Source of the DNA: an uncultured Verrucomicrobiae bacterium | Lineage (GTDB): Bacteria; Verrucomicrobiota; Verrucomicrobiia; Limisphaerales; UBA11358 | Reading direction: 5' to 3' | NCBI GenBank assembly: GCA_963711945.1 | Contig: CAVQGB010000005.1 | Coordinates: forward strand, 175,664-239,663 | DNA: 64,000 nt | Shown here: positions 1-64,000 of the stretch, piece after piece | Layout of the letters: every line of letters starts with the position of its first letter | How positions within the stretch are numbered: the stretch's first letter is position 1 | Made by a program: the position numbers and the translations under genes | The notes under the pieces: generated by a model | Database searches by the model: none | Told to the model about the DNA's origin: nothing | What the model saw: the letters and a program-made list of their open reading frames with translations, nothing else

Positions 1-658
1 GAACGTTCAATGGGTGGCCGCCGGATTCGATCCGCGCGCGTTGCCAAAGTTGACTTAAGGCAACCCACATCATCGTTACATCTGAGTAAGCTTTGCAGGT
101 TTCGGGATCCGCTTTCGCGAAAGCGAAAGCCAAATAGCGGTCTTGGTTGACGGTGATCAAAGCGCTTGTGCCAATTGGAAAGCTTTTGGTTTTTCCATCC
201 GTTTTTTTGACTTCAGTCCCGGCAACTCCCCGGAGCTGTTCGTCCACTTGCCGGTCAAACGATTCCACGCCACCTCCGAAGCAATTTGTCAGGAAAGCAC
301 CATGCAAGCTTTTGTCCGATACTGGTTTTCCAAGCTTGCTGTCGAAAAATTCACTGACCGCAATTGCTCGGATGCCGTCCTGCTTGAAAAGATCGCCAAA
401 TATGACTTCGATTGTCGTGTTTGTGGTGGCAATTTTGATTTCAATCTTGGACGGCTTCCACACCTGTTTTAGTCCGTAGCAAAGGCTCACGATGATGACA
501 ACGGTGAGCGGAAGCATGCCCTCGATCTTAACGCCAGGCATAAAATGCGTCACACCCCGGATGATTGTGAACAGGACGCTGAAAGCCGTGAAGACATAAC
601 CTGCCGTCTTCCATGGGTGGCGAGTGATGCCGCGCAAAAGGTCTTTGAGGGATTGCAT
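1..658 (-). CDS. Hypothetical membrane-anchored (2-TM) protein, truncated by the window edge; cytosolic domain possibly Macro/SLOG-like
   Basis: Hand translation of the minus strand from ATG at 658: MQSLKDLLRGITRHPWKTAGYVFTAFSVLFTIIRGV...MLPLTVVIIVSLCYGL (two hydrophobic helices), then IEVIFGDLFKQDGIRAIAVSEFFDSKLGKPVSDKSLHGAF... The frame stays open to position 1. It is absent from the ORF track because it has no stop codon in the window. Confidence 0.5.
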   Translation of the reverse strand, partial: MQSLKDLLRGITRHPWKTAGYVFTAFSVLFTIIRGVTHFMPGVKIEGMLPLTVVIIVSLCYGLKQVWKPSKIEIKIATTNTTIEVIFGDLFKQDGIRAIAVSEFFDSKLGKPVSDKSLHGAFLTNCFGGGVESFDRQVDEQLRGVAGTEVKKTDGKTKSFPIGTSALITVNQDRYLAFAFAKADPETCKAYSDVTMMWVALSQLWQRARIESGGHPLNV

Positions 659-669
659 AGTCATGATGA

Positions 670-2196
670 TTATCTATGTGGCACGCGCAACTCGCCCGAC
701 AGCAGCTTCGGCAGCAGCGCGTCGCGCAGCGCAGCGAGCGTGCGGGATTCGTGGAGATTGGCGATCCATTTTGCGAATAACGGATGCACCGTTTTATCGA
801 ACTTCGCCAGAGTCGCGTCATCAGGAATCATCGTCGGAAAATCAGCGACGATTTGCTGGCTCAAATTCTGTTGCGCTGAACCTCGTGTTTGTTGTTCCAA
901 TGCAGCCACAGATGAGGCCATGTGCAAATAGATGAAATACCGCATTTCCTTTTTGGGAATTAGTCCGCAGCAAGCTTGGTTCGAGCACATGCCGTCGCCA
1001 AGAAAACAAACTTGTCCGGCTGTCGCACCATAAAGAGCTACGACTGTCGTTGCGGCAGGCCACAGCTTGGCGCTGCTGTTCGCAAGCCCTTCTTCGGAAA
1101 TATAATTCTCCGCCTTTGTTACGATGGCTTGTCGAACTTCGCCGGATGTGAGCCAAGGAATTGTGGCTGGTGTCCAGTAACGAGGTTCGTCGCGCTTTGG
1201 CGTGCCGCCATTTTCAACGCGCTCACAGCAATCGCGTAACTTGCCTTCGTGCCAGCTTTTGGGGAGGGCGGATTGGGTGGCGTCCACGAACCAGGATTTG
1301 AACAGGCTCTGGGCCAGCGCCTCCAGCGTCTCGTTCATCCGCCGGTTCAACTCAATCTTGTCGTCCAGCGCACCCAACACCGACGCAATCGCTCGTTGTT
1401 CTTTAATGTCCGGCTTTGGCACGTCAAAACTTTCAATCATGCCTTTGGTGAGCGCATTGCGTGTTGCACCTGCGCCTGCCAATGTCAGCATTTGCTCCTG
1501 CATTTGTGGCGAGACCAGAAAATAACGCAGAAAAGTTGGATTAATTTCGTCGGGGTCAGGCCGAATGATAGCAACGTGCTGATTGACGCGGGCGGGCAAA
1601 ACTTCTTTCGGAGCTTGGCAACAGCGAGCAACCGAATCGCCAGTGATGTTTAGAAGCACATCGCCGGCGGAAACTTCCACGTTGCTTAAATCATCCGCCT
1701 GCTCTTTGCTAATGAACGCCAAGCCGTGATTGGTGAATCGGTTGTTGTGGACATTTTGGCTGCGGATTAGCGAGAACGGTCCAGATTTAAGGTAGGTTTC
1801 ACCTCCACCGCGCGGTGTCGCACCGCTGCCAATTTTCTTGCACACGTTTCCAAGACGGATTGTTGGCCACTCGCTCCCGCTGGCGACAGCGTTTTTCCTT
1901 TCATAAAACACCCGCCCATATTTCTGAATGTGCTTTTCCACATCCGAGTTGGTGATTTTGGCACGGATGACGAGGTCGGCTTCAAAGGGCAACTCCAAAC
2001 TACCAATCCGTGACCGGACGACGACTAAATCAGCGAGGTTGAGGTCGTCTCCTTCGAGGGCAAGGTCAAGGTCAGATGCTCCGCGAAAAGTGCCGATAGC
2101 TCGCGAACCAAACAGAACCGCGCGCCTTATCTTCGGGAATGCCTCCAGCACTGAGAGGATTCCCTGCCTGTCGCGTTCTGTTAGTCCATCGGTCAC
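670..2196 (-). CDS. hsdS: Fusion protein: N-terminal MNT-type nucleotidyltransferase domain plus a complete Type I R-M specificity subunit (two target-recognition domains)
   Basis: 508-aa ORF. Residues 30-46, GSRAIGTFRGASDLDLA, match the GSx(9-10)DxD minimal NTase motif. Residues ~110-508 have HsdS architecture (LGNVCKKIGSGATP..., central helix DIKEQRAIASVLGALDDKIELNRRMNETLEALAQSLFKSWF, C-terminal LRDALLPKLLSGEL). The GTG start overlaps the upstream stop (GTGA at 2193-2196). Confidence 0.85.
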   Translation of the reverse strand: MTDGLTERDRQGILSVLEAFPKIRRAVLFGSRAIGTFRGASDLDLALEGDDLNLADLVVVRSRIGSLELPFEADLVIRAKITNSDVEKHIQKYGRVFYERKNAVASGSEWPTIRLGNVCKKIGSGATPRGGGETYLKSGPFSLIRSQNVHNNRFTNHGLAFISKEQADDLSNVEVSAGDVLLNITGDSVARCCQAPKEVLPARVNQHVAIIRPDPDEINPTFLRYFLVSPQMQEQMLTLAGAGATRNALTKGMIESFDVPKPDIKEQRAIASVLGALDDKIELNRRMNETLEALAQSLFKSWFVDATQSALPKSWHEGKLRDCCERVENGGTPKRDEPRYWTPATIPWLTSGEVRQAIVTKAENYISEEGLANSSAKLWPAATTVVALYGATAGQVCFLGDGMCSNQACCGLIPKKEMRYFIYLHMASSVAALEQQTRGSAQQNLSQQIVADFPTMIPDDATLAKFDKTVHPLFAKWIANLHESRTLAALRDALLPKLLSGELRVPHR

Positions 2197-2597
2197 GCGC
2201 CCTTGGCAAGTTTATTCAGCTTTTCCACACAGGCCCGGAGCATGGGTTCGAGCTTTTCTTTGATCAGCGCAATTGCCTGTTGGGCAATGTCATGTTCATA
2301 CGTGTGGCTGAAAAGATTCCGGCTTTCCAGCGCCTCAAGCCATTCATCTACATCGGTCAGCAATTCCATCTCGAACGCCTTGTTGATGGTTTCTCGCGGA
2401 CTATTGACGGCATAACCCTCAAACGTGAGTTTGTCCTTCAAAGTCTTCCAGCAAAGCTCAAACGTGAATTCGTAGGTCTGAACCAGTCCGGCGACTTCAA
2501 GTTCGTTGTATTCGTCCTGATCGCAGGCATCTTCCAGCCGCTTGAACGCCTTGTTCAGATTTTGCAGTCGTTGTATCCAGCGGTTTTCGTTGCTCAT
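2193..2597 (-). CDS. HEPN-domain protein (HI0074-like nucleotidyltransferase substrate-binding family), putative toxin partner of the MNT domain
   Basis: The internal ATG at 2597 of ORF 2193..2822 gives [24 protein letters not shown]...[12 protein letters not shown] (Rx4H HEPN motif). The ATGA overlap with the hsdM stop (2594-2597) supports this start. The upstream part of the tracked ORF is Arg-rich out-of-frame hsdM sequence. Confidence 0.8.
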
Positions 2598-4260
2598 GCT
2601 TTTCCTGGTTTGTTGTGCTCGCTGAGAGTAACCAAATTCTTCCGGATTGTCTTTTCCAGTTTCGCCGATTCCGCGAACTGTTCTTCCAGCGTCGCGGTGA
2701 GGCGTTTCATCTTTTGCTCGAACGGTTCGCCGTCGTCTTCCATGTCTGCCGCGCCCACATAACGACCGGGCGTGAGGACGTATCCATGCGTCTGGATTTC
2801 TTCGAGCTTCACAGATTTGCAAAAGCCGGGTTCGTCCTGGTAGGGCGCGTCACTCCGTGCGCGCCGCTCACTTGCTTGCCACCAGCGGCTGGCAGGACTG
2901 CCAGCCCTACCTGGTTTCCACGCATGGTAGCAGTCGGAAATTTTGGCAATTTCCTCGGCAGTCAGTTCCCGGTGGATGCGGTCAACCAGCACGCCCATTT
3001 TCCGCGCATCAATGAAAAGGGTTTCACCGCGCCGGTCGCGGCGTTTGTGGTTCTTTTTGTCGCGGGCCAGAAACCAGAGGCAGACGGGAATTTGCGTGGT
3101 GAAAAACAACTGGCCGGGCAGCGCGACCATGCAATCCACGAGGTCGGCTTCAATCAAGGCTTTGCGAATCTCGCCTTCGTTCGAGGTCTGCGTGGACATT
3201 GAACCGTTCGCCATGACGAATCCCGCCACGCCCACGGGCGAGAGGTGATGGATGAAATGTTGAATCCAGGCGTAGTTGGCGTTGTTCACCGGCGGCATCC
3301 CGAATTTCCAGCGCACGTCCTGCCGCAGGTTTTCGCCGCCCCAATCGCTCATGTTGAACGGCGGGTTGGCGAGAATGAAATCGGCCTTGAGGTCGGGATG
3401 CAAATCCGCCCGGAAGCTGTCGGCGTTGCGCGGGCCGAGATTGGCGTCAATGCCGCGAATGGCGAGGTTCATCCGCGCCAGTTTCCAGGTGGTGTAGTTG
3501 GATTCCTGCCCGTAAACCGCGATGTCGCCCACGCGTCCGCCGTGTTCTTCCACGAATTTTTCCGATTGACACGAACATGCCGCCCGAACCGCAGCACGGA
3601 TCGAACACGCGGCCTTTGTAGGGTTCAAGCATGGCGACGAGCACCTGCACGACGCATTGCGGGGTGTAGAACTCGCCGCCGCCCTTGCCTTCCGCGCTGG
3701 CGAACTTGCCGAGAAAGTATTCATAGACGCGCCCGAGCACGTCCTTGGATTTCGCCGCCGATTCGTTGAAGCCGATGTTGCTGATGATGTCCACGAGTCC
3801 GCCGAGCCGGACTTTGTCGAGGCTGGGCCGGGCGTAATCGCGCGGCAGCACGCCTTTGAGCGTGGGATTCTCGCGCTCAATCGCGCCCATCGCGTCGTCA
3901 ATGACCTTGCCAATCTCCGGCGACTTGGCCTTGGCCTTGATGGTGTGCCAGCGGGCTTCGGGCGGCAGCCAGAAGACATTCGCGGCCATGATATTCGTCG
4001 CGGTTCTCGGCGGCTTCGGCGCGTTGCGGTTCGTCTTTGATGAACCATTCGCTCTTGGGATCGGAGAAGCCGAACAGCAGTTGCTCGCGTTTTTCCTCGA
4101 AGGCGTCGGAGATGTATTTCAGGAAGATGAGGCCGAGGCAGACGTGCTTGTATTCCGAGGCGTCCATGTGCCCGCGCATCTTGTCGGCGGCGGCCCAAAG
4201 CTGGGCTTCAAAGTCGAGAGCGGAGCCGTTGGCGGTTTTCTGACTATTTCCCTTAGCCAT
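2594..4260 (-). pseudogene. hsdM: Type I R-M DNA methyltransferase subunit HsdM, interrupted by two frameshifts (near 3990 and near 3571)
   Basis: Three frame pieces join into one Hsd[57 protein letters not shown]... comes from ORF 3898..4260. [13 protein letters not shown]...[34 protein letters not shown] comes from ORF 3447..3989. [11 protein letters not shown]...[11 protein letters not shown]... comes from ORF 2594..4198. The SAM motif DPCCGSGG and catalytic NPPF are present. Confidence 0.85.
2839..2911. repeat. GC-rich palindromic repeat element inside the hsdM 3' region (GGTAGGG...CCCTACC termini)
   Basis: GGTAGGGCGCGTCACTCCGTGCGCGCCG ... GGCTGGCAGGACTGCCAGCCCTACC. The first 28 nt are identical to 10394-10421 in lpdA. 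There are two internal hairpins. It is translated in frame as ...[10 protein letters not shown]... Confidence 0.8.
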
Positions 4261-4353
4261 GATGGAAAGGGAGTGTGCGCCTGAAGGTCGTTCGCGTCAA
4301 TTCCTGCCTGTAGTTGGACAGCGGTTGTCCATGCACCGGAGTAAAATGCCGGG

Positions 4354-4575
4354 ATGAATGCCGCACGATGGTTCCAGCGCCGGGAAGATTATCAGCCGCC
4401 CCAAACGCCGGCAGACAGCCAGTTTCGGCGGTTCAAGGTGTCCTGTCTCAAATGCGGCAGTTTCAAGCTGCGGGTGATCGGCGAATTTGATTCGGATGCG
4501 GGCGAATTGAAGATTTACCTTTTCTGCCCGTCGTGTCGCGAGCGCGAACAAGTCCTTGCGGACTGCCACCATTAA
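4354..4575 (+). CDS. Small zinc-ribbon-like hypothetical protein
   Basis: 73-aa ORF with two CxxC pairs (CLKCGS...CPSCRE). No recognisable family. Confidence 0.4.
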   Translation: MNAARWFQRREDYQPPQTPADSQFRRFKVSCLKCGSFKLRVIGEFDSDAGELKIYLFCPSCREREQVLADCHH

Positions 4576-4598
4576 CAAAGTTCGGCCTGTTTGCCGCT

Positions 4599-4841
4599 TC
4601 AACGGTGAAGCGTCTGCGGACTTATGAAGGCACCGACAAGGATCACCACAAATCCAGCCAGTTGGAGAAAAAATGGTTTCTTGGCCTCGGACCAATGCAC
4701 GATCAGAAAAAATAGAGAGACAATGGGAAGGAACAGGCAGGCTAGCCCCCACCAGATACTTGTCCGGAAAGCGGCAACCAAGAACAACAAGCCACCAATA
4801 AGACAAATGATGACTCCCAAAAGAATAATCGCGGTTCCCAT
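4599..4841 (-). CDS. Small integral membrane protein (3 predicted helices)
   Basis: 80-aa ORF, MGTAIILLGVIICLIGGLLFLVAAFRTSIWWGLACLFLPIVSLFFLIVHW... The hydrophobic pattern is typical of small membrane proteins. Confidence 0.5.
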   Translation of the reverse strand: MGTAIILLGVIICLIGGLLFLVAAFRTSIWWGLACLFLPIVSLFFLIVHWSEAKKPFFLQLAGFVVILVGAFISPQTLHR

Positions 4842-5198
4842 ATTTTTAGTAGCCGTTTTTTGCAGGTTGAAGATTCAGGCCTTCGGTGTCAACGGGGAAT
4901 TCTATATTGGGGAATTCGGCGGAGTGACGAAACTTGGCTGCCGGAATGGAGCGGCAACCCGGGCGGAGTGAAGCGGTGTGCCGTTCGGTCGCGTGGGGGT
5001 CTTGGGGCAAGCCAGTCTTTCGGCTTACGGAGCCTTTTCCGTTAGCTGAAAGTCTGGCGCGGGGGCGGGTGCAAATTCATCGCGACGGAACGGGCACACA
5101 AGCGGAACGGAGGCCGGATTGACGCGGAATGCAGGCTGCCAAGTATGGTCACGACTTCGGGCGGGAAACGAAATTGCGCGTGCGGTGTTGAAATTATC

Positions 5199-6008
5199 AT
5201 GTCGGAAGAAGCGGAGAAAAAGTTAGCTGCCATAAGACCGGGTCGCAAGGAAACCGCGGCTCATCTAAAAAACGTAGAAGAAATTCAAATTGATACAGCA
5301 AAGCGTCGGCAAGATTGGTTAAAACGGTTGGCGAGCGAATATATCAAGCTTGAAACCAAGATGCCGGTAACAAATTTTCTACCCGACGAGTGTTGCCCGA
5401 AATGGGTTGAAAATATTGAACGAGAAGTGGGGGCGACCATGTTTCCAGTCGCGAAGCTCAAGGAAGAATTGAAACTCACCCCGCGACGCCTGGCAGCCAT
5501 TATCGGACATCAATGCGCGATAGCTGTTTGGCTGATGGAATGGGTTGAAAACCTTCTTGAAAAACCGCAACCCGTGGGGAATGCAAAATTAACGCCGGAG
5601 CAAATCAAACAAGGCGAAGAATTTTTGATTATGCTGGTTGATGGTTGGTATCCGGCTCTGCGACGGCTTGCAAAAAGGGCTTTGTGCTCGTGCATTGATC
5701 AGCCCTACGACGTTATGAAAGATTTTTTGCTGGCGTATGCAGATGCCTTTGCTCAAAAACCCACCGGGCGCGGCTTGGGCAGTTTTGGCAGTTCGGCCAT
5801 AGAGATTTACCACTTTATGCTGTTCCACTGGCGGATTGTTGAACGGCTAAATTCGGTTCACCATCTCCATGAGGTGCTGGTCAAGGTTTTTGGTCCATAT
5901 CGGACTGGCGACTTGAAACGAACGGAAAAAATTTGTCAAAGAATCGGTCTTCATTATCGTAAGCCGGGGCGTCCTCCGAAAATCGAAACAATTCAGACAC
6001 CCACCTAG
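5199..6008 (+). CDS. Hypothetical protein (element cargo), C-terminal basic HTH-like tail
   Basis: ORF 5145..6008; the likely start is MSEEAEKKLAAIRPG at 5199. It ends ...KICQRIGLHYRKPGRPPKIETIQTPT. GC is lower than the flanks. Confidence 0.5.
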   Translation: MSEEAEKKLAAIRPGRKETAAHLKNVEEIQIDTAKRRQDWLKRLASEYIKLETKMPVTNFLPDECCPKWVENIEREVGATMFPVAKLKEELKLTPRRLAAIIGHQCAIAVWLMEWVENLLEKPQPVGNAKLTPEQIKQGEEFLIMLVDGWYPALRRLAKRALCSCIDQPYDVMKDFLLAYADAFAQKPTGRGLGSFGSSAIEIYHFMLFHWRIVERLNSVHHLHEVLVKVFGPYRTGDLKRTEKICQRIGLHYRKPGRPPKIETIQTPT

Positions 6009-6192
6009 ACTGGCTGTCGGTATTACTACAGTTCGCGTTGTGGTTTATTCATGACGTGTGCGCAATTCTTCATCTGAATAATTCGTTGAACGTCGCAAGA
6101 CGTTTCAGCGGGCTTCGCCACGTTCATTTCCGCACGGTGCTCTGCCGGTCGCGCGGAATCGATCAACCGGCAGAATCGAAAGGACAACCAAA

Positions 6193-6480
6193 ATGGTAGT
6201 CAAACTGGAAGTATTCAAGACCGTCCACAACACGTGGCCGGCCAAAAACGGAATGGCAGCGGGCGAATCATACGACCTGCTGTGCATTGATGTCAGCAAT
6301 CCACCGGAACACCGGATGGAAGAGATGCTGTTCTACCGGACAAAACCGGAAGAACGCGAAGCCCACTACGTCAACGGCACGGGCAAAGTCATCACGGTTG
6401 GCGTTGCCAAGATTCGGCACGCGGACAAGGGCGGCAAAGCTACCATCATCGGGAGCATCATCCCGGAAGCCAAAAAGTAA
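6193..6480 (+). CDS. Hypothetical protein (element cargo)
   Basis: 95-aa ORF lying 7 nt upstream of the Rep gene on the same strand. No motif recognised. Confidence 0.4.
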   Translation: MVVKLEVFKTVHNTWPAKNGMAAGESYDLLCIDVSNPPEHRMEEMLFYRTKPEEREAHYVNGTGKVITVGVAKIRHADKGGKATIIGSIIPEAKK

Positions 6481-6486
6481 AAACTT

Positions 6487-7140
6487 ATGGCTAAAAATCC
6501 TCGGATAGACAGAGACTGGCGTGATCCGATCCGCAAATCCGAGGTCGCCACAGACTTTGGCATCACACTGGCAAGAATCCAGTGGGACCTTTTTGCAACG
6601 CCGACTTTTAAGGGCAACGTCCCTCGAACAAATATTTGTTACGGCATGGCGTTTCGCTGGTTGCAAGAATTGGCCAAAGTCTGTGGCGTGCCCTATAAGC
6701 GCCTTCTCATAGCACTGCGCGGTGAAGAAGGCGAAAAGAATGGGCGTTTCCACTTCCACTGTCTGGTGGGGGGAACTGCTACGCGCAACTATCACACGCT
6801 GCAACACCAGGCTGAACATCTGTGGAAGCATCAGACAGGTGGGGCGCGTGTAGATGTTCGACAATATGACCGCTCACTGGCCGGAGCGGAATACGTTGCG
6901 AAGTGCCTTGGGGCAAACGCATACGAGCTGAACAAATACAGCTTTGCGAACACGGTGACGCTGTCTGCATCTGTTATCCGGTTGATAGCGGGTATTGATG
7001 CGAGTGGAGACAGACGCTGCGGACAGGACACATGGAGAAACGGGCTGGTGACGAAAGCGACGGGGTTTAACCAGGTGGTTCCCGCTGTGAGTAAGCTTTG
7101 CGATGAGACAGCCTCCCAGATTGCGGGCATGGCGCATTGA
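6487..7140 (+). CDS. HUH-superfamily rolling-circle replication initiator (Rep)-like protein
   Basis: Three motifs appear in the canonical order: LFATPTFKG (motif I-like), GRFHFHCLVGG (HUH motif) and AEYVAKCLG (catalytic Tyr YxxK-like motif). Confidence 0.6.
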   Translation: MAKNPRIDRDWRDPIRKSEVATDFGITLARIQWDLFATPTFKGNVPRTNICYGMAFRWLQELAKVCGVPYKRLLIALRGEEGEKNGRFHFHCLVGGTATRNYHTLQHQAEHLWKHQTGGARVDVRQYDRSLAGAEYVAKCLGANAYELNKYSFANTVTLSASVIRLIAGIDASGDRRCGQDTWRNGLVTKATGFNQVVPAVSKLCDETASQIAGMAH

Positions 7141-7395
7141 TGCTGCTGGTTTACGGGGACAAGTTCCCTGCGGTGGCTAAAAGACAATTCGCCGACAATC
7201 CGCCTTGGATGCTGGGATAAAACGCCAAAGCTACTGTGGCGTGTGTCAAATGAACGGGATTCCTTTGACGGTGGAGCGGTGGGCGGGCGCGCCAGCGCCC
7301 GCCCGCCGCCCGCCGGCAAAGGCTCCTTGTAGAAATCCTATGCCCAGATGTGATGGCGAATTAACCCAAAACACTGGACGGATGCAGGCGAAGTT

Positions 7396-7737
7396 TTGAT
7401 GAGAGACGACCAACATCGGTTTTTGATGCTGCTGGGCCAGTTGCCGGCCCGCCTGACGGCGGAGCAGGCGGCTTGGGTGCTCAACTGCCAGCCGCATGAC
7501 GTGCCGGTGCTGGTCGCGGCGCGGCTGCTCAAGCCGTTGGGCAATCCTCAAGCCAATAGCACCAAGTTTTTCGCGACGACTGATTTGCTTGAACAAATCA
7601 AAGACCGCAATTGGCTGGTGCGGGTCTCCACCGCCATTTATCAGCACTGGCACAAACAAAATGCCCGCAAGAAAAGCCGTTTCCCGAACGGAACGGGAAA
7701 CGGCCAAACCGCGCTGCCGATGGCATCGGTTGGTTAA
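7396..7737 (+). CDS. Putative excisionase / HTH DNA-binding protein
   Basis: 113-aa ORF containing LTAEQAAWVLNCQPHDVPVLVAARLLKPLG (HTH-like). It converges on and overlaps the integrase 3' end by 4 nt. Confidence 0.45.
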   Translation: MMRDDQHRFLMLLGQLPARLTAEQAAWVLNCQPHDVPVLVAARLLKPLGNPQANSTKFFATTDLLEQIKDRNWLVRVSTAIYQHWHKQNARKKSRFPNGTGNGQTALPMASVG

Positions 7738-8768
7738 GCGGCGGAGAATTGCATCGGCACGACGTTGGAAGCCGTCGCCATTTTGCTTTCAAAATCTTCA
7801 AGGGCTGGAATCAACACCTTTGCCTTCCGCGCATAAGCCCGATGCACCGCTTTGCTATTGTGGCCCAGCGCCTCCTGCGCGAAGCGTTCGGGATAGCCGC
7901 AAGTCTTGGCGCGTTCCGCCCACGCGTAGCGGTAGGAGTGAAGCGAAACCCCGGAGACGCCGACGAGACGGCAGCGTCGGATGAACGCCTTGGCCCGGTC
8001 GGATTCCTTCCACTGGACGACTTGCGGGAACAAGCAGCCCGTCGTCGGACGCCGCTCAAGAATCTTCACGACGGCCTCGCCAATGCGGATTATGGCTTGT
8101 GTGCCTGTTTTCATACGGGCATAGGAGATTGTCCGGTCGGTCCAATCTACATCCTCGGCGCGCAACGAAGCCATGTCGGTCTGCGAGCCGCCCAAGTGCC
8201 AGAGCAGTTCGTAGAAGTCGCGCACTTCGAGGTTTCGCTCGCCGGCCATAATTTTCTGGTGTTCCTCCCAAGTGATGCCGCGCTTGTCTTTGAAGTGGAT
8301 GGCGGGCCAGCGCTTCCGGGCCAGCACCGGCCACGGCAGCCACGACATGTCGAGGGCGAAGTTTTGCACCCGGCGCAAAAAGATGTTGCTGCAAACCGTG
8401 CCAGTCTCCAGCACGCGCATGAAGTGTTCTGGGCGGGTTTCCAAGACGGGTAAACCGCGAATCGCATCGAATGCCTTGTCGCGCATGGCTGTCCGCCAGC
8501 GAATCAGGGTCGGCCCCTGTTTCAGTGTGGCCGCCTCCTCCATGACGTGCTGCCAGGTGCGGGCGGCGATCTGCGGGTCGCTGGCTGCGAGATAGGCGCG
8601 GGCGATTTGCAGGTTGATGGCGGGCTGCCTTTCCGCCTCGTTCTTGGCGTTAAGGAATCGCCCAGCCTCTGCCCGGTCACGGGTGTGGAGGCTGGATTGC
8701 TTGCCGGTGGTCGTGTCTTCGCAATAGAAGATTTCACCGCGTTTAAACAGGATGAACCGTTGTCTCAT
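7734..8768 (-). CDS. int: Tyrosine recombinase / phage-type integrase
   Basis: 344 aa. The C-terminal catalytic region is ...LHSYRYAWAERAK...ALGHNSKAVHRAYAR (H-x-x-R ... Y). It lies adjacent to the tRNA 3' end. Confidence 0.9.
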   Translation of the reverse strand: MRQRFILFKRGEIFYCEDTTTGKQSSLHTRDRAEAGRFLNAKNEAERQPAINLQIARAYLAASDPQIAARTWQHVMEEAATLKQGPTLIRWRTAMRDKAFDAIRGLPVLETRPEHFMRVLETGTVCSNIFLRRVQNFALDMSWLPWPVLARKRWPAIHFKDKRGITWEEHQKIMAGERNLEVRDFYELLWHLGGSQTDMASLRAEDVDWTDRTISYARMKTGTQAIIRIGEAVVKILERRPTTGCLFPQVVQWKESDRAKAFIRRCRLVGVSGVSLHSYRYAWAERAKTCGYPERFAQEALGHNSKAVHRAYARKAKVLIPALEDFESKMATASNVVPMQFSAA

Positions 8769-8883
8769 GTTGATGCCTTTCGGTTCTGAATGGTGAACCT
8801 GTGCGGCATCGTCGCGTTAGCCAGTAGTGGGCAAGTATCAGCAAATTCTAACGAATGGTGGCCGGTAGCTTTGGCGGTCACGG

Positions 8884-8906
8884 TTTCACTGACACTTTCA
8901 CTGACA
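8884..8906. repeat. Tandem direct repeat TTTCACTGACA x2 between int and the tRNA (candidate arm-type recombinase site)
   Basis: gTTTCACTGACAcTTTCACTGACAg is read directly. It lies about 50 nt from the tRNA 3' end. Confidence 0.5.
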
Positions 8907-8954
8907 GTTGGCCTTCGCGTTCCCGTAACCTGTTGGAAAATCCCCACTTGGAAA

Positions 8955-9029
8955 TGGAGCCAATGGCCGGGATTGAACCGGCGACCGACGGTTTACGAAA
9001 CCGTTGCTCTACCGCTGAGCTACATTGGC
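8955..9029 (-). tRNA. tRNA-Thr (anticodon CGU)
   Basis: Minus strand folded by hand: GCCAATG TA GCTC AGCGGTA GAGC A ACGGT TTCGTAA ACCGT CGGTC GCCGG TTCAATC CCGGC CATTGGC T CCA. All four stems pair, the CCA is encoded, and the anticodon loop is TT-CGT-AA. Confidence 0.9.
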
Positions 9030-9334
9030 TTGACCCGCCGTTACTCCGGCGTTTTCATGGTTGGCTGGATTTTATTGTCTGCAATTGCATTCGTGCAACA
9101 TTCCGCAAAACCGCGCGAAATCATGACAACTCAAACGCCAACCGCGCCAGTGTGTATAGCCGCACACAGCGCGCCGGTCAAGTCAACTGTGACCGATGCT
9201 TTTCGGCTTCTATTGTTGATCCTGTAAACCGACGCGCGAAGTTCGCGGTCGAATCGGAGTGTTGCGCCACCACGAACGACTCTGGCCCGCCATCGTCGAA
9301 CGCCAGCCCGTATGAGCTTTCAACCCATTTGCGG

Positions 9335-10849
9335 TTATTTTCGTTTTGGCGGGGCGTGGATGCATTCGCCGTGCAAGGCGTGCGCGGCTTCCATCCAGGC
9401 TTCGCTGAAGGTCGGGTGGGCGTGAATTGTCCGGCCCAGCTCTCGCGTGGTCAGTTCGGCGCGAATTACAGCGGCAGCCTCCGCGATGAGTTCCGTCGCG
9501 TGCGGGCCGACAGCGGCGGCACCGAGCAGTTGGTCGGTCGTGGCGTCGGCAATCCATTTCACAAACCCGGCGGTCTCGCCGGTCGCGATACCCTTGCCGA
9601 GGCCGGCAAAACGGAACTTGCCGGTCTTCACGGCGCGATTCTGCTTCTTCGCGTCGTCCTCGCTCATGCCGGCGGTGCCGACTTCCGGCGACGTGAAAAT
9701 CACATTCGGCACAATTGTGTCGTGCCGCCGCAATTTAGCGGGGCAGGCATCTTGCCTGCCATCAGACAGGCTGGAAGCCTGTCCCACTAACGCATTTTCG
9801 GCGGCGGCGATGCCCTGCGTGGTGGCGTAATGCGCGAGCTGGATTTTGCCGGTCACGTCGCCGATGGCGAATATGTTCGCGACCTGCGTGCGGCAATAAT
9901 CGTCCGCCTCGATGATCCCGCGTTCGTTCGTTTTCAACCCGGCGTTTTCCAGTTTCAAACCGTCGGTCACGGGTTTGCGGCCCACGGCGCAGAGCAGCAA
10001 TTCCGCCGTCAAAGTTTCATCTCCGAATTTGCCGCTAATGACAGTGGCGCCATCACCACCGGCGGAGATATTTTCCAGCGCCTTGCCCGTCAGCACGCGG
10101 ATGCCGAGGTTTTTCTCCAGGTGCGCGCGGACTTCGCGGCGCACGTCGGCGTCGAGCAGCAGCAGAATGTCCTTCAGCAATTCGACGATGGTGACCTTGA
10201 CGCCGAGCATCGCGGCCATGCAGGCGAGTTCGCAGCCGATGAAGCCGCCGCCGAGAACAATCATCGTGGCGGGCAATTTCTGGATGTCGAGAAACGCGCG
10301 GCTTTCCACGACGCGCTCGTGCTTCGGCAAAAAGCCGGGCATGGCCGAGGTGGAGCCGGTGGCGATGATGATTTTCTTCGCGCTGATGCGCTCGGTAGGG
10401 CGCGTCACTCCGTGCGCGCCGTTTTCCGGTGGGGCGAGGCTACCGACGAGCCGGCTCGCGGGGACGCTCGCCCCACCGCTGATTTCGATGGTATTGCGGT
10501 CAACAAAACTCGCCGTGCCTGTAAATTGTTTCACGCCGTTGGCGGTGAGCAGCGAGCCGATGCCGCCGCGCAATTGCTGGACGGCCTTGTCCTTGTTGCC
10601 AATCATTTTCGCGTAATCCACCGAGGCGTTCCTGACGGTAATGCCGAATTTTTCCGCGTGTTTGATTTTCTCGAAGGTCTCGGCGGCGGCGATGAGCGCC
10701 TTGGTGGGGATGCAGCCCCAATTCAGGCAGGCGCCACCGAGCCTTTCCTTTTCGATGATGGCGACCCTTGCACCGAGTTGAGCGGCGCGGATGGCCGCCG
10801 GGTAACCGCCGGGACCGGCGCCGATGACTGCAATATCAAATGTTTCCAT
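9335..10849 (-). CDS. lpdA: Dihydrolipoyl dehydrogenase (E3), carrying two in-frame repeat insertions
   Basis: METFDIAVIGAGPGGYPAAIRAA... (FAD motif), redox-active CLNWGCIPTK, C-terminal HAHPTFSEA. At 504 aa it is roughly 40 aa longer than a typical E3. Confidence 0.95.
   Translation of the reverse strand: METFDIAVIGAGPGGYPAAIRAAQLGARVAIIEKERLGGACLNWGCIPTKALIAAAETFEKIKHAEKFGITVRNASVDYAKMIGNKDKAVQQLRGGIGSLLTANGVKQFTGTASFVDRNTIEISGGASVPASRLVGSLAPPENGAHGVTRPTERISAKKIIIATGSTSAMPGFLPKHERVVESRAFLDIQKLPATMIVLGGGFIGCELACMAAMLGVKVTIVELLKDILLLLDADVRREVRAHLEKNLGIRVLTGKALENISAGGDGATVISGKFGDETLTAELLLCAVGRKPVTDGLKLENAGLKTNERGIIEADDYCRTQVANIFAIGDVTGKIQLAHYATTQGIAAAENALVGQASSLSDGRQDACPAKLRRHDTIVPNVIFTSPEVGTAGMSEDDAKKQNRAVKTGKFRFAGLGKGIATGETAGFVKWIADATTDQLLGAAAVGPHATELIAEAAAVIRAELTTRELGRTIHAHPTFSEAWMEAAHALHGECIHAPPKRK
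9738..9787. repeat. Palindromic repeat (two hairpins) inside lpdA
   Basis: GCGGGGCAGGCATCTTGCCTGCCATCAGACAGGCTGGAAGCCTGTCCCAC, with hairpins GGCAGGCA/TGCCTGCC and ACAGGCT/AGCCTGT. It is translated as ...VGQASSLSDGRQDACPAKL... Same family as 14358-14404. Confidence 0.8.
10394..10476. repeat. Composite palindromic repeat inside lpdA
   Basis: GGTAGGGCGCGTCACTCCGTGCGCGCCG (identical to 2839-2866) followed by GGTGGGGCGAGGCTACCGACGAGCCGGCTCGCGGGGACGCTCGCCCCACC (same family as 38738-38805). It is translated as [28 protein letters not shown]. Confidence 0.85.
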
Positions 10850-10895
10850 AAATTATACTTGTTGAAGTTCGTGCTTTATTGCAGTTCAAGAAAAA

Positions 10896-11086
10896 CTGTA
10901 GCCGTGGCGCCGCAAAACGTGACTGGGAGCGCACGCGCCTCGCGTGCCGTGGTTGACACCCCGTCAACCACCTTGGCGCGCCATCGCGCCTGTTTCAACG
11001 CGCGGTGGCGCGCGTTGCCCCGGCCGCGAAGGCGCGGTCGGATGCACGCGAGGCGCGTGCGCTCCCTATTCAGTTTGCGGCCACGG
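10896..11086. repeat. Long (~190 nt) imperfect palindromic element in the E2-E3 intergenic region
   Basis: The left arm ...CCGTGGCGCCGCAAAACGTGACTGGGAGCGCACGCGCCTCGCGTG pairs with the right arm CACGCGAGGCGCGTGCGCTCCCTATTCAGTTTGCGGCCACGG. Internal hairpins include GGTTGACACCCCGTCAACC and CAACGCGCGGTGGCGCGCGTTG. Confidence 0.8.
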
Positions 11087-11103
11087 TTTTTACTGAAATG
11101 CTC

Positions 11104-11148
11104 TAGCGTGCTTCGCGGAGAACAACCTGAAGGTTGAACTCCAACGAA
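11104..11148 (-). repeat. 45-nt conserved intergenic motif, copy 1 (immediately downstream of the E2 stop)
   Basis: TAGCGTGCTTCGCGGAGAACAACCTGAAGGTTGAACTCCAACGAA. 40/45 positions are identical to 14898-14942. It contains the perfect palindrome CAACCT-GA-AGGTTG. Confidence 0.75.
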
Positions 11149-11149
11149 C

Positions 11150-12478
11150 CTACGCCGTCAGTTTTTTCCAGAGTTCAATGTCCTCGAGTTTTTGTTTAAT
11201 GGCATTGACGAACTTAGCGCCGAGCGCGCCGTCCACGATGCGATGGTCGCACGAAAGCGTGAGTTTCATCATGTGTCGCACGACGATTTTGTCACCGCGC
11301 ACGACCGGTTGCGGCTTGATGCTCGCGACGCCCAGGACGGCACTTCCGCCGGGATTGATGATGGGGCCGAAGCTTTCCACATCCATCATGCCCAGGTTGG
11401 AGATGGTGAACGTGCCGCCGCTCAATTCGTCCGGAGTGGCCTTGCCGGTGCGCGCCTTTTCAATCAGCGTCTTCGATTGCCGGCAGAGTTCCATCAACGG
11501 CAGTTGCTCCGCCGCGCGGATGACGGGCACAACCACGCCCTGGTCCACCGTCACGGCGATGCCGAGGTTGACGTGGCTGTTCCAACGCATGACCCGGCCG
11601 TCGGTCGAGCTGTTCAGCTCGGGAAATTCCTGCAATTTCATCACCACCGCCTGGGCGATGAAATCGGTGACGGTGTAGGGCGCGCCCGCGGCCTTCAACT
11701 GGTTGCGGTAGCCGAGCAACTCCGTCATGTCCACGGAAATGGTGACATAGAAATGCGGCGTGTCGCGGAAACTCTGCGTGAGCCGTTGCGCGATGACTTG
11801 GCGCATATTGCTCATCAGCTTCGGTCGCTCGGCAATGGCGCGCTCGACGTTGGCCACGGTGATGCGACCGGAATTTTCCACCGCTTGAATCGCCAGCACG
11901 TCGAGTTTTTCCATGGCCGCGAGTTTCTTGGCGGCAGACGAGATGCGTAACTGGTCGTAGCCGTGCTGCTGCAAATAATTCCGCACGTCCTTTTCCACGA
12001 TGCGGCCTTCGGGACCTGTGCCTTGAATGCGCGCGGCGTCAATGACGGAATGTTTCGCCAGCGCCGCCGCGCGCGGACTGATGCGGAACACTGCCGGAGC
12101 TGCCGGAGCGACCGGCGCGGCAACGGGCGCCGCACCTGGGGCGGGAACCGCCGCCTGTATGATCGCTGCGCGCGCCGCTGACGCAACCGCGGATTTGGGC
12201 GCGGCGGGCGCCGGCACGGTGATGGCCGGAATCGGTTCGCCCGGTTGGCCGAGAAAACCGACCGTGCTTTGCACCGGCACGCTGACGCCCGGCGGCACGG
12301 CGATTTTCAGCAACGTGCCTTCCTCGAAACTTTCCACCTCCATGACTGATTTGTCAGTCACGACGGTGAAAAGGATGTCGCCTTTGACAACTTGCTCCCC
12401 TTCCATCTTGAGCCATTCAACGATGGCGCTTTCCTCGGTCATCTGACCGAACTTCGGCATGATGATTGGTGTGGCCAT
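11150..12478 (-). CDS. Dihydrolipoamide acyltransferase (E2) of a 2-oxoacid dehydrogenase complex
   Basis: N-terminal lipoyl domain (MATPIIMPKFGQMTEE...VVTDKSVMEVESF), Ala/Pro linker, E3-binding segment, and the catalytic motif LSCDHRIVDGA. Confidence 0.95.
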   Translation of the reverse strand: MATPIIMPKFGQMTEESAIVEWLKMEGEQVVKGDILFTVVTDKSVMEVESFEEGTLLKIAVPPGVSVPVQSTVGFLGQPGEPIPAITVPAPAAPKSAVASAARAAIIQAAVPAPGAAPVAAPVAPAAPAVFRISPRAAALAKHSVIDAARIQGTGPEGRIVEKDVRNYLQQHGYDQLRISSAAKKLAAMEKLDVLAIQAVENSGRITVANVERAIAERPKLMSNMRQVIAQRLTQSFRDTPHFYVTISVDMTELLGYRNQLKAAGAPYTVTDFIAQAVVMKLQEFPELNSSTDGRVMRWNSHVNLGIAVTVDQGVVVPVIRAAEQLPLMELCRQSKTLIEKARTGKATPDELSGGTFTISNLGMMDVESFGPIINPGGSAVLGVASIKPQPVVRGDKIVVRHMMKLTLSCDHRIVDGALGAKFVNAIKQKLEDIELWKKLTA

Positions 12479-12487
12479 GACGTTCCG

Positions 12488-14893
12488 TTAAAGGATTTTG
12501 CAGGCGGCGGCCATGAGGTCGTTGACGTTCGGGAGGAACGCTGCCTCGAGAATGTGCGATTGTGGCGCGATGCCGTTTTTGGCCCCGACGCGTTTCACGG
12601 GGGCGTCGAGATAGTCGAACACCGCGTCCGAAATCGTCGAGGCGATTTCGCCGGTGTAACTGCCGATGTGAATCGCCTGGCTGGCGACAACGCACCGGCC
12701 GGTCTTTTGCACCGAGCGCAAAATCGTGTCGAGGTCGAGCGGCACGAGCGAGCGCAGATCAATCACCTCGGCGCTGACGTTTTTCTCCGCCTTCAATTTG
12801 TCCGCCGCCTTCAGGCAGTCGTGGACGAGCGGACCCCACGTCACGAACGTGATGTCCGAGCCTTCACGTTTTACGTCGGCCACGCCGAGCGGCACGAGAT
12901 AATCTTCCGCCGGCACCGGGCCTTTCATGCCATACAAACCCTGCGATTCGATGAACATCACGGGATTGTTGTCACGAATAGCGGATTTCAACATGCCCTT
13001 CGCGTCATACGGCGTTGCGGGATAAACCACGTAGAGGCCGGGGATGTGGCAGAACATGGATTCGAGCGTCTGCGAATGCTGGCCACCGTAGCCCTTGCCC
13101 GCGCCGGCGGAAACGCGCAGCACGAGCGGCACCTCGGTCTGTGCGCCGCTCATGTAATGCCATTTCGCGGCCTGGTTGCTGATCTGGTCGGACGACATCA
13201 ACGCGAAATCGAAATACATCAACTCCATGACCGGACGCAGGCCAATCATCGCCAGGCCAACGCCCGTGCCGCAGATGCACGCCTCGGAAATCGGCGTGTT
13301 GAACACACGGTCGCGCCCGAAGGATTCCATCAATCCCTTCGTCGCCTTGAACGCGCCGCCGTAATCGGCCACGTCCTCTCCGTAAAACAGGACGCGCTGA
13401 TCGCGCTTCATTTCCTCCATCATCGCCTCGCGAATGGCGTCCTTGTAGGTGATTTCGCCGTTGACACGCTTGATTTCCGGAAGCGCATCAATGATTTCAA
13501 CGTTCGCGAATTCCGCCGGCACGGTCTCGCCCTTCGTGTCGGTGAACATGTATTTGATGACGTCCCCGGCAACCGGGTCGGCGGCGGCGGCGGCGCGCCT
13601 GGCGGCTCGGGCGTTGCGGTCGCGGACGGCAGCTTCGAGCGCGGCGAGTTCCTTCGCGGTCGAAACCTTGTTCTCCAGAATCTGCGCTTTGAATGTTTCG
13701 ATGGGATCAACGGACTTCCACGCGGCTTCCTCTTCCTTTGTGCGATATTCATTGCGCGGGTCGCTCAACGAGTGGCCCCAATAACGGTAGGTGTCGCAAT
13801 CGAGCAGCACCGGGCCTTCGCCCTTCCGGCAAATTTCCGTGGCGCGATTCACGGCATCGCGAACGGCGAGCGGGTCCATGCCGTTGACGATTTCGGCGTG
13901 CATGTTGTTGTCGGCAAAACCGGCGGCGCGGCGCGCGATGCGGCTCACGCCCATCACTTCATCGTCGGTGCGGTGCGTCATGCCGTAATGATTGTTGGTG
14001 ATGAGGAAGATCATCGGCACGCCGAACTTGCGATCGGCCAGATGGTTCGTGAATTGCGCCTGCGTGGCGTAGTTCAATGACTCCAAAACCACGCCGTTGG
14101 CGAAGGCGCCGTCGCCGGCGAAACAGCAAACCACCGCGTCCTTTTTCTGATAACGCAGCCCAACCGCTGCGCCCGTGGCAATCGGCACGCCGCCGCCGAC
14201 GATCGCGTTCGCGCCGAGATGTCCAACGGAGAAATCCGCAATGTGCATCGAGCCGCCGCGGCCTTTGCAATAGCCGTCCTCTTTTCCGAACAATTCGCAA
14301 ATCATGCGATAAACGTGTTGTTCGAGCGCGGCTTCCAGCAGTTCCTCTCTCGATACTGTGGCGGGCATCTTGCCTGCCAACAGCAGGCTGGAATCCTGCT
14401 CCACCAATCGTTTTCTCAATTGTTCGTCGCTCATTTCGCGGATGGCGACCGTGCCCTTGGCAAGGCTTTCGCCGTGGCCGCGGTGCGTGCTGGTAATTTT
14501 GTCGGCGATGTGCAGCACGGAGCACGCGCCCGCCGCCGTGCCTTCCTGCCCGACCGAGACGTGCGTCGGCCCGCGATAATTGAATTCGCGGATCGGCTCA
14601 TACGCGCCGGAGCGGAGTTTGACGATCATTTCCTCCAGTTCGCGGATCATCAGCATGTCCTCGAACAGATTCACCGCCTCCTCTCTGGTGATTTTGTTTG
14701 CGGCCAGCTCCTGTTTTAGACTGCGCTGGAAGCAGTAGGCTGAAATCTTGCCGCAGTTGATTTCGAACGGCTCGAACTTGGGCCGCATATTGCTCAAATA
14801 CGTCGCCGACTTTCTCTTATTCGGCTTTCCACCCCTCTTCTCGTCCGGCTTTTCCAGTATTGCAGTTGTCATAATATTCAAGTTGGAGATCAC
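12488..14893 (-). CDS. 2-oxoacid (pyruvate/acetoin/branched-chain type) dehydrogenase E1 component, fused alpha and beta subunits
   Basis: 801 aa. The alpha part carries the TPP motif GDGAFANGVVLESLN. The beta part reads ...YGEDVADYGGAFKATKGL...PISEACICGTGVGLA... The tracked start is GTG at 14893; ATG at 14872 (MTTAILEK) is an alternative. Confidence 0.9.
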   Translation of the reverse strand: MISNLNIMTTAILEKPDEKRGGKPNKRKSATYLSNMRPKFEPFEINCGKISAYCFQRSLKQELAANKITREEAVNLFEDMLMIRELEEMIVKLRSGAYEPIREFNYRGPTHVSVGQEGTAAGACSVLHIADKITSTHRGHGESLAKGTVAIREMSDEQLRKRLVEQDSSLLLAGKMPATVSREELLEAALEQHVYRMICELFGKEDGYCKGRGGSMHIADFSVGHLGANAIVGGGVPIATGAAVGLRYQKKDAVVCCFAGDGAFANGVVLESLNYATQAQFTNHLADRKFGVPMIFLITNNHYGMTHRTDDEVMGVSRIARRAAGFADNNMHAEIVNGMDPLAVRDAVNRATEICRKGEGPVLLDCDTYRYWGHSLSDPRNEYRTKEEEAAWKSVDPIETFKAQILENKVSTAKELAALEAAVRDRNARAARRAAAAADPVAGDVIKYMFTDTKGETVPAEFANVEIIDALPEIKRVNGEITYKDAIREAMMEEMKRDQRVLFYGEDVADYGGAFKATKGLMESFGRDRVFNTPISEACICGTGVGLAMIGLRPVMELMYFDFALMSSDQISNQAAKWHYMSGAQTEVPLVLRVSAGAGKGYGGQHSQTLESMFCHIPGLYVVYPATPYDAKGMLKSAIRDNNPVMFIESQGLYGMKGPVPAEDYLVPLGVADVKREGSDITFVTWGPLVHDCLKAADKLKAEKNVSAEVIDLRSLVPLDLDTILRSVQKTGRCVVASQAIHIGSYTGEIASTISDAVFDYLDAPVKRVGAKNGIAPQSHILEAAFLPNVNDLMAAACKIL
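14358..14404. repeat. Palindromic repeat inside the E1 gene
   Basis: GTGGCGGGCATCTTGCCTGCCAACAGCAGGCTGGAATCCTGCTCCAC. Same family as 9738-9787. It is translated in frame as VEQDSSLLLAGKMPAT. Confidence 0.8.
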
Positions 14894-14897
14894 GCTT

Positions 14898-14942
14898 TAG
14901 CGTGCTTCGCCACAGACAACCTGAAGGTTGAACTCCAACGAA
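14898..14942 (-). repeat. 45-nt conserved intergenic motif, copy 2 (immediately upstream of the E1 start)
   Basis: TAGCGTGCTTCGCCACAGACAACCTGAAGGTTGAACTCCAACGAA, 40/45 identical to copy 1. The minus-strand reading contains GGAG and the CAACCT/AGGTTG hairpin just 5' of the E1 start. Confidence 0.75.
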
Positions 14943-14958
14943 GCGCCGCGAAAATAAT

Positions 14959-15738
14959 TCACACTCTCACCACCTTGATTCCTTTCCTTGCCAGTTCCTT
15001 TGCGAACGTTTTGTCGATGAACTTGTCGGTGACGATCGCGTGGATGTGTTCCAGCCCGCCGGCACGCGCGAAGGCCACCTTGCCGGCCTTGCCGGAATCG
15101 GCGAGCAGAATCACCTGCCGCGCCTGGCTCGTCACCAGTTCCTTCGTGTAAGCCTCGCTGGGATCCGTCGTCGTGAGTCCTTCATTAAGCGTCAGCCCGA
15201 TGGTGCCCATGAACGCTTTGTCCACGTGCAGTTCCTGCAGGACAAAGCGCGTCAGCGGCCCGACCATCGTCTGGCTCAAGCGGCGCAATTCACCGCCGAT
15301 TAAAATCAACCGCGGCCCGCGCCCGGCCAGTTCGTGCGCCGCGCGCAGGGAATTGGTCACCACCGTCAAGTTCGTGCGGTCATGCAACAGCCGGGCGAGC
15401 TCCAGCACCGTGCTGCCGCCGTCCAGGTAAATCGTGTCGCCCGGCTCGACAAATTGGAGCGCCGCCCCGGCGATATGATGTTTTTCGCGAGCGGCAATCG
15501 AGGTCTTGTCGTCAAACAGCGGTTCTTCCAGCCGGCTTTCGATGCTGACCGCGCCGCCGTGGACGCGCCGGATGGCGCCGGCCTGTTCGAGCTGATCCAG
15601 GTCCCGGCGGACCGTGGCCGGGGACACCCGGAGCTGCCGGCAGATTTCCTCGATGCGCATCACGCCCTGGCCGCGAATCAATTCGCGGATGTTGTCGTGG
15701 CGCCGGTGCGCCAGATCTTTATGTCGGCCGTTCAGCAT
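14959..15738 (-). CDS. DeoR-family transcriptional regulator
   Basis: N-terminal HTH (RHDNIRELIRGQGVMRIEEICRQLRVSPATVRRDLDQLEQAGAIRRVHGGA) and a C-terminal DeoR sugar-binding domain (IYLDGGSTV...VVTNS...DKAFMG). Confidence 0.9.
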   Translation of the reverse strand: MLNGRHKDLAHRRHDNIRELIRGQGVMRIEEICRQLRVSPATVRRDLDQLEQAGAIRRVHGGAVSIESRLEEPLFDDKTSIAAREKHHIAGAALQFVEPGDTIYLDGGSTVLELARLLHDRTNLTVVTNSLRAAHELAGRGPRLILIGGELRRLSQTMVGPLTRFVLQELHVDKAFMGTIGLTLNEGLTTTDPSEAYTKELVTSQARQVILLADSGKAGKVAFARAGGLEHIHAIVTDKFIDKTFAKELARKGIKVVRV

Positions 15739-15742
15739 GGGC

Positions 15743-15795
15743 TGATTGTAATTGATTGAATATAATCAAAACAAGATTGAAATCAATCATAATCG
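15743..15795 (-). promoter_or_regulatory. AT-rich promoter/operator region upstream of deoR with two palindromes
   Basis: TTGATT-gaatat-AATCAA at 15752-15769 and GATTGA-aa-TCAATC at 15775-15788. The minus strand reads TTGATT-16 nt-TATATT, a sigma70-like promoter overlapping the palindromes. Confidence 0.4.
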
Positions 15796-15842
15796 CTCAA
15801 TGCCAAAAAACAACGGCATCCGGCGGATTCGGGGAAGGAGAC

Positions 15843-16955
15843 TCAATGCTCCGACCCGCCCGGAGCTTCGGGAATGCCGGGGTTGTCCAGGATCTGCACG
15901 GCGGTCGCCGGGCCGAGGTCATTCCAATCCTGGAGGACCCATACGGCCTTTTTGTCCGGCGAGACTTCGACCAGTTGTGCGCCTTTGCCGTCGCCGCCGC
16001 GGGAGCAGACAACGGTGTCGCCATTGGCCAGACGGGTGCAGGTTTGCGTGTCGAGGTAGCGGTAAGGCTCGGGCAAATCCTTCGGCGTGAGGCTCCAGAC
16101 GACCTGCTTGTCCGGGGTGACCTCCAGTTGCGATTTTCCGGATTCGTTCGTGATGAGCGTGCGGCCGTTCTTGAGCCGGATGGCGGCCCACGGCGAGAAT
16201 CTCGTTCCCGCCGGCAGATCATTCGTGCCAAAAGTCCAAATCGCGTTGAAATGTTCATCATACTCGATCACCTGCTGCATCGTGAGGAACGCGCAGAGAT
16301 AAGTTCCCTGCGCCGTGTAGCGCACACGGCGGAATTCCCCATGCACGTTCCTGCGGTCGGGCGGCTGGATGAACGGCAAATCGTGTTGCACGACAATGTC
16401 CCCGGTCGCGATGTTGACCACCTTCAACACCGGCGGCAAACCGTTCTCAATGAACAGGACCTTGTTCGTGCCGATGGGCTGGCAGCTATGAATTTCCGTT
16501 CCCGCGGGGGCATCGTAACGCCAGACGACCTTTTTCTCCGGGGTGACTTCGGCGGCGTATTGCATCCGGCTGAAGAGGACGTTGCCGTTGGAAAGCATCC
16601 AGACATCGTCATATTCGCCGCCACTGCCGGTCTGATAGGTCCAGATGACCCTGCCGTTGTTGACGACGAACAGCTTGTTGTAACCCTCGCCGGCATAAAG
16701 CATCGGATGTTGCGCCAATCCCCGGCCGGGAAGATCGGCGGGCGGGGCATTGGTGTAGGCCTTGCGCGGCCTGACTTCGGTTTCACCCGGACCGAGCGCC
16801 GGCACATCGGGGGCGGTGAATTTGTAAAGGACATCCAGGCAAGGCGTCGCGGAATGAGATTGTATCACTGGCGCCAGTTGTGCCGACGCAGTGCCGGCGA
16901 ACCACGCCGTGGCTGCGGCAAGGGCAAAAATCTGAATGGTCAGTTTATCGCGCAT
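15843..16955 (-). CDS. Secreted beta-propeller-like repeat protein (function unknown)
   Basis: Signal peptide MRDKLTIQIFALAAATAWFAGTASAQ. Repeated ...VVW/VIW... strand motifs are typical of propeller blades. No catalytic motif recognised. Confidence 0.6.
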   Translation of the reverse strand: MRDKLTIQIFALAAATAWFAGTASAQLAPVIQSHSATPCLDVLYKFTAPDVPALGPGETEVRPRKAYTNAPPADLPGRGLAQHPMLYAGEGYNKLFVVNNGRVIWTYQTGSGGEYDDVWMLSNGNVLFSRMQYAAEVTPEKKVVWRYDAPAGTEIHSCQPIGTNKVLFIENGLPPVLKVVNIATGDIVVQHDLPFIQPPDRRNVHGEFRRVRYTAQGTYLCAFLTMQQVIEYDEHFNAIWTFGTNDLPAGTRFSPWAAIRLKNGRTLITNESGKSQLEVTPDKQVVWSLTPKDLPEPYRYLDTQTCTRLANGDTVVCSRGGDGKGAQLVEVSPDKKAVWVLQDWNDLGPATAVQILDNPGIPEAPGGSEH

Positions 16956-17100
16956 AGTATTTCACAGATTCGGAGTCTGTCGTCTGATAACGCAATGCCG
17001 CCGTGCGCACAATAAAATTCAATCGCACAATTGACCGCCGGTCGGATTGAACATTGCGCCAGGATGCCGCCCGCGAAATTTCGTGCCGCGGTTCGCGGCT

Positions 17101-17128
17101 TTGATTTTTGACCGTGATTTTCTATAGT
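17101..17128 (+). promoter_or_regulatory. Candidate sigma70-type promoter for the AEC transporter gene
   Basis: TTGATT (17101-17106), a 16-nt spacer, then TATAGT (17123-17128). The ATG at 17140 implies a very short leader. Confidence 0.3.
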
Positions 17129-17139
17129 ATGGTCAAGCG

Positions 17140-18126
17140 ATGACTCACGTGGTCTTTCTCAAAATCGCGGCGATGTTCCTCGTGATCATCGCCGGCTGGC
17201 TGGCGCGCCGGCGCGGATTTCTGGCGGCGGAGTTCACGGCCACATTGAGCCGGTTGGTGGTGGATGTCGCGTTTCCCGCCCTGGTGTTCACGCAAATGCT
17301 GCGGACGGTGAACGCGTCGGCGCTGCGCGAAGGCTGGCAGGGACCGCTGCTTTGCGGACTGCTCATTTTCATCGCGTATTTCACCGGGCTGCTGCTCGCG
17401 CCGGCGTTCAGCGGCAAGGCGCAGCGCAACACCTTCATTTTTCTCGTGGCCATTCCCAACTGGCTTTTCCTGCCGCTGCCGATTGTGCAGGCGCTTTACG
17501 GCGACACCGGTGTCCGCACCGTGCTGCTCTGCAATGTCGGCGCGCAAGTGGTCCTCTGGTCATTCGGCGTCTGGATTCTGCATGGCCAGATGCGTCAGGC
17601 GGCGAAAAATCTTTACACGAACATGGGCTTGTGGGCGACGGCACTGGGAATTGTCATCGCGCTGCTGGTTCCCGCCGCGCGCGATTTGGAATCCATCAAT
17701 CCCGCGGACGCGCCGCTGGGGATGCTGCTGCCCGCCGCGCTGGTGCAGGCGCTGGCGCTGGTCGGCAGCCTGACCATTCCGATGTCGCTGCTGGCCATCG
17801 GCGCGCAACTGGGCGAACTGACCATCGCCATCCACCGTTTTCCGCGCGTGCTGTGGGGCGTGTTGCTGGCGCGGTTGGTGATCGCGCCGCTGGTAACGGT
17901 GGCCATTGGTTTTGCCCTGATGAAAATGGGCGCAACAATTCCCACCGAGACGCGAATGATCATTTATTTGATCGCGGCGATGCCGGTGGCGATCAGTTGC
18001 AGCGTGATGACCGAGCGGCTCAGCGGCGACACCCCGCTCGCCGCCGAGGGGATTTTTTACAGCACGTTCTTCAGCCTGCTGACCGTGCCGGCAATTTTTT
18101 TCCTGATTCAACAGTATGGGTTGTGA
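17140..18126 (+). CDS. AEC (auxin efflux carrier) family transporter
   Basis: 328 aa with about 10 hydrophobic segments. The N-terminus, MTHVVFLKIAAMFLVIIAGWLARRRGFL, is typical of the family. Confidence 0.8.
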   Translation: MTHVVFLKIAAMFLVIIAGWLARRRGFLAAEFTATLSRLVVDVAFPALVFTQMLRTVNASALREGWQGPLLCGLLIFIAYFTGLLLAPAFSGKAQRNTFIFLVAIPNWLFLPLPIVQALYGDTGVRTVLLCNVGAQVVLWSFGVWILHGQMRQAAKNLYTNMGLWATALGIVIALLVPAARDLESINPADAPLGMLLPAALVQALALVGSLTIPMSLLAIGAQLGELTIAIHRFPRVLWGVLLARLVIAPLVTVAIGFALMKMGATIPTETRMIIYLIAAMPVAISCSVMTERLSGDTPLAAEGIFYSTFFSLLTVPAIFFLIQQYGL

Positions 18127-18163
18127 TGATTCGGCGCTTGATGCCACTTCATGGTGAAATAAA

Positions 18164-18706
18164 ATGAGCGCCATGAATCCGGGCGAACATCCAGCTTCCA
18201 CGTCTGGCGCGGAAACGAAGACGCCTCCGAACACGGCTTTTCGGTCCGGGGCGAAAGTGATTCCGCCGTTGATTTACGCCATCCTGTTCGGAATCGGCAT
18301 CCTCATGCAACACTTCCTTCCGTTGGCACGGACGGCGTTGACGGGAACGATCGCCCGGTTTATGGGGACGCTGTTCATGAGTGCCTCAGCAATCCTGGCG
18401 GGATGGAGCTTTGCCAGTTTTTGGCACGCCCGCACCAGTCTGCTGCCGGTTCAACCGAGCAGGGCGCTGGTAACGACCGGTCCTTACCGTATTATTCGCA
18501 ATCCAATGTATGCCAGCCTTGCCTGCCTGCACGCCGGGCTGGCGATCTGGCTTGACGTTTTTTGGGCGCTGCTCTTTTTGCCCGCCGTAATCGTGCTGGT
18601 CCAGCGCCTTGTCATTGCAGGCGAAGAGCGTTACCTGGAGCAGAAATTCGGAGACGAATACCGCCGCTACAAAACGCGCGTGCCCCGCTGGATTCCGCGC
18701 ATCTGA
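18164..18706 (+). CDS. Isoprenylcysteine carboxyl methyltransferase (ICMT)-family / phospholipid methyltransferase-like membrane protein
   Basis: Multi-TM protein with C-terminal TTGPYRIIRNPMYASL...GEERYLEQKFGDEYRRYKTRVPRWIP. Confidence 0.8.
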   Translation: MSAMNPGEHPASTSGAETKTPPNTAFRSGAKVIPPLIYAILFGIGILMQHFLPLARTALTGTIARFMGTLFMSASAILAGWSFASFWHARTSLLPVQPSRALVTTGPYRIIRNPMYASLACLHAGLAIWLDVFWALLFLPAVIVLVQRLVIAGEERYLEQKFGDEYRRYKTRVPRWIPRI

Positions 18707-18773
18707 CAAAGCAACCGTTCCCGCCGCCAAATTGGCTGTTCAAAATCGCGCCGACAAATTATCCTGCCGCATC

Positions 18774-19890
18774 ATGGCTGACAAAGTTCCCTATCTTGAT
18801 CTGCCCGCGCAAATCCGCGGCATCCGCAAGGAAATTGACGCCGCCATCGCGCGGACGATTGACCACTGCTCGTTCTGCCTCGGGCCGGACGTAGCGCAAT
18901 TTGAAAAAGACTTCGCCCGGTTCATCGGCGCGGAACATTGCGTCGCCTTCAACAGCGGCACGTCCGCGCTGCACGTCGCCCTGCTGCTGCTCGGCGTCGG
19001 GCCGGGCGACGAAGTCGTCACCACGCCTTTCACCTTTGTGGCGACGAGCTGGGCGATTTCCTACGTTGGCGCGAAACCGGTCTACGTGGACGTGGACGAC
19101 GCCACGATGAATCTCGACCCGAAGCTGCTTGAACGCGCCATCACCCCGCGCACCAAGGCAGTCCTGCCGGTGCATCTTTACGGCCATCCGTTTGATCTCG
19201 ATCCGATTCTGGCCATTTGCAGGAAACACAAACTGCCGCTCGTCGAAGACGCCTGCCAGGCGCACGGCGCGAAATACAAGGGCAAAACCGTCGGCGCTGC
19301 CGGCGACATTTCCTGCTTCAGCTTTTATCCCGGCAAAAATCTCGGCGCATGCGGCGAAGGCGGCGCGCTGGTGACGAACAACGCCTCGTTTGCCGCGCGC
19401 GCCCGCTCGTTGCGCGAACACGGCTCGACCGTGCGCTATTACCACGACGAAGTCGGATTCAATTACCGGATGGAGGGCATTCAAGGCGCGGTGCTGGGCG
19501 TGAAGCTGCCGCACCTGCAAAAATGGACGGACGCGCGCCGCCGCGTGGCGCATCGCTACAACGAACTGCTGCGCGACACGCCGCTGCAACTGCCGCAGCG
19601 AAGCCGGTTACGCGGAAAGCGCCTGCCATCTTTACGTCGTGCGCCATCCGCGCCGCGACGAACTCAAAAAACATCTGGACGACAACGGCGTCGGCTGCGC
19701 GCTGCATTATCCGCTGCCGCTGCACCTGCAAAAGTGCTACGCGAACCTCGGCCACAAGCCGGGCGATTTTCCGGTCGCCGAAAAGGCCGCGCGCGAATGT
19801 TTGAGCCTGCCGATTTATCCCGAATTGACCGACGCGCAAATCCGGCGCGTGGCGGAGGTCATCAAGGGCTTTTTTGCCGCAGTCGGCTGA
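18774..19890 (+). pseudogene. DegT/DnrJ/EryC1/StrS-family PLP aminotransferase with one frameshift near 19599
   Basis: MADKVPYLDLPAQIRGIRKEIDAAI...FSFYPGKNLGACGEGGALV... (ORF 18609..19991, ATG at 18774) continues in ORF 19639..19890 as EAGYAESACHLYVVRHPRRDELKKHL...IYPELTD. One extra base lies in CCGCAG-C-GAAGCC. Confidence 0.85.
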
Positions 19891-20035
19891 TCGTCCTGAT
19901 GCGTCGAGAGCAAAGGCGGACAGTTCGCTTCGCACTCAACTGTCTCTTCAGGTTGAAACCGAATTGCCGCCACTTGAAGCTTGCCATGTGAATCACGCCA
20001 GTGGCAACTTGCCTGTTTTCAACCCATAAATCCGC

Positions 20036-21958
20036 ATGGAAACGAACCGGCAGCCTGAATCGGACGAAGCCAAATTGCGCGAGCAGTTGGAGGAGTTCCT
20101 CCGTTACGCCCGCCTGCTGGAGGACGTCACGCGCGCGCCGGCCAACCTGCCGCGCCTCAAGGAAATCCGCCCCATTGTGCCGGTGCATGAAACCTTCCTG
20201 CCCGGTTCAATTCTCACCACGCTGTTCCGTAATCCAAAAAACGGCCGCACGGCGGCGTTCAAGAGCGAGGAACTGGCGCAGTTGGACGGCATGACGACCG
20301 ATTACCTGCTGGATTATTATCTCGCGCAATCGGTGTTCACGGCGGACGACATGACGCGACTGCGCAGCAGCATCGAGTCGCACACGCGGCGGCTGTATCA
20401 ATTGATGCGCAACAGCGACTGGCGGGCGTCGGTGTTCAAATACGAAGTCGCCAAGGAGAAAGCCATCCTGCGCAGCCTGCTGCAACTGCGGCTGCTGATT
20501 GAATGTGTGCAAATCCTCACGCCGCCACTGATGACCGTGAAACGGATCGGCGACGGGGAATTCGATTTGATTGACAATCTACATGGACTGGTGCGGTTGC
20601 TGGCACTGACGTTGTGGCAGCGGCTGGCCACCGACGGCTCGGAATTGCAGGCTTATGGCGCGCTGTCACTTTGCATCGCCGGTCTCGCGGCGAAATCGGA
20701 CGACGCGCTGGCGTTGATTGAATCCGGCTACGCCGCCGCCAACGGCGACGAAGCCGCGTTCAAGAAATGGTTCGAGAAAAGCGGGCGCAAGGCGATGGAG
20801 CGCGTCGAAACCATGTTGCAGCCGGTGGAGAAGCGCGGCTTGGACGAAATCTTTGGTTTGTTCACGCGCCATTCGCTGGATCTGGGCCTGCAACCTGTGA
20901 CGATCGAATTTGTCCGGCAAACGTTGCAAACACTGGTGATGACGCTGGCGAACATGGACCACGAAATGTCCGACGCCTGCCGCCGCCGTTCCACCGTCAT
21001 TTCATCGCAGTTCACCGAGGTGTCGCGACAATACGTCGTGGATTTCAACGCGCGCGCCGCCGATCCCGGCGTGAGCGAGGAAGACCTGAACGCCATTTTC
21101 AAGGAACTGGACGCGCTCGTGGGCCTTTACCCGGTGAAGAACGAGGTCCATCGCGCTACAAATTTTGCGCGGATGCAGGTGATCCGCCGGCAACAAAGCC
21201 TGCCCGTGGTAAAGGCCAATTTGCACAGCGTTTTCTTCGGCAATCCCGGCACCGGCAAGACCACCGTCGCGCGGCTGATGGGCCGCATCTACAAATCGCT
21301 CGGCCTGCTCCGGCGCGGCCACGTGGTCGAATGCGACCGCGCCCGGCTCGTGGCCGAATACGTCGGCCAGACCGCGGTGCGAACCAACGCCGTCATTGAT
21401 TCGGCGCTCGACGGGATTTTGTTCATTGACGAAGCCTATTCGCTCGCCGGGCGCGGCGCGGAGGATTTCGGCAGCGAAGCCGTCGAAACGCTGCTCAAGC
21501 GGATGGAAGACGACCGCGACCGGCTGGTCGTCATTGTGGCCGGCTACAACGAGCCGATGAAGCAGTTCATCGCGTCGAATCCCGGCCTCGAATCGCGCTT
21601 TACGAACTATCTGAACTTTCCCGATTATTCGCCGGAGGAACTGGTGGAAATCTTCCACCGCATGGCGGCGGTCAGCGGGTTGGTGTGCTCGCCGGATACG
21701 GAGAAAAAGGTTTTGGCCACCTGCAAGAACCTGCACACCGGGCGCAATGACCAATTTGGCAACGCGCGCGAGGTGCGGAACCTGTTCGAGTCCGCCGTGC
21801 GCAATCAAAGCACGCGCCTGGTGAACAGCGGCCAATGCGACCGCGACGCGCTGACGACGCTGTCGCCGGAGGATTTGCCCGCCGATTTTGCGTCCGGCAT
21901 GCCTGCGCCATCGGAAACCAAGCCGGCCACATCACGAATTGCGCCGAGGGCGGGTTGA
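20036..21958 (+). CDS. AAA+ ATPase (CbbX/SpoVK-like module) with a ~380-aa N-terminal domain of unknown function
   Basis: Walker A FFGNPGTGKTTVARLMG, Walker B ILFIDEAYSL, then VIVAGY...NPGLESRF. The N-terminal part has no recognisable motif. Confidence 0.85.
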   Translation: METNRQPESDEAKLREQLEEFLRYARLLEDVTRAPANLPRLKEIRPIVPVHETFLPGSILTTLFRNPKNGRTAAFKSEELAQLDGMTTDYLLDYYLAQSVFTADDMTRLRSSIESHTRRLYQLMRNSDWRASVFKYEVAKEKAILRSLLQLRLLIECVQILTPPLMTVKRIGDGEFDLIDNLHGLVRLLALTLWQRLATDGSELQAYGALSLCIAGLAAKSDDALALIESGYAAANGDEAAFKKWFEKSGRKAMERVETMLQPVEKRGLDEIFGLFTRHSLDLGLQPVTIEFVRQTLQTLVMTLANMDHEMSDACRRRSTVISSQFTEVSRQYVVDFNARAADPGVSEEDLNAIFKELDALVGLYPVKNEVHRATNFARMQVIRRQQSLPVVKANLHSVFFGNPGTGKTTVARLMGRIYKSLGLLRRGHVVECDRARLVAEYVGQTAVRTNAVIDSALDGILFIDEAYSLAGRGAEDFGSEAVETLLKRMEDDRDRLVVIVAGYNEPMKQFIASNPGLESRFTNYLNFPDYSPEELVEIFHRMAAVSGLVCSPDTEKKVLATCKNLHTGRNDQFGNAREVRNLFESAVRNQSTRLVNSGQCDRDALTTLSPEDLPADFASGMPAPSETKPATSRIAPRAG

Positions 21959-21987
21959 AGAATTACAAAATCGGCTTGGCAAGCAAA

Positions 21988-23304
21988 TCAATAACCGATT
22001 GTCCGATAAAAACGATTCGGCATTGATGAATTGGTGTCGGTAAAATTTACCGTGCCGACGAATACCGCGTTGGTGGCAAGGGAATACCAGTCGTTTAAAT
22101 TTGTAGAAGATTGGAGAACGCACTGGGTGTTGGTTGTCCCCAACAAATCTATCAGCATTCCTCCGGTGCCAGCTCTCGGGCTGGTAAGCAGCGGCGTTTG
22201 TGATTGATATTGGCTGTTGCCGGTGGCGAAGCTGATGACAGTATCTGGTGGCAATAAATTTTGATTTGCATCTGCGAAAGCCAATGCTGAATCGAGCGGA
22301 TTCAAAATGAAGGCATATGTTTGGTTGCCCGAAAAGTTTGTTGAAGGCATGAATGCCAATCGCGTTTTTGACTGATTCCAGCTCCCGTTATAAATTCGTG
22401 GATCGACTACAGCAGTTCTGAAGCTCCAACCGCCATTCATCCCCTTGTTGAATGAAAACACGACCGGAACGTTTGTTGGAACGGCAACGGAACCGTTCGC
22501 CGGAATGCTTGATAAAAATATTGGCGGTGTCGCGTCGCCCGAACCTTGAGTCTTGACATAAAAATCAGTCTGGGCCGTATACAGTGTGGCGCCGAAGGCG
22601 CCTGGAATTTGATTGGTAACGGTGGATTGCACCTTCGCGAAGACCAGCCGGCCAAAATACGAACGGCCCGGCGATAAAGTTTTGGCTGGAATCAGAATCG
22701 AATTAGGAGTGCCGTTGAGTGCATTCGTCGCACCCGGAATAATGGAGGTTTGGAAGGTTGTTCCGAGTCCTGATTGCAGGGAACAAATAATCAAATCATT
22801 TGTTGATCCGCCGGTAAATGAATTCCAAGTCAGGGCAAAATCGTTTGACGGATTAATGGATTGGGCATCTGTCAAGTTAGCGATGGCTGGCGCAGGAGGA
22901 AGTGAGCCGCCGGCCATTACATTGCTCCCGGTCAATAGATGACCGCTGATGAAGAACTGAAATTTGTAAACACCATTCGTGAAGTTTGAATCCAAATTTG
23001 GTTGCGTATTCGTTCTCTCAAAATGCGTCGATGCCTTGTCCGGCACAATCGAAGGTGTCAGGTAATCAGTTTGCAAATTTGGCAGAATAACACTGGCAGA
23101 GATGAAATAGTCAGGATTGTTGTCGAATACAGCTTGCGCCTTAAAAAACCACGGTGCGTAAGGTCGCACCGCCGGTGAGCCACCGGGGTCTTGGTGATAA
23201 AAAGTTCCTTTGGCAACACTGTAAAATAATAATGTGGTTGCGGGCAAAGCCGTTGGTGTCAGCCACAACAAAGCCAGTGCGGCGGCTTGTATCGAATATT
23301 GCAT
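21988..23304 (-). CDS. Secreted hypothetical protein with Ig-like/SbsA-type repeat features, in a low-GC region
   Basis: The internal ATG at 23304 gives MQYSIQAAALALLWLTPTALPATTLL (signal peptide). Composition is Ser/Thr/Asn-rich. The region is visibly more AT-rich than its flanks. Confidence 0.6.
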   Translation of the reverse strand: MQYSIQAAALALLWLTPTALPATTLLFYSVAKGTFYHQDPGGSPAVRPYAPWFFKAQAVFDNNPDYFISASVILPNLQTDYLTPSIVPDKASTHFERTNTQPNLDSNFTNGVYKFQFFISGHLLTGSNVMAGGSLPPAPAIANLTDAQSINPSNDFALTWNSFTGGSTNDLIICSLQSGLGTTFQTSIIPGATNALNGTPNSILIPAKTLSPGRSYFGRLVFAKVQSTVTNQIPGAFGATLYTAQTDFYVKTQGSGDATPPIFLSSIPANGSVAVPTNVPVVFSFNKGMNGGWSFRTAVVDPRIYNGSWNQSKTRLAFMPSTNFSGNQTYAFILNPLDSALAFADANQNLLPPDTVISFATGNSQYQSQTPLLTSPRAGTGGMLIDLLGTTNTQCVLQSSTNLNDWYSLATNAVFVGTVNFTDTNSSMPNRFYRTIGY

Positions 23305-23590
23305 CTTAAAGTTCTTATTTGAAGATTTTCTAAAAATTGCCTTTGCCAACGATTGGAGATTACGAAATGATTTGGAAGCAATGCTTCTCATTTTTTGGCG
23401 GAAATTAGCTGTAAATTGTGCATCCTATGCCGGTTAGAAACCCCCAATATGCTGCTTGGCAAGCTCAACGGAATACTTGGTAATTTCTTGCAGCGTCCGA
23501 ACGACAACTTCTGACGACTTGATGAAATCTTTTGGCGGTTGGATGACGATTGTCGCCGCCGATGATGGCTTGAGTGGGGTTCTAAACCGC

Positions 23591-25387
23591 TTAAGCCATC
23601 AGGTCGTAGTCAGTGTGGCCGATGATTTTGACTTTGGCGAATTCGCCAATGGGCAATCTGCCGCGCCCGCCTTCGCCTTGCTTCGACGCGGCAAGAATGT
23701 AAATCCGGCCGTCAATGTCCGGCGCGTCGGCTTCACCGCGGGCGATTAACGTAGGGCAGGCGTCCCGCCTGCCCAATTCCCCCTGTTCGATGCTTTCTCT
23801 TTTGCCCGGCGCAGGCGGGACGCCTGCGCTACTTTCCGCCCGAATCTGTCCATGTTCCCACGATGAAACTTTCGCCTGTTGAAGCTGCTTCGCGTCAGCC
23901 CTGCCTTCGACAAGGACTTTGATTTCGCGGCCGACAAAACTTTCGGAGACAGACACGGCGACCTTGTGTTGCTCGGCCATCGCCAGTTCGCGGCGTTTTT
24001 GCTTCACCTTGTCGGGTATCTGCCCGCCCATCGCGCCGGCGCGGGTGCCGTCCTCCTTGGAATAGGCGAACACACCGAGCCGCTCGAATTTCGTCTCGCG
24101 GATGAAATCGAGCAGCGTGTTGAAGCTCGCCTCCGTCTCGCCGGGAAAACCGACGATGAACGTTGTCCGCAGCGCGATGCCCGGCACGCCGGCGCGGATT
24201 TTGCGGATGAGGTCCACGATATACTGCTGCGAGGTTTCGCGGCGCATCCGCTCGAGCATGTTCTCGTGAATGTGCTGGAGCGGCATATCCACGTAACGCG
24301 CCACCTTCTGGCAACTCGCAATCGTTTCAATCAACTCATCCGTCCAATGCGCCGGATGGGTGTAGAGCAGGCGGATCCAGAAATCGCCTTTCAACGAATT
24401 GAGTTCGCGGAGCAGCGTGCATATGGTCGTGGCATCGGCGGCCAGCGATTGGGCGGCGGCGGAAAATTTCTCCGGCGACGAAATGGCGCGCGAGTGATTG
24501 GGCCGCAAATCCAATCCGTAGTAGGTCGAGTCCTGCGAGATGAGATTGATTTCTTTCACGCCGTCGGCGATGAGCGCCTTGGCCTCGGCAACGATGTCTG
24601 CCTGCTGCCGGCTGCGATGCGAACCGCGCATCCGCGGAATGATGCAGAAGCTGCACGGATGGTTGCAGCCCTCGGCGATTTTAACATAGGCGAAATGTCG
24701 CGGCGTGAGCCGGAAGCGCGGCGTGGCGAAGTCGGGAATAAAGACGGGCCGTTGCGTGACATCGAGAATGGCGGCGCTCTGCCGAGACGCCGCTACGACG
24801 GTCTTGGTTTTGCCGAATTTACCTGTGCCCCGGATGGCATTCCCTGTTTCGTGATCGGAAATGGCACGATTATTTTCCAATTCATTCAGTCGCGCGGAGA
24901 TTTTTCCCTTCGATGTTGGGTGTTCAATGTTCGATGTTCGATGTTTTCCGCCGGTTTTTTCCGCTCGATTGGCAATGGCCTTGCCGACGATTTCACCAAC
25001 CTGCGCGACTTGATCAATGCCCATGAACGCGTCCACTTCCGGGAGCAGTTTGGGCAGCTCCTCGCGAAACCGCTGCGGCAGGCATCCGGAAACGATGACG
25101 GCCTGGCCGCGATTGGCCGCCTCGCGCAATTCAACCGATTCCAAAATCGTGTCCACGCTCTCCTCCTGCGCGGAGTCAATGAAGGAGCAGGTGTTGACGA
25201 TGACGGCGTCAGCCTGCGCGGCGTCGTTGGTGATTTCGACGCCGGATTTCAGGAGGGTGCCGAGCATGATTTCGGCGTCCACGAGGTTTTTGGCGCAGCC
25301 GAGCGAAATCAAGCCGACGCGCAAGTGATCCTGCCCTCCGGTCGTTGGCCCGGCGGGCGGGCGTTCATTGGATTTTTTCCCTGTCAT
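23591..25387 (-). CDS. rimO: Ribosomal protein S12 methylthiotransferase RimO, with two internal repeat-derived insertions
   Basis: MTTase N-domain LISLGCAKNLVDAE...VNTCSFI, radical-SAM motif EGCNHPCSFCIIP, and a C-terminal TRAM region. The start is chosen at MTGKKSNE (25387). Confidence 0.9.
   Translation of the reverse strand: MTGKKSNERPPAGPTTGGQDHLRVGLISLGCAKNLVDAEIMLGTLLKSGVEITNDAAQADAVIVNTCSFIDSAQEESVDTILESVELREAANRGQAVIVSGCLPQRFREELPKLLPEVDAFMGIDQVAQVGEIVGKAIANRAEKTGGKHRTSNIEHPTSKGKISARLNELENNRAISDHETGNAIRGTGKFGKTKTVVAASRQSAAILDVTQRPVFIPDFATPRFRLTPRHFAYVKIAEGCNHPCSFCIIPRMRGSHRSRQQADIVAEAKALIADGVKEINLISQDSTYYGLDLRPNHSRAISSPEKFSAAAQSLAADATTICTLLRELNSLKGDFWIRLLYTHPAHWTDELIETIASCQKVARYVDMPLQHIHENMLERMRRETSQQYIVDLIRKIRAGVPGIALRTTFIVGFPGETEASFNTLLDFIRETKFERLGVFAYSKEDGTRAGAMGGQIPDKVKQKRRELAMAEQHKVAVSVSESFVGREIKVLVEGRADAKQLQQAKVSSWEHGQIRAESSAGVPPAPGKRESIEQGELGRRDACPTLIARGEADAPDIDGRIYILAASKQGEGGRGRLPIGEFAKVKIIGHTDYDLMA
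23751..23832. repeat. Inverted pair of ~24-nt hairpin repeats inside the rimO 3' region
   Basis: GTAGGGCAGGCGTCCCGCCTGCCC ...34 nt... GGCGCAGGCGGGACGCCTGCGCTAC. It is translated as ...SAGVPPAPGKRESIEQGELGRRDACPT... Confidence 0.8.
24909..24943. repeat. Heptanucleotide tandem repeat (TTCGATG-like, 5 units) inside rimO
   Basis: TTCGATG TTGGGTG TTCAATG TTCGATG TTCGATG. It is translated (minus strand) as ...HRTSNIEHPTSKG... Confidence 0.8.
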
Positions 25388-25497
25388 AGGCGGGAAATGG
25401 TAACGAGGATTTGAACTGAAGCAATCTTGTGGATGGGGGGATGGCGTGCCGAGTTCCAAAGGCATGGGCCGCCGACACGGCGCCCTTCCCCCAAGGT

Positions 25498-27060
25498 CTA
25501 TTGGCCGGCTGAATTGCCGGCGGGCGCGTTTGTGGGCGAAGGTAAAGATGCGGGAGCCATGATGTTCGTAGAAATAGCCGGCGCGTTGGTTTCCGCCGAC
25601 ATTCCAAACCGGGTGCGAATCACCGCGCGCGCGGCGAAGGGCAGTTCATTTTGTGGGTCGAGGAGCCGTTCCAACACCTCGCGCTTAAGATTGTCCATCG
25701 TTGGCAGCCGCGCGCGTTGGATGTTGTCAGTTCGCTTGATATAGCTGTCATAAATTTTTTGGGCGAGCAATTGGTAGCCGGCGGCGCGGTCGTCCTGCCC
25801 GTTGGCCAGATCCAGATACGCGTGCATCAACAACCCCTGAACACCCGATGTGACGCTCTCCTGCGAGCCTTCGCCAATGTCAATCTGCGTGACGGCAACG
25901 GCGTATTCGTCGAGCGTCAAATTTTTCGCGAACGAATTTGTCCGGCCATCAACGAGCGGCACGTCGGGATATTTTTCGCCGAGATATTTGAACCATCTGG
26001 CCGCCTCGGCCATGCGGTCGTTTTGGTAAAGGTATTTGACGGCATCCCGCAGAAAATTCCGATGCCCCAGCAGGATGCTGGCTTTTTGTCCCGGGTCCTG
26101 TTCCTCGTCATACATTTTCAGATAGGAATCGTTGGCCTTGGGAATCAAATCGAGGTCCGGCGCCAGTTCAATCATGCGCATGAACGGGTTGACGATCATG
26201 TGCCCGTGCCGGAACGCCTGCTGTTCTGTTTGGAAGATGCCGCGGCGGAGTTGCATCAAATCTATGTCGTTTGGCTTGATCTTGTCGGGATTATTCGATG
26301 CCTTTTCCAGGCCCAGCGAATACCAGTAAATCGCATGCGCCTCCGGCAGCCGCCAGTCGAAAGGACCATACTCTTCGTTCACTTTTTGCGCGAACACCGG
26401 ATCCAGCTTGTATTTCTCGCGCAGCACGAGCGCGTTCGTCCGTTCCCCGGCGGTCTGTGGATGAATCAAATCCTCAATATTCGTTCCATTCGGGCCAAAA
26501 AATGGCGTCATGTCCCGCACCCACACCTGCTTGTAATACAAATTCCCGTCGTCTGCATTTTGCCCGATCTTATGCTGGAAGAACTGGCCGAGCTGAAAAT
26601 AGATCAACGGGTCGTTTGGATTGTAGACCAGCCCCTTGTCGCGAAGCAGTTCGATGCCGTTGTTGACCCAGCGCCAGCGGTCGGCATAGACACCGGCCTC
26701 GTTTTCCTTGAACTTGATCGAGATGTTGTAGGCCATGTTCCACGACTGAAAGACCCAAACCACCGGGAGGTGCGGCTCAAGGTCGGTGATCCAGGAGGCG
26801 AGTTGCGCCGCCTCGAAATACTTGTCCTGTTGCTGCAAATCGTCCGCCCGTATCCAAAGGTAATTTGAAATCAGCCCGCGAAAACCGCCCAGCGCCACCG
26901 TGGTGAAGGCCAGCATCGGCGGCGCGTCCTGCAACGTCGAAGCGTGCGTCAGGCCAAGCCGGTCGCGATCGCGGTTCAACGATATTTGCATCCGGCCGGC
27001 GCCGAATACCAGCGCCGCGGCCAGCAGCAGCAGCAGAATTTTTTTGACGCGCGAATTCAT
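25498..27060 (-). CDS. Membrane-anchored/periplasmic hypothetical protein, translationally coupled to the ABC-2 permease
   Basis: 520 aa with N-terminal anchor MNSRVKKILLLLLAAALVFGAG. The start overlaps the upstream permease stop (27057-27060). No motif recognised. Confidence 0.6.
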   Translation of the reverse strand: MNSRVKKILLLLLAAALVFGAGRMQISLNRDRDRLGLTHASTLQDAPPMLAFTTVALGGFRGLISNYLWIRADDLQQQDKYFEAAQLASWITDLEPHLPVVWVFQSWNMAYNISIKFKENEAGVYADRWRWVNNGIELLRDKGLVYNPNDPLIYFQLGQFFQHKIGQNADDGNLYYKQVWVRDMTPFFGPNGTNIEDLIHPQTAGERTNALVLREKYKLDPVFAQKVNEEYGPFDWRLPEAHAIYWYSLGLEKASNNPDKIKPNDIDLMQLRRGIFQTEQQAFRHGHMIVNPFMRMIELAPDLDLIPKANDSYLKMYDEEQDPGQKASILLGHRNFLRDAVKYLYQNDRMAEAARWFKYLGEKYPDVPLVDGRTNSFAKNLTLDEYAVAVTQIDIGEGSQESVTSGVQGLLMHAYLDLANGQDDRAAGYQLLAQKIYDSYIKRTDNIQRARLPTMDNLKREVLERLLDPQNELPFAARAVIRTRFGMSAETNAPAISTNIMAPASLPSPTNAPAGNSAGQ

Positions 27061-28448
27061 TGCGTTCCCTGCGCCGTGGCCAGCTCACGCCGGCTGAACA
27101 ACGCAATGCCGATGAGGCTGATGATGCCGCCTGGCAGCAGGACGATCTGCGCAAACGCCAGGCCAAGCTCGCGCCAGGTGATGGCGCGACCGGTGCTCAA
27201 CGAATCCACCGGCGAAAAATTTTTCACGAGATCCACAACGGCCAGCAGCGCCTTGAACGCCGGAATCAGCACGATATCGGCTCCGGTATGTCCCACCTCT
27301 CCGGTCTCCTCGTTGCTTCCCGCGATGGAGCCGGTTCCCACCGCCTCCGCCAGCGTGCCGCTGGACAACACGACCACCAGCATTGCCAGCGAAAAAAACG
27401 CCGCCACGGGAAACGAGAGGAAGCTCGCCGCCGCCAGCCCCAGCGCCGCCAGCAGCGCCATCCAGCAAAAAACGATCCCCAGCCCGCGCGCGAAATTCAT
27501 CGCGAATCCGCCCTGCGGATACAGCACCTCGATGCCGTCGCCGATCGGGAACAGCATCACGGCGTTGTCGTTCACATTCCGGAACGCGATGGTCAACACG
27601 CCCTTGTCATCCAGCAAGTCCGCCGGGATTTGGAATTCATGGAACGTGTCCGGCGACAGGCTCATCGGCTCGCTCTCCCAAGGGCGCTTTTGTGGATCGC
27701 CGACCAGCCACAAGCCTTTGAGCGTTTCACCCGCGCCCTGCTGCGACGCGTTGAATTTGATCCTCAATTGCAGCGGCTTGCCGCGGAGAGATTCCTTTTC
27801 CGGCCCCAGATCAACCTCCCAAACGCGTATGTAGTCCGGCGGCACGAGCTGGTATGTCGCCTTGATCTGCTCGACGATCTGTCGTTTCACCTCCGGCAAA
27901 TCCGGCGACTTGGCCAGCTCCGGCTTGGATTTCAATTGTTCCCGCAATTTGCTTTCCGCCGCCGTGTCAATTTGCGCGATGGGATTTTGCGGCTTCGCCG
28001 AGCCGCGCGCGACGAGAATCTGTTCGCGCAAATTTTTCTGCTCGCCCGGCGGCAGCTTCGTGGCGCGCCATTGCAGCAGCCCGAAAACGCACGCGCCCGA
28101 CAGAGCCAGCAGCGCCGCATTCAGCGACAGTATGCCCAGCCACTTGCCCAGCCAGATTTGCCAGCGCGCGACGGGCTTGGTCACGAGGACTTGAATCTGA
28201 CACTCCTCGATGTCGCGCGCCAGCGTGCCGCAGGCAAGCCAGAGAGTGGAAAAACCGAGCAGCGCCGTGATGGCGCTCAACGTGTAGGTCAGCAAAATCT
28301 GCGTGAACCCGCGCGCCGTGCCGTCGTCCTTGATGACCAGCGGCAATCCCACCACCGCCGCCAGCAACAGCCCGGCCAGCACGACGAACAGCCGGAAACG
28401 GAACGCGGCCTTCCACGTCAATCCGGCAATGGCGAAAATCTTTTGCAT
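27057..28448 (-). CDS. ABC-2-type transporter permease-like membrane protein with a large extracytoplasmic loop
   Basis: 463 aa. It has N-terminal TM helices (MQKIFAIAGLTWKAAFRFRLFVVLAGLLLAAVVG), a ~170-aa hydrophilic insert, and C-terminal TM helices. It follows an ABC ATPase gene. Confidence 0.7.
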   Translation of the reverse strand: MQKIFAIAGLTWKAAFRFRLFVVLAGLLLAAVVGLPLVIKDDGTARGFTQILLTYTLSAITALLGFSTLWLACGTLARDIEECQIQVLVTKPVARWQIWLGKWLGILSLNAALLALSGACVFGLLQWRATKLPPGEQKNLREQILVARGSAKPQNPIAQIDTAAESKLREQLKSKPELAKSPDLPEVKRQIVEQIKATYQLVPPDYIRVWEVDLGPEKESLRGKPLQLRIKFNASQQGAGETLKGLWLVGDPQKRPWESEPMSLSPDTFHEFQIPADLLDDKGVLTIAFRNVNDNAVMLFPIGDGIEVLYPQGGFAMNFARGLGIVFCWMALLAALGLAAASFLSFPVAAFFSLAMLVVVLSSGTLAEAVGTGSIAGSNEETGEVGHTGADIVLIPAFKALLAVVDLVKNFSPVDSLSTGRAITWRELGLAFAQIVLLPGGIISLIGIALFSRRELATAQGTQ

Positions 28449-28496
28449 CAGGAAATCATCCTCGTCCTCGTTCTCGTCCTCGTCCTCGTCCTCGAA
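28449..28496 (-). repeat. Hexanucleotide tandem repeat (GAGGAC-like) filling the ATPase-permease intergenic gap
   Basis: The minus strand reads TTC GAG GAC GAG GAC GAG GAC GAG AAC GAG GAC GAG GAT GAT TTC CTG. That is 16 stop-free codons in the same frame as both flanking genes. Confidence 0.85.
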
Positions 28497-29717
28497 TTAT
28501 TTTTTCCCTCCCAGCAGCGACGACAATTTTTCATCCGCCTTTGACAAATCCGCCGGCTTTTCCGGCGCAGACGGCTTTACGGGCGATGGAGCCGGCGCGC
28601 CGACCCTGGCCATCGCATCCAGTTTGTTCACATCCACTTTCTGTGCCGCATCCGGCGCCGGCGCGGACGGCATGGCTTTGGCCGCCGGCTCCGCCTTTTG
28701 CGGCAATGAAAGTTTTTCCAGGACGTTTTCGGCCGGCGGACGTTCCTCCGCCGCGCCGGCGCGCAAATACGCCGCCACGCGCGCGCCGGATTGCGCGCCG
28801 CTGGTTTCCTGCGCCGCGCGCTTCGCCTTTTCCACCACGTCGAGAAAATAGCTTTCCAGATTCTGCGTCGGATTGTCCACGCGCACTTCGCCGGTCGAAA
28901 TATCCCTGCGGATGATTTCCAGGACTTTTTCCAGGGTTTCGCGCGGCAACACCGGCGTGGTGATGCGCAGCGTGTCCGGCTTGGCGAGCAGTTCCTGGAG
29001 CGTGCCCTCCGCCTGGATTTTGCCGCCGTAATAAATCAACACGCGGTTGCAAACGTCCTCGACATCCGATAGCAGGTGGCTGCTCAAAATCACCGTCTTG
29101 CCGCGCCGCGCGAGCGCGATGATCAAATCCTTCACCTCACGGCACCCGATGGGGTCGAGGCCGGCGGTCGGCTCGTCGAGAATGACGAGGTCGGGATCGT
29201 TGATGAGCGCCTGCGCCAGCCCGATGCGCCGCTGCATGCCCTTTGAAAATTCGCCGACGGCGCGCGTGTGGACCTGGCTCAAGCCGACCATTTCCAGCAG
29301 TTGCTCCGTGCGGTTTTTGCGCTCGCCTTTCGCGAGCTGGAAAAGGTTCCCGAAAAAATCCAGCGTCTCGCGCGAGTTCAGGTAGCGATACAAATACGAT
29401 TCCTCCGGCAGATAGCCGATGCGCGATTTCGTCTGGACGTGGCGCGGCGAATGGCCGAAGACCTCGATGTGGCCCTTCGTGGGGTTCAGCAGGCCGAGCA
29501 GCAGCTTGACGGTGGTGGATTTGCCGGAACCGTTCGGGCCGAGCAGGCCGAAGACCTCGCCGCGCCGGACCTCAAAATCCACGTTGTCCACCGCGCGCGC
29601 CTTCGGGCGGTTCCAGAAATCCTTGAACACCTTCGTCAAACCGCGGACGGAAACGACGACCTCGTCGGATTTACGATTTGCGATTTCCGATTGCGGAATT
29701 AATTCGGCGACGGGCAT
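28497..29717 (-). CDS. ABC transporter ATP-binding protein with an Ala/Pro-rich C-terminal extension
   Basis: Walker A LLGPNGSGKSTT, signature FSKGMQRRIGLA, Walker B LVILDEPTAGLD, and H-loop SSHLL. The start is chosen at MPVAELIPQ (29717), just after the upstream gene ends. Confidence 0.9.
   Translation of the reverse strand: MPVAELIPQSEIANRKSDEVVVSVRGLTKVFKDFWNRPKARAVDNVDFEVRRGEVFGLLGPNGSGKSTTVKLLLGLLNPTKGHIEVFGHSPRHVQTKSRIGYLPEESYLYRYLNSRETLDFFGNLFQLAKGERKNRTEQLLEMVGLSQVHTRAVGEFSKGMQRRIGLAQALINDPDLVILDEPTAGLDPIGCREVKDLIIALARRGKTVILSSHLLSDVEDVCNRVLIYYGGKIQAEGTLQELLAKPDTLRITTPVLPRETLEKVLEIIRRDISTGEVRVDNPTQNLESYFLDVVEKAKRAAQETSGAQSGARVAAYLRAGAAEERPPAENVLEKLSLPQKAEPAAKAMPSAPAPDAAQKVDVNKLDAMARVGAPAPSPVKPSAPEKPADLSKADEKLSSLLGGKK
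29668..29695. repeat. Heptanucleotide tandem repeat (GATTTNC, 4 units) inside the 5' end of the ABC ATPase gene
   Basis: GATTTAC GATTTGC GATTTCC GATTGCG. The minus strand, ...ATCGCAAATCGTAAATC, matches the repeat at 50387-50414. Confidence 0.75.
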
Positions 29718-29733
29718 AAAATGGCAGCGATAA

Positions 29734-29973
29734 TTATTTAGCTGAAGCCTTGCTTTCCTTTGCCTCGTATTCGGCGAGTTTTTTGAAAAGTCCTTCGTTG
29801 TCAGTGAAAACTTTGTCAACGGTCGTTTCAAATTCCTCGTCCATCGGAATGTAATGCGTTGATTCTCGACGATGGCGAACTTCAGCTTCGTATTCTTTGA
29901 TCAAAATAAACGGCTTTTCGATTTCTGTTGTTTCAAGTGACTGAATCAACTTGATAACTTCTTCGGCTTTCAT
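29734..29973 (-). CDS. Small acidic hypothetical protein (low GC), third gene of the toxin-antitoxin islet
   Basis: 79-aa ORF, MKAEEVIKLIQSLETTEIEK...; AT-rich codons. It lies 24 nt downstream of the antitoxin gene. Confidence 0.45.
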   Translation of the reverse strand: MKAEEVIKLIQSLETTEIEKPFILIKEYEAEVRHRRESTHYIPMDEEFETTVDKVFTDNEGLFKKLAEYEAKESKASAK

Positions 29974-29996
29974 GTGTTTACGCCTCTACCGCAGAA

Positions 29997-30233
29997 TTAC
30001 AACTCGTCTCCCGGCAATGGCCGGACGTTTGGCACTTGCGCCAGCGCGGCGTCATATTTTTTACGGCTCGCGCGACGGGCGCGCTTATCCAGGTCGTCCT
30101 CCGTAAGCCAGCCGGAAACTTTCTCCGCCACGGCGGCGCTGACAAACTGGTCAAACGACACTCCATCCTTGGCGGCCAGTTCACCGGCCTTCTTTTTGAT
30201 GGAGTCTGGCAGCTTGACGTTTATCGCGGTCAT
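29997..30233 (-). CDS. Putative antitoxin (RHH/HicB-like DNA-binding fold)
   Basis: MTAINVKLPDSIKKKAGELAAKDGVSFDQFVSAAVAEKVSG..., the beta-strand/helix/helix pattern of RHH antitoxins. There is a 4-nt overlap with the PIN gene. Confidence 0.65.
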   Translation of the reverse strand: MTAINVKLPDSIKKKAGELAAKDGVSFDQFVSAAVAEKVSGWLTEDDLDKRARRASRKKYDAALAQVPNVRPLPGDEL

Positions 30234-30658
30234 ATTGTTGTCTCCAATTTTCGCAGAAATCCAGCCGGGGTCAATACGCCGACACCAAACCGTTCCGCGC
30301 CGGCAAAATCGCGGACATTATGCGTCACGATGAAATTCGCGCGGGCGGCAACGGCCAACTCGAAAATCATGTCGTCGTCCGCGTCGCGCAAAAAGGGCCG
30401 CCATGAATAGGAGATTCTTGGGCGGTTTGCATTTGCGATGAGAAAGCCCAGCAAGTCGCCCAGGCGTTCGGTCTCAGGCCAGAACTTTTTCACATGGATC
30501 GCGGCGACCTCCTCATATTCAAACAACAGCGCAGGCGACAGGTTCAATTCCCAGCGCGGATCGCCGACCAGTTGCAAAATCCGAAACGAAGCGCCCTGCG
30601 ATGAACGAACCGCCGCGACGAGCACGCTCGTGTCGAGGACAATCTGAAACGGTTTCAT
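30230..30658 (-). CDS. PIN-domain toxin (VapC-like ribonuclease)
   Basis: MKPFQIVLDTSVLVAAV... (first acidic residue), ...EYEEV..., ...DADDDMIFELAVAARANFIVTHNVRDF. The spacing is typical of a PIN domain. Confidence 0.8.
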   Translation of the reverse strand: MKPFQIVLDTSVLVAAVRSSQGASFRILQLVGDPRWELNLSPALLFEYEEVAAIHVKKFWPETERLGDLLGFLIANANRPRISYSWRPFLRDADDDMIFELAVAARANFIVTHNVRDFAGAERFGVGVLTPAGFLRKLETTI

Positions 30659-30662
30659 TAAT

Positions 30663-32672
30663 TCACGCCAGCTTTGGCGTCAGTTCTCCAGTCGGCTTCG
30701 GATGCGAGTCGTGGTCGTGTTTGTCGGCGACAGCGTCGGGAAGGAAATGTTCCAGCTCTTCGCCCTTGCGCACGAGCCGCGCGCTATTGAAAATCACGAT
30801 GAGCGAGCCGACGTTGTGCAAAATCGCCGCCGGAATCGGGGTGAGATAGCCCAACGATGTGGCCGTCAAACCGACGATGATGAACAGCACGCCGAAGGCG
30901 AAATTCTGGTTGATGACCGAACGCGTGCCGCGCGAGAGCTTCACCAAAAACGGCAACCGTTGCAGGTCGTTGTTCATCAGCGCAATCGTGGCGGTGTGGA
31001 TGGCCACTTCGCTGCCCGCCGCGCCCATCGCGATGCCGAGGTCTCCCGCCGCCAGCGCCGGCGCGTCGTTCACGCCGTCGCCAACCACCGCCACGCGGTA
31101 GCCTTTGGCCTTCATGGCGCGCACGAACTCGACCTTGTTTTGCGGCAGGCAATCGCCCTTGGCCTCTTCGCAGCCGATTTCCATCGCGACGCGCGCGGCC
31201 ACCGCCTGCCGGTCGCCGGAAATCATCGCGATGCGCCGCACGCCCGCCAATTTCAAATCCGCCAAAGCTTCGCCGGCTCCGGCACGGGTCTTATCCTGCA
31301 AACCAATCCACCCAACGCAGCGATTCCCGTGCGCCACAAAAATCAGGCTCCAGCCCTCCGCCTCGCTCAAGTCCACGGACTTCTCGAATCCGGGGTCAAC
31401 GCCGTTGTCCTTGAGCCATTGCGCGCGGCCCACCAGGATTTTTGCGCCGTTGATCTGCGCCTTCACGCCGCGGCCGGCTGTTTCGGCAAAATCCTTCGGC
31501 TCGGCCAGCGGCACGCCGGCTTCGCCCGCGAGCGCCGCGAGGGCCTTGGCCGTCGGATGGTTGCTGTATTTTTCGGCGGACGCGGCGAGCAGCAGCAATT
31601 CGGCGGGCTTTGTTTCGCCGATGGGCGCGAGACGGCTGACGGCGAGCTGGCCGGTCGTGAGCGTGCCGGTCTTGTCGAAAACGAAGGCGTTGATCCTCGC
31701 GGCAAGTTCGATGTCGGCGACGTTCTTGATCAAAATACCCAGGCGCGCGGCGGCGGAGAGCGCCGCAACCATTGCCGTCGGCGTCGCGAGAATGAACGCA
31801 CAGGGGCAGGACACCACAAACACGGCGATGACGCGGTTCAAATCGTGGGTGAACGCCCAGACAAGCGCGCCGACGACCAGCACGAGCGGTGTGTAAAAGC
31901 TCATGTATTGGTCCACGATTTTCATGATGGGCAACTTGGTCTTTTCGGCGGCCAGAATGAGTTCGCGCACGCGGCCCAGCGTGGTGTCGGTGCCGGCGCG
32001 GCTGACTTTGATTTCCAGAACGCCGGTGAGATTTTGCGTTCCGGCGAAAACTTCGTCGCCGGCCTTCTTGTCGGCGGGCAGAGATTCGCCGGTGATGGTG
32101 GCCTGGTTGAACGAACCCTGGCCGCTGACGATGACGCCGTCCGCCGCGACATTGTCGCCGGGGCGGATGCGGATCACGTCGCCGATGGCGAGTTCGCTGG
32201 CGGCCACTTCCTCCTCGCCGCCGTCCTTCGTGATGCGCCGCGCCTTCGTCGGCGTGAGTTTGATGAGCGATTCAATCGAGGCCCGCGCGCCCTCGGCGGT
32301 GCGGCTTTCGATGATTTCGCCGGTGAGCATGAAAAAGGCGACGATGCCGGCGACCTTGTAATTGCCGGACGCGAACGCGGCGAGCACGGCAATGGCGACG
32401 AGTTCGTTGATGCTCAAGCGGCCGACGCGCAAATCCTTGATGGCCGTGACCACGATGGGATAAATGAGGATGAGCGCGCCGATGCACGCGCTGGCGCTGG
32501 ACACAACGCCGCCCTGTTCAAAAAACCAGTCCACCAGGTAGGCGTTGATGACAAGAACAACGCCGGCGATGGCCTGCCACATATGCACCACCGAATGTTC
32601 GTGGTCGTGGCCGCAGCCGCACTCCGGTCCGTGCTCATGCTCGTGATGGCTTAATAGTGATGTAACCTGCAT
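30663..32672 (-). CDS. Heavy-metal-translocating P1B-type ATPase (Zn/Cd/Co-type)
   Basis: His-rich N-terminus HHEHEHGPECGCGHDHEHS, TGES (ITGESLP), CPC (VSCPCAFILATP), DKTGTLT, GDGVNDAPALA, and a His-rich C-terminus DKHDHDSHPKP. Confidence 0.95.
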   Translation of the reverse strand: MQVTSLLSHHEHEHGPECGCGHDHEHSVVHMWQAIAGVVLVINAYLVDWFFEQGGVVSSASACIGALILIYPIVVTAIKDLRVGRLSINELVAIAVLAAFASGNYKVAGIVAFFMLTGEIIESRTAEGARASIESLIKLTPTKARRITKDGGEEEVAASELAIGDVIRIRPGDNVAADGVIVSGQGSFNQATITGESLPADKKAGDEVFAGTQNLTGVLEIKVSRAGTDTTLGRVRELILAAEKTKLPIMKIVDQYMSFYTPLVLVVGALVWAFTHDLNRVIAVFVVSCPCAFILATPTAMVAALSAAARLGILIKNVADIELAARINAFVFDKTGTLTTGQLAVSRLAPIGETKPAELLLLAASAEKYSNHPTAKALAALAGEAGVPLAEPKDFAETAGRGVKAQINGAKILVGRAQWLKDNGVDPGFEKSVDLSEAEGWSLIFVAHGNRCVGWIGLQDKTRAGAGEALADLKLAGVRRIAMISGDRQAVAARVAMEIGCEEAKGDCLPQNKVEFVRAMKAKGYRVAVVGDGVNDAPALAAGDLGIAMGAAGSEVAIHTATIALMNNDLQRLPFLVKLSRGTRSVINQNFAFGVLFIIVGLTATSLGYLTPIPAAILHNVGSLIVIFNSARLVRKGEELEHFLPDAVADKHDHDSHPKPTGELTPKLA

Positions 32673-32709
32673 GGAATTTTATGATTTACGATTCATGTCC
32701 ATTTTCATT

Positions 32710-33864
32710 TTACAGCCCCGCCGCGCCGTTGTTCGGCCCTGGCGGCTCACGATTCAACTGTAGCCTCAATTCCGTCGGCTCGCCACTGGCCGAAGTCGGA
32801 AGAAACGCCTTGAAAACCGCGTTGGTCATTACTTGACCCATCGTTTGAACCAACTGTTCCTGCTCAAACAGTCCCGGATTGATCAGGTAATTCGGCAGCA
32901 GGTCGCTGAACGCCTTCGCATCGGCCTGGACATTTTGGACGTAGCGGACGCTGGCGCTTTTCGCCCCGTTGATGATGGACGAGGCCTGCGCGTTGGCGCT
33001 GTTGGTGACCTGGTTTTCATAGGCGTGCGCACCGTAGAGGAATTTGGTCTGGTTTTGGCGCGCCGCGGCGACCTGTTCGAAAATGCCCTGCAACTGCCGC
33101 GGCGGAATGCTTTTTACATCACATTGCTGGATGGTAATGCCGAGACCCTGCTGGTCGGCCAGTTGAATGACGCGCTGCCACACGGCATCCTGAAATCCAT
33201 ACGGGTCGCTCGAAAGCACCGCGTCCACACCGAAATGCGCGGCGGTATAGAGCAGGGCGTTGTTCAGGGCATTTTGCACAATGTTGGAAACACCGGCCAG
33301 ACTCAATACCGGGTCGGTGCCGGCGGAAAAATGGAACACGGCGCTGATCGGATCGTTTATCTGATAATAAATCCTGGCGCGCGCGTGAATGATGTTGCGG
33401 TCCGCGGTAATCGCGTAGCCGTCCACGGCCGGATTCAACTGCCCAAGGCCGCGCGGCAGTTCGCCGTTCATATCATAGGCTGTCCATTGTGCCGGGGTCA
33501 TGTAAAACCAGCCGACTGTGGACTCGACGCTCTGGATTTCCTTGTATGGAATTTTCACCACCTCATCAATTGGATACGGAAACGACCAGTGCAATCCGGG
33601 GCCGAGCAGGGCCTGCTGTCCGGTTCCAACTGTCCTTCCGAAGCGCAGGACCACCGCCTTTTCCTGCGGTCCCACCTGAAAAACGCCCGAGACGAGAAAC
33701 ACGACCACCAACGCGACCATGACGAATTTGACAATCGAGAAGCTGCTGCGCAGCGCCTCGGCCAACGCCTGCGAACCGGAGTCGTCCGGCGTCATCGGCT
33801 CTCCGTGCCCGGGGTCGTGCGCGTGGGCGGAATGGTTGTGTTCGTGTTCGTCGCTCATGGTCAA
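32710..33864 (-). CDS. SPFH/band-7 protein (HflK-like) with a His-rich N-terminus
   Basis: MTMSDEHEHNHSAHAHDPGHGEP..., then one TM helix (FVMVALVVVFLVSGVF), then an SPFH domain (GPQEKAVVLRFGR...). The start overlaps the upstream stop. Confidence 0.8.
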   Translation of the reverse strand: MTMSDEHEHNHSAHAHDPGHGEPMTPDDSGSQALAEALRSSFSIVKFVMVALVVVFLVSGVFQVGPQEKAVVLRFGRTVGTGQQALLGPGLHWSFPYPIDEVVKIPYKEIQSVESTVGWFYMTPAQWTAYDMNGELPRGLGQLNPAVDGYAITADRNIIHARARIYYQINDPISAVFHFSAGTDPVLSLAGVSNIVQNALNNALLYTAAHFGVDAVLSSDPYGFQDAVWQRVIQLADQQGLGITIQQCDVKSIPPRQLQGIFEQVAAARQNQTKFLYGAHAYENQVTNSANAQASSIINGAKSASVRYVQNVQADAKAFSDLLPNYLINPGLFEQEQLVQTMGQVMTNAVFKAFLPTSASGEPTELRLQLNREPPGPNNGAAGL

Positions 33865-34763
33865 TGGCTTGGCGAATTGGTGGGCAGTCCCTGGAACAAA
33901 TCGAACGGCGGCGTGTGCTGGTCGAGAATCAAAGTCGCTTTCTGATTGAGCGCCGACTTCAGGGCGTCAATGCGAAGCAGGAAGACGGCCAGATCGGGAT
34001 TTTGTTGGAGGATGGGCAGCGTCCTGGCGGCTTCAGCAACGCCTTCGCCTTCAATCCGCGTGGCCTGGGCCTGGGCGTTGGCAAGGGTTTCGTTTGCCTG
34101 GCGGTCGGCATTGGCCTTGATCTTGATGGCATCGGCCAGGCCTTCATTATTCGCCTTGCTGATGAGGATGTTGCGTTCCGTCGTCATGCGATCAAACACC
34201 GCCTGGGTGACACTCTCCGGCAGCTCGATCCGTTTCAGGCCCAGAAATTCTATGTGAATGCCGTAGCTGTTGGTTCGCAACTCGTCCTCGACCATCTGTT
34301 CAATTTCATGCTGAATCACGTCGAACTCCAGCAGCTTCGGGTCCGCATTCACGAAATCAGAGAGTTGATGTTTGCTCACCACGGTCATGTTGGCGCTGCG
34401 CAACAGGCTTTCGAGCTGGTTTTGGGCGGTGGCCACCGAGCCGCCTTTAAAGCTTTTCAGAAAATCCGGAGCGGATGAAATCCGCCAGCCGACATAGACG
34501 CTGGTGATGAGGTTGATTTGATCCGCCGTGAGGGTTTCGCTGAATTTGTCTTCGAAGTTCTGGATGCGTTGGTCAAATTTATAAACTTGCTGGATCGGCC
34601 AAGGCCAGCGCAGATGCAGTCCGGGATCGCAGGTTCCCGCCACCTTGCCGAAGGTCGTGACGACGGCCTCCTCGGACTGGCGGACCTGAAAGGTGAACAG
34701 CAGCAGCGCGAAAATAACGGCCAGCACCGCCGCGGTAATGAGGGTGATTAAATTCCGTTTCAT
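33861..34763 (-). CDS. SPFH/band-7 protein (HflC-like)
   Basis: N-terminal anchor MKRNLITLITAAVLAVIFALLLF, SPFH core ...VRQSEEAVVTTFGK...GIHIEFLGLKRIELPESV..., and a coiled-coil tail. It is translationally coupled on both sides. Confidence 0.85.
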   Translation of the reverse strand: MKRNLITLITAAVLAVIFALLLFTFQVRQSEEAVVTTFGKVAGTCDPGLHLRWPWPIQQVYKFDQRIQNFEDKFSETLTADQINLITSVYVGWRISSAPDFLKSFKGGSVATAQNQLESLLRSANMTVVSKHQLSDFVNADPKLLEFDVIQHEIEQMVEDELRTNSYGIHIEFLGLKRIELPESVTQAVFDRMTTERNILISKANNEGLADAIKIKANADRQANETLANAQAQATRIEGEGVAEAARTLPILQQNPDLAVFLLRIDALKSALNQKATLILDQHTPPFDLFQGLPTNSPSH

Positions 34764-36685
34764 GGCGAATTGGTGGGATTGGGATTCAAGTTCAAAAGGT
34801 CGGCGCGAATGGTGTCCTCGAGATTGAATATAACCACGTCGTGCGTGTTCGTCACGAGCAGGATGTATTTGCGCGCGTTGGCGGTGGCGCCGGGAAACAT
34901 CTGGAAATACGCGCGCTGTTTATAGACCGACGGCGCGGCGTTGTAGGCCGCAATCTGGTTGGTGAACAGCGCCGCGCGCGACCATGCGGAGACTTCCGTG
35001 TTCGTCCGCGACGCCTCGGCCTGGCTCACGTCGGCAAACGCCTGCGCGCCGGCCAGGGCGTTGGTCTGGATGGCGTCGGCCACCGCGTTGTTGGTCTCCG
35101 CAATCTGATGCTGGGCGGCGGCGACGACTTGTTCGTAATCACCCGCCACCTTTGCCGGCGGGTGGATATCCTGAACGCCGACAAAAAGGATTTTCACGCC
35201 GAGCCCGCGCTGGTTGGCGTCTTCCTGGATCCGGGTTTTGAGTTGTTGGGCGGCCTCGGCGCGCAGTTGCGAGAGGACTGCGTTCAAATCCACGCCCGAC
35301 AGGTATTGCACCAGGTCGCGCGTGGCAAGATCCTGGAGCAGGTTGCTCTGGCCGGCGTTTTTGTAGGCCCAATCCACCACGTTGGTGATTTGAAACTGCA
35401 CCGGCAGGCTCACGTCAATCAAACCCACCGCGCCCACCTTGTTGATTTCAGCGGGGCTGCCACCCGTGCCGGCGGCGGCGGCGGCCAGGTTGTTGGTGAT
35501 GGTCGCCGGTTCCACATTGCCGACGAGAAAGTTGACCTCCTTGATGCCGGCGTGTGGCGTGCTCCATAAAATCGTCTGGCTCATCTGGCTTTGCGGATCG
35601 GGCGTGAATCCGACGTCAAACGTCTGAATCTGGCCGGTGCGGTAGCGATAAACATGATCCACCGGCCACGGCCAGATCAAGTGCCCGCCGGGATTCAAAA
35701 CCGATCGCTCGGGGTTCTTCAAGTCCACTTGTCCGAAACGTTCCAAGACGCCCTGTTCGCCCGGTTCAATGAACACCACGCAGGTGGACAACAGCAACAC
35801 CACCAGTTGCGCCAGTAACAGCACGGGCAGGCTCTTGCGCATCAACTGGAAAAACCACGTCTCCGAAACCTTGAAGCCAAACTGGTAATCGAGCGTTTGC
35901 GCCGCCGTCGTGACCAAGCTCTCGGGCTGGGCAAGCAGCCCCGCAATCCGGCTGTCGTAAAGCGGTCGCGCCACCTTGCCCTTCAGGCGCGGACGGTAGA
36001 TTTCCAGCAGCAGCGTGACGAGCGTTTCCGCCGCCATCACGCCGAGCAGCACGCAAAAGGCGCGTGCAATCCAGAAATCGGCCCCGGAAAATCCGGTCCT
36101 GACGCCGGCGATGCCCGCCGCCGTGGCAGCGCACACATAAGCGCCCGCCAGCAAATAACTCGCGCCGGGCCGCAGCAGCCGGTGGTCTTCCAGCCGCGCA
36201 ATGGTCACTGAAAACCGGCCCACCAAGAACAGCAGCAGCGCGAAAATGGCGAAGAGCGACAGCGACGCCATCGCCCGGTCCGGCACGATGCCCGCCATCA
36301 ACTTGCCGGTCCAGCGCCAGAGCAGCCACGCGCCGCCGGACTCAAGGACGAACAGCAGCACGGCGAAGCCCGGCACAAAAAATTTCTCAAACTGCTCCCT
36401 GGCGCGGCGCGCCGGGAACACATCCGATTCCTTCGACTCAAACAGCGCCGCTCCGCCGCGGGACCGGGCAAATTCAGCGACCTCCAGCTTTTCCAGCCGC
36501 TCATTTTCCTCCAGCCGCATCTGGAACCAGCTTGCAAACGCCACGAGCACGCCGAGGCCGAGAAAGACCGAGGCGGCCTGGCCGGCCAGCGTATTGGCAT
36601 AAACGGTGGCGGCAAACGCCGCGATGAACACCGCCGCCGCCGCGACCAGATTGACCAGACCGTTTTGTTGGACGTTGCGTTCCAT
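34760..36685 (-). CDS. Polytopic membrane protein fused to a C-terminal SPFH-like domain
   Basis: 641 aa. The first ~300 aa have about 8 hydrophobic helices. Then comes VFIEPGEQGVLERFGQ... (SPFH start) and a coiled-coil-like Ala/Gln-rich tail. Confidence 0.7.
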   Translation of the reverse strand: MERNVQQNGLVNLVAAAAVFIAAFAATVYANTLAGQAASVFLGLGVLVAFASWFQMRLEENERLEKLEVAEFARSRGGAALFESKESDVFPARRAREQFEKFFVPGFAVLLFVLESGGAWLLWRWTGKLMAGIVPDRAMASLSLFAIFALLLFLVGRFSVTIARLEDHRLLRPGASYLLAGAYVCAATAAGIAGVRTGFSGADFWIARAFCVLLGVMAAETLVTLLLEIYRPRLKGKVARPLYDSRIAGLLAQPESLVTTAAQTLDYQFGFKVSETWFFQLMRKSLPVLLLAQLVVLLLSTCVVFIEPGEQGVLERFGQVDLKNPERSVLNPGGHLIWPWPVDHVYRYRTGQIQTFDVGFTPDPQSQMSQTILWSTPHAGIKEVNFLVGNVEPATITNNLAAAAAGTGGSPAEINKVGAVGLIDVSLPVQFQITNVVDWAYKNAGQSNLLQDLATRDLVQYLSGVDLNAVLSQLRAEAAQQLKTRIQEDANQRGLGVKILFVGVQDIHPPAKVAGDYEQVVAAAQHQIAETNNAVADAIQTNALAGAQAFADVSQAEASRTNTEVSAWSRAALFTNQIAAYNAAPSVYKQRAYFQMFPGATANARKYILLVTNTHDVVIFNLEDTIRADLLNLNPNPTNSP

Positions 36686-36693
36686 CGAAATTA

Positions 36694-36721
36694 AAAATGA
36701 AAGATGAAAGATGAAAAACGA
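36694..36721. repeat. Heptanucleotide tandem repeat (AAGATGA, ~4 units) just upstream of the 641-aa SPFH gene
   Basis: AAAATGA AAGATGA AAGATGA AAAACGA is read directly. It lies 9 nt from the start codon at 36685. Confidence 0.75.
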
Positions 36722-36784
36722 AGAAACGGCGCGCGCGGCGGAGCGTTCAACATTTTAATCTTCGATTTTGGATTTTGCATTGAT

Positions 36785-37723
36785 TCAACCCAATTCCCGT
36801 TCCTCAAAAAGCGCCGTGCCGGCGGCCAGCGCCGCGCCCGCGTAACAAACCGCGTAGGCGAACGCCTTGCCGACATAATCCCACTGAAACGTGTTCTTGC
36901 CCGATTCAATGGCGTCGGCAAGCCAGAAAAGCTGCCAGTTTGGAATGACAGTGTAAAGCGTCGAAGCCCACCACGGCCCGCCGCCCCCGATCGTCCCGCC
37001 CGCCTTCGAGTAAAAGTAATCCGACATCAGTCCGACCAGAAAAAATGCCGTGCAGACCGCCAGCGTCGGTATCGTGTCCAGCCGCGTCGAACACGCCAGC
37101 GCCAGCGCCGCCAGAACCAGCAGCGCAAACAGGATCAAAATGCCCGCCGGCAGGAGGTTCCAGTTCACGTGCGCCACCGCGTTTATGCTTTCCCTCTGCT
37201 CGGTGAACCGGAAAATGACGAATGCCGCGAGCGTCGTGAAAAAAAGCATCGCAAAAACCGCGTCGCTCACGAATGGACGGCGCAGGAAGAAATTGCTGAA
37301 ACCCGCCAGCCCGTAGGCCAGCGCGACGCCCCCCGCGAAAATGCCCACGGCGGCCATGTCGGTGCTGCCATAGGCGTCGAACGCCATGCGGCTGGCCAGC
37401 AGCACGCCGAGCATGTTGACGTAAGTCAGCACCACCAGCGCCGCGGCCACGCCGGCGTATTTCGCCAGCAAAAACTGCGCGCGTCCGACCGGCTTGGATA
37501 ACACGGCCAGCGCCGTGCCGGTGCGGATTTCCCGCGCGAGCGACGCCGACGCGCTCAAGACCGCGCCGAACAACCCGGACAGCAGCATCACCGCCAGCAC
37601 GGAATTTTCCACCAGCTTCGGCTCGTCGCCGAACGCGAAATAATACGGCACGGCAAGAAAGAGCTCGAACAGCACGGAGCCGGTCAGCAGCAGCAGAAAA
37701 ACCGGCTGCCGGATCAATTCCAT
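36785..37723 (-). CDS. ABC-2-like permease / polytopic membrane protein (no cognate ATPase adjacent)
   Basis: The internal ATG at 37723 gives MELIRQPVFLLLLTGSVLFELFLAV...AREIRTGTALAVLSKPVGRAQFLLAKYAG... (ABC-2 permease-like signature). There are 6-7 helices. Confidence 0.6.
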   Translation of the reverse strand: MELIRQPVFLLLLTGSVLFELFLAVPYYFAFGDEPKLVENSVLAVMLLSGLFGAVLSASASLAREIRTGTALAVLSKPVGRAQFLLAKYAGVAAALVVLTYVNMLGVLLASRMAFDAYGSTDMAAVGIFAGGVALAYGLAGFSNFFLRRPFVSDAVFAMLFFTTLAAFVIFRFTEQRESINAVAHVNWNLLPAGILILFALLVLAALALACSTRLDTIPTLAVCTAFFLVGLMSDYFYSKAGGTIGGGGPWWASTLYTVIPNWQLFWLADAIESGKNTFQWDYVGKAFAYAVCYAGAALAAGTALFEERELG

Positions 37724-37892
37724 GAACGCGTTGACCGCAATGTTGCCAAAATTGTCGCATGAACAGGCCGGATAGTTTAGGCGCCGGAATAAAAATTGCC
37801 AGCCGTTATTCCTTCCAGGCGTCAACGTCCAAATGGATTTCCCATGAATTGAGCGTGGGAACGGCGATTTCGTTCAAAATCAGGCTGAAATT

Positions 37893-38498
37893 TCAACGGT
37901 CCGGGGTGCCTTTGATTTTGGCCCAAAGATTCTGATGCCACCTCTGAAGCACCTTTACAAAGGCTGAATCCAGTCGCGAACTGATGATCTCGACAAACCA
38001 ATAACCTCTTTTCACGGCCAGCCACAGTGCAGCCATGAAGATGACAATGAAAATCGTTTGGTTTTGCCAGCCGTCCAGCTTCCATTGATGCTTCCAAAAC
38101 CAGATGGGATGGCGGAAAAGCGGCTCGGAATAACAAATCGGCCACAAATCGCCCGGCGCCGGTCCGCGCGAACCGACGAGATCGCACAGCAGATGCAAAT
38201 GAAAGGTGAGCAAGCAAAGCAGCAACACTCGCTGTCGCTGTTCGGCATAAAGCGCAAACAAAATTGAAACCACAACTGCTGCCGGCCAGCCGTGCAGCAG
38301 CAGGTGATGATACGTCTGATAATAATGGAACGTGCATTCCTTGCCTGAAATCCACGAACCGACGACATCAGGAATGATGCCGAGGCCGTCGGCATCGGGC
38401 AAAACTCCGGCCAACGTCACCAGCTTGCGATCCCGCGGATTGTTGGTTGTTGCCGACGCCACCAGCCAGCTTCCAATCAAATGGACTACTGGCGACAT
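37893..38498 (-). CDS. Membrane-bound metal-dependent hydrolase (YdjM/DUF457-like)
   Basis: MSPVVHLIGSWLVA...HHLLLHGW...LTFHLHLLCDLVG. His-rich TM helices are typical of this family. Confidence 0.65.
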   Translation of the reverse strand: MSPVVHLIGSWLVASATTNNPRDRKLVTLAGVLPDADGLGIIPDVVGSWISGKECTFHYYQTYHHLLLHGWPAAVVVSILFALYAEQRQRVLLLCLLTFHLHLLCDLVGSRGPAPGDLWPICYSEPLFRHPIWFWKHQWKLDGWQNQTIFIVIFMAALWLAVKRGYWFVEIISSRLDSAFVKVLQRWHQNLWAKIKGTPDR

Positions 38499-38737
38499 GG
38501 CTTACTTCATCGCCCGGGCGATGCTGTTCCACCAGGCGTCGTGCAAGTTCGGTGAGCGGAGCGGAGAATTCGCCTGCTGGCGGTTTTCACCGTCAGCTTG
38601 TCGCCGCCGACCTTGCCGATTTGCACCGCCGGCACGCCCATCAGTTTGGCGCGTTCCACGACTTTCACCGCGTCGAGCGGCTTTGCAACTGATGACGATG
38701 CGCGATTGCGTTTCGCCGAACAGCAGCGCATCCAATC

Positions 38738-38805
38738 GGTGGGGCGAGGCTCCTGACGAGCCGTCGTCCGCCTGCCCATCGGATCGCGAGGACGCTCGCC
38801 CCACC
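38738..38805. repeat. Palindromic repeat (GGTGGGGCGAGGCT...GACGCTCGCCCCACC family) inside purL
   Basis: GGTGGGGCGAGGCTCCTGACGAGCCGTCGTCCGCCTGCCCATCGGATCGCGAGGACGCTCGCCCCACC. Its termini are identical to the copy at 10428-10476. It is translated as SVGRASSRSDGQADDGSSGASPHR. Confidence 0.8.
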
Positions 38806-40457
38806 GATGACAAATCAATCGTCGCGCCAATCAGCCGCGGCGTCTCGCGGGCGACGAGCTGGCTGATGCAGCTTTCGGCCAGGCACACCGCCAGGCCGCC
38901 TTCGCTGCAATCATGCGCGCTTTTCACCACAGCCGGATTGAATCAAGCCGAGCAGCGTCGTGTGCAAGGTTCTTCGCCTGTTTCCAGATCGCAGCGCGGC
39001 GGCGTGCCGGTTTTCTTTCCGTGAATCGCCTGCAAATACGCCGAGCCGCCCAGACCGAGAATCGGGTCGGCTTTGTCCACGATTTCGCCGAGCAAAATGA
39101 TCGCGTCGCCCTCGTCCTTGAACCATTGCGTCGTGACGTGCTCCGGTTTTTCAATCAGGCCCACCACCACCACCGTCGGCGTCGGGTCAATCGGGCCGTT
39201 CGGGCTTTGGTTGTAGAGCGAGCAATTGCCGCCGGTGACCGGCGCGTTGAACGCCCGGCAAGCCTCGGCCAGTCCGCGCACGGATTCCTTGATTTGCCAG
39301 AACAACTCCGGCTTCATCGGGCTGGGCATGTTGAGATTGTCGGTCGTGCCCAGCGGCACCGCGCCGGAACAGGCCAGGTTGCGGCACGCCTCGGCCACCA
39401 CAATCTTCGCGCCTTCGTAGGGATCGAGATAAACGTAAGTGCCGTTGCCGTCCGACGTGAGGGCGATGAGTTTTTCGGGCGTGGATTTTGCCGCCGGCTA
39501 ATTCGGGCAGCGAATCGGTCTTGATGCGCAGCACCGCCGCGTCGCTGCCGGGACAAACCACCGAGCCGTCGCGCACCATGTGGTCGTATTGGCGGTAAAC
39601 CCAGTTCTTCGACGCGATGGTCGGCCACGCGAGCAGCTTCTTCAAATCGCCAGCGGCGATCTTGCGTGTCGGCGATTCCATCCAGCCGGAACGCGCGGAC
39701 TTCCTTCAAATACTCCGGCTCGCTGCGCCTCGCGCTGGTAAATCGGCGATTCGTCGGCAATTTTCTTCGCCGGAATGTCGGCGACAATTTTTCCGCCGTG
39801 GCGCACGACCATCCGGCCCGTGTCGGTGACGAATGCCGATTTCCGACCACGGCAAATCCCATTTGTCGAAAATCCGCTTCACTTCCTCCTCGCGGCCTTT
39901 GTGGACGATGATGAGCATGCGCTCCTGCGATTCGCTCAGCATGATTTCGTAGCTGGTCATGTTCGGCGCGCGCTGCGGCACCTTGTCCAGTTCGATTTCG
40001 ATGCCCGTGCCGGCGCGCGCGGCCGTTTCGCAGGTGGAGCAGGTCAAGCCCGCCGCGCCCATGTCCTGAATGCCCGCGACCGCGCCGGTGGCGAGCAATT
40101 CGAGGCAGGCTTCGCAGACGAGTTTTTCCATGAACGGATCGCCCACCTGCACCGCGCCGCGCTGTTGCTCGGCGGATTCCTCGGTCAAATCCTGCGACGC
40201 AAACGCCGCGCCCGCCAGGCCGTCGCGACCCGTGGCCGGGCCGACGTAGAAAACCGGATTGCCGATGCCCTTGGCCGCGCCGCGCGCGATTTGTTCGTGG
40301 CGCAGCACGCCGAGGCAGAAGGCGTTCACGAGCGGATTGCCTTCGTAGGATTTGTCGAAATAAACCTCGCCCGCGATGGTCGGGATGCCGAAGCAATTGC
40401 CGTAATGCGCGATGCCCGCCACGACGCCGGCAAACAGGCGGCGGTTGTTCTGAATCT

Positions 40458-40591
40458 GGGGAGCACACGCGCCCTCGCGTGTGGCCGACAACGCCCCGTC
40501 GTCGGCACAATGCCGCCACCGCGCGTTGCGTCTCGCGCGTGGGCGCGCTCGGCGCGGTTGATGAGGCGTCAACCGCCACAGCCGGGTCGGC
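40458..40591. repeat. ~134-nt palindromic element inside purL (related to the 10896-11086 element)
   Basis: GGGGAGCACACGCGCCCTCGCGTG...GGCTGTGCTCCCC. Compare GGGAGCGCACGCGCCTCGCGTG in the intergenic element. It lies between the conserved PurL segments SLRFGPI and [13 protein letters not shown], and the reading frame changes across it. Confidence 0.7.
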
Positions 40592-41059
40592 TGTGCTCCC
40601 CATTCCATTTCCGCATTCCGTGATCGGCCCAAACCGCAGCGAGTTCACCGCGCAAATCGGCCGCGCGCCCATCGTGAAAATGTCGCGCACGATGCCGCCG
40701 ACGCCGGTGGCCGCGCCTTGAAACGGCTCGACCGCGCTGGGATGATTGTGCGACTCGATCTTGAACGCGATGGCCATGCCGTCGCCGATGTCAATGATGC
40801 CGGCGTTTTCCTCGCCCGCGCCGACGAGGATTTTCGGCGACTTGGTGGGAAAGGTCTTGAGCAGCGGGCGCGTGTTTTTGTAGCTGCAATGCTCGCTCCA
40901 CATGACGGAGAAAATGCCCAGCTCGGTGTAGCTCGGCGTGCGGCCGAGGACTTCCTTGACATGGGTGTATTCCTCCGGCGTGAGGTTGTGCTTCGCGACG
41001 AGTTCGGGGGTGATGGCGGGTTCGGTCATGGCAAAACTTTTGGTTCTGAGTGAAATGAT

Positions 41060-41680
41060 TTACGCCCAGAAGGGAACGTATTCCGTAAATTTCTTGGACT
41101 TATTATCTGGGTTGGCTGGCTTGATTCTCTTAAGAGAAATCGCCTCCTGAATCAGATTAGAAACCATTGAGCGTTGCTTTTCGGGCATTTTCAATCGTTC
41201 TCGAAGTGATTTGTTTGTCATTGCACTGTGCAACATCAATGTTCCAATCTCCTGTCGTGACGCTTGCCGTGTTGTGCCACCAGAACGGATAAAGGCAGTC
41301 TCCAAACTTTTCCCACGAATATGAACCGGCTTGACCGAAGCTTCTGGAACATGAACGAACAACAGCGAAACGGATTCATAATCTTCCACTGCGTGATCCA
41401 GTGAAACAGATGGCTCAACGCCCTGCCGCCCAATATTCGCAAGTTGATTGATGGTTGTCTGAACTACTTCTTCTGATATTGCGTGCGGAATCCCTGAAGC
41501 ATCGACGCCATTTACCAAAAAGCCTCCACCGGGATAATTGGCGAGCGCAGACAAATGTTCTGCCAGCCGATTCTTGTCAGGCGACAATGCGGCCTTCCAG
41601 TCCAGTTCGTTCAACTCGTGCTTCGGTTGTTCGAGGCTGGCCTTCAGCAAACCCATCGCTCGGCTTACCCAGTTCTTCAT
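41060..41680 (-). CDS. AlbA_2/Schlafen-like putative DNA-binding protein (short form), low-GC insertion between purQ and purL
   Basis: LEQPKHELNELDWKAALSPDKNRLAEHLSALANYPGGGFLVNGVD...LLFVHVPEA...PVHIRG resembles the AlbA_2 domain. The C-terminal SLRERLKMPEKQRSMVSNLIQEAISLKRIK...YVPFWA is wHTH-like. The flanks are AT-rich. Confidence 0.5.
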   Translation of the reverse strand: MKNWVSRAMGLLKASLEQPKHELNELDWKAALSPDKNRLAEHLSALANYPGGGFLVNGVDASGIPHAISEEVVQTTINQLANIGRQGVEPSVSLDHAVEDYESVSLLFVHVPEASVKPVHIRGKSLETAFIRSGGTTRQASRQEIGTLMLHSAMTNKSLRERLKMPEKQRSMVSNLIQEAISLKRIKPANPDNKSKKFTEYVPFWA

Positions 41681-41773
41681 TGTGACGTTTTCAACTCAAA
41701 TAACAACAATCTTAAAATCAACAACTTAAGCGCGACATGCATTTTTAATTTAATTAAAAATTCCTGCTATAGC

Positions 41774-42484
41774 TCACGCCGCTTTCGCCGCGGTTTTCTT
41801 TTTCAGCGCGGCGAAGATGCTTTCGAAAATCCATTTGCCGTCGTCGCTGCCGAGCGCGAGTTCGCTGGCGCGTTCGGGATGCGGCATCAGGCCGGCCACG
41901 TTGCGGCGTTCGTTGCAGATGCCGGCGATGTTCTGCACCGCGCCGTTGGGATTCGCGGTGTCGGTCAGGTTTCCGCTGGCGTCGCAGTATTGCCAGAGGA
42001 TTTGGTTGTTGGCCTTGAGCTTCGCCAGCGTTTCTTCGTCGGCAAAATAGCAGCCTTCGCCGTGGGCGATGGGCACGCGGAGGATTTTTCCCGCCGGAAT
42101 CTGGTTCGTGAACGGCGAGTCGGGCGTGGCGGTTTTCAGGAAAATGTGTTCGCAGTGGAATTGCAAATCGCGGTTGCGGATGAGCGCGCCGGGCAGCAGG
42201 CCGGCTTCGGTGAGAACTTGAAAGCCGTTGCAGATGCCGAGGACGAGGCCGCCGTTGTCGGCGAATTGTTTCACGGCCTGCATCACCGGGCTGAACCGCG
42301 CGATCGCGCCGCAGCGCAGATAATCGCCGTAGCTGAAGCCGCCGGGCACGATGACGCAGTCGGCGTCGCCGAGGGAATTTTCCTTGTGCCAGACGTAGCG
42401 CGCGGAATGGCCGAGCAGCCGGACGGCGTGGATGGCGTCCTGGTCGCAGTTGCTGGCGGGAAATTGGAGAACGGCAAAGTTCAT
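41774..42484 (-). CDS. purQ: Phosphoribosylformylglycinamidine synthase glutamine amidotransferase subunit PurQ
   Basis: MNFAVLQFPASNCDQD...VPGGFSYGDYLR...GICNGFQVLTEAGLLPG...MPHPER (Cys-His-Glu triad context). Confidence 0.95.
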   Translation of the reverse strand: MNFAVLQFPASNCDQDAIHAVRLLGHSARYVWHKENSLGDADCVIVPGGFSYGDYLRCGAIARFSPVMQAVKQFADNGGLVLGICNGFQVLTEAGLLPGALIRNRDLQFHCEHIFLKTATPDSPFTNQIPAGKILRVPIAHGEGCYFADEETLAKLKANNQILWQYCDASGNLTDTANPNGAVQNIAGICNERRNVAGLMPHPERASELALGSDDGKWIFESIFAALKKKTAAKAA

Positions 42485-42577
42485 AGCGTTACATGTTACG
42501 ATCGAGTGACCGAAGACAGCAGAAGATGACGATCGACAATTCCATCTCTGCGCCTCTGCGCCATCTGCGGCTCAAGT

Positions 42578-42820
42578 TCATTCGATTTCCAGTTTGTAAT
42601 CTTCGATCACCGGGTTGCTCAAAAACTTGTGCGCCGCGTCGTTCAACGCCTGCTGCGCGGCGGCCTTGTCCGCGCCGGGCGCGAGGTCAATCTCGATGTA
42701 TTTGCCGATGTGGACGCCGGTGACGCCGCGTGTAGCCCATTTGTTCGAGGGCGTTCTGGACGGTTTTGCCCTGCGGATCAAGCACGGCCTTCTTGGGGTG
42801 ATGATAATTTTTGCTTTCAT
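42578..42820 (-). pseudogene. purS: PurS (FGAM synthase small subunit) with an apparent compensating frameshift pair
   Basis: The ORF is open (80 aa), but residues ~9-33 (PRRPCLIRRAKPSRTPSNKWATRGV) do not look like PurS. The adjacent frame reads PKKAVLDPQGKTVQNALEQMGYT, the conserved PurS segment. The ends MKAKIIIT and GVHIGKYIEIDL...NPVIEDYKLEIE fit PurS. Confidence 0.75.
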
Positions 42821-42927
42821 TCGCGCGCACGGAAGATTGCAAAAAATTCCGCCGCCGGGCGAGCAATTTTTGATTTTCCGCGCAACGAGCGTTGAATTTG
42901 CCCGCCGCTTGCGCCATTGTTCTGGTC

Positions 42928-44485
42928 ATGGCTGACACCAAACAAGCCGAGGAAACACCGGGCAACGGCATCGGCGCGGAACGCAAGGCGCCGGAACCCT
43001 GCACCATCGTCATCTTCGGCGCGAGCGGCGATCTGACGGCGCGCAAGCTGATTCCCGCGCTTTACCATCTGTTCAAGGACAAGCAGATGCCGCCGGCATT
43101 CCGCATCGTCGGCTTTGCGCGGCGCGAAAAGACCGACGAATCGTGGCGGCAGGAATTGCGCGCGGCGCTCGACCAGTTTTCCCGCACCAAACCCGTGGAC
43201 GAAAAGGTCTGGAAGGAATTCGCCGCGAACATGTTTTATTGCCAGGGCGACCTCACCGACGCCGCGGCCTACAAAAAACTGGAGGAACTGCTGACCTCGT
43301 TCGGCAGCGGGCCGTTGCGGGAAAACCTGCTGTTTTATCTCGCCACGCAGCCGAGCCAGTTCGGCCAGGTCGTCGAGGAACTGCATCGCGCCGGCGCTGC
43401 TGCACAAGGAGGGCGCCGGCTGGCAGCGCATCGTCGTCGAGAAACCGTTCGGCCACGACCTCGCCTCCGCGCACGCGCTGAACAACGAACTGACCCGCTA
43501 CGCCCACGAAAGCCAGGTCTGCCGCATTGACCATTATCTCGGCAAGGAAACGGTGCAGAACATTTTGATGTTCCGCTTTTCCAATTCGATTTTCGAGCGG
43601 CTCTGGAACCGCGAATCCGTGGACCACGTCCAGATCACCGTCAGCGAAAAACTCGGCGTCGGCGAGCGCGGCGGTTATTACGAGGAGGCCGGCGCGCTGC
43701 GCGACATGGTGCAAAACCACATGCTGCAGGTGCTTTCGCTCATCGCCATGGAACCGCCCGTGTCGCTCGAAGCCGAATCCGTCCGCGACGAAAAGGTGAA
43801 GCTGCTCAAATCCATCCGCCCGCTCACGCCGGACGATGTCGCCAAACAGGTCGTGCGCGGACAATACTTCGCCGGCGTCGTGAACGGCCAGCCGCGCCCC
43901 GGCTACCGGCAGGAGACCAAGGTGAAACCGGATTCCAACGTCGAAACCTACGTCGCGCTGAAGCTCTTCATTGACAACTGGCGCTGGAGCGGCGTGCCGT
44001 TTTATTTGCGCACCGGCAAAAATCTGCCGATGAGCGCCAGCGAAGTGCGGATTCAATTCCGTCCCACGCCGAACGTCCTGTTCGCCGCGCAATGCGGACA
44101 ACACCTTGACGCCAACGCGCTCACGCTGCGCCTGCAGCCGAACGAAGGCATTTCCCTGCGCTTCAACGGCAAGGTTCCCGGCATGAGCCTCGGCGTGCGG
44201 CCCGTGCGGATGCACTTCAGCTACGACGCCGAGTTCGGCGCCTACACGCCGGAAGCCTACGAACGCCTGCTGCTCGAAGCCATCGCCGGCGACGCGACGC
44301 TCTTCATCCGCCGCGACGAAGTGGAAACCGCGTGGCAGATCGTGGACTCCATCCGCGCCGGCTGGGACGGCAAGCCGCTGACGAACCGCGAATTTTACGC
44401 CGCCGGAACGTGGGGGCCGATTGCCGCCGACGATTTGCTCGCGCAACTCGGCCACGCCTGGCACGAGCCGCAGGTGATAAAATAA
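42928..44485 (+). pseudogene. zwf: Glucose-6-phosphate 1-dehydrogenase with one frameshift near 43396
   Basis: VIFGASGDLTARKLIPALY (NADP motif) lies in ORF 42892..43530. LLHKEGAGWQRIVVEKPFGHDL...RIDHYLGKE...EPP... continues in the frame of ORF 43553..44485. One extra G lies in GCCGGC-G-CTGCTG. Confidence 0.9.
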
Positions 44486-44498
44486 TTGCCGATCGCAA

Positions 44499-45243
44499 AT
44501 GAACAAATTTTGAACTGATTTCCTTCGCCAGCGCCGACGAACTGGCCCGCGCCGCCGCCGGCGCGTGGCTGGACGAAATCGAATCGGCCAATCGCGCGGG
44601 CAAAACGCATTGCGTCGCGCTTTCCGGCGGGCGCATCACGCAAAAATTCTTCGCCGCGACCGTCGAGCAGGCCAAATCGCGAAAACTGGGACGCGCACGC
44701 CTTCGCTCCGGCAAACGTCCATTTTTTCTGGGCGGACGAGCGCTGCGTGCCGCCGACCGACCCGGAAAGCAATTTCAAACTGGCGAACGAACTTTTGTTC
44801 GCGCCGCTGAAAATCCCGGCCAACCAGATTCACCGCATTCGCGGCGAAGATTCGCCTCAAGTCGCCGCGAAAATTGCCGAAGCAGAATTGCGCCGCGTTG
44901 TGCCACTCGAACAGACAATCCAGCCGGTTCTGGATTTGATTTTTCTCGGCATGGGCGAGGACGGCCATGTCGCTTCACTGTTTCCAGAATCGCCGCCGAA
45001 ATTTTGGACAGCGCTGTCCCGTTTCTGGCCGTCGAAAATTCGCCCAAGCCGCCGCCGAACCGGATTTCGTTGAGTTACGCCGCCATTGCCGCCGCGAAAC
45101 AGGTCTGGGTTCTGGTTTCCGGCGCTGGCAAGGAAACGGCGTTGCGCGAATCGCTGTCAGCCGGACGGCCAGACGCCGCTGGCGCGCGTCATCCGGTCGC
45201 GTTCCAGGACAAAATTTTCACGCGACATCCGACCATTGATTAA
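44499..45243 (+). pseudogene. pgl: 6-phosphogluconolactonase with several frameshifts
   Basis: Reading ATG AAC AAA TTT(T) GAA CTG... gives MNKFELISFASADELARAAAGAWLDEI if the T4 run at 44507-44510 is really T3. Later pieces are ...HFFWADERCVPPTDPESNF... and LIFLGMGEDGHVASLFP (ORF 44747..45073), then ...PPNRISLSYAAIAAAKQVWVLVSGAGK (ORF 45004..45243). Confidence 0.75.
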
Positions 45244-45376
45244 CGTGTAATCGCCAATTGGTTAAGTTGTGTCCAAATGGCTGATTTTGTTGGAAATGCG
45301 GCATTTGGCCAGGTAAAACGCCCATTGGCATCTGAAAAATTTTGTGAAATTTTTTTGAAAATGTTTGAACCTTTTC

Positions 45377-45567
45377 GGCGGCGATGCGTCTGATATAGTC
45401 GAGTGAAGATTTCGCTGTCCGTTTAGGGTTGGCATAGAGGTTTTGCTCGCGGCGCGGCTCGGACAGCGACCCCAAGTTGGTCGCGTCGCCCTTCTGAGCG
45501 CCTGGGTGAAGGCGTATAAACCTCGTCACCAAGAGAGGCCGGACGCAAGTCCGGCCTTTCGCTTTTC
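45377..45567 (+). ncRNA. Candidate structured small RNA or 3'UTR element ending in an intrinsic terminator (unidentified family)
   Basis: Long-range helices were paired by hand: GGCGAUGCG (45380-45388) with CGCGUCGCC (45482-45490), and CGCUGUCCG (45413-45421) with CGGACAGCG (45460-45468). There are further hairpins and a terminal terminator. No credible ORF covers the region. Confidence 0.3.
45537..45567 (+). terminator. Rho-independent terminator
   Basis: GGCCGGAC-GCAA-GTCCGGCC followed by TTTCGCTTTTC. Confidence 0.65.
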
Positions 45568-45621
45568 TGCGAATTCAGCATTGAATTGAAGCCGGCAGAA
45601 AAGGTTTAACATTTCCCACGC

Positions 45622-46631
45622 ATGAAACATCAGCTCGATTTCGAGAAGCCGATCATCGAACTGCAAAACAAGCTGGATGAACTGCGCGAGCACCCGGAAA
45701 AACATTCGCTGGGCATCAGCTTCGAGGAGGAAATCCAGCTCATCGAAAAAAAACTGGAGGAAACCCGGCGGCAGATTTTCTCGAACCTCACCGCCTGGCA
45801 GCGCGTCCAGCTCGCGCGCCATCCCAAACGGCCTTACACGCTGGATTACTTCAAGCAGGCCTTCACGGATTTTCAGGAATTGCACGGCGACCGGCTGTTT
45901 GCCGAGGACCGCGCGATGGTCGGCGGTTTTGCCAAACTGGGCGAACACCGCGTCATGGTCATCGGCACGCAAAAAGGCCGCGACACCAAGGAAAACATTT
46001 TGCGCAATTTCGGCTCCGCGCATCCCGAAGGCTACCGCAAGGCGCTGCGCCTGATGCGGCTCGCGAACAAATTCGGCCTGCCCATCATCACGCTCATTGA
46101 CACGGCGGGCGCGTATCCCGGCGTCGGCGCGGAGGAACGCCACATCGCCGAGGCCATCGCCGTCAATCTGCGCGAAATGACGCTGCTCGAAGTGCCCATC
46201 ATCGCCGCCGTCATCGGCGAAGGCGGTTCCGGCGGCGCGCTCGGCATCGGCGTGGCCGACCGCGTTTTGATTTTGGAGAACGCCTATTATTCCGTCATCA
46301 GCCCGGAAGGCTGCGCGGCGATTTTGTGGAAAGACCGCGCCAACGCCGCCAAGGCCGCCGCCGCGCTGAAAATCACCGCCAAGGATTTGCTCGAACTCAA
46401 ACTCGTGGACGAAATCGTGCCCGAACCGCTCGGCGGCGCGCACACCGATCCCGACGGCGACCGCCGCGAATTTGAAAACGCATCTGCTCAAGCATCTCGA
46501 AGAAATCCTCGCGCTGCCGGTCGCCGAACGGTTGAAACAGCGTTACGAAAAATTCCGCGCGCACGGGCATTTCATCGAAAAAGTCGAGCCGGCCGGAAAC
46601 GACCGCCGTTCCGCACGCCGCCGCCGCCTGA
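45622..46631 (+). pseudogene. accA: Acetyl-CoA carboxylase carboxyltransferase alpha subunit, frameshifted near 46456 (3' end uncertain)
   Basis: [21 protein letters not shown]...[12 protein letters not shown]...[20 protein letters not shown]...GGAHTDPD. The sequence then continues in another frame as [39 protein letters not shown]. Confidence 0.9.
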
Positions 46632-46636
46632 TCCAC

Positions 46637-47667
46637 GTGCTTTATCCGCTCACTTTTCAGCCGATTTTCAAGGAACGCGTCTGGGGCGGACGCGAACTGG
46701 AACGGCTTTACGGCAAAAAAATTGCCGCCCGGCAAGCCCATCGGCGAATCGTGGGAAATTTCCGACCGGCCCGGCGACGCCAGCGTCATCGCCAACGGCC
46801 CGCTCGCCGGAAAAAACCTGCGCTGGCTCATGGAAAATCACGCGGCGGAAATTCTCGGCGGCGCGAAACCGGCGGCGGCAGGACGCTTTCCGCTGCTCTG
46901 CAAAATTCTCGACGCGCGGGAAAAACTTTCGCTGCAAGTCCATCCGCCGGCGGGCAAAGCCGCCGAACTGAAAGGCGAACCGAAAACCGAAATGTGGTTC
47001 ATCGCCGACGCCGCGCCGGGCGCGAGCTTGTATGTCGGCCTCAAACGCGGCGTGACGCGCGCGGAGTTTGAGAAAAAAATTTCCGACGGCAGCGTGGCGG
47101 ATTGTTTTCATCGCATTCCGGTGCGCGCGGGCGACGCGATGTTTCTGCCCAGCGGCCGCGTCCACGCCATCGGCGACGGCCTGGTGATTTTTGAAATCCA
47201 GCAAAATTCGGACACGACCTACCGCGTGTTCGACTGGAACCGCGTCGGCCTCGACGGCAAGCCGCGCGAACTGCACGTCGCGCAATCGCTGGCGAGCATT
47301 GATTTCAACGACTTCGAGCCGAAGCTGGTCGGAAACCAAATTTGTCGCCGACGGAAAAATCCAAAAGCGTCCGCTGGTGAACGATCCGTTGTTCAACGTC
47401 GAAGCGTGGAAATTGAATTCCGGCGCGAGCGGTTTGTTGAAGCCGAAAAAATTGCAAATCGTCGCGGTGACGGCGGGCGAAATTGAAATCAAGAGTGGTT
47501 TGGAGCGGGGACGGCTCGTTCGCGCGATGCAGAGCTTGGAACTCGCGGGCGAGCCGCCCGCGCTCCTTTTGAATGCCGGGCAATTTTGTTTGATTCCGGC
47601 CAGTCTGGAGCGGACGGAAGTTCTGGCGCAATCAGATGCGGCATTGCTGCGCGTCGAGGTGAAATGA
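46637..47667 (+). pseudogene. manA: Type I mannose-6-phosphate isomerase with two frameshifts
   Basis: [30 protein letters not shown] | [16 protein letters not shown]...LSLQVHP...EMWFI...VHAIG... | ...KFVADGKIQKRPLV... The first shift sits in the A7 run at 46715-46721; the second is near 47330. Confidence 0.8.
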
Positions 47668-47757
47668 TTTATCCGTGAATGAACGCGAATTTGCTGAAAG
47701 TCTTTTCGCAACAATCAGCGCAATTCGCGGATTTAAATTCAATTCAGCGACAAATCA

Positions 47758-47785
47758 CCCGCCACTTGGCGGGCGCGGATTTTTT
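47758..47785 (+). terminator. Candidate rho-independent terminator after manA
   Basis: CCCGCC-ACTT-GGCGGG, then CGCGGA and TTTTTT. Confidence 0.5.
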
Positions 47786-47895
47786 GCCGTGTTCAAAAAA
47801 TGGCATTGCCCTGAAAATGCCGGCTACAATTCGCAGACTCGCGCTCCGGCGATGCAGTTGTTGGACTTGTGGCGCGTTCGCCGAATTGATTTACT

Positions 47896-48474
47896 TTGCC
47901 GACCATTATGAAGAGCAATAAAAAGGAGTTGCCACCAGCACAACGGGAAGCGCTGCTCAACGCATTGAAGGCCCGGTTTGAGAAAAACTTGAACCGCCAT
48001 AAAGGTCTGGATTGGGCCGGGGTGCAGACCCGGCTGGAAGCCAACCCTGAAAAGCTGTGGTCACTCAATGAAATGGAACGCACCGGCGGCGAACCGGATG
48101 TGGTGGTGCAGGACAAAAAGACGGGCGAATACGTTTTCTTCGATTGTTCCGAGCAAACGCCGTCAGGCCGCGTCAGCCTTTGCTACGACCGCGATGCGTT
48201 GGATTCCCGAAAGGAACATAAACCCAAGAGCAGCGTCATGGATATGGCCGCGGAAATGCGTGTGGAGGTTTTGACGGAGGAACAGTATCTCGAACTGCAA
48301 AAGCTGGGCGAATTCGACACCAAGCGGTCGAGTTGGGTGAAAACGCCGGCGGACATCCGAAGACTCGGTGGCGCGCTTTACTGTGATCGCCGCTACGGCC
48401 GCGTCTTCGTGGGCCACAACGGCGCGGATTCTTACTATAGCGGCCGGGGGTTCCGCGGTTCGCTAAAAGTGTAA
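47896..48474 (+). CDS. DUF4256-like protein
   Basis: ...LNEMERTGGEPDVVVQDKKTGEYVFFDCSEQTPSGRVSLCYD...KRSSWVKTPADIRRLGGALYCDRRYGRVFVGHNGADSYYSGRGFRGSLKV matches my recollection of the DUF4256 consensus. The ORF is intact. Confidence 0.7.
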   Translation: MPTIMKSNKKELPPAQREALLNALKARFEKNLNRHKGLDWAGVQTRLEANPEKLWSLNEMERTGGEPDVVVQDKKTGEYVFFDCSEQTPSGRVSLCYDRDALDSRKEHKPKSSVMDMAAEMRVEVLTEEQYLELQKLGEFDTKRSSWVKTPADIRRLGGALYCDRRYGRVFVGHNGADSYYSGRGFRGSLKV

Positions 48475-48810
48475 CGTTTCGTCCATGAAAACGTTTCAAG
48501 GATATCGGCTCGTCGCACCGGATGATTTGCACTGGCGGCTGTCCAACCTGATGAAAATTCCGAACGCGGATTATCTGATCCACGCAATCCTCCGCCCTGC
48601 CACCATCTCATCCCGCCGAACGGCCCGCCCAGTCCTCGGAATCGGAAAATTGCCTATTGATCCGCCGGATCGTCCTCTGGTAAGGTCGCGCCATGTTAGG
48701 TGAGCTAGAAAATCCATTTTCCCTCACCCTCGCGGCGCTGAAAACGCAGGGCGGGCAAAACACGCGCATCCAACCGTTCTTCAAACCACAGAAATCGAAA
48801 CATCGTCCCT

Positions 48811-50327
48811 ATGAATAAGCGAAGCCTTCTACTCACTTGCCTGATTCTCTCCGGCCTGATCCCGGGGAATTTAAGGTCGGAGCAAACGGCGGTCATCAAG
48901 ATTGATCTGAACCGGAAAATCGCGAAAGTGGACCCCAACATCTACGGCGGCTTTGTTGAGCCTATCCGCACCGTGGTCTATGGCAGCATTTACGATCCCG
49001 AATCTCCCCTGGCTGACACGAACGGGTTCAGGAAAGATTTTATCCAGCTCGTCAAGGACCTTCACATTCCCGTGGTGAGGTGGCCCGGCGGAAATTATGT
49101 TTCCGGCTACAACTGGGAGGATGGGATTGGCCCGAAAAACCAGCGTCCGGTCCGGCTCGACCTGGCGTGGCATCAGATTGACCACAATCAGATGGGCACG
49201 GATGAATATGCCAAACTTTGCGGCCTGATCGGGGCGGAGAATTTCGTCTGCATCAACGCCGGCTTGGGGACGCTGGATCAGGCGCAGACATTGGATTGAA
49301 TACTGCAATTATCCGAAAGGAACCTATTATTCGGACCTCCGGCGGAAGTATGGCAATGACACAACCCTTCAACGTCAAATACTGGTCGCTGGGCAACGAA
49401 ATTGACGGCCCGTGGCAGACTCGGGCAAAAGAATGCCGAAGACTACTGCAAATTTGCGCTGGAAGCCGCCGAAGATTATGCGGTTGGTGGACGGGAACGT
49501 GAAATTCATCGCCGACGGCGCGTCCAATTACAAGCCCGATAACAAGTGGATGGATTGGAACGATTATGTGTTGCAGCACATGGCGGGCAGCATTGATTAC
49601 CTCTCCGTTCATCGCTACTGCCAAAAGGTGCTGAACGGGCGACACGAAGCTTCCCCGGCATGATGTTCTGGGTCTGGACATTGATCAAAAGATCAACATG
49701 ATCAAAGCCCAGATCGAGAAGGCGATGATGAAATCCGGTTCAAAGAGCCCGGTGTATATCTCCTTCGACGAATGGTCCGGTTTCGGCCGAGGCGCCAATT
49801 TGACAGGATCCCTCATGCTGGCTCAGCACCTGAACTCCTTTATCCGCCATGCCGATATCGTCAAAATGGCGAATATCACGATGCTTTCCAGCCTGGTGGG
49901 AAATTCGCCCGATGGCGATTACAAGAACGCGCTGTATCAGGCCTTTTATCTGTATTCCAAAAACGCGCGGGGCACCGCCCTGGATGTGAATGTCGCCAGC
50001 CAAAAATACAGCAATAAATCATTTAATGACATCCCCTATCTGGATGTTACCGCTGTATTCAACGACTCCTCCAAGTCCCTGGTGGTCAATGTGGTCAACC
50101 GGCAGTGAAACAAATGCCATCGGCTTCCGAGATCGTGTTGCAGAGCGGGGAATTCACCGGTCGCGCCACGGTGAATGAGATCAACGGTGAATCCGTCACC
50201 TCAACGAATACGAAGACCCAGGAAGGCGTCGTCCATCGTCACCAAAGAAGTTCAATTTAGCGGAAACAATATCAAATGCAGCTTTCCGGCACATTCATTT
50301 ACACAGATGCTGATCCCCGTCAAATAG
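48811..50327 (+). pseudogene. GH51 alpha-L-arabinofuranosidase-like glycoside hydrolase, multiple frameshifts
   Basis: Signal peptide, then ...NIYGGFVEPIRTVVYGSIYDP...VVRWPGGNYVSGYNWEDGIGP...; then [13 protein letters not shown] (catalytic GNE), ...ISFDEWS..., and a C-terminal beta-sandwich piece. The pieces are spread over ORFs 48811..49299, 49218..49502, 49412..49663 and 49698..50108, with a tail to 50327. Confidence 0.8.
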
Positions 50328-50386
50328 GCCAACTGACGCAAACCGCGGACGTGATGGATCAACCGTGGTGATTTTTTTCTGGCGCG

Positions 50387-50414
50387 CCAATCGCAAATCG
50401 TAAATCGTAAATCC
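50387..50414. repeat. Heptanucleotide tandem repeat (NAAATCG, 4 units) immediately upstream of the zinc-ribbon gene
   Basis: CCAATCG CAAATCG TAAATCG TAAATCC, ending 5 nt before the ATG at 50419. Confidence 0.75.
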
Positions 50415-50418
50415 CGGT

Positions 50419-50923
50419 ATGCCGATTTACGAATTTGCCTGTCCGAAGTGCCGCCGGATTTTCAGCTTCCTCTCGAAGCGCGTGAATCCCGACCGCACTG
50501 CCCGTCTGTCCCAAATGCGGCAGCAAGAAATTGTCCAAGCAGGTCAGCCGATTTGCAATGAGCAGGGGATTGAAGGAGCCGGCTGCCAAAACCGACGCCG
50601 ACACTGGAGACGAACCGCCCATGCCGGATTTGGACGACCCGCGCGTCGAACGCGCCATGATGGAAATGGAGCGCGACATGGAGCACTGGATGAAAACAAT
50701 CCGAAGCACATGGCGCACATGATGAAGAAAATGAAGGATCTCATGCCGCCGGCGCACGATGCCCAAGGAACTGGACGTGGCCATCAAGCGCCTCGAAGCC
50801 GGCGAAGACCCGGAAAAAATCGAGGCCGACATGGGCGACGTGCTCGGCGATTTCATGGGCGGCCCGGAAGGCGGTGCGGGCGGCGGCGGTTACACGAAGG
50901 ACAGCGGGTTGTATGATTATTGA
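50419..50923 (+). pseudogene. FmdB-family zinc-ribbon protein, frameshifted
   Basis: MPIYEFACPKCRRIFSFLSKRVNPDRT..., then in another frame CPKCGSKKLSKQVSRFAMS... (second CxxC), and an acidic tail ...GDVLGDFMGGPEGGAGGGGYTKDSGLYDY in a third frame. Confidence 0.7.
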
Positions 50924-51001
50924 GCGGCGTAGCGGCGTCTCGGCAGAGCGTCCGCAAATCATAAAAATGCGTGCACTCTGCCGAGACTGCCGCTACGAAT
51001 C

Positions 51002-51489
51002 ATGGCCCACATCCACGAAAAAATTGATTTCACCGTCGCGATCTTTGTCGTTCACGACGAGAAAGATTCTGCTCATCCACCATCGCAAGCTGGACAAATG
51101 GCTGCCGCTGGGCGGCCACATCGAACTGGACGAAGACCCGGAGCAGGCCGCATTGCGCGAGGCGAAGGAGGAAAGCGGCCTCGACGTGGAACTGCTCGGC
51201 GAACGTCCGCCCACGACTTCGCCCGGCACCCGCGCGCTCATCGCGCCGCGCTTTCTCGACATCCATCGCATCAGCGACACGCACGAGCACATCGGCATGA
51301 TTTACTGGGCGCGGCCGCAAAGCGTGGCCGGCGGCGCCCGTCGACCGCACGCATCCAACTCTCGCCGCCGCGGAGCATCACGACATTCGCTGGTGCACCG
51401 CCGCAGAATTGGACAAACTCGTTCCGCCGATGACCGACGCGGTAAAATGGTATTGCCGCAGGGCCATCGAGGAAATTTCCGCCCGGTGA
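51002..51489 (+). pseudogene. Nudix hydrolase, frameshifted
   Basis: MAHIHEKIDFTVAIFVVHDEK | ILLIHHRKLDKWLPLGGHIELDEDPEQAALREAKEESGL (Nudix box GX5EX7REUXEEXGU) | ...IRWCTAAELDKL... Confidence 0.75.
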
Positions 51490-52726
51490 CCTGCGCCTCA
51501 AAAATTCCGCGCCGCCTGCTACACCATCGAGGGCATCAATTCCTTCGCGGTGGTGATTTATTTCAATTACCTCTATTTTTTCTTTCGCGACCGGTTTGGC
51601 TTCAGCGACAGCCAAAACCTCGCTGCTCGCCGCGCTGATCGGCTTGATTTACACGTTGGCCTCGTGGCAGGCCGGCAAATTCGCGCGGCGTTTCGGCTAT
51701 TTCACCGCGCTGAAAATCGGCTTCGGCCTGATGGCCGCCGGGCTGGCCGCCGGCTCGCAGCTGCACTCCGCGTCGGCGCCAGAATCGTCACCGCCTGCGT
51801 CGACCAACATCGGCATGTGCTTCATCTGGCCGACGCTCGAGGCGCTGGTCAGCGAAGGCGACACGCCCGAGCGCGTCCCGCATGCCGTCGGCATTTACAA
51901 CATCACCTGGGCGGCGACCAACGCCGCGGCGTTTTTCATCGGCGGCACGCTCATCGAAAAATTCGGCTTCAAAGCATTTTTTATCTGCCGCTCGCGTTCG
52001 TCGTCGGGCAATTCGGCCTGGTGTTCTGGCTGGAAAAAATCCATGCACGACCTGCCGCCGGCGCCAGCGGAGACATAAACCGCCGCCGCCCGATCCGAAC
52101 CGGCCGTCGCCCGCCCGGGCGAAAACATTTTTGCGCATGGCATGGCTGGCGAATCCGTTCGCCTACATCGCCATCAACACGTTCATCGCCGTGATGCCGG
52201 GCATCGCCGCACAAATTTCAGCTTTCGCCGATGTTCGCCGGATTTGTCTGCTCGCTCTGGTGTTTCGTGCGGCTGGGCGCGTTCGTCGTCCTCGTGGCGC
52301 TGGACCGGCTGGCATTACCGTTTCCGCTGGCTGGCGACGTCGTTCGCGCTGCTCATCATTGTCGTTCGCGGCCATTCTCATCTGTCGCCGAACCTGGCCG
52401 TGCTGATCGTGGCGCAAATCTTTTTCGGCGGCGCCATCGGCCTGATTTATTACTCGTCGCTGTTTTACTCGATGGACGCGAGCGAGACCAAGAGCGAGCA
52501 CGGCGGCATCCACGAGGCGGCCATCGGCGTGGGCAACTGCGTCGGCCCGGCGGTCGGCGCGGCGTCGCTGCAATTCTTGCCGCAATACACGAACAGCGGC
52601 GCGATTGCCGTGAGCGTGCTGTTGCTGTGCGGATTCGGCGGGTTGCTGGCGATCTGGAAGACCGGCGAAGTGATTTTGACACAAAGGCGCAGAGGACACC
52701 GAGATACTGGCGCTGCGCCACTATAG
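51447..52726 (+). pseudogene. MFS-type transporter, multiple frameshifts (5' end approximate)
   Basis: Hydrophobic pieces lie in three frames: ...CYTIEGINSFAVVIYFNYLYFFFRDRFGFS, ...LAALIGLIYTLASWQAGKFARRFGYFTALKIGFGLMAAGL..., and ...VAQIFFGGAIGLIYYSSLFYSMD... Confidence 0.55.
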
Positions 52727-52757
52727 TTTTCTCTGTGCCCTCTGTGGCTCTGTGGCT
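52689..52757. repeat. Nested hairpin repeat overlapping the MFS stop codon
   Basis: GCAGAGGACACCGAGA ... TGGCGC-T-GCGCCA ... TCTCTGTGCCCTCTGT (13/15 complementary), followed by CTCTGTGG repeats. Confidence 0.6.
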
Positions 52758-52870
52758 AAACTGATTTTATGTCCGCTGAACAACAATTGACAATGCTGGA
52801 ATTGACTTAATTGCGCTGCGTATTAGCGAATGCCGAACCCGAACGCAAAACTCTCGACGACCGCGCCAAG

Positions 52871-54876
52871 ATGACCGAACTGGAGCGCATCCGGCATTCC
52901 GCCGCGCACGTCATGGCCACCGCCATTCTGCGCCTGTGGCCGGACGCGCAATTCGCCGCCGGGCCGCCGGTCGAGAACGGCTTTTACTACGACGTGGACT
53001 TGCAGCACCGCATCTCGCCGGAGGATTTCCCGACCATCGAGGCCGAGATGAAAAAGGAGATCAAGGCGAACCACACCTTCGAGAAAATCGTCGTCACGCG
53101 CGAGCAGGCGCTGAAGGATTCGCGAGAGCGGACGGCTCGGCGGCCTGACCGAGCGGCCGGGCAATCCGAGCAAGTTCAAGATCGGCAACCTCGAAGCCAT
53201 TCCCGAAGGCGAGCCGATCACCTATTTCAAGAACGGCGATTTCATTGACCTCTGCGCCGGGCCGCACGTGATGCGCACCGGCAACATCGGCGCGTTCAAG
53301 CTCACCAGCGTGGCCAGCGCGTATTACAAGGGCGACGAGAACAACCCGCAGCTCCAGCGCATCTACGGCACGGCGTTCAAGAACAAGACCGAGCTGGACG
53401 AGTATTTCAAGATGCTCGAGGAGGCCAAGCGCCGCGACCATCGCAAGATCGGCCAGGAGATGGGGCTGTTCGCGATTGACACCGAATACATCGGGCCGGG
53501 CCTGCCGCTGTGGCTGCCCAAAGGCACGGCCATCGTCGAGGAACTGGAAAAGCTGGCGAAGGAAACGGAATTCGCCGCCGGCTACGTGCGCGTGAAAACG
53601 CCGCACATCGCGCAAGGAGAAAATGTATCTAACGTCCGGCCATCTGCCGATTCTTTACGCGGAATCAATGTTTCCGCCGATGAGGCTACAGTTTGAAGGA
53701 AAGGACAAAGCCGAGAGACAATGCGCTTGAAACTGGCCAAAGACGAATACGAAAAGAATTGGATATCAGGTTACTTAGATTCCGCGACAACTGATGACCG
53801 AACGATTTTCAGAATCAAGAAGCTTGCTAACAACGCGAAGTCATACAAGACAGCAGCTTGCCCGAGACGAAGTCTTGGCAAGGCCGAGAAAGATCTCGAG
53901 GCAGAGCGCTATTACCTCAAAGCCATGAACTGCCCGCATCATCACCGCATTTTTGCGGCGGAGCCGCGCAGTTACCGCGATCTGCCGTTGCGGCTGGCCG
54001 AATACGGCACCTGCTACCGCTACGAGCAGTCGGGCGAATTGTTCGGCCTCATGCGCGTCCGCTCGCTCAACATGAACGACGCGCACATCTATTGCACGCC
54101 GGAGCAGTTCGCCGCCGAGTTCAACGCCGTCAACGAAATGTATCTGAAGTATTTCAAGATTTTCGGCATCGAGAAATACGTGATGCGCTTCAGCACGCAC
54201 GACCCGTCGCGCCTGACCGGCGACAAGCAAATTCGTCAACGAACCGGAATTGTGGAAGCAGACGGAGGACATGGTCCGCAAGGTTTTGATTGATTCGAAG
54301 ATTCCCTACGTCGAGGTGCCGAACGAGGCGGCGTTTTACGGGCCGAAGATTGACGTGCAGGTCTGGAGCGTCATCGGCCGCGAATTCACGCTGGCGACGA
54401 ACCAGGTGGACTTCGCCGTGCCGCGAAAATTCGGCCTGGTCTATCGCGACAAGGACAACACGGACAAGACGCCGCTGTGCATCCATCGCGCGCCGCTGGG
54501 CACGCACGAGCGGTTCATCGGCTTCCTCATCGAGCATTACGCCGGCAATTTCCCGCTCTGGCTCGCGCCGGAGCAGGTGCGCGTGCTGACCATCGGCGAG
54601 GAGGAGCCGCTGGTGAATTACGCCAAGGCCATCGTGCAGCGAACTGCGCGCCAACATGGTCCGCTGCCGAAGCGATTTCACGCACGAACAAGATCAACGG
54701 CAAGATTCAGGAAGCCGAGCAGGCGAAAGTCCACACCATGCTGGTCATCGGCGGCCGCGACATGGACGCCGGGAACGTTTCCGTGCGTCTGCACGGCAAA
54801 GGCAACCTCGGCGCGAAGCCGAAGGGCGAAGTCGTGGCGGACATTCTGGCGAGCGATCAAAGAGCGAAGAAAATGA
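52871..54876 (+). pseudogene. thrS: Threonyl-tRNA synthetase (no TGS domain), with about 5 single-base frameshifts plus a 173-nt insertion
   Basis: MTELERIRHSAAHVMATAILRLWP...GFYYD (editing domain), ...DLCAGPHV..., ...DHRKIGQEMGLF..., MNCPHHHRIFAAEPRSYRDLPLRLAEYGTCYRYEQSGELFGLMRVRS (class II motifs), and ...HRAPLGTHERFIGFLIEHYAGNFPLWLAP... The pieces are spread over ORFs 52811..53248, 53268..53696, 53721..54293, 54250..54876 and 54477..54905. Confidence 0.9.
53707..53889 (+). mobile_element. 173-nt low-GC insertion in thrS bounded by a 10-nt direct repeat (AAAGCCGAGA / AAGGCCGAGA)
   Basis: The direct repeats lie at 53707-53716 and 53880-53889. Deleting 53707-53879 joins ...GGA AAG GAC | AAG GCC GAG AAA... 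and restores MFPPMRLQFEGKDKAEKDLEAERYYLKAMNCPHHH in one frame. Confidence 0.45.
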
Positions 54877-54901
54877 CAGGAACCAGCCTTAAAGCAGCCT
54901 T

Positions 54902-56488
54902 ATGAAAACCGACGGGGGTGAGGCAATTCGGATAAGGGTGATTTGGAAGGCTTGCTTGTATTTGGGGGTTTCGGCGTTTGTTTTCTTTCTGGTCTTTTGC
55001 AATCTGGACGGGCGTTTGTTTTGGGGCGACGAGGCGGAGACGGCGGTTCTTGCAAAAAACGTCTTGAAGTTCGGCATCCCAAAAGTTGACGACGGGGTCA
55101 ATCTTGTCACGTTCAACGGAGGCCAGCTCGATGCGAGCGCGGGCGGCATCTGGACGTGGTCGCCTTGGTTGCAGGAATACATCACCGCCGGGTCGTTCGC
55201 CATTTTCGGCCCGACGACGTGGGCGGGCCGCGCGCCATTTGCCCTGATCGGATGGTTGGATGTGGTTTTGCTCGGCGTCGTGGCGTGGAAAATCCACCGG
55301 AGCCATCGCGTGGCGCTTGCGAGCATGATCTTGATGGGCACCTCGGAAATTTTTCTGCTGCACACCCGGCAATGCCGCTACTACTGGATATCAGTCCTTG
55401 GGGAAATTCTGTTCGTCTGCGGCATCCATCAACTTTTCACGCAAAAGCGGCGGGGCATCTGGATCGCGGCAGCGGCCCTGATTCTGCAATTTTACAGCAA
55501 CTACATCATCGCGGCGGCCAACATCCCGGCGCTGATCGTTCTGGCCTGGATGTTGCGCACACGGGGCAAACGCGCCGTGTTGGACGTGGCCGTGATTCCG
55601 GGTGTCTTGCTGGCCGCAGCGCTGCCCTGGCTGGTTTATGCGCATCCGTGGGTTCAGGCACACGCGGTTGGCGGGGAAAATATTTTCACGAAGGCGTGGT
55701 ATTATTTGAGGGAGTTCAATTTTCATTTTCTGCCACTATGTTTTCTGTTGTTGCCGCTTCTTGGCTGGATTCCGGTTCGCGGGGGCGGGCAAAAAAACGG
55801 GCTGGAGGTTGTGCCGCCGTGGGAAAGATTTGCGCTGGTCCTGCTCCCGTTGTATCTGGCCGTCATTGTGATGGTTCCGGGCGTTTTTCTGCGTTATCTG
55901 CTGCCCCTGTTGCCGGTTGCGTGCCTATTGGCGGCCGGGTGGGTGTTTCGCCATGTCAGATGGCGCGCGCTGGCGTTCGCGGTGCTGGCCGTTCAGTGCA
56001 TAACCAATGCGTTTCCCATCGCAACCGCCTATCCCTTTAGGGAATTTCACCAGCTTCGCAGCCCCTTGCTGGGATATGTGGCCGGCATCACCGAACCTTA
56101 CGAGGACCGTTTCACCGACGTGCTGAAGTTCTTGAATGAGCAAAGCCATCCTAGCGAGACCATTTTGACATGGGATCCGGAACTTCCCATTGTCTTCTAC
56201 ACCCAGCTCAAGGTCATTGACGCCCGCTTCACTGGCACGGCGGCGATGTCCCGGTTGCCGGACTGGATTTTGCCTGAAAGCGCTTCGAGCGTCCTGAAAG
56301 TGATGCCCGTCACACTGCCGGATTATTGTGAATCACATTATGCGCCCATTGCTCTGGATGTTCACGATTCGGCCAGGGGCGACAATTATCCCGAACCCGA
56401 TTACCACCGAGGCCAGAGCACCCCGAAACGCGCGGCCTTTGTCATTTACAAGTTGAAAACCGGCGCGCAGGAAAAGACGGCAGATTAA
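54902..56488 (+). CDS. GT39/ArnT-like membrane glycosyltransferase
   Basis: 528 aa with about 11 TM helices. The N-terminal GRLFWGDEAETAVLAKNVLKFGIP... resembles the acidic motif of GT-C glycosyltransferases. The C-terminal domain is soluble. Confidence 0.7.
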   Translation: MKTDGGEAIRIRVIWKACLYLGVSAFVFFLVFCNLDGRLFWGDEAETAVLAKNVLKFGIPKVDDGVNLVTFNGGQLDASAGGIWTWSPWLQEYITAGSFAIFGPTTWAGRAPFALIGWLDVVLLGVVAWKIHRSHRVALASMILMGTSEIFLLHTRQCRYYWISVLGEILFVCGIHQLFTQKRRGIWIAAAALILQFYSNYIIAAANIPALIVLAWMLRTRGKRAVLDVAVIPGVLLAAALPWLVYAHPWVQAHAVGGENIFTKAWYYLREFNFHFLPLCFLLLPLLGWIPVRGGGQKNGLEVVPPWERFALVLLPLYLAVIVMVPGVFLRYLLPLLPVACLLAAGWVFRHVRWRALAFAVLAVQCITNAFPIATAYPFREFHQLRSPLLGYVAGITEPYEDRFTDVLKFLNEQSHPSETILTWDPELPIVFYTQLKVIDARFTGTAAMSRLPDWILPESASSVLKVMPVTLPDYCESHYAPIALDVHDSARGDNYPEPDYHRGQSTPKRAAFVIYKLKTGAQEKTAD

Positions 56489-56503
56489 TATGATTGGCGC
56501 CGC

Positions 56504-56587
56504 GTCCGTCTGCGCGGCAAAGGCAACATCGGCGCGAAGCCGAAGGGCGAAGTGGTGGTGGCAATCACAAAGCGGCGGGCATGGTGA
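56504..56587 (+). other. Remnant duplicate of the thrS 3' end
   Basis: 56504-56561 matches 54784-54841 at 53/58 positions by hand alignment. It reads VRLRGKGNIGAKPKGEVVVAITKRRAW-stop, against thrS VRLHGKGNLGAKPKGEVVADIL... Confidence 0.7.
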
Positions 56588-56608
56588 AAAACGAGGCCGG
56601 CTGGCGTC

Positions 56609-56776
56609 CTACTTTTTCTCCGTCTTGCCGCATTTTCGTTTGGCCACAGCCTGGCGCAAGACATATTCGATCTGGCCGTTAATGCTGCGCAATTCATCCG
56701 CCGCCCATTTCTCCAGTTCCTTCCGCAAATCCGGCTGAATCCGCAGCAGAAACGGTTTGCGTTCCTCGCTTGGCAT
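56609..56776 (-). CDS. Arc/MetJ-type ribbon-helix-helix DNA-binding protein (55 aa, below the ORF-track cutoff)
   Basis: Hand translation: [55 protein letters not shown]. This is the Arc-like pattern FLLRIP..L...L...A....RS.N..IE..L. The start lies 7 nt after the SPFH gene stop. Confidence 0.6.
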
Positions 56777-56782
56777 GACGCT

Positions 56783-57805
56783 TTATTGATACAGTGTGCC
56801 GGTGTTGATCACCGGCTTCGTCTCGGATTCGCCACACAGGACCACGAGCAGGTTGCTGACCATGGACGCCTTCCGCTCCTCGTCGAGCGTCACGACTTTT
56901 TTCTCCGACAACTCGCGCAACGCCATGTCCACCATGCTGACAGCGCCATGCACGATCATCCGGCGCGCGGCGATGACCGCTTCCGCCTGTTGCCGGCGAA
57001 GCATCGTCTGGGCGATTTCAGCCGCGTATGCGAGGTGAGTCAACCGGGCCTCCTCAATAATCACACCCGCCTTGTCGAGCCGCTCCTCCAGCTCTTTTTT
57101 CAAAGCCCCGGCGACTTCGTCGGCGCTCTCGCGCAGCGTCAGTTCATGCTCCTCGCCGCAGTCGTAGTCGTAGAGGCTGGCGATGTGGCGGATGGCCGCC
57201 TCGCTCTGGATGTGGACGTAGCTCTCGAAATCGTCCACATCAAACGCCGCCTTCGCGGTGTCCTCGACGCGCCAGACCACGACAGCGGCGATCTCCACCG
57301 GGTTGCCGCGCTTGTCGTTCACCTTGAGTTTCTCGCTGTTGAAGTTGCGCGTTCGCAGCGAAATCTTGGCGCTAAGGCTGCGATAAAGGAGGCTGTTGGA
57401 TGATATGCCTTTGGCCGCGGCCGCCTTCACCGCCTCCGGCGAGACGCTGCCCGGAGGCAACAGGATGCGTCCGCGCGCCCGGGAATAGAACGGGTTCGCC
57501 CACCAAAAACCGCTCGTGCGCACCGTGCCTTTGTAAGCGCCGAACAGAATCAGGACGCGCGCCTCGTTCGGCTGGAGGGTAAAATGGCCGCAAAGTGAAA
57601 TGATCGCCGATACTTCGAGCAGAATTGCCGGGATGAGCCACCAGAGGGCCGCGGGTTCGTGCTCGCTCGCTGCGTGGACAATCGCCACAACCATCAACGC
57701 TGCCGCGCCAATTAGCAGCGCCAGATGGATGAACAGCATCACCCCGCCGGGAACCGCATTGGTTTGATTTTCAATGCTCGCCGATTTTAGAGTGTTTGTA
57801 TTCAT
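56783..57805 (-). CDS. SPFH/band-7 (stomatin-like) membrane protein
   Basis: Two N-terminal TM helices, then [20 protein letters not shown]...[19 protein letters not shown]...[20 protein letters not shown]. Confidence 0.85.
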
Positions 57806-58284
57806 AAATGATTTCTTCTGTTATCGTTATGATATCATATTGCTATCTCAAGTCAAGTTTTTTGTTTTTTGTATTCAATGGACTGTGAGAATGTTACGGA
57901 GTGACCGCGGAAATATTGGCAAGCATCAATGTTCTGCGGAATTGATTTTATTCATTCGGAGGGTCGCTGGGGTTGCCAAATGAAGGAAGCATGCTTTTAT
58001 TTCGGAGAATTCGCGCGGAATAAATTTGAACTTCCGGGAGAACGTGATAGGTTTTTGCACGGTTTCCAATGCAAATGCTTCCTTCAAGGACTGGAAGCAA
58101 GGGTTTTGACGCCGGGTTGGCCCTTTAGGTTGCGGGAAACGTAGCATTTTATTAAATCCAATTGCGATCACGAGCTGGTCGGCGCGGGACAGGTTTTTCG
58201 GCAAACCCACTTCCTCGTGTTTTCGTGTCGCCATTTCCCAATTCTTGATCCATCAATCTGCCGAACCAAGAAAGGCCACCGCTT

Positions 58285-59934
58285 ATGAAAATATTCCTCA
58301 TTTGGGTGAATGATGAGAATTTCTACCGGCTGCTGCCGGAGGATTTGGGCGGCTCCAAGCCGGGCGACGCGCGCGTCAAGGTGATGGGCTTCCCGCCGCT
58401 GGGCATCGAGACGCTCGCGCCCGTCCTGCGCCAGCACGGCCATCAGGTGCGGATGTTCGACACCTGCCACCCGGAGATGAAGGAGCCGGACATCGCGCAG
58501 GCGTTGCGGGACGACCCGCCGGACGTCGTGGCGCTCTCATTTTTGTCCACGACGACTTATCCCGGCGTGAAAAGCATGGCGCAGGTGGTCAAGGACGTGT
58601 TGCCGGACGTGCCGGTCATCTGCGGCGGCGTTTTTGCCACGATGAACCAGGAACGGATTCTGAAGGATTGTCCCTTCATTGACGCCGTGGGCGTGGGCGA
58701 AGGCGAGGAACTGCTGCCGGATTATCTTGACCACCTGAACAATCCGGCCAGCGTCGCCGGCCTGGTCTGGCGCGACGGCGAGAAAATCGTCAAGAACATT
58801 CCCCGCCCGATCATCAAGGATTTGAACAAGTTTCCGTATCCCGACCGGACGACGCTGCCGATTGATTACATCGAATCGCTGCCGCTCGACGTGCCGGCGG
58901 TGCTGTCGCTGGAAAAATTCTGCACGATGCAAACGTCGCGCGGTTGTCCTTACACCTGCATTTACTGCGACATCCCGGCGCTGACCAACGGCAAATGGCG
59001 CTTCCGTTCGCCGGAGCATGTCCTGGGCGAAATGAAGCAGCTCCACGACCAGGGCTACCGCTCGATTTATCTCACCGACGATCATTTCCTGCTGAAACGG
59101 GACCGCATCAGCACGATTTGCCAGAACATCATTGACCACAAGCTCGCGTTCAAGTGGGGCTGCGAAGGCCGGGTGGATTCCGTCGCGGTGGACCAACTGC
59201 CCATCATGGGCCGGGCGAACTGCAACTTCCTCGCGTTCGGCGTGGAGGCGGGCACGCAAAAAATCCTGGATCGGCTCGACAAGCGGCAGACGCTGGAGCA
59301 AATCGAAAAAGCGGTCAGCGAAGCCAAGCGTTGCGGCATCGAGCGGGCGCACGGATTTTTCCTGGTCGGCTCGCCCGGCGAAACCGAGGAGGACATCCTG
59401 GAGAGTTTCCGTTTCTGCGCGCGGCTCAAGCTGGACACGTTCGGCTTCAACCGGCTGTGCGTCTATCGCGGCACGCCGCTGTGGCACGAGTATCTCGAAC
59501 GCGGCATCCTCGACGACGAGCGCGACTGGGCCAAATGGTTCAAGTGTTCGGACATTGACCCGACCGTGCTGCCCAGCGAGGTCGTCAACCGCGCGCGGCA
59601 GAAAGGCTACGCGCTGCTGTTCGCCCGGCGGATTTTCTTCCGTCCCATCCAGACCTTCAAGCTGATCCGCACGCTGGGCCGGCACATGAAATACAGCGAC
59701 ATCCTCCGGCTGTTGAGCAGTCCGTTCCGGCGGCGCAAGCTGAACCGGACGCCGGAACTGCCGGCCAAGATGATCGAACTGGGACTGACCGCGCCCATCC
59801 GCGACCGTCGCGCCCGTGGACGCCCCGGCGGTTTCCGCATAAGTGGCCGTGCCAACGTGTGTCGTGTGTCCGGTGAAAACAGGCGACAGCAACGGTTTGA
59901 AACCCGCAGTGCTGCAAGTCTTGTGCGTGGATGA
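58285..59934 (+). CDS. B12-binding-domain radical SAM enzyme
   Basis: N-terminal cobalamin-binding-like Rossmann region (PLGIETLAPVLRQHGHQVRMFD...VVALSF...VICGGVFAT), then TSRGCPYTCIYCDIP (CxxxCxxC). The last ~50 aa are Arg-rich and may be out of frame. Confidence 0.85.
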   Translation: MKIFLIWVNDENFYRLLPEDLGGSKPGDARVKVMGFPPLGIETLAPVLRQHGHQVRMFDTCHPEMKEPDIAQALRDDPPDVVALSFLSTTTYPGVKSMAQVVKDVLPDVPVICGGVFATMNQERILKDCPFIDAVGVGEGEELLPDYLDHLNNPASVAGLVWRDGEKIVKNIPRPIIKDLNKFPYPDRTTLPIDYIESLPLDVPAVLSLEKFCTMQTSRGCPYTCIYCDIPALTNGKWRFRSPEHVLGEMKQLHDQGYRSIYLTDDHFLLKRDRISTICQNIIDHKLAFKWGCEGRVDSVAVDQLPIMGRANCNFLAFGVEAGTQKILDRLDKRQTLEQIEKAVSEAKRCGIERAHGFFLVGSPGETEEDILESFRFCARLKLDTFGFNRLCVYRGTPLWHEYLERGILDDERDWAKWFKCSDIDPTVLPSEVVNRARQKGYALLFARRIFFRPIQTFKLIRTLGRHMKYSDILRLLSSPFRRRKLNRTPELPAKMIELGLTAPIRDRRARGRPGGFRISGRANVCRVSGENRRQQRFETRSAASLVRG

Positions 59935-60211
59935 CCGCCTTGTCGCGCATCCCGGCAACAAGATGAAGGACGGTATGCGGGTGACAACCCGATGAAAAGT
60001 CAGGGGCCTCCAGCACGGACAGCGGGTTTCAATGGCTGTGGGATTTCATACTAAGGCATGACTTGGATTGCAGGCATTGGAACTCAAAGGTTATATATGT
60101 ATTTTGCGGGAACGCACCTGTGTTTCAGGTGGACAAGTTCCCATCCTCCATTTCGAGGTGCGCTCATTAAAATCGAACGAATCCGCCTGTCGGCCCGTCA
60201 AAAATGCGCCT

Positions 60212-60475
60212 ATGCAAACAATCAAAGGATTGACGGTTTTACTGCTTGTGGCGGCGGGAGTATTCGCCGTTGCCGGAATGAACAACATCAAAGGCCAGTC
60301 CCGGTATGCCGCCCGATCGCACAGTCCTGCCCTGGCGGAAATGGCGGGCAGAGCCGGTGTTAATGTGACTGGCGGCGTGAAGTCCGGTGAAACGGCCGCG
60401 CACATCACCGGCAAGATCGCGAACATGGGAACCAAAACGGACAATCAAGCCCGGCGAAAAATCCCGGCGACATGA
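60212..60475 (+). CDS. Small secreted hypothetical protein
   Basis: An internal ATG gives MQTIKGLTVLLLVAAGVFAVAG (signal/anchor). 87 aa. No motif recognised. Confidence 0.4.
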   Translation: MQTIKGLTVLLLVAAGVFAVAGMNNIKGQSRYAARSHSPALAEMAGRAGVNVTGGVKSGETAAHITGKIANMGTKTDNQARRKIPAT

Positions 60476-60698
60476 GCAAAGCCTGAAAAGCGGCACGCGC
60501 TTCCGTCTGCGTTTGTGGCGCGGATGACAGATGCGTTCACTTCCTCCTTTTGTTCGCCACCGGATTCAGCATGGCGGTGGCGGATGCCAATCCCGTCATC
60601 CAACGGCGACGCCGGGTCGCGCCGTTCGCCCCGGCAAAATCCGAATTTTTCATTTCCTGTTTGACGGCGGGGGCGGAAAGCGCGAAAAGAAGGCAGCC

Positions 60699-61352
60699 AT
60701 GAAATTAAAAGACGTGTTTCAGGGATTGTGCGTCGCGGCATTGCTGGTCGCCGGGGTTTTGCTTTTTTCGGCCAACAACAAAAAAACAGCGGCGGAAACA
60801 GCGGCGCGCGAGGCACAGCATCAGGTGGACGATTTGACCGCACAAGTGGCCCAACTCAAGGCCGACAACGCGGCGGCCCAGGGCACGGACATTGTCAGCA
60901 TGCGGGCGGAGAACAAGAATTTGACCCAGAAATTCTCCCAGTTGCAGGGTGATTACACCCGGCTGGACAGCACAAACAAGTTGCTCGTGCGTCAATTGAG
61001 CAGCTATTACGAGACGGCGGTGCAGCAGCAGAAGCAGTTGAGCGCGTTGGAAGCCGCCAGCCAGCAGGCCAGCCAGCAGGCGACCGTGGCGGCGCAGGAG
61101 CAAACACAGGCGCAGAAAAAGGCGGCACAGGAACGTGACGCCTGCATCCGAAATTTGAAGGAAATTGACGCCGCAAAGCAGAAATGGGCGCTCGTGAACG
61201 ACAAGACCGACGTGGACATTCCAACCACCCAGGAATTGTTGCCGTATTTCTCCAGCGGCGTCATGCCGGTCTGCCCCTCCGGCGGCACTTACAGCATCAA
61301 TGCCGTCGGCCTGCCGCCAACCTGCTCGGTTGCCGGCCACGCGATTCAATAA
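60699..61352 (+). CDS. Membrane-anchored coiled-coil protein with a Cys-containing C-terminal domain
   Basis: MKLKDVFQGLCVAALLVAGVLLF, then Gln/Ala-rich heptad-like sequence, then C-terminal ...CIRNLKEIDAAKQKWAL...PVCPSGGTYSINAVGLPPTCSVAGH. Confidence 0.6.
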   Translation: MKLKDVFQGLCVAALLVAGVLLFSANNKKTAAETAAREAQHQVDDLTAQVAQLKADNAAAQGTDIVSMRAENKNLTQKFSQLQGDYTRLDSTNKLLVRQLSSYYETAVQQQKQLSALEAASQQASQQATVAAQEQTQAQKKAAQERDACIRNLKEIDAAKQKWALVNDKTDVDIPTTQELLPYFSSGVMPVCPSGGTYSINAVGLPPTCSVAGHAIQ

Positions 61353-61356
61353 TGGT

Positions 61357-61385
61357 TTGAATGGTTGAAAAGTTGAATCATTGAA
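61357..61385. repeat. Four TTGAA motifs at an exact 8-nt period
   Basis: gTTTGAATgGTTGAAAaGTTGAATcATTGAAC, with TTGAA at 61357, 61365, 61373 and 61381. Confidence 0.7.
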
Positions 61386-61453
61386 CGTCCGGGCGGCGGG
61401 ACCGATTTAACGATTTAACAAATCACCTTCCAACAATTTCACAATTTTCATTC

Positions 61454-61481
61454 TTGGCTTTCGCCGTTGTTCGCATAAAAT
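61454..61481 (+). promoter_or_regulatory. Candidate sigma70-type promoter for tkt
   Basis: TTGGCT (61454-61459), a 16-nt spacer, then TAAAAT (61476-61481). The ATG lies at 61491. Confidence 0.35.
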
Positions 61482-61490
61482 GCGCGCTCC

Positions 61491-63320
61491 ATGATTGACA
61501 CTGATATCGAACTTTTGAAGGGCATCGCAAACCAGTTGCGCATCCACTCCATCACGTCCACCACCGCGGCGGCCAGCGGTCATCCGACTTCCTGCTGCTC
61601 CGCGGCGGATATTGTGGCCACGCTGTTCTTCGGCCACATGCGCTACGACGCGAAGAATCCTCACTTTCACAACAACGACCGTTTTATTTTGTCGAAGGGT
61701 CATGCCGCACCGCTGCTTTATGCCGCGTGGGCGGAAACGGGTTTGTTCCCCGTGGGTGAATTGCTGACGCTGCGCCAGTTCACGTCCAATTTTGAGGGCC
61801 ATCCCACGCTGCGGCTGCCGTTCGTGGACGTGGCCACCGGTTCGCTCGGCCAGGGCTTGAGCGTCGGCGCCGGCATGGCGCTCGCCGCGCGGCTCGACAA
61901 ACTCGATTACAACACCTACGTCCTCCTCGGCGACGGCGAAATTGCCGAAGGCTCGGTCTGGGAAGCCGCGAACATCGCGGGCATTTACAAGCTCAACAAT
62001 CTCATCGCCATCGTGGACGCCAACCGCCTCGGCCAGAGCCAGGCGACCGCGTTCGGCCACGACATCGGCGTCTATGCCAAACGCTTTGAAGCCTTCGGCT
62101 GGCGCGTGGAAGTCATTGACGGTCACGACCTCGAGGAAATTGCCGAAGTGCTGGGCGGCGTCGGTCTGGACGACAAACCGCTCGCCATCATCGCCAAGAC
62201 TTACAAGGGCGCGGGCGTTTCATTTTTGCAGGACAAGGACGGCTGGCATGGAAAACCATTGAACAAGGAAGAAGCCGCGAAAGCCATTGCGGAGCTTCAA
62301 CCCAGCACGAAATCCGGCATTGGCGTTCCGATTCCCTCGCCGAATCCGCTGCCCGCGCCCGACAATTCCGCGCCAGCGGGCTACCCACCGCTCGCCTACA
62401 AGGTTGGCGACAAGGTTGCCACCCGCGAGGCCTACGGCAACGCGCTGGCGCGCATCGGCGAAGTGGATCGCCGCATCGTCGCCATGGACGGCGACACGAA
62501 AAATTCCACCTACTCGGAAAAATTCTTCAAAAAATTCCCGGACCGTTTCACCGAATGTTTCATCGCCGAGCAGAATCTTGTCGGCGTGGCCGCGGGTTTC
62601 GGCGCGCGCGGCAAGGTGCCGTTCGCCTCGACGTTCGCGACATTTTTCACCCGCGCCGCCGACCAGATCCGCGTCGCCGGCATCTCGCAGGCGAACCTGA
62701 AGCTCGCCGGCTCGCACGTCGGCGTGAGCATCGGCGAGGACGGTCCCACGCAAATGGCGCTGGAAGACATGGCGCTGATGCGCGCGGTTGTGGGCAGTGT
62801 GGTGTTGTATCCGAGCGACGCGGTCAGCACGGAAAAATTGGTGGAACAAATGGCGCTGACGAAGGGCATTTGCTTCCTGCGCACGTCGCGCCCGAAAACG
62901 CCTGTGATTTACGGCAACGACGAGCAGTTCCCCATCGGCGGCGCGAAAGTGCTGCGCGAAGGCGCCAAGGCCACCATCGTCAGCGCCGGCGTGACGCTGT
63001 TCGAGGCGCTCAAGGCCGCAGACCAACTCAAGGCTGAAGGCATCACCGTCACGGTGATTGACGCCTACAGCGTGAAGCCGCTCGCGAAGGATGTCATTCT
63101 GGCCGCCGCGAAAAAGACTGGCAACACAGTCATTACGGTGGAAGACCATTATTCCGAAGGCGGCCTGGGCGACGCCGTCGCGGGCGAATTGAGCGTGAAC
63201 GGCATCAAGGTCCACAAATTGGCGGTGAACGGCCTGCCGCGTTCCGGCAAGGCCGAGGAACTGTTGGCGCACTTTGGCATTGATGCCGCGGCGATTGTGA
63301 AGAAGGTCAAATCGCTGTAA
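61491..63320 (+). CDS. tkt: Transketolase
   Basis: ...ASGHPTSCCSAADIVATLFF...SKGHAAPLLYAAWA...GSLGQGL...LLGDGEIAEGSVWEA (TPP motif)..., followed by the pyrimidine-binding and C-terminal domains. 609 aa. Confidence 0.95.
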   Translation: MIDTDIELLKGIANQLRIHSITSTTAAASGHPTSCCSAADIVATLFFGHMRYDAKNPHFHNNDRFILSKGHAAPLLYAAWAETGLFPVGELLTLRQFTSNFEGHPTLRLPFVDVATGSLGQGLSVGAGMALAARLDKLDYNTYVLLGDGEIAEGSVWEAANIAGIYKLNNLIAIVDANRLGQSQATAFGHDIGVYAKRFEAFGWRVEVIDGHDLEEIAEVLGGVGLDDKPLAIIAKTYKGAGVSFLQDKDGWHGKPLNKEEAAKAIAELQPSTKSGIGVPIPSPNPLPAPDNSAPAGYPPLAYKVGDKVATREAYGNALARIGEVDRRIVAMDGDTKNSTYSEKFFKKFPDRFTECFIAEQNLVGVAAGFGARGKVPFASTFATFFTRAADQIRVAGISQANLKLAGSHVGVSIGEDGPTQMALEDMALMRAVVGSVVLYPSDAVSTEKLVEQMALTKGICFLRTSRPKTPVIYGNDEQFPIGGAKVLREGAKATIVSAGVTLFEALKAADQLKAEGITVTVIDAYSVKPLAKDVILAAAKKTGNTVITVEDHYSEGGLGDAVAGELSVNGIKVHKLAVNGLPRSGKAEELLAHFGIDAAAIVKKVKSL

Positions 63321-63343
63321 TTCAACCCTGGCATTCCAGAACG

Positions 63344-63380
63344 GGCGCGGGGGAAAATCTTCCCGCGCCTTTTCCTTTTT
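63344..63380 (+). terminator. Rho-independent terminator after tkt
   Basis: GGCGCGGG-ggaaaatctt-CCCGCGCC followed by TTTTCCTTTTT. Confidence 0.7.
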
Positions 63381-63398
63381 GCCAGACGGGCATTTCTG

Positions 63399-63980
63399 GT
63401 GCAAATTGCCACGGAAATGAGCGAGCCTGGAAAATTTCTGAAAGGCAGATTGCTGCTGGACGGCGGCGGTTTGAGCGGCTCATTTTTCCACCGCTCGGTC
63501 GTTCTGATCTGCGAGCACAATGCCGAGGGCGCCTTCGGCCTCGTGCTGAACCGGTCCGCCGGCAACAAGGTCGGCGAGGTGCTGGTGGCCGACCTGCCCA
63601 TTGCGCTCAAGGACTCGCCGTTGTTTCTTGGCGGGCCGGTGCAGCCGACGGCGTTGAGTTATTTGCATTCCGGCGGTTTCCTGCCCGACGCGAACGTATT
63701 TCCAAATCTCGCGCTCGGCCATTCGCTCGATGATTTGCTGGAAATCAGCGAATCGTTTTCCCCGGTGAAGAAAGTCAAGCTGTTCGCGGGCTACGCCGGC
63801 TGGTCGCCCGGCCAGCTTGAAATGGAAATGAAACGCAAATCGTGGCTGACGTTCCCCGGGTCCCTTGAACTCATCTTCGACACGCCGCCCGAACAACTGT
63901 GGCAGACCATCGTGAAAAGCAAGGGCGGCTGGAAAAACAGGCTTCTTGCCCAAATGCCGGAAAATTTGTCATGGAATTGA
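63399..63980 (+). CDS. YqgE/AlgH-family (UPF0301) protein
   Basis: ...FHRSVVLICEHNAEGAFGLVLNR...FLGGPVQP...LFAGYAGWSPGQLEMEM. The start may be at 63417 (MSEPGKF). Confidence 0.85.
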   Translation: MQIATEMSEPGKFLKGRLLLDGGGLSGSFFHRSVVLICEHNAEGAFGLVLNRSAGNKVGEVLVADLPIALKDSPLFLGGPVQPTALSYLHSGGFLPDANVFPNLALGHSLDDLLEISESFSPVKKVKLFAGYAGWSPGQLEMEMKRKSWLTFPGSLELIFDTPPEQLWQTIVKSKGGWKNRLLAQMPENLSWN

Positions 63981-64000
63981 AACGGCCATGAAGAACGAAA

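Follow-up and report, generated by a model that had tools for sequence, protein, structure and literature searches.

In-frame REP-type insertions at two sites of a verrucomicrobial dihydrolipoyl dehydrogenase gene

Two insertions in an intact lpdA gene

The lpdA gene contained in a 64-kb stretch of DNA (the whole of which is referred to as the window) encodes a full-length dihydrolipoyl dehydrogenase (E3) and carries two in-frame insertions of palindromic repeats, at positions designated site A and site B. An earlier note on this DNA had proposed two such insertions, and they are recognized by their hairpins, by gains of whole codons (27 at site A and 15 at site B) and by dispersed copies. We consider it likely that they are selfish REP elements, probably moved by RAYT transposases, which survive only where they are in-frame, free of stop codons and placed in permissive loops. 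The gene and its inserted elements are the following:

9335..10849, minus strand: lpdA, dihydrolipoyl dehydrogenase (E3), 504 aa, intact (ORF, PDB and Pfam matches)
9736..9789, minus strand: site B REP doublet, net +45 nt (15 codons), defined by its hairpins and by DNA alignment with orthologues
10395-10477, within lpdA: site A composite, net +27 codons relative to empty orthologues
10428..10477, minus strand: site A part 1, full GGTGGGGCGAG…CTCGCCCCACC palindrome (inverted repeat 10427-10478, 29-nt arms)
10395..10420, plus strand: site A part 2, single GTAGGG-headed REP (GTAGGGCGCGTCACTCCGTGCGCGCC)

The closest solved structure to the lpdA product is PDB entry 2eq6 (E=5e-90), and Pfam detects the Pyr_redox_2 and Pyr_redox_dim domains. 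Direct reading of the translation shows GAGPGG, the redox-active CLNWGC, GGGFIG and HAHPTFSE, so that the protein possesses both domains, the CxxxxC redox disulfide, two GxGxxG motifs and the C-terminal HxxxxE of an E3; the full-length frame and complete set of catalytic motifs reported previously are thereby corroborated. The homologues of the protein place the host in the Verrucomicrobiota. Comparison of orthologous loci shows that lpdA lies in a conserved gene order, DeoR-E1-E2-E3, and its dN/dS against six orthologues is 0.13-0.18 at a dS of about 0.4. As judged from these substitution rates, lpdA is under purifying selection, and the gene is probably functional despite its two inserts. 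An intact second lpdA, with the present copy unexpressed, had been named in the earlier note as a ground for refutation; no paralogue was found within the 64-kb window. The exact-protein look-up returned no record identical to this E3. Tryptic peptides predicted to span the insert junctions are …AAENALVGQASSLSDGR, QDACPAK and NTIEISGGASVPASR.

Structure of the inserted elements

Read on the gene strand, site B has the arrangement TAGTGGGA-CAGGCTTCCAGCCTG-TCTGATGG-CAGGCAAGATGCCTG-CCCCGCTA, has TTAGTGGGACAGG… at its 5' foot and encodes the peptide LVGQASSLSDGRQDACPA, which stands in place of 'VQT'. It comprises two perfect 8-bp hairpins (9742-9760 and 9765-9783) with heads outward, and its predicted RNA fold has an energy of -38.1 kcal/mol (z -5.4). 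By its sequence, site B represents a single, clean doublet belonging to the family that we term 'CAGGC'. The palindromic insert described in the earlier note is thus real, and the trailing 'KLRR' that had been included in it is native, as the orthologues read QTKLRK. In the DNA alignment, orthologues L002-L006 are empty at this site and L001 is filled; the filling does not simply interrupt the empty site but takes the place of about 12 nt of it. L001, the other carrier, is not the nearest relative of the window by dS, and the distribution therefore requires more than the simple vertical transmission of a single insertion. Both hairpins differ between the window and L001 by compensatory pairs, which could mean structural selection and would speak against pure neutrality. 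A scan of the metagenome collection with the left junction of site B, GCCGAAAAYGCGTTAGTGGG, gave zero matches; because L001 carries this junction, the relevant contigs are not in that collection.

Site A, from its sequence, is a layered composite of a full GGTGGGG palindrome (part 1, encoding GGASVPASRLVGSLAPP) and one GTAGGG REP (part 2, which reads GAHGVTRPT on the gene strand), joined by GTTTTCC (10421-10427). The gene strand reads GTAGGGCGCG… and GGTGGGGCGAG… here, and the RNA fold has an energy of -53.9 kcal/mol (z -3.6). Only the first arm of the part-1 palindrome is present in orthologues L001, L002 and L006, further copies of this palindrome occur in L001 (intergenic) and L118, and the composite of half-REP and palindrome is also found in an intergenic position in L129. 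The segment, which the earlier note had also ascribed to a composite repeat, begins with 'GGASVPASR', an older half-element that about 30 orthologues have in common with it.

Distribution of the inserts in the E3 family

Both segments had been described as foreign to the E3 family, and the alignments bear this out, since neither is present in the E3s of the PDB or in 126 diverse representatives. The stretch around site A spans 9-16 aa in 121 of the 126 diverse E3s and 36 aa in the window, and the stretch around site B 10-14 aa (again in 121 of 126) and 26 aa, respectively. Where a few distant E3s differ in length, they do so at these same two positions.

A closer set of 121 orthologues (75-86% identical) reveals extensive turnover at site A. 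The site is empty in about 30 of these sequences and otherwise occupied by one of at least five different fillings, six states in total, and DNA alignment shows that the fillings are palindromic elements. 'GGASVPASR' is kept in about 70 of the 121, alone or inside a longer 'GPIINQIF…' state. Placed on a rough NJ tree, the site A states require at least 36 changes, and the same fillings are found on distant branches. Either renewed targeting of a REP already in place or allelic exchange would fit this turnover. Site B, by comparison, is empty in 119 of the 121 orthologues and filled in only one other. The alignment with orthologues called for in the earlier note therefore shows that the segments are not conserved features and that their presence varies among close orthologues. 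A conserved family feature was rejected, as most orthologues are without the segments.

Copies elsewhere in the window

The 64 kb of the genome contained in the window hold two copies of each repeat family. Positions 14360-14378 match the site-B hairpin, 2840-2865 are an exact 26-mer copy of site A part 2, and 38738-38754 match the site-A palindrome, far above the 0.00-0.13 matches expected from shuffles. The elements outside lpdA are located as follows:

14356..14406, minus strand: site-B family copy, in-frame within the E1 gene (12488-14893, minus strand), RNA fold z -3.2
2840..2910, minus strand: GTAGGG…CCCTAC REP doublet in an HsdM-like N-6 DNA methylase ORF (2594-4198), encoding a 24-residue peptide
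23751..23832, minus strand: REP doublet (GTAGGGCAGGCGTCCCGCCTGCCC … GCAGGCGGGACGCCTGCGCTAC) in a RimO-like ORF (23591-25465)
38735..38808, minus strand: GGTGGGG palindrome whose centre is longer, in-frame within the C-terminal portion (AIRS_C) of a PurL-like gene

In the E1 gene (Pfam E1_dh, Transket_pyr and Transketolase_C), VEQDSSLLLAGKMPATVS stands in place of VPNCKATK with a net gain of 11 codons, and the four aligned orthologues are without the insert. In the HsdM-like ORF, 279 residues are aligned with 249 profile positions of the Pfam domain N6_Mtase. The PurL-like gene as a whole is frameshifted, with at least five frameshifts. The in-frame status was derived from orthologue alignment for E1, and from ORF reading for the three other genes. 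A census of units composed of GTRG plus a perfect hairpin yielded 16 in the window versus 4-9 in shuffles, a weak signal that is explained by the imperfect stems of real copies. No RAYT gene was found within the 64-kb window, and a search of positions 9300-15000 against Rfam at a permissive threshold gave no match at the inserts.

Repeat families and RAYT genes in other genomes

The site-B family was found in at least 120 genome stretches among the matches listed. A consensus built from 108 distinct genomic copies has a hairpin-spacer-hairpin organization, GTRG-NN-CAGGCTTCCAGCCTG…CAGGCAAGATGCCTG-NN-CYAC, with heads that are mainly GTAG (37 copies), GTGG (37) and GGAG (12), and tails that are mainly CCAC (44) and CTAC (33). 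The two outermost positions of the stem pair fully in 75-80% of the copies, with at least six different dinucleotides. The 30-nt core of the CAGGC doublet is identical in Verrucomicrobiota, Planctomycetota, Kiritimatiellota, Desulfobacterota, Methylomirabilota, Nitrospirota, Acidobacteriota, Chloroflexota and others, in a patchy distribution that is compatible with horizontal transfer. The doublet is found on many contigs of individual MAGs such as Verrucomicrobiia SMAG_U5103 and Planctomycetaceae SRP098377_co2_212. The exact 26-mer of the GTAGGG REP occurs in at least 120 metagenome stretches, mostly as inverted doublets in which it pairs with …CCCTAC partners 15-30 nt away.

The doublet is also found in-frame in RecG, LigA, MutL and a CCA/poly(A) polymerase of other genomes, and the putative CAGGC/RAYT unit can lie in-frame inside genes, for instance as a RAYT within DUF1156 methylase ORFs. 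Overall, the site-B family is depleted in long open frames, which contain 17-31% of the elements versus 42-60% of random positions. Among the intragenic copies listed, about 21 run in the direction of the host ORF and 17 opposite to it, which, given noisy ORF calls, provides no usable bias.

Genes for Y1_Tnp proteins adjoin the REPs of both families. Elements of the site-B family flank such a gene on both sides in L051, and REP hairpins bound it in L067 and L083; GTAGGG-family REPs adjoin the Y1_Tnp genes of L185 and L139. More than 4000 homologues of the RAYT family are detected at E<=1e-10, and many of those listed, Opitutales and Luteolibacter included, bear the JGI name 'REP element-mobilizing transposase RayT'. 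REP-coded GFQP/GKMP peptides are found at the ORF ends of 29 of 120 RAYT homologues and in none of the shuffled controls. By analogy with these REPtron arrangements of other genomes, mobilization by a RAYT is probable in the genome studied here as well. It is possible, if doubtful, that the codon position at the E3 beta-turn constitutes a true hotspot, determined by element targeting (REP into REP, or seamless excision and re-insertion) and not by permissive-loop selection alone, and that the CAGGC doublet and the RAYT form a horizontally spreading unit.

Relation to known palindromic elements

By their sequence, the inserts are REP-type elements with GTAG/GTGG heads and short imperfect palindromes, usually organized as head-outward doublets like REPINs or BIMEs. 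Imperfect palindromes of 20-40 nt that form stem-loops are present (fold z -3.2 to -5.4), GT[AG]G is found at the 5' foot of the hairpin at sites A and B, and inverted doublets are seen at site B and in the family consensus. As in REP/REPIN-RAYT systems and the BIMEs of E. coli (Nunvar 2010; Bertels & Rainey 2011; Quentin 2018, PMC6006769), the GT[AG]G head is followed by a hairpin, the inverted doublets are foldable as two small hairpins or a single long one, RAYT genes of other genomes are flanked by their own REPs as in REPtrons, and the distribution is patchy and compatible with horizontal transfer. For a doublet core that is identical across many phyla, we found no description in these systems. 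The location also differs: classical REPs are extragenic by name and statistics, whereas the copies studied here are situated within genes (lpdA, E1 and other ORFs). Such intragenic REPs have been documented as an exception (PMC3733652).

The verrucomicrobium Opitutus terrae has the largest number of intragenic GTAG REPs, with 2-oxo acid dehydrogenase genes among their hosts (PMC3733652, Additional file 3). These hosts include the E2 gene Oter_4191, the adjacent Oter_4192 (481 aa, with a GTAG-17 dimer inserted at residues 127-142), PurL, which is hit twice, and an N-6 DNA methylase; host genes of the same kinds are found in the window. From its length and position, Oter_4192 would be an E3 with an insert at the same loop; a chimeric query composed of E3 flanks and the published REP peptide returned no candidates for this protein. 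The elements described by Di Nocera, De Gregorio and Rocco (2013, BMC Genomics 14:522) resemble the present ones in being stem-loops with GTAG heads (GTGG in most O. terrae GTAG-20 units), often inverted dimers, which add about 15-30 aa in-frame to known genes, sometimes twice per gene. The stems differ, however, and the O. terrae peptides VAGVADPG, GTGVPPV and HGRDARAT contrast with QASSL, RQDACP, GKMP and GAHGVTRPT in the window. Turnover at a single codon position among large numbers of orthologues is not described in that study (PMC3733652).

A second point of comparison is provided by the palindromic elements of Rickettsia (RPE). Their insertion sites are said to lie at positions compatible with the fold, RPE-1 is reportedly longer (about 100-150 bp) and RPE families are reported to be specific to Rickettsia; we know of no dedicated transposase for RPEs. 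Like the elements of lpdA, RPEs are selfish palindromes inserted in-frame in genes that remain functional (Ogata et al. 2000, 2002, as cited in PMC3733652), which here corresponds to the intact ORF and the dN/dS of 0.13-0.18. In consensus, size and host the two differ, since the present elements are 26-54 nt long, have GTAG/GTGG heads, are linked to RAYT genes and belong to Verrucomicrobiota, and RPE-4 and RPE-6 have been put in the CGTC class and not in the GTAG class (PMC3733652). The elements thus work like RPEs and are not members of them. With both the O. terrae REPs and the RPEs published, in-frame intragenic behaviour is already known for Verrucomicrobia (PMC3733652) and Rickettsia, and the phenomenon is of a known kind.

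Two other classes of element were discarded. A DDE-type MITE was rejected because the ends consist only of short GTRG/CYAC feet with no TIR, and the alignment of filled and empty sites shows no target-site duplication; neither such a duplication nor a clean empty/filled junction was definable at sites A and B in this alignment. An intein or mini-intein was dropped on size alone, as the inserts comprise just 15-27 aa.

Position of the inserts in the fold

Site A corresponds to the turn between two predicted beta-strands, and site B follows the long helix that precedes the dimerization domain. This placement derives from sequence alignment to PDB entries and from two low-confidence AlphaFold2 models, from which only the strand-turn-strand arrangement was taken. 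The mean pLDDT of the models (53 and 51, with alignments of 30 and 55 sequences) is too poor for surface mapping. The crystal-structure mapping envisaged in the earlier note thus extends to the PDB sequence alignment and this strand-turn-strand arrangement. Its suggestion of surface loops and selective filtering is favoured by the variable presence of the inserts, by their location at positions of variable length and by the low dN/dS, while exposure at the surface is not secured by the models. Taken together, these observations favour inserts in permissive loops, filtered by selection, over the functional alternative, and nothing was found to support a function of the inserts at the RNA or protein level.

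Origin and persistence of the insertions

The elements would probably be copied via single-stranded DNA by RAYT-type Y1 (HUH) transposases, which would recognize the hairpin together with its GT[AG]G head. Insertions in lpdA would persist only where the frame is kept, no stop codon is introduced and the fold tolerates the extra residues, the tolerant places being presumably, for site A, the beta-hairpin turn of the FAD domain and, for site B, the linker that precedes the dimerization domain. Filtered to such tolerated in-frame places, the insertions would leave the enzyme functional, and the insert peptides are most likely neutral passengers.

An origin independent of RAYT transposition, by recombination or gene conversion with genomic copies or alleles, or through hairpin-templated duplication arising locally where the site is fragile, is unlikely. 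Site A gives it some substance: the site is layered, with a half-element in many orthologues and a full palindrome plus half REP in the window, identical fillings recur in widely separated parts of the E3 tree, for which 36 or more changes are needed, and the same composite exists as an intergenic unit in L129. The failure to find a target-site duplication or a clean junction points in the same direction. The GT[AG]G heads, on the other hand, are typical of RAYT substrates, and the elements flank RAYT genes elsewhere. Moreover, site B and the E1 insert each consist of one complete doublet, with no other repeat in the sequence around it, and the empty orthologous sites offer no resident homology that could seed conversion.

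It is quite unlikely that the inserts have been co-opted, either as loops that alter E3 (for example in docking to the E2 subunit-binding domain near site B) or as mRNA hairpins that tune the translation or stability of the operon. Close orthologues differ freely in whether a filling is present and in which one it is, unrelated genes and intergenic DNA contain the same elements, and no Rfam family matches them. The very stable folds (z -5.4 and -3.6), the retention of the 'GGASVPASR' half-element in about 70 orthologues and the presence of inserts in both E1 and E3 of one operon would be compatible with co-option, as would the compensatory changes that preserve the site-B stems when the window is compared with L001; complementarity, however, can persist without selection through conversion from other copies or hairpin-templated repair.

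That lpdA is a decaying or unexpressed copy, with another intact lpdA doing the work, is very unlikely. The frameshifted PurL-like gene indicates that gene decay or indel errors occur in the window, but lpdA itself is a full-length ORF with all motifs, evolves under the constraint described above within a conserved DeoR-E1-E2-E3 operon and has no paralogue within the window. Repeats often confuse assemblers, and the frameshifts found outside lpdA may point to some errors in the sequence, but a mis-joining of repeats into lpdA is hardly credible given the exactly preserved frame, the identical junctions of the site-B insertion in the independent JGI contig L001 and the repeat-derived site A fillings in dozens of independently assembled orthologues.

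In its present form the finding is an expected case of a published phenomenon. Odd loops of 15-30 aa in proteins of Verrucomicrobiota and Planctomycetota should be annotated as REP-derived and not as lineage-specific functional motifs; such loops inflate protein-length variation and split HMM alignments in two. The lpdA case represents a clean natural experiment on the amount of foreign sequence that an enzyme of central metabolism can accommodate, and on the places where it does so. Should the hotspot and the spread across phyla prove true, the elements would offer a tractable system for RAYT target choice and the horizontal spread of REPs.

Two minor observations are added. The insert published for Opitutus terrae may sit at the same E3 position as site A, a point of interest for the hotspot. 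A sub-threshold Rfam match to isrK lies in the palindrome between E2 and lpdA.

Integrity of lpdA and its inserts

The open reading frame at 9335-10849 (-) encodes a dihydrolipoyl dehydrogenase (E3) of 504 amino acids. Its closest solved relatives, found with HMMER against the PDB, are E3 components (2eq6, 5e-90; 1ebd, 1e-89). Pfam detects both Pyr_redox_2 and Pyr_redox_dim, the latter beginning at residue 380, and the translation itself shows the GxGxxG motifs for FAD and NAD, a CLNWGC redox centre and HAHPTFSE at the C-terminus. An earlier note had described lpdA as a full-length gene with all its catalytic motifs and two in-frame, palindromic-repeat inserts foreign to the family, a description that is borne out. 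In the HMMER alignments with the PDB E3s, two gaps open at residues ~126-152 and ~357-372, exactly where the inserts had been placed:

10395-10477, site A, a composite of a GGTGGGG palindrome (10428-10477) and a single REP headed GTAGGG (10395-10420)
9736-9789, site B, a REP doublet of the CAGGC family

Among 126 diverse E3s, representatives taken from 50%-identity clusters, the site-A stretch spans 9-16 residues in 121 and the site-B stretch 10-14, also in 121, versus 36 and 26 in the window. These alignments and that of 121 orthologues reveal that the segments are not conserved family features. The DNA beneath both inserts is palindromic and folds much more stably than shuffled sequence, at -38.1 kcal/mol for site B (z -5.4) and -53.9 kcal/mol for site A (z -3.6). 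Their motifs are repeated elsewhere in the window, versus 0.00-0.13 matches expected by chance.

Comparison of lpdA with six orthologues gives dN/dS values of 0.13-0.18 at dS 0.36-0.47. The DeoR-E1-E2-E3 order is kept across orthologous loci, and no second E3 was found within the 64-kb window. Judged from sequence, the enzyme probably works and tolerates its inserts.

Immediately after lpdA come a tRNA-Thr (CGT; 8955-9029, -) and a tyrosine-integrase-like ORF (7734-8768, -); the downstream neighbours in the readable orthologous loci (L001, L002, L004-L006) are different. This arrangement suggests an integrated element at tRNA-Thr.

Placement of the inserts

The AlphaFold models are both poor (mean pLDDT 53 and 51); in them predicted strands 120-124 and 153-162 flank site A, whose insert has a pLDDT of ~30, and site B comes after a long helix that ends near residue 358 and before the Pyr_redox_dim domain assigned by Pfam. 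Among the 126 E3s, a few distant ones differ in length at these same two positions. This variation, together with the strand-turn-strand position and the alignment to two solved structures (1ebd, 2eq6), leads us to infer that both inserts occupy surface loops. Across the family, 17-31% of site-B-type elements fall in long open frames versus 42-60% of random positions, the pattern expected if selection filters insertions. The earlier note had left a choice between filtered surface loops and a function at the RNA or protein level. Nothing among the evidence gathered supports a function. Repeat-derived, in-frame inserts in permissive loops under selective filtering are supported by the foreign and polymorphic nature of the segments, the low dN/dS and the predicted loop placement.

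Anatomy and variation of the two sites

The window gene was aligned with those of the fetched orthologous loci. Site B represents a net gain of 45 nt and reads, on the gene strand, TAGTGGGA-CAGGCTTCCAGCCTG-TCTGATGG-CAGGCAAGATGCCTG-CCCCGCTA, that is, GTGG…C(G/A)CTA feet enclosing two hairpins. Its junctions are identical in the window and L001, and compensatory pairs separate the two in both stems (GACAGG/CCTGTC versus GGCAGG/CCTGCC, swapped between hairpins), a difference that may stem from selection for structure, from conversion by other copies or from separate insertions. Site A is layered. It is empty in L003, holds only the first arm GGTGGGGCGAGCGTCCCCGCGAGCCGG in L001 and L002, a 57-nt doublet (GTAGGG-hairpin-GAC-hairpin-CCCTAC) in L005 and a CAGGC doublet in L004. 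In the window, the full GGTGGGGCGAG…CTCGCCCCACC palindrome is followed by GGAAAAC and one GTAGGG REP. The same composite (GTAGGG REP, spacer, GGTGGGG palindrome) is intergenic, upstream of a panB-like gene, in a metagenome contig unrelated to the window (L129, 332-430), so that it may travel as a unit. The alignment of filled and empty genes defined no target-site duplication at either site.

The closest homologues of the window E3 are Verrucomicrobiota MAG proteins of 459-485 amino acids (75-86% identical). In the 121-sequence alignment, only the window and one orthologous protein (P0001) have a filled site B, and site A takes several states.

States of site A in the 121-sequence alignment
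34 sequences: empty or only natively variable ('EVG-ERISAK')
30 sequences: 'GGASVPASR'
40 sequences: 'GGPIINQIFGASVPASR'
10 sequences: 19-letter peptide and longer variants
6 sequences: 'QASSL…RQDAC…', the site-B family
Window only: 28-letter peptide

A rough NJ tree requires at least 36 changes among these states, which points to fast turnover or to recombination between alleles. The hotspot may arise from element targeting or from selection alone.

Repeat families and their link to RAYT transposases

REPs (also BIMEs or REPINs) are defined by a GT[AG]G foot and a hairpin, in inverted doublets; with these features, the lpdA inserts are assigned by sequence to the REP type. The site-B core (CAGGCTTCCAGCCTG N5-14 CAGGCAAGATGCCTG) matches at least 120 genome stretches, those listed including Verrucomicrobiota, Planctomycetota, Kiritimatiellae, Desulfobacterota, Methylomirabilota, Nitrospirota, Acidobacteria, Schekmanbacteria, Limnocylindrales and others. 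The consensus of 108 distinct copies is GTRG-NN-hairpin-spacer-hairpin-NN-CYAC (heads GTAG 37, GTGG 37, GGAG 12). Just outside the invariant core, two stem positions pair completely in 75-80% of copies and take the form of at least six different dinucleotides. GGGAGCA…TGCTCCC feet are peculiar to Desulfobacterota copies (L009, L017, L046, L053, L056, L057 and others), which argues against bin contamination; there the doublet sits within outer CCCCAACCCC…GGGGTTGGGG palindromes and forms a compound element. The near-identical core across phyla may reflect horizontal spread of a RAYT-REP unit. An exact 26-mer search found the GTAGGG REP in at least 120 metagenome stretches, mostly as inverted doublets among the matches listed.

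RAYT genes were sought with a RAYT sequence that was used only as a probe; its matches, tested independently by Pfam, bear Y1_Tnp above the curated threshold. CAGGC doublets lie on both flanks of a RAYT gene in L051 (Kiritimatiellae). CAGGC-doublet hairpins also bound RAYTs embedded in-frame in a DUF1156 methylase ORF (Pfam) of a Methylomirabilota MAG (L067, 6524-7882, -) and in a DUF1156-like ORF (similarity by eye) of a Nitrospiraceae MAG (L083, ~6190-6700, -). REP-coded peptides bound the RAYT domain in both MAGs, and a further REP ('DDRQDACPT') lies in-frame within the RAYT of L083. GTAGGG REPs likewise adjoin RAYT genes in L185 and L139. The family counts over 4000 homologues (E<=1e-10); many of those listed carry the JGI label 'REP element-mobilizing transposase RayT', and Opitutales and Luteolibacter, both Verrucomicrobia, are among them. 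The ends of 29 of the best 120 run into REP-coded GFQP/GKMP/GRMP/GILP/QASSL peptides, versus 0 in shuffled controls. As no RAYT gene was found within the 64-kb window, mobilisation of REPs by a RAYT in the host genome is only inferred.

Comparison with known systems

An older precedent for in-frame palindromic inserts is that of the Rickettsia RPEs; the lpdA inserts act alike, yet are not RPE members. They have the structure of GTAG REPs but not the 'extragenic' habit, to which documented exceptions exist. GTAG-tagged REPs were defined, and found in the PVC superphylum, by Di Nocera et al. 2013 (PMC3733652); more than half of the intragenic inserts are dimers coding 20-30 amino acids, and some genes have two. 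Additional file 3 of that work lists PurL (twice), an N-6 methylase and the E2 gene Oter_4191, with an adjacent 481-aa Oter_4192 bearing an insert at residues 127-142, whose length and position suggest an E3 with an insert at site A. RAYT subclasses and REPtrons have a patchy, HGT-compatible distribution (Quentin et al. 2018, PMC6006769). The mechanism class of the lpdA inserts, even in the host phylum, is already published.

Repeats in other genes of the window and orthologous loci

REP insertion is not confined to lpdA. In the same operon, E1 has an in-frame site-B-family copy (~14356-14406) in which VEQDSSLLLAGKMPATVS replaces VPNCKATK, missing in all four orthologues aligned. CAGGC doublets are in-frame in RecG, LigA, MutL and CCA/poly(A) polymerase of other genomes, and by ORF reading three further genes of the window contain REP doublets:

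2840-2910, HsdM-like gene
23751-23832, RimO-like gene
38735-38808, PurL-like gene

The PurL-like (FGAM synthase II) gene (38500-41030, -) runs through frames 2>0>1>2>0>1, with at least five frameshifts and its conserved motifs kept, and is either a young pseudogene or affected by local indel errors in the assembly. It also contains a palindromic composite of ~170 nt (~40450-40620), which resembles the ~190-nt composite GGGAGCGCACGCGCC…GGCGCGTGCGCTCCC, with inner hairpin GTGGTTGAC…GTCAACCAC, that fills the E2-lpdA intergenic space (10900-11090). For the latter, Rfam returned only a sub-threshold isrK match (26 bits versus a gathering score of 50). In two orthologous loci (L001, 657-1540; L005, 5646-6530), the space between E2 and lpdA has received a nucleotidyltransferase/HEPN toxin-antitoxin pair together with a second copy (40-48 aa) of the C-terminal end of E2, so the E2-E3 junction is also an insertion site.

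A 56-nt direct repeat (84% identical; 11100-11155 and 14894-14949) includes a small palindrome, CAACCTGAAGGTTG. Upstream of lpdA, one copy extends over the stop codon of E2; upstream of E1, the other sits shortly after the stop codon of the DeoR-like gene. Both intergenic spaces may thus share a module for regulation or termination. Besides its doublet, the RimO-like ORF (23591-25465) has a second long, low-complexity insert at residues ~170-235 ('KTGGKHRTSNIEHPTSKGKISARLNELENN…') that resembles what a different repeat family would encode.

Follow-up and report, generated by a model that had tools for sequence, protein, structure and literature searches.

In a 64,000-nucleotide stretch of DNA from an uncultured Verrucomicrobiae bacterium (hereafter the window), we found a block of genes encoding, in order, an ABC-2-like membrane protein (perm1), a 7-TM HflK-like protein, an HflC-like protein, an HflK-like protein, a P1B ATPase, an ABC ATPase, an ABC-2 permease and a membrane-anchored TPR-like protein. 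We show that these eight genes are orthologous, and their order held, from the window's Verrucomicrobia clade to relatives of ~30% identity with unrelated flanks. This conservation, which spans several PVC phyla, suggests that the eight-gene module is a membrane machine not described so far, one whose HflK/C-like scaffold serves transporters. We hold with moderate confidence that SPFH cage, P1B pump and ABC-2 transporter constitute one conserved membrane module of the PVC superphylum.

The first-pass annotation of this DNA was partly confirmed in its observations: three consecutive SPFH genes, with a P1B gene downstream and an ABC-2-like permease gene upstream, are detected by Pfam, all on the minus strand at the coordinates given below, and two His-rich tails are present, while the TM count, the orphan status of the permease and the ATPase type had to be revised. 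Its interpretation also received partial support. The proposed five-gene unit appears, from sequence comparison, to form the upstream portion of an eight-gene module that is conserved in the PVC superphylum and includes a full ABC-2 transporter; the permease described as lacking an ATPase partner is accompanied, downstream of the pump gene and on the same strand, by genes for an ABC ATPase, a second ABC-2 permease and a 520-aa protein.

Each of the three SPFH proteins has a Pfam Band_7 match (E 1e-17 to 2e-28). The 641-aa protein (34760..36685; Band_7 E 1.8e-17) opens with an N-terminal membrane domain of six helices; a conserved cytoplasmic loop (LLLEIYRPR...LDYQFGFKVSETW) leads to a seventh TM helix, after which come an HflK-like SPFH domain and a long coiled-coil helix. 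Its SPFH assignment was upheld, and the eight TM helices previously counted became seven (the six N-terminal ones and the SPFH anchor), both by hydropathy and in the AlphaFold model (pLDDT 81.7). This model resembles cage-forming SPFH subunits, long coiled-coil helix included, its best Foldseek matches being HflK/C, erlin, stomatin, prohibitin and QmcA cage subunits. Homologues of the protein form 743 clusters at 50% identity (E<=1e-30), and relatives occur also in Phycisphaerae and other PVC lineages. The HflC-like protein (300 aa, 33861..34763; Band_7 E 2.4e-28) has a single N-terminal TM helix, and the HflK-like protein (382 aa from its ATG, 32710..33858; Band_7 E 1.1e-18) a cytoplasmic N-tail, one TM helix (residues 42-60) and an SPFH domain. 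All three score below the NCBIfam equivalog cut-offs: 83 bits against 159 for the 641-aa protein (TIGR01933, the hflK model), 117 against 134 for the HflC-like protein (TIGR01932, the hflC model) and 125.8 against 159.4 for the HflK-like protein (hflK model).

The 641-aa and HflC-like genes are joined by an ATGA overlap, as had been noted, but the overlap reported between the HflC-like and HflK-like genes exists only with a TTG start (33864, 384 aa); with the ATG start used in most orthologues (MSDEHEH...), 2 nt separate the HflC-like stop from the start. The gap between the HflK-like and P1B genes is 37 nt in the window, and the 520-aa gene overlaps the second permease gene by 4 nt. Median spacings in relatives are -4, 2 and 55 nt along the SPFH-to-P1B stretch and -4 nt between the second permease and the 520-aa gene, a tightness that we count in favour of the eight-gene module. 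Promoter and terminator scans gave signal no better than chance level.

The pump (669 aa, 30663..32672) is a P1B-type heavy-metal ATPase matched by Pfam E1-E2_ATPase and Hydrolase, by TIGR01525 (531 bits) and by TIGR01512 (450 bits, cut-off 313). It has eight TM helices, no HMA domain, and intact catalytic and TM4/TM6 motifs (DKTGT, TGES, GDGVND and SNHP; CPC in TM4; LHNVGS...FNSARL in TM6). The Zn/Cd type originally assigned to it holds at the NCBIfam subfamily level (TIGR01512) only, the signature residues of P1B-2 pumps, including the TM5 Lys and TM6 DxG, being absent in a motif check. The HMA-less 8-TM core and P-type catalytic motifs are common to P1B-4 sCoaT (PDB 7qbz) and P1B-2 ZntA (PDB 4umv), and ZntA likewise carries CPC in TM4. 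TM5-6 aligns best with sCoaT, HEGST standing opposite HNVGS and the TM6 His aligning with H657, the built-in counter-ion of sCoaT, which also has a His-rich N-tail. P1B-4 pumps, however, have SPC in TM4 and a Glu after the TM6 His, where the block's pump family has N/V/S/L/F, and overall the pump is about equidistant from CopA, sCoaT and ZntA. Judged by these motifs, it is not a canonical P1B-2 (Zn/Cd) pump, and the combination of CPC in TM4 with a conserved TM6 His looks P1B-4-like; its predicted substrate is most likely a Zn/Co/Cd-like divalent transition metal. It is also the most conserved protein of the block (78-88% identity at close loci, 52-58% at distant ones, 51-88% overall). Because the pump is highly conserved and belongs to the core genome, and the window's block contains neither a metal sensor nor a riboswitch, a housekeeping role fits better than an island dedicated to detoxification by efflux, and the module as a whole looks like core housekeeping rather than an acquired resistance island.

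Both the HflK-like protein (MSDEHEHNHSAHAHDPGHGEP, 33796..33858, minus strand) and the pump (MQVTSLLSHHEHEHGPECGCGHDHEHS, 32592..32672, minus strand; His/Cys-rich) begin with tails holding 6-7 His in the first 20-27 residues (six within the first 20, and seven in 20 residues, respectively), compared with 1-3% His overall, and such a patch is seen in no other protein of the block. Hydropathy and the AlphaFold model of the 641-aa protein predict that both tails are cytoplasmic. The His-rich segment of the HflK-like protein recurs in orthologues as expected (~70/75 in the window's clade), but the proposed matching of the two termini, real in the window, is not a conserved pairing. Among distant orthologues, at least three His occur in only 11/56 HflK-like tails, while 44/45 pumps, whose tail is nearly invariant in the close clade, have at least three in their first 45 residues, and the His-richness of the two tails does not correlate across distant loci. 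The pump's His-rich tail is near-universal and that of the HflK-like protein, on the same counts, a feature of some lineages only.

The remaining genes encode the putative ABC-2 transporter and its companion. Perm1 (312 aa, 36785..37723), a polytopic membrane protein, matches PF12730 (ABC2_membrane_4) at 27.2 bits, barely above the cut-off of 27, with weaker matches to ABC2_membrane_5, _2 and _3, and is 28-57% identical to its orthologues at loci L082-L088. The ABC ATPase (28497..29717; ABC_tran E 1.7e-33) probably starts at the ATG at 29717; in the maximal ORF, which extends to 29831, similarity to distant orthologues begins around residue 55. It carries a low-complexity C-terminal extension. 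The second permease (463 aa, 27057..28448) matches PF12679 weakly, and its L085 and L087 orthologues also hit this family; it has a ~190-residue loop between hydrophobic segments (residues 123-314) and is 28-33% identical to distant orthologues over its full length. The last gene (25498..27060) encodes the 520-aa protein, in which an all-alpha TPR-like solenoid comes after an N-terminal membrane anchor (AlphaFold pLDDT 81.6; generic TPR matches only in Foldseek); the protein matched no Pfam or NCBIfam family and has 3484 homologues, every one annotated 'hypothetical'.

The block was found in at least 467 species genomes, and the synteny predicted for five genes extends beyond them and beyond the clade. 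In a close-clade sample of 80 species genomes, the P1B gene comes after the HflK-like gene in 66/66 loci and is itself followed by the ABC ATPase gene in 60/62, and perm1 is found upstream of the SPFH trio in 74/74; the housekeeping flanks (purQ-purL, MiaB) are syntenic too, so that this result by itself is weak. In 80 distant metagenome loci with 31-39% identity to the profile's first sequence, purL is common to only 1/28 flanks and MiaB to none. There, the P1B gene is next in 40/40, the ABC gene comes next after it in 28/32 (four have no ABC genes there), and perm1 is directly upstream in all 72 loci where it was found, 24 co-directional and 48 divergent. Four distant loci (L085-L088) keep the full eight-gene order between unrelated flanks, with all eight proteins reciprocally similar to those of the window. 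A Lentisphaerae contig keeps the order without the second permease and has a 258-aa TPR-like gene after the ABC ATPase. Five genes that were tested co-diverge as a single unit, their pairwise identity matrices correlating at r 0.93-0.98 over 86 loci, although a few deep clades inflate this value and core genes of any kind would also correlate if inherited vertically.

A physical association of the SPFH proteins with the pump is plausible. The HflC-like protein and both HflK-like paralogues would assemble into a ring or cage of the HflK/C type, lying on the periplasmic side of the inner membrane. The P1B pump and the ABC-2 transporter would sit in the membrane patch that it fences, and the cage could stabilise, assemble or quality-control both, as for HflK/C with FtsH or PacL with the mycobacterial Ctp pumps. 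The pump would export a divalent transition metal captured by its cytoplasmic His/Cys tail and, in some lineages including this one, also by that of the HflK-like protein, likewise cytoplasmic and His-rich; the metal released may be passed to the ABC-2 transporter and TPR-like protein, or these may act on a periplasmic substrate that depends on metal.

The literature searched yielded no paper describing such a system, in agreement with the first-pass annotation, yet scaffold-organised P1B platforms are not a new idea: the PacL-CtpC/CtpG/CtpV effluxosomes are the closest analogue, a precedent that, with its optional His-rich motif, we count in favour of the module. In mycobacteria, the PacL scaffold gene lies directly upstream of the P1B ATPase gene (Boudehen 2022, PMC9374683; review PMC13460109), an adjacency shared with our block. 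PacL has an optional cytoplasmic His-rich metal-binding motif, dispensable in some paralogues, reminiscent of the HflK-like tail, and CtpC, with CPC and a TM6 His-Asn, lies like the block's pump outside the canonical P1B-2 pattern. PacL proteins are, however, small DUF1490 proteins with Glu/Ala repeats, whereas the block's scaffold is SPFH, and PacL/CtpC foci do not depend on mycobacterial flotillin (PMC9374683; PMC13460109). The Ctp operons, which belong to a different phylum, have no ABC transporter or TPR protein.

Another possibility is that the HflC-like and HflK-like proteins are ordinary FtsH modulators, with ftsH elsewhere and the transporters being FtsH substrates or old neighbours of a scaffold not dedicated to them. 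The best sequence and fold matches of the three SPFH proteins are indeed HflK and HflC, including FtsH-bound cages (PDB 7vhp, 7wi3, 9cz2); as in E. coli, K-type and C-type proteins are paired, their genes adjacent and translationally coupled, and each subunit has a TM helix at its N-terminus, an SPFH domain in the periplasm and a long coiled-coil helix. Adjacency to ftsH is unnecessary for this explanation. It is general knowledge that E. coli ftsH does not adjoin hflKC, so the lack of a nearby ftsH, to which the earlier annotation had attached importance, is uninformative; the lack of NfeD that it also reported was borne out, no NfeD domain being found in the block or the distant loci. SPFH-NfeD operons (QmcA-YbbJ, PDB 8z5g; stomatin-NfeD) also fix an SPFH gene beside a membrane partner, and QmcA is among the fold matches of the 641-aa model, but the partners here are transporters. 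Against ordinary HflK/C stand the sub-threshold scores of all three proteins and the constant presence, beside the pair, of an ABC-2-like protein and a third, 7-TM subunit; E. coli has two subunits, the block three, one with an extra six-helix membrane domain and one with a His-rich tail. The genes are moreover fixed to the pump and transporter rather than to hflX or hfq, and their adjacency to the pump outlasts complete flank turnover across phyla (40/40, 66/66), which is unexpected for unrelated neighbours. We consider this explanation unlikely, although FtsH may be involved.

Similarly improbable, in our view, is a module centred on the ABC-2 transporter as a NosDFY-like machine for periplasm-directed trafficking or export instead of metal efflux, in which the P1B pump would supply metal, the TPR-like protein and permease loop would relay or use it, and the SPFH proteins would organise assembly. 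NosF, from the ABC-2-type system that delivers copper to N2O reductase with periplasmic partners (PDB 7o0y), is the nearest solved bacterial relative of the ABC ATPase (E 1e-48), but this is a likeness that ABC-2 ATPases share as a class. Two ABC-2 permeases and a probably periplasmic anchored solenoid are as positionally conserved as the pump, whose very high conservation and core-genome position would suit housekeeping metallation; perm1 is the most constant SPFH partner, even on a Brocadiae contig where perm1, a TM-SPFH gene and one Band_7 gene are followed by an NRPS gene and the pump is absent. On the other hand, NosY forms a dimer while the block has two dissimilar permeases, no NosD, NosL, NosZ or other recognisable metallochaperone or metalloenzyme was found in the block, and four loci have the pump without ABC genes. 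The P1B-ABC junction is also the loosest of the block: 22/61 gaps exceed 300 nt, mostly owing to toxin-antitoxin genes. It accepts insertions and may be an operon boundary.

That the block should be an accessory island for heavy-metal resistance, or unrelated genes brought together by chance, is very improbable indeed: resistance determinants typically feature P1B pumps and His-rich tails, and toxin-antitoxin genes do occur inside the block, but its GC content matches the surroundings, neither a metal-sensing regulator nor a riboswitch occurs in the window's block, inheritance is vertical and concordant, and the invariant order across species genomes contradicts it. A defence-system search gave no match. 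The toxin-antitoxin genes vary between loci and are clearly secondary insertions; in this genome, an inserted PIN toxin module, missing in nearly all relatives, parts the pump from the ABC genes.

The evidence here establishes a conserved module of eight minus-strand genes; it does not establish a five-gene unit or a resistance island. The first-pass annotation had proposed five genes, namely three SPFH proteins, an orphan ABC-2-like permease and a Zn/Cd-type P1B pump with matching His-rich tails; its gene positions and identities were largely right, with corrections to the permease, the number of transmembrane (TM) helices and the pump class, and its interpretation as a whole was partly supported. 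The module opens with perm1, the ABC-2-like permease, a polytopic membrane protein of 312 aa (36785-37723, minus strand) with a borderline match to Pfam ABC2_membrane_4 (PF12730; 27.2 versus 27 bits). It is followed on the same strand by a trio of Pfam Band_7/SPFH genes encoding a 641-aa protein (TM-SPFH; 34760-36685; E 1.8e-17), an HflC-like protein of 300 aa (33861-34763; E 2.4e-28) and an HflK-like protein of 382 or 384 aa (32710-33858 with an ATG start, or to 33864 with a TTG; E 1.1e-18). After 37 nt from the HflK-like stop comes the P1B ATPase of 669 aa (30663-32672, minus strand; Pfam E1-E2_ATPase and Hydrolase), and beyond an insertion the module continues with an ABC ATPase (28497-29717, maximal ORF to 29831, minus strand; Pfam ABC_tran, E 1.7e-33), a second ABC-2-type permease of 463 aa (perm2; 27057-28448, minus strand) and a 520-aa protein of no family (25498-27060, minus strand). 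The first permease is therefore not an orphan, since past the pump the same strand encodes both an ABC ATPase and a second permease. Of the overlaps that had been reported between the SPFH genes, that of the 641-aa and HflC-like genes stands (ATGA), while that of the HflC-like and HflK-like genes holds only with the TTG start; the ATG used by most orthologues lies two bases beyond the HflC-like TGA.

A profile search with the 641-aa protein found relatives in at least 467 species-level genomes, the best 80 of which were compared. These share 60-77% identity with the 641-aa protein and come nearly all from Verrucomicrobia, subdivision 3 or Limisphaerales; the few MAG records bearing other names are probably mis-binned. 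Using tblastn with the window's proteins, we observed one gene order everywhere in these close loci: perm1, TM-SPFH, HflC-like, HflK-like, P1B, ABC ATPase, perm2, 520-aa. Counting only loci whose contig runs far enough, perm1 precedes the 641-aa gene in 74 of 74, the pump follows the HflK-like gene in 66 of 66 and the ABC ATPase follows the pump in 60 of 62, with median gaps from perm1 onward of 80, -4, 2, 55, 42, 73 and -4 nt. In the close clade, conservation extends to the housekeeping flanks purQ-purL and MiaB, so that synteny there does not by itself prove functional linkage; we rejected it as sole proof and turned to distant loci.

An exhaustive search of cluster representatives (E<=1e-30) gave 743 clusters at 50% identity, many of them full-length matches with 28-40% identity, and a profile built from them matched proteins labelled Omnitrophica, Brocadiae, Phycisphaerae, Sedimentisphaerales, Lentisphaerae and Verrucomicrobia. 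The complete order of eight genes recurs on four distant contigs (L085-L088) among completely different neighbours, and all eight proteins are similar to those of the window (pump 52-58% identity, ABC ATPase 48-56%, SPFH proteins and permeases about 30% each, 520-aa protein 30-45% in its N-terminal third). On a Lentisphaerae contig (L081) the order is kept through the ABC ATPase, perm2 is missing and a 258-aa TPR-like gene stands next. Among 80 further metagenome loci, the pump comes directly after the HflK-like gene in all 40 with room for it and the ABC ATPase after the pump in 28 of 32, four loci being without ABC genes at that place; perm1 is always adjacent (divergent in 48, co-directional in 24), and purL lies upstream in 1 of 28 and MiaB downstream in 0 of 15. 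One Brocadiae contig is an exception, in which perm1 and TM-SPFH are accompanied by a single Band_7 gene and an NRPS gene comes next. Synteny in relatives, on which the proposal of a linked block had been made to depend, was thus borne out, with one order in close loci that is kept in distant loci with other flanks. Pairwise identity matrices of five genes across 86 complete loci correlated with r values of 0.93-0.98, inflated by deep clade structure, and fit the inheritance of the five tested genes as one unit.

The SPFH trio may consist of canonical FtsH modulators. In HflK and HflC a single N-terminal TM helix precedes the SPFH domain and a long coiled-coil helix follows it; likewise, all three proteins have a Band_7 domain behind a TM helix, with the long helix seen in the model of the 641-aa protein, and among NCBIfam models the 300-aa protein is nearest to hflC and the other two to hflK. 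Against this, none of them reaches the curated equivalog cut-offs, the HflK-like protein scoring 125.8 bits and the 641-aa protein 83.4 bits with TIGR01933 (hflK; cut-off 159.4) and the HflC-like protein 117.1 bits with TIGR01932 (hflC; cut-off 134.4). No FtsH gene was seen among the genes of the block or those listed for the distant loci, but ftsH is not expected to be adjacent. A 640-aa protein encoded 3.5 kb past the block (20036-21958, plus strand) has AAA and AAA_lid_6 domains and was rejected as FtsH, as it lacks a protease domain. NfeD, the other usual neighbour of SPFH genes, had been reported as missing, and indeed there was no match to it in the ten window proteins scanned or in the Pfam lists of nine distant loci; in SPFH-NfeD operons, by contrast, it adjoins the SPFH gene.

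By hydropathy, the HflK-like and HflC-like proteins have a single TM helix each and the 641-aa protein has seven, a number that its AlphaFold model (pLDDT 81.7) also gives, in place of the eight first described. In this model TM7 is followed by the SPFH domain and a helix at 511-601, and Foldseek matches it to HflK/C chains as well as to cage subunits of erlin, stomatin, prohibitin and QmcA. Weak Foldseek matches to CDF zinc transporters (YiiP, ZnT3, ZnT1, SLC30A10; E 0.013-0.1) were also seen; they rank below the SPFH ones, with a TM-score of about 0.56 on the target, and presumably fall on the N-terminal six-helix bundle (residues 1-230). We rejected a CDF transporter, since the Asp/His metal site of TM2/TM5 is not among the conserved residues, and the likeness is probably a generic similarity of six-helix bundles. 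Glu220 in TM6 is invariant.

The pump exceeds the TIGR01525 cut-off (531 bits versus 346) and has all the catalytic motifs (DKTGT at 333, TGES at 194, GDGxNDxP at 531, HP at 370), with CPC at 289. In Arguello's classification, P1B-2 pumps combine CPC in TM4 with a conserved TM5 Lys and a TM6 DxG. The description as a Zn/Cd-type pump agrees with a score above the cut-off of the TIGR01512 'cadmium family' (450 versus 313); from P1B-2 (Zn/Cd/Pb; ZntA/CadA), however, the pump shares the CPC and misses the other two features, its TM5 (NQNFAFGVLFIIVGL) having no Lys and its TM6 reading LHNVGS, and it stays far under the cut-offs of the ZntA models (344 versus 1240 and 385 versus 1005). The K693-D714 pair of P1B-2 is supported by published work (PMC8880997). 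P1B-4 pumps (Co/Zn/Cd; CoaT, CzcP, sCoaT) have SPC in TM4 and HEGxT in TM6, and the TM6 His of sCoaT is an essential built-in counter-ion (PMC8880997). Of these features our pump keeps the TM6 His alone, with CPC instead of SPC; CPC is found in TM4 of 62 of 67 orthologues and of five of five distant ones, and in TM6 of the orthologues conservation is confined to the His of HEGxT, which is followed by N, V, S, L or F. The TM5-6 region aligns only to sCoaT, LHNVGS lying over HEGST, and in the PDB the distances to CopA, sCoaT and ZntA are alike (E 1e-94 to 1e-87). The zinc pump CtpC of M. tuberculosis, which has CPC and, in TM6, His-Asn, is outside P1B-2 too (PMC13460109). Given this motif pattern and the comparison with sCoaT and CtpC, the substrate is likely a divalent metal; Zn/Cd specificity is not established. 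No metal regulator was found in the window's block and no riboswitch, NiCo/czcD and Mn elements included, in an Rfam scan of 25000-39000, so neither gives a hint of the metal. The pump, with its CPC in TM4 and lone conserved TM6 His, is outside the well-characterised P1B subgroups, so that it would be worthwhile to find out which metal it carries and whether it serves housekeeping or detoxification.

The His-rich N-terminal tails of the HflK-like protein and the pump are both real, with 6-7 His per 20 residues versus 1-3% His overall and no comparable patch in the other block proteins. About 70 of 75 orthologues in the clade of the window have the HflK-like tail (MSDEHEHHDH...), and that of the pump (MQVTSLLSHHEHEH..CGCGHDHEHS) is nearly invariant there. 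At distant loci, at least three His are present in 44 of 45 pump tails but in only 11 of 56 HflK-like tails, scattered over lineages, and the two do not track each other, His richness in one being independent of that in the other. The His-rich segment does occur in orthologues, but the pairing of the tails is not conserved across distant loci. Commoner features of the HflK-like tail are its acidity and a juxtamembrane motif, D/E-A-G-S-Q-A-L-A-E-A-L-R-S-S-F. Both tails are predicted to be cytoplasmic by topology, because of N-in single TM helices, the seven TM helices of the 641-aa protein and positive loops inside. The pump has a second His-rich patch at its C-terminus (ADKHDHDSHPKP; 30693-30731, minus strand), which also occurs, for example, in relatives L019, L024, L043, L051, L070 and L076; most relatives have EPEEPPRRATGQ.

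The ABC ATPase belongs to the ABC-2/ABCA class, its nearest solved relatives being ABCA proteins and NosF, the latter the nearest bacterial one. Together with the permeases it has the composition of an ABC-2 (type V) exporter, an ABC_tran ATPase plus ABC-2-family permeases; perm2 is matched weakly by Pfam in the window and its orthologues match PF12679, and perm1 is only a putative subunit. Alternatively, a periplasmic machine for metal trafficking may be built around this ABC-2 system. PDB sequence searches gave no match for perm1, perm2 or the 520-aa protein. The last of these is modelled as an anchored TPR-like solenoid (AlphaFold pLDDT 81.6) with generic Foldseek matches only, and each of its 3484 homologues bears the annotation hypothetical. 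Like the seven-TM SPFH protein, it represents a large family with no specific functional annotation at present. An anti-phage defence system was rejected, as PADLOC had no match for seven of the eight block proteins and generic ABC-ATPase matches only for the ABC ATPase.

We infer that the most economical mechanism is an SPFH fence with optional metal-capture tails: the two K-type and one C-type SPFH proteins would form an HflK/C-like assembly, which would fence and stabilise the pump and the ABC-2 transporter, and the His-rich cytoplasmic tails would serve as optional metal-capture elements. More tentatively, and with rather more doubt than belief, we propose a hitherto unrecognised, PVC-wide membrane machine in which a three-subunit HflK/C-type cage would enclose two dedicated transporter clients, the P1B pump of distinct CPC/His type and an ABC-2 transporter that is heteromeric and has a TPR partner, around a periplasm-facing compartment handling a transition metal. 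If true, bacterial SPFH cages whose operon-fixed clients are transporters, as opposed to a protease or an NfeD protein, would have their first example here. The known kinds behind the block are the SPFH scaffold with its client and the scaffolded P1B pump. The closest described analogue is the mycobacterial PacL-Ctp effluxosome, whose scaffold is not SPFH and is flotillin-independent; the resemblance is functional only, PacL being a small DUF1490 protein that has Glu/Ala repeats and whose gene lies upstream of that for the pump, whereas the block has SPFH proteins in this place and no such domain. The conservation of the block also suggests an independent, SPFH-based origin of scaffold-organised P1B platforms, for which mycobacterial PacL proteins have been the only known case. 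The block had been thought not to be a described system, and we likewise found no publication describing it in the literature on SPFH proteins with P-type ATPases, ABC transporters, Verrucomicrobia or Planctomycetes. It is not settled what bacterial SPFH cages do apart from FtsH regulation, and clients have mostly been assigned to them on weak co-localisation data. A trio that has stayed beside two transporters, the metal pump and the ABC system, in several PVC phyla and at least 467 species genomes offers a concrete, testable client set, and it is because this set is defined and evolutionarily fixed that we consider the block of moderate to high interest.

In the window, the pump and the ABC ATPase are separated by a PIN-domain toxin gene (30230-30658, minus strand) starting 4 nt past the pump stop, a 78-aa antitoxin-like ORF (29997-30233, minus strand) overlapping its stop codon, and a 79-aa ORF (29734-29973, minus strand) that has relatives at this junction in five other loci. 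The PIN gene is present in 1 of 80 related loci and is therefore an insertion. This gap exceeds 300 nt in 22 of 61 loci, and the wide gaps of relatives hold assorted small genes, Doc/Phd-like and DUF4160/DUF2442-like by sequence; the junction is a recurrent landing site of small genes resembling toxin-antitoxin pairs. Pfam gave nothing for the small inserted ORFs, the 78-aa and 79-aa ones included, or for the last proteins of the distant loci. Between the HflK-like gene and the pump, ten relatives (L005, L024, L029, L036, L043, L052, L053, L061, L068 and L078) have a conserved hydrophobic ORF of about 144 aa, probably multi-TM and of no Pfam family, which is absent in the window. In some relatives, the spacer between perm1 and TM-SPFH (L021:8375-8466 and L041:9920-10000) contains a very stable hairpin of GTTGAAGC/GCTTCAAC repeats (z -9.4 and -6.1, respectively); we rejected it as a conserved regulatory feature, since the window's spacer folds no better than shuffled sequence (z 0.29). 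A promoter and terminator scan gave counts at chance level.

Next to the block, purL (FGAM synthase II; 38502-41029, minus strand) is split over at least three frames compared with an intact orthologue, with residues 16-160, 185-517 and 408-861 in three different frames and further small shifts near the C-terminus; either the gene is a pseudogene or assembly indels have clustered in it. The block's twelve kilobases contain no frameshifts of this kind. A YdjM-family membrane protein gene lies between purL and the block (37893-38498, minus strand) and a Schlafen/AlbA_2-domain protein gene between purQ and purL (41060-41680, minus strand); both are absent in 80 of 80 related loci and are thus local insertions in an otherwise conserved neighbourhood.

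Follow-up and report, generated by a model that had tools for sequence, protein, structure and literature searches.

A threonine–tRNA ligase gene (thrS) that appears to be interrupted by a short, AT-rich block raises the question of whether that block is a mobile element in an essential gene, a segment skipped in expression, part of a decaying gene or a native portion of the enzyme. The gene lies at 52811–54876 on the forward strand (as do all thrS features given below) of the window, by which we mean the whole 64-kb stretch of DNA analysed from an uncultured Verrucomicrobiae bacterium. By protein similarity and tblastn it encodes a threonyl-tRNA synthetase (ThrRS) without an N-terminal TGS domain, and it is frame-broken as assembled.

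Much of what an earlier note had described at this site from the sequence letters was borne out. The block (53707–53879) is 173 nt long and has a GC content of 45.7%, against about 60% in the remainder of thrS. It is bounded by a direct repeat, AAAGCCGAGA at 53707–53716 and AAGGCCGAGA at 53880–53889, which reaches 11 nt with 10/11 positions identical (53706–53716 and 53879–53889). The upstream frame ends at the TGA at 53728–53730, and deletion of the block yields ...MFPPMRLQFEGKDKAEKDLEAERYYLKAMNCPHHH with the local frame restored. The one-base offset downstream of the block is also real, but it is only one among at least nine frame changes in thrS, and any other 3n+2-nt deletion that takes in the TGA at 53728 would 'restore' the local frame as well.

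The gene as a whole is well conserved: a stitched thrS query was 80–87% identical, over 100% of its length, to Verrucomicrobiota ThrRS proteins of 660–705 amino acids. tblastn and frameshift-aware alignments gave the frame path 2>0>1>0>1>0>1>2>0>1, with at least six of the frame changes in conserved parts of the gene outside the block. Relative to the closest intact relative, locus L054 (92.8% nucleotide identity), there is an extra G at 53122, at 53612 and, just ahead of the stop codon, at 54851; a variable patch at 54201–54228, which includes an extra C at 54228, carries a net +1 shift. Four further single-base indels are clustered at 54637–54683 (+C at 54637, +C at 54667, −1 at 54674 and +C at 54683) and amount to two net frame changes. 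The clean single-base indels against L054 are mostly G/C insertions, seven of which lie outside homopolymers. Once corrected, the reading has no in-frame stops, a dN/dS of 0.18 by comparison with L054 and, outside the insert discussed below, 88–96% identity to orthologues.

Frame breaks of this kind are also found in the genes upstream. Split Pfam profiles and tblastn delimit a stretch dense in frameshifts (38500–54870) within which purL, zwf, pgl, accA, manA, genes for GH51, NUDIX and MFS proteins, and thrS are all divided between frames. Pfam matches are split accordingly (G6PD_N 1–139 and 134–183; Glucosamine_iso 53–151 and 157–210; AIRS 2–74 and 67–111), the NUDIX and MFS genes are likewise frame-split when searched by tblastn with the open reading frames of relatives, and housekeeping genes on either side of 43–53 kb are affected, as is purL at 38.5–41 kb. 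Outside the stretch the genes tested gave single-frame and mostly full-length Pfam matches, with the exception of hsdM at about 3.56 kb; intact single-frame matches were obtained for the genes from 54.9 kb on and for most genes before 38 kb. Frame splits were scored by Pfam profile coordinates in place of a hidden Markov model of codon-position GC, which found several of the thrS breaks and was too crude elsewhere for counting frameshifts.

Low-coverage or unpolished long-read and hybrid assemblies are known to contain indel errors that create false pseudogenes. The present stretch resembles these in its clustered single-base indels, which split conserved genes without introducing nonsense codons, and differs in that most of the clean indels are G/C insertions outside homopolymers. 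The approximately 16 kb between 38.5 and 54.9 kb is probably a low-accuracy consensus; in thrS, single-base indels occur about once every 200 nt, with G/C insertions predominating, and three presumably lie inside the block. We infer that the stretch contains dozens of single-base assembly errors and that the breaks are errors rather than real mutations. Such local clustering of indels, mostly insertions outside homopolymers, would need a particular assembly history. A search of metagenome contigs with a back-translated LAKDEYEKNW pattern for an independent copy of the same organism gave zero matches, and the best genome and protein relatives belong to other species.

Comparison with orthologues places the block inside a variable ThrRS insert (53683–53909) that lies between ...ESMFPPM and YYLKAMNCPHHH and is predicted to form a two-helix hairpin; by its GC content and its homology to the inserts of the orthologous proteins P0065 and P0039, the block is the central part of this native insert. 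The flanking MFPPM and MNCPHHH segments align residue for residue with the solved structures 1NYQ (Staphylococcus aureus) and 1QF6 (Escherichia coli), and the insert falls between residues 324 and 325 of 1NYQ. An insert is present at the same site in 120/120 best orthologues and in 78/80 species genomes. Its length among the Verrucomicrobiota orthologues examined ranges from 12 to 257 amino acids, whereas the solved ThrRS enzymes and those of other phyla have only about seven residues at this loop, for example MELEGEK. The earlier note had looked to an alignment with orthologues for sites that lack the block; this gave a short allele in locus L053, with exactly the length of the deletion product, homologous filled inserts in P0065 and P0039, and some insert at the loop in every orthologue examined. 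The short allele suggests that evolution adds or removes the arm as a whole.

The insert to which the block is homologous is the 78-amino-acid 'KDKAER...AEKDLE' insert of P0065 and P0039 (aligned as KDKAERELHLKIAKEKYKKK... / ...AAEKDLESDRYY), with local alignment scores of 150 and 133, respectively, compared with 40 or less for unrelated alleles. A protein search with the insert alone returned zero candidates, and one with a 202-amino-acid query returned fragments only and no closer insert. Low GC is a common property of this insert, its GC content being below that of its flanks in 60/78 genomes (a mean of 6 points lower and a maximum of 21), probably because the arm is rich in lysine, glutamate, aspartate and asparagine.

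As assembled, the frame through the insert is interrupted, and frameshift-aware alignment needs three breaks to follow it. The first, placed by alignment to P0065, P0039 and L054, is a two-base remnant codon 'CA' at 53719–53720 between ...KAER and MRLKLAKDEYEK; the second is one extra base at approximately 53781–53787; and the third, at the 3' edge, is a two-base remnant at approximately 53878–53881, where ...ARDEVLA / AEKDLEAERYY aligns with ...AWDEVLAAERELESDRYY of P0039. Pairwise comparisons against shuffles assign the middle of the block to the frame of 53680, the only one to match P0039 (z 4.7) and P0065 (z 3.7); the frame read in the earlier note gives z below 0. A 58-codon insert read in that frame was therefore right for approximately its first 20 codons, which match the relatives, and wrong for the middle, which matches in another frame. 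The same note's alternative of a lineage-specific insert with a sequencing error was essentially right, although the block contains three breaks rather than one lost base. A profile hidden Markov model built from nine 'KDKAER' inserts matched the N-terminal 13 residues and placed the middle of the block in no frame, so that the three-break reconstruction rests on two relatives, P0065 and P0039.

In an AlphaFold2 model of P0065 the insert forms helices at residues 288–313, 317–322 and 327–356 with pLDDT values of 92–97; the model was built from a shallow alignment and is poor overall (mean pLDDT 58), and the insert segment alone was used. The relatives' insert is thus predicted to be an antiparallel two-helix arm, located in a surface loop of the catalytic domain just ahead of the strand bearing the zinc-binding cysteine (MNCPHHH), and the allele in the window is probably also a helical arm.

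The direct repeat can be accounted for in the same terms. Its first copy, CAAAGCCGAGA (53706–53716), encodes (D)K-A-E-R at the start of helix 1, within a KDKAER motif that is conserved in P0065, P0039, P0001 and P0059; its second copy, CAAGGCCGAGA (53879–53889), encodes K-A-E-K at the end of helix 2, where relatives have AAEKDLE or AAERELE. Imperfect 10-mers that match equally well form 55 pairs at a spacing of 100–300 nt in the 2-kb thrS region, compared with about 43 pairs per 2 kb elsewhere, and 7% of shuffles contained at least one such pair inside a box of 50 × 45 positions around the block ends. The repeat does not clearly exceed chance, and rather than a target-site duplication it would mirror, in DNA, the K-A-E-R/K motif that the protein carries at the base of each helix. 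The block is in all likelihood native coding sequence, the middle of a lineage-specific and fast-evolving insert, and the locus is very probably explained by such an insert in ThrRS overlaid with indel errors of sequencing or assembly.

Relatives show how variable this insert can be. Between near-identical thrS backbones (dS 0.11–0.16) it is replaced wholesale by unrelated sequence, the distribution of its alleles is uncoupled from backbone divergence, and dips in identity adjoin it. At none of the loci did an insert allele have a copy less than about 10 kb from thrS that could act as a silent donor cassette, nor was there one anywhere in the 64-kb window. In P0015, P0023, P0054, P0060 and P0068 the loop holds a PF01797 domain with HUH and tyrosine motifs, a Y1 transposase read in frame as part of ThrRS. 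In L081, the sequenced allele of P0054, this domain is flanked by identical hairpins with a 10-bp stem, and P0060 and P0015 have the Y1_Tnp domain alone. The presence of the PF01797 domain and hairpins recalls the Y1 transposases of IS200/IS605 and REP-associated (RayT) elements, the difference being that the relatives translate the domain within ThrRS, an unusual arrangement, and that the element is absent from the window.

A tentative extension, possible though we would not favour it over its negation, is that ThrRS in Limisphaerales-type Verrucomicrobiota has a cassette-like, hypervariable helical arm, of which the block represents one allele, acquired as a unit, and that the same loop is also an in-frame landing site for Y1-transposase/hairpin elements. 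Exchange of the arm would probably proceed by recombination through the conserved flanks. If the window allele was acquired in this way, the impression of 'foreign' DNA would be right in an evolutionary sense, with the gene uninterrupted. Being exposed on the surface and added in frame to the conserved class II catalytic core, the insert is comparable to the lineage-specific insertion modules of aminoacyl-tRNA synthetases, but in the Verrucomicrobiota it is swapped for unrelated sequence between close backbones. Hypervariable centres exchanged through conserved flanks are known from the central domain of flagellin and the target-recognition domains of hsdS. The highly conserved flanks and non-homologous middle segments of thrS are similar to these, although it is not obvious why ThrRS, a housekeeping enzyme of the cytoplasm, should be under diversifying selection, and the exchange mechanism is here a proposal. 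A literature search found no paper describing a variable ThrRS insert.

Among the other explanations, the one that survives best is that the frameshifts are real and that thrS and its neighbours are decaying, for instance as a redundant or horizontally acquired copy, with the block as part of a dead gene. The breaks are indeed concentrated in one stretch rather than evenly spread, the 3' end of thrS is duplicated at 56503–56561 and relative L038 has extra partial thrS copies, which together indicate a recombinationally active locus; in addition, genomes without any common sequence next to thrS have unusually similar thrS backbones. Real decay, however, would bring many more substitutions than indels, and purL, zwf, pgl, accA, manA and thrS are broken by single-base indels only, with no nonsense codon in thrS and with amino acid conservation intact, as the dN/dS given above reflects. 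Moreover, relatives have intact NUDIX, MFS and thrS genes, and these stand in the same order, which is the normal chromosomal context. We consider decay unlikely.

Less probable still is the small non-autonomous insertion proposed in the earlier note, here taken as an element that is MITE-like or similar to a Rickettsia palindromic element (RPE) and entered thrS with a 10-nt target-site duplication. The 10/11 repeat at the block ends, the lower GC content and the plausible protein left by precise removal are what such an insertion would give, L053 is a natural short allele of exactly the resulting length, and a real mobile element, the Y1 transposase with its hairpins, occupies the same loop in other genomes. 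RPEs and MITEs can insert in frame in protein-coding genes, and the block is like them in being a short extra segment in a permissive loop of an essential gene. They are, however, palindromic and multi-copy, and the block is neither, being inherited with the gene: of the inverted pairs in 53600–54000 none lies at the block ends, so that neither terminal inverted repeats nor a palindrome were found, and the search for further copies that the note had suggested gave, by blastn, no second copy of the block in the 64-kb window and no copy of its 163-nt core in 80 related loci. The repeat, as described above, does not clearly exceed chance and coincides with a motif that relatives conserve in the protein, and the protein sequence encoded by the block interior is homologous to that of the P0065 and P0039 inserts. 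The transposase-associated hairpin (GTTTCCGGCG-N3-CGCCGGAAAC) is absent from the window even when up to 3 mismatches are allowed, and 173 nt is too short for a Y1_Tnp domain.

Finally, removal of the block at the RNA level or its translational bypass between the matched repeats, also raised in the earlier note, is scarcely credible, since the matching GCC-GAG-A at both edges with a stop codon shortly after the first, which recalls the matched sequences bordering the untranslatable gap of phage T4 gene 60, is set against a gap of 173 nt rather than 50, a TGA four codons past the repeat and hence not adjacent to the take-off site, a block that has no hairpin or stable structure and folds no better than shuffles (z −0.9), no match to Rfam intron or ribozyme families, whether at the gathering threshold or with E relaxed to 1, at least six other thrS frame breaks that skipping leaves unexplained, and translation of the homologous sequence in frame in relatives.

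For this window the practical meaning is mainly one of caution, as an assembly artefact best accounts for what looks like a break in an essential gene, and the region from 38.5 to 54.9 kb is unfit for calling pseudogenes, recoding or mobile insertions. Beyond this, the family offers a conserved housekeeping enzyme with a surface arm that is replaced over very short evolutionary distances, which may be of specialist interest, and in some lineages a complete, in-frame tyrosine transposase in the same ThrRS loop. If the proposed exchange of arms and landing of elements are true, they would raise the questions of what selects for diversity in ThrRS and of how selfish DNA persists in essential genes without splicing.

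An AT-rich block of 173 nt (53707–53879) lies within thrS, the gene for threonine--tRNA ligase (ThrRS), and an earlier note had read it foremost as a small non-autonomous mobile insertion with a target-site duplication. The literal observations behind that proposal were reproduced: the direct repeat reads AAAGCCGAGA at 53707–53716 and AAGGCCGAGA at 53880–53889, the upstream thrS frame ends at a TGA (53728–53730), removal of the block yields ...MFPPMRLQFEGKDKAEKDLEAERYYLKAMNCPHHH, and its GC content is 45.7% compared with approximately 60% for the remaining thrS and 58% for the window. The interpretation itself did not hold, as the block lacks terminal inverted repeats, has no further copy either in the window or among 80 related loci, and forms the central part of a native ThrRS insert.

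Rather than a foreign block, alignment of orthologues showed extra sequence at exactly the same site in 120 of the 120 best orthologues and in 78 of 80 species-level Verrucomicrobiota genomes, with the window insert homologous to those of the related ThrRS proteins P0065 and P0039. The site is bounded by ...SMFPPM and (E)RYYLKAMNCPHHH, corresponds to the junction of residues 324 and 325 in the S. aureus enzyme (1NYQ) and immediately precedes the zinc-binding-cysteine strand; the orthologues have 12–257 residues there, compared with approximately 7 in other phyla and in solved ThrRS structures. The window insert belongs to a family of 78 residues (P0065, P0039, P0001, P0117, P0059, P0115 and P0119) that starts xLxxEGKDKAER and ends AAEKDLExD, and its local alignment scores were 150 to P0065 and 133 to P0039 versus 40 or less to unrelated alleles. 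The AlphaFold2 model of P0065 was poor overall (mean pLDDT 58, shallow alignment); its insert was predicted, at pLDDT 92–97, as two long antiparallel helices (288–313 and 327–356) with a short helix joining them.

Reduced GC is typical of the insert as such: in 60 of 78 genomes it is lower there than in the flanking sequence (mean gap 6 points, maximum 21), and K, E, D and N are abundant in these inserts. The direct repeat, extendable to 11 nt with 10/11 identical, carries little weight: imperfect 10-mer pairs of equal quality number 55 in the 2-kb thrS (100–300 nt spacing) and approximately 43 per 2 kb elsewhere, and 7% of shuffles placed at least one such pair in a box around the block ends. 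Since the first copy encodes K-A-E-R and the second K-A-E-K, each at the base of a predicted insert helix, and relatives are alike at those two places (KAER and AAE(K/R)), the repeat appears to be an image of protein pseudo-symmetry. A 19-residue allele in the related thrS locus L053, MQLSLEGKDKGEKGSETDL, has exactly the length of the product of deleting the block; it makes loss or gain of the helical arm as a unit possible, and is uninformative about a transposon.

Frameshift-aware alignment indicated that the block needs three frame breaks (53719–20, near 53781–87 and near 53878–81), giving the reconstructed reading ...KDKAER / MRLKLAKDEYEKNWISGYLD / PRQLMTERFSESRSLLTTRSHTRQQLARDEVLA / AEKDLEAERYY.... 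The middle piece matched P0039 (z 4.7) and P0065 (z 3.7) in this frame only; the frame previously proposed through it scored a z below 0 against both. A profile of the whole insert family left this piece unconfirmed, the family being too variable, and the positions of the second and third breaks are therefore approximate.

Disruption of thrS (52811–54876) is at many sites rather than one, with a frame path of 2>0>1>0>1>0>1>2>0>1 by three-frame translation, tblastn with orthologues and frameshift-aware protein-to-DNA alignment. The closest intact relative, locus L054 (contig CAVRPQ010000006; thrS product P0081, 683 aa), was used as the reference for indels, and window thrS has 92.8% DNA identity to it on both sides of the insert. 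By comparison with L054 there is an extra single G or C at 53122, 53612, 54228, 54637, 54667, 54683 and 54851, none of them in a homopolymer; one base is absent at 54674 and more small indels occur in a variable patch (54201–54222). When the frame is followed, thrS has zero in-frame stops; leaving the insert aside, its product shares 88–96% identity with orthologues, and comparison with L054 gives a dN/dS of 0.18.

The 3′ end of thrS is duplicated as a 59-nt repeat (54782–54840 and 56503–56561, 54/59 identical) flanking a 528-aa membrane-protein ORF (54902–56488), and the second copy still reads VRLRGKGNIGAKPKGEVVVAITKRRAW*. Locus L038 has two additional partial thrS 3′ copies, and this end of the gene resembles a site of integration or rearrangement. 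The sole RNA gene found in the window is a tRNA-Thr (anticodon CGT; 8955–9029, minus strand).

Over approximately 16 kb (38500–54870), purL, zwf, pgl, accA, manA, GH51, NUDIX, MFS and thrS are all frame-split by single-base shifts. In Pfam profile coordinates, zwf matches G6PD_N 1–139 in one frame and 134–183 in another; pgl matches Glucosamine_iso 53–151 and 157–210 in different frames; accA matches ACCA 2–286 of 310 in one frame, with the remaining gene in another; and purL matches AIRS 2–74 and 67–111 in different frames, while a third frame holds another AIRS domain. The manA and GH51 arabinofuranosidase genes are in fragments, and the NUDIX and MFS genes immediately upstream of thrS each occupy at least three frames; in relatives these two are intact, with 158 and 393 codons, and the NUDIX–MFS–thrS order is identical. 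Pfam matches are single-frame and mostly full-length for genes from 54.9 kb on and for most genes before 38 kb, with the exception of one split near 3.56 kb in hsdM. In this type I restriction methylase gene (2597–4198, minus strand), N6_Mtase 2–66 and 62–310 lie in two frames, through either another indel error or a real frameshift. Because a 16-kb run of housekeeping genes is broken by single-base indels only and the proteins are still conserved, 38500–54870 is probably a low-accuracy assembly segment, resembling a locally unpolished or low-coverage consensus, unlike real decay. Truncated or out-of-frame thrS was also seen in other public assemblies (P0127, P0144, P0171 and other short fragments on long contigs), the P0127 insert looking like an L014-like insert read out of frame; assemblies may often contain frameshift errors near this A-rich insert.

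Bypass of the block or its removal at the RNA level was rejected, as there was no Rfam match (gathering threshold, or E up to 1), its RNA fold was no better than shuffles (z −0.9), and the remaining thrS breaks would be left unexplained. We consider it very likely that this thrS is an ordinary gene, almost certainly functional, that carries its native lineage-specific insert and is seen through an error-rich stretch of assembly.

In five protein clusters (P0015, P0023, P0054, P0060 and P0068), the ThrRS loop holds a complete Y1 transposase domain of IS200-like type, in frame. For the three scanned (P0054, P0060 and P0015), PF01797 scored 29–33 bits against a 23-bit cut-off and the HUH and Tyr motifs are kept. 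In P0054 (L081, 3001–5508) the domain lies between two identical perfect hairpins with a 10-bp stem, GTTTCCGGCG-TCG-CGCCGGAAAC, and a matching 'empty' allele, P0055 (L083, 3001–4866), has a single hairpin, translated VSGVAPETS; this hairpin is absent from the window.

Comparison of related loci, each with the insert at about 10.8–11.1 kb, suggests wholesale replacement of insert alleles by recombination. Unrelated inserts occur in backbones of dS 0.11–0.16, as in L036/L055 (flank dS 0.11, insert z 1.7) and L020/L025 (0.16, z 1.5), both without DNA similarity between inserts, and in L024/L048; L047/L052 and L065/L069 have dS of 0.25 and 0.29 yet clearly homologous inserts (z 24 and 18.6). In two of three pairs examined, identity fell from 0.96–0.99 further out to 0.83 over the 90 nt that precede the insert, a pattern consistent with import of recombination tracts. 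Within approximately 10 kb of thrS there was no silent copy of any insert allele, and we found no published description of insert replacement or of a transposase-bearing ThrRS loop. The thrS backbones of L036 and L055 have 95–97% DNA identity, the 10 kb on each side of these 22-kb loci being otherwise unalignable; either the synonymous sites of thrS are exceptionally conserved or the gene moves between genomes. The ThrRS insert behaves like a replaceable cassette, and its behaviour across the lineage is the part that deserves separate study.
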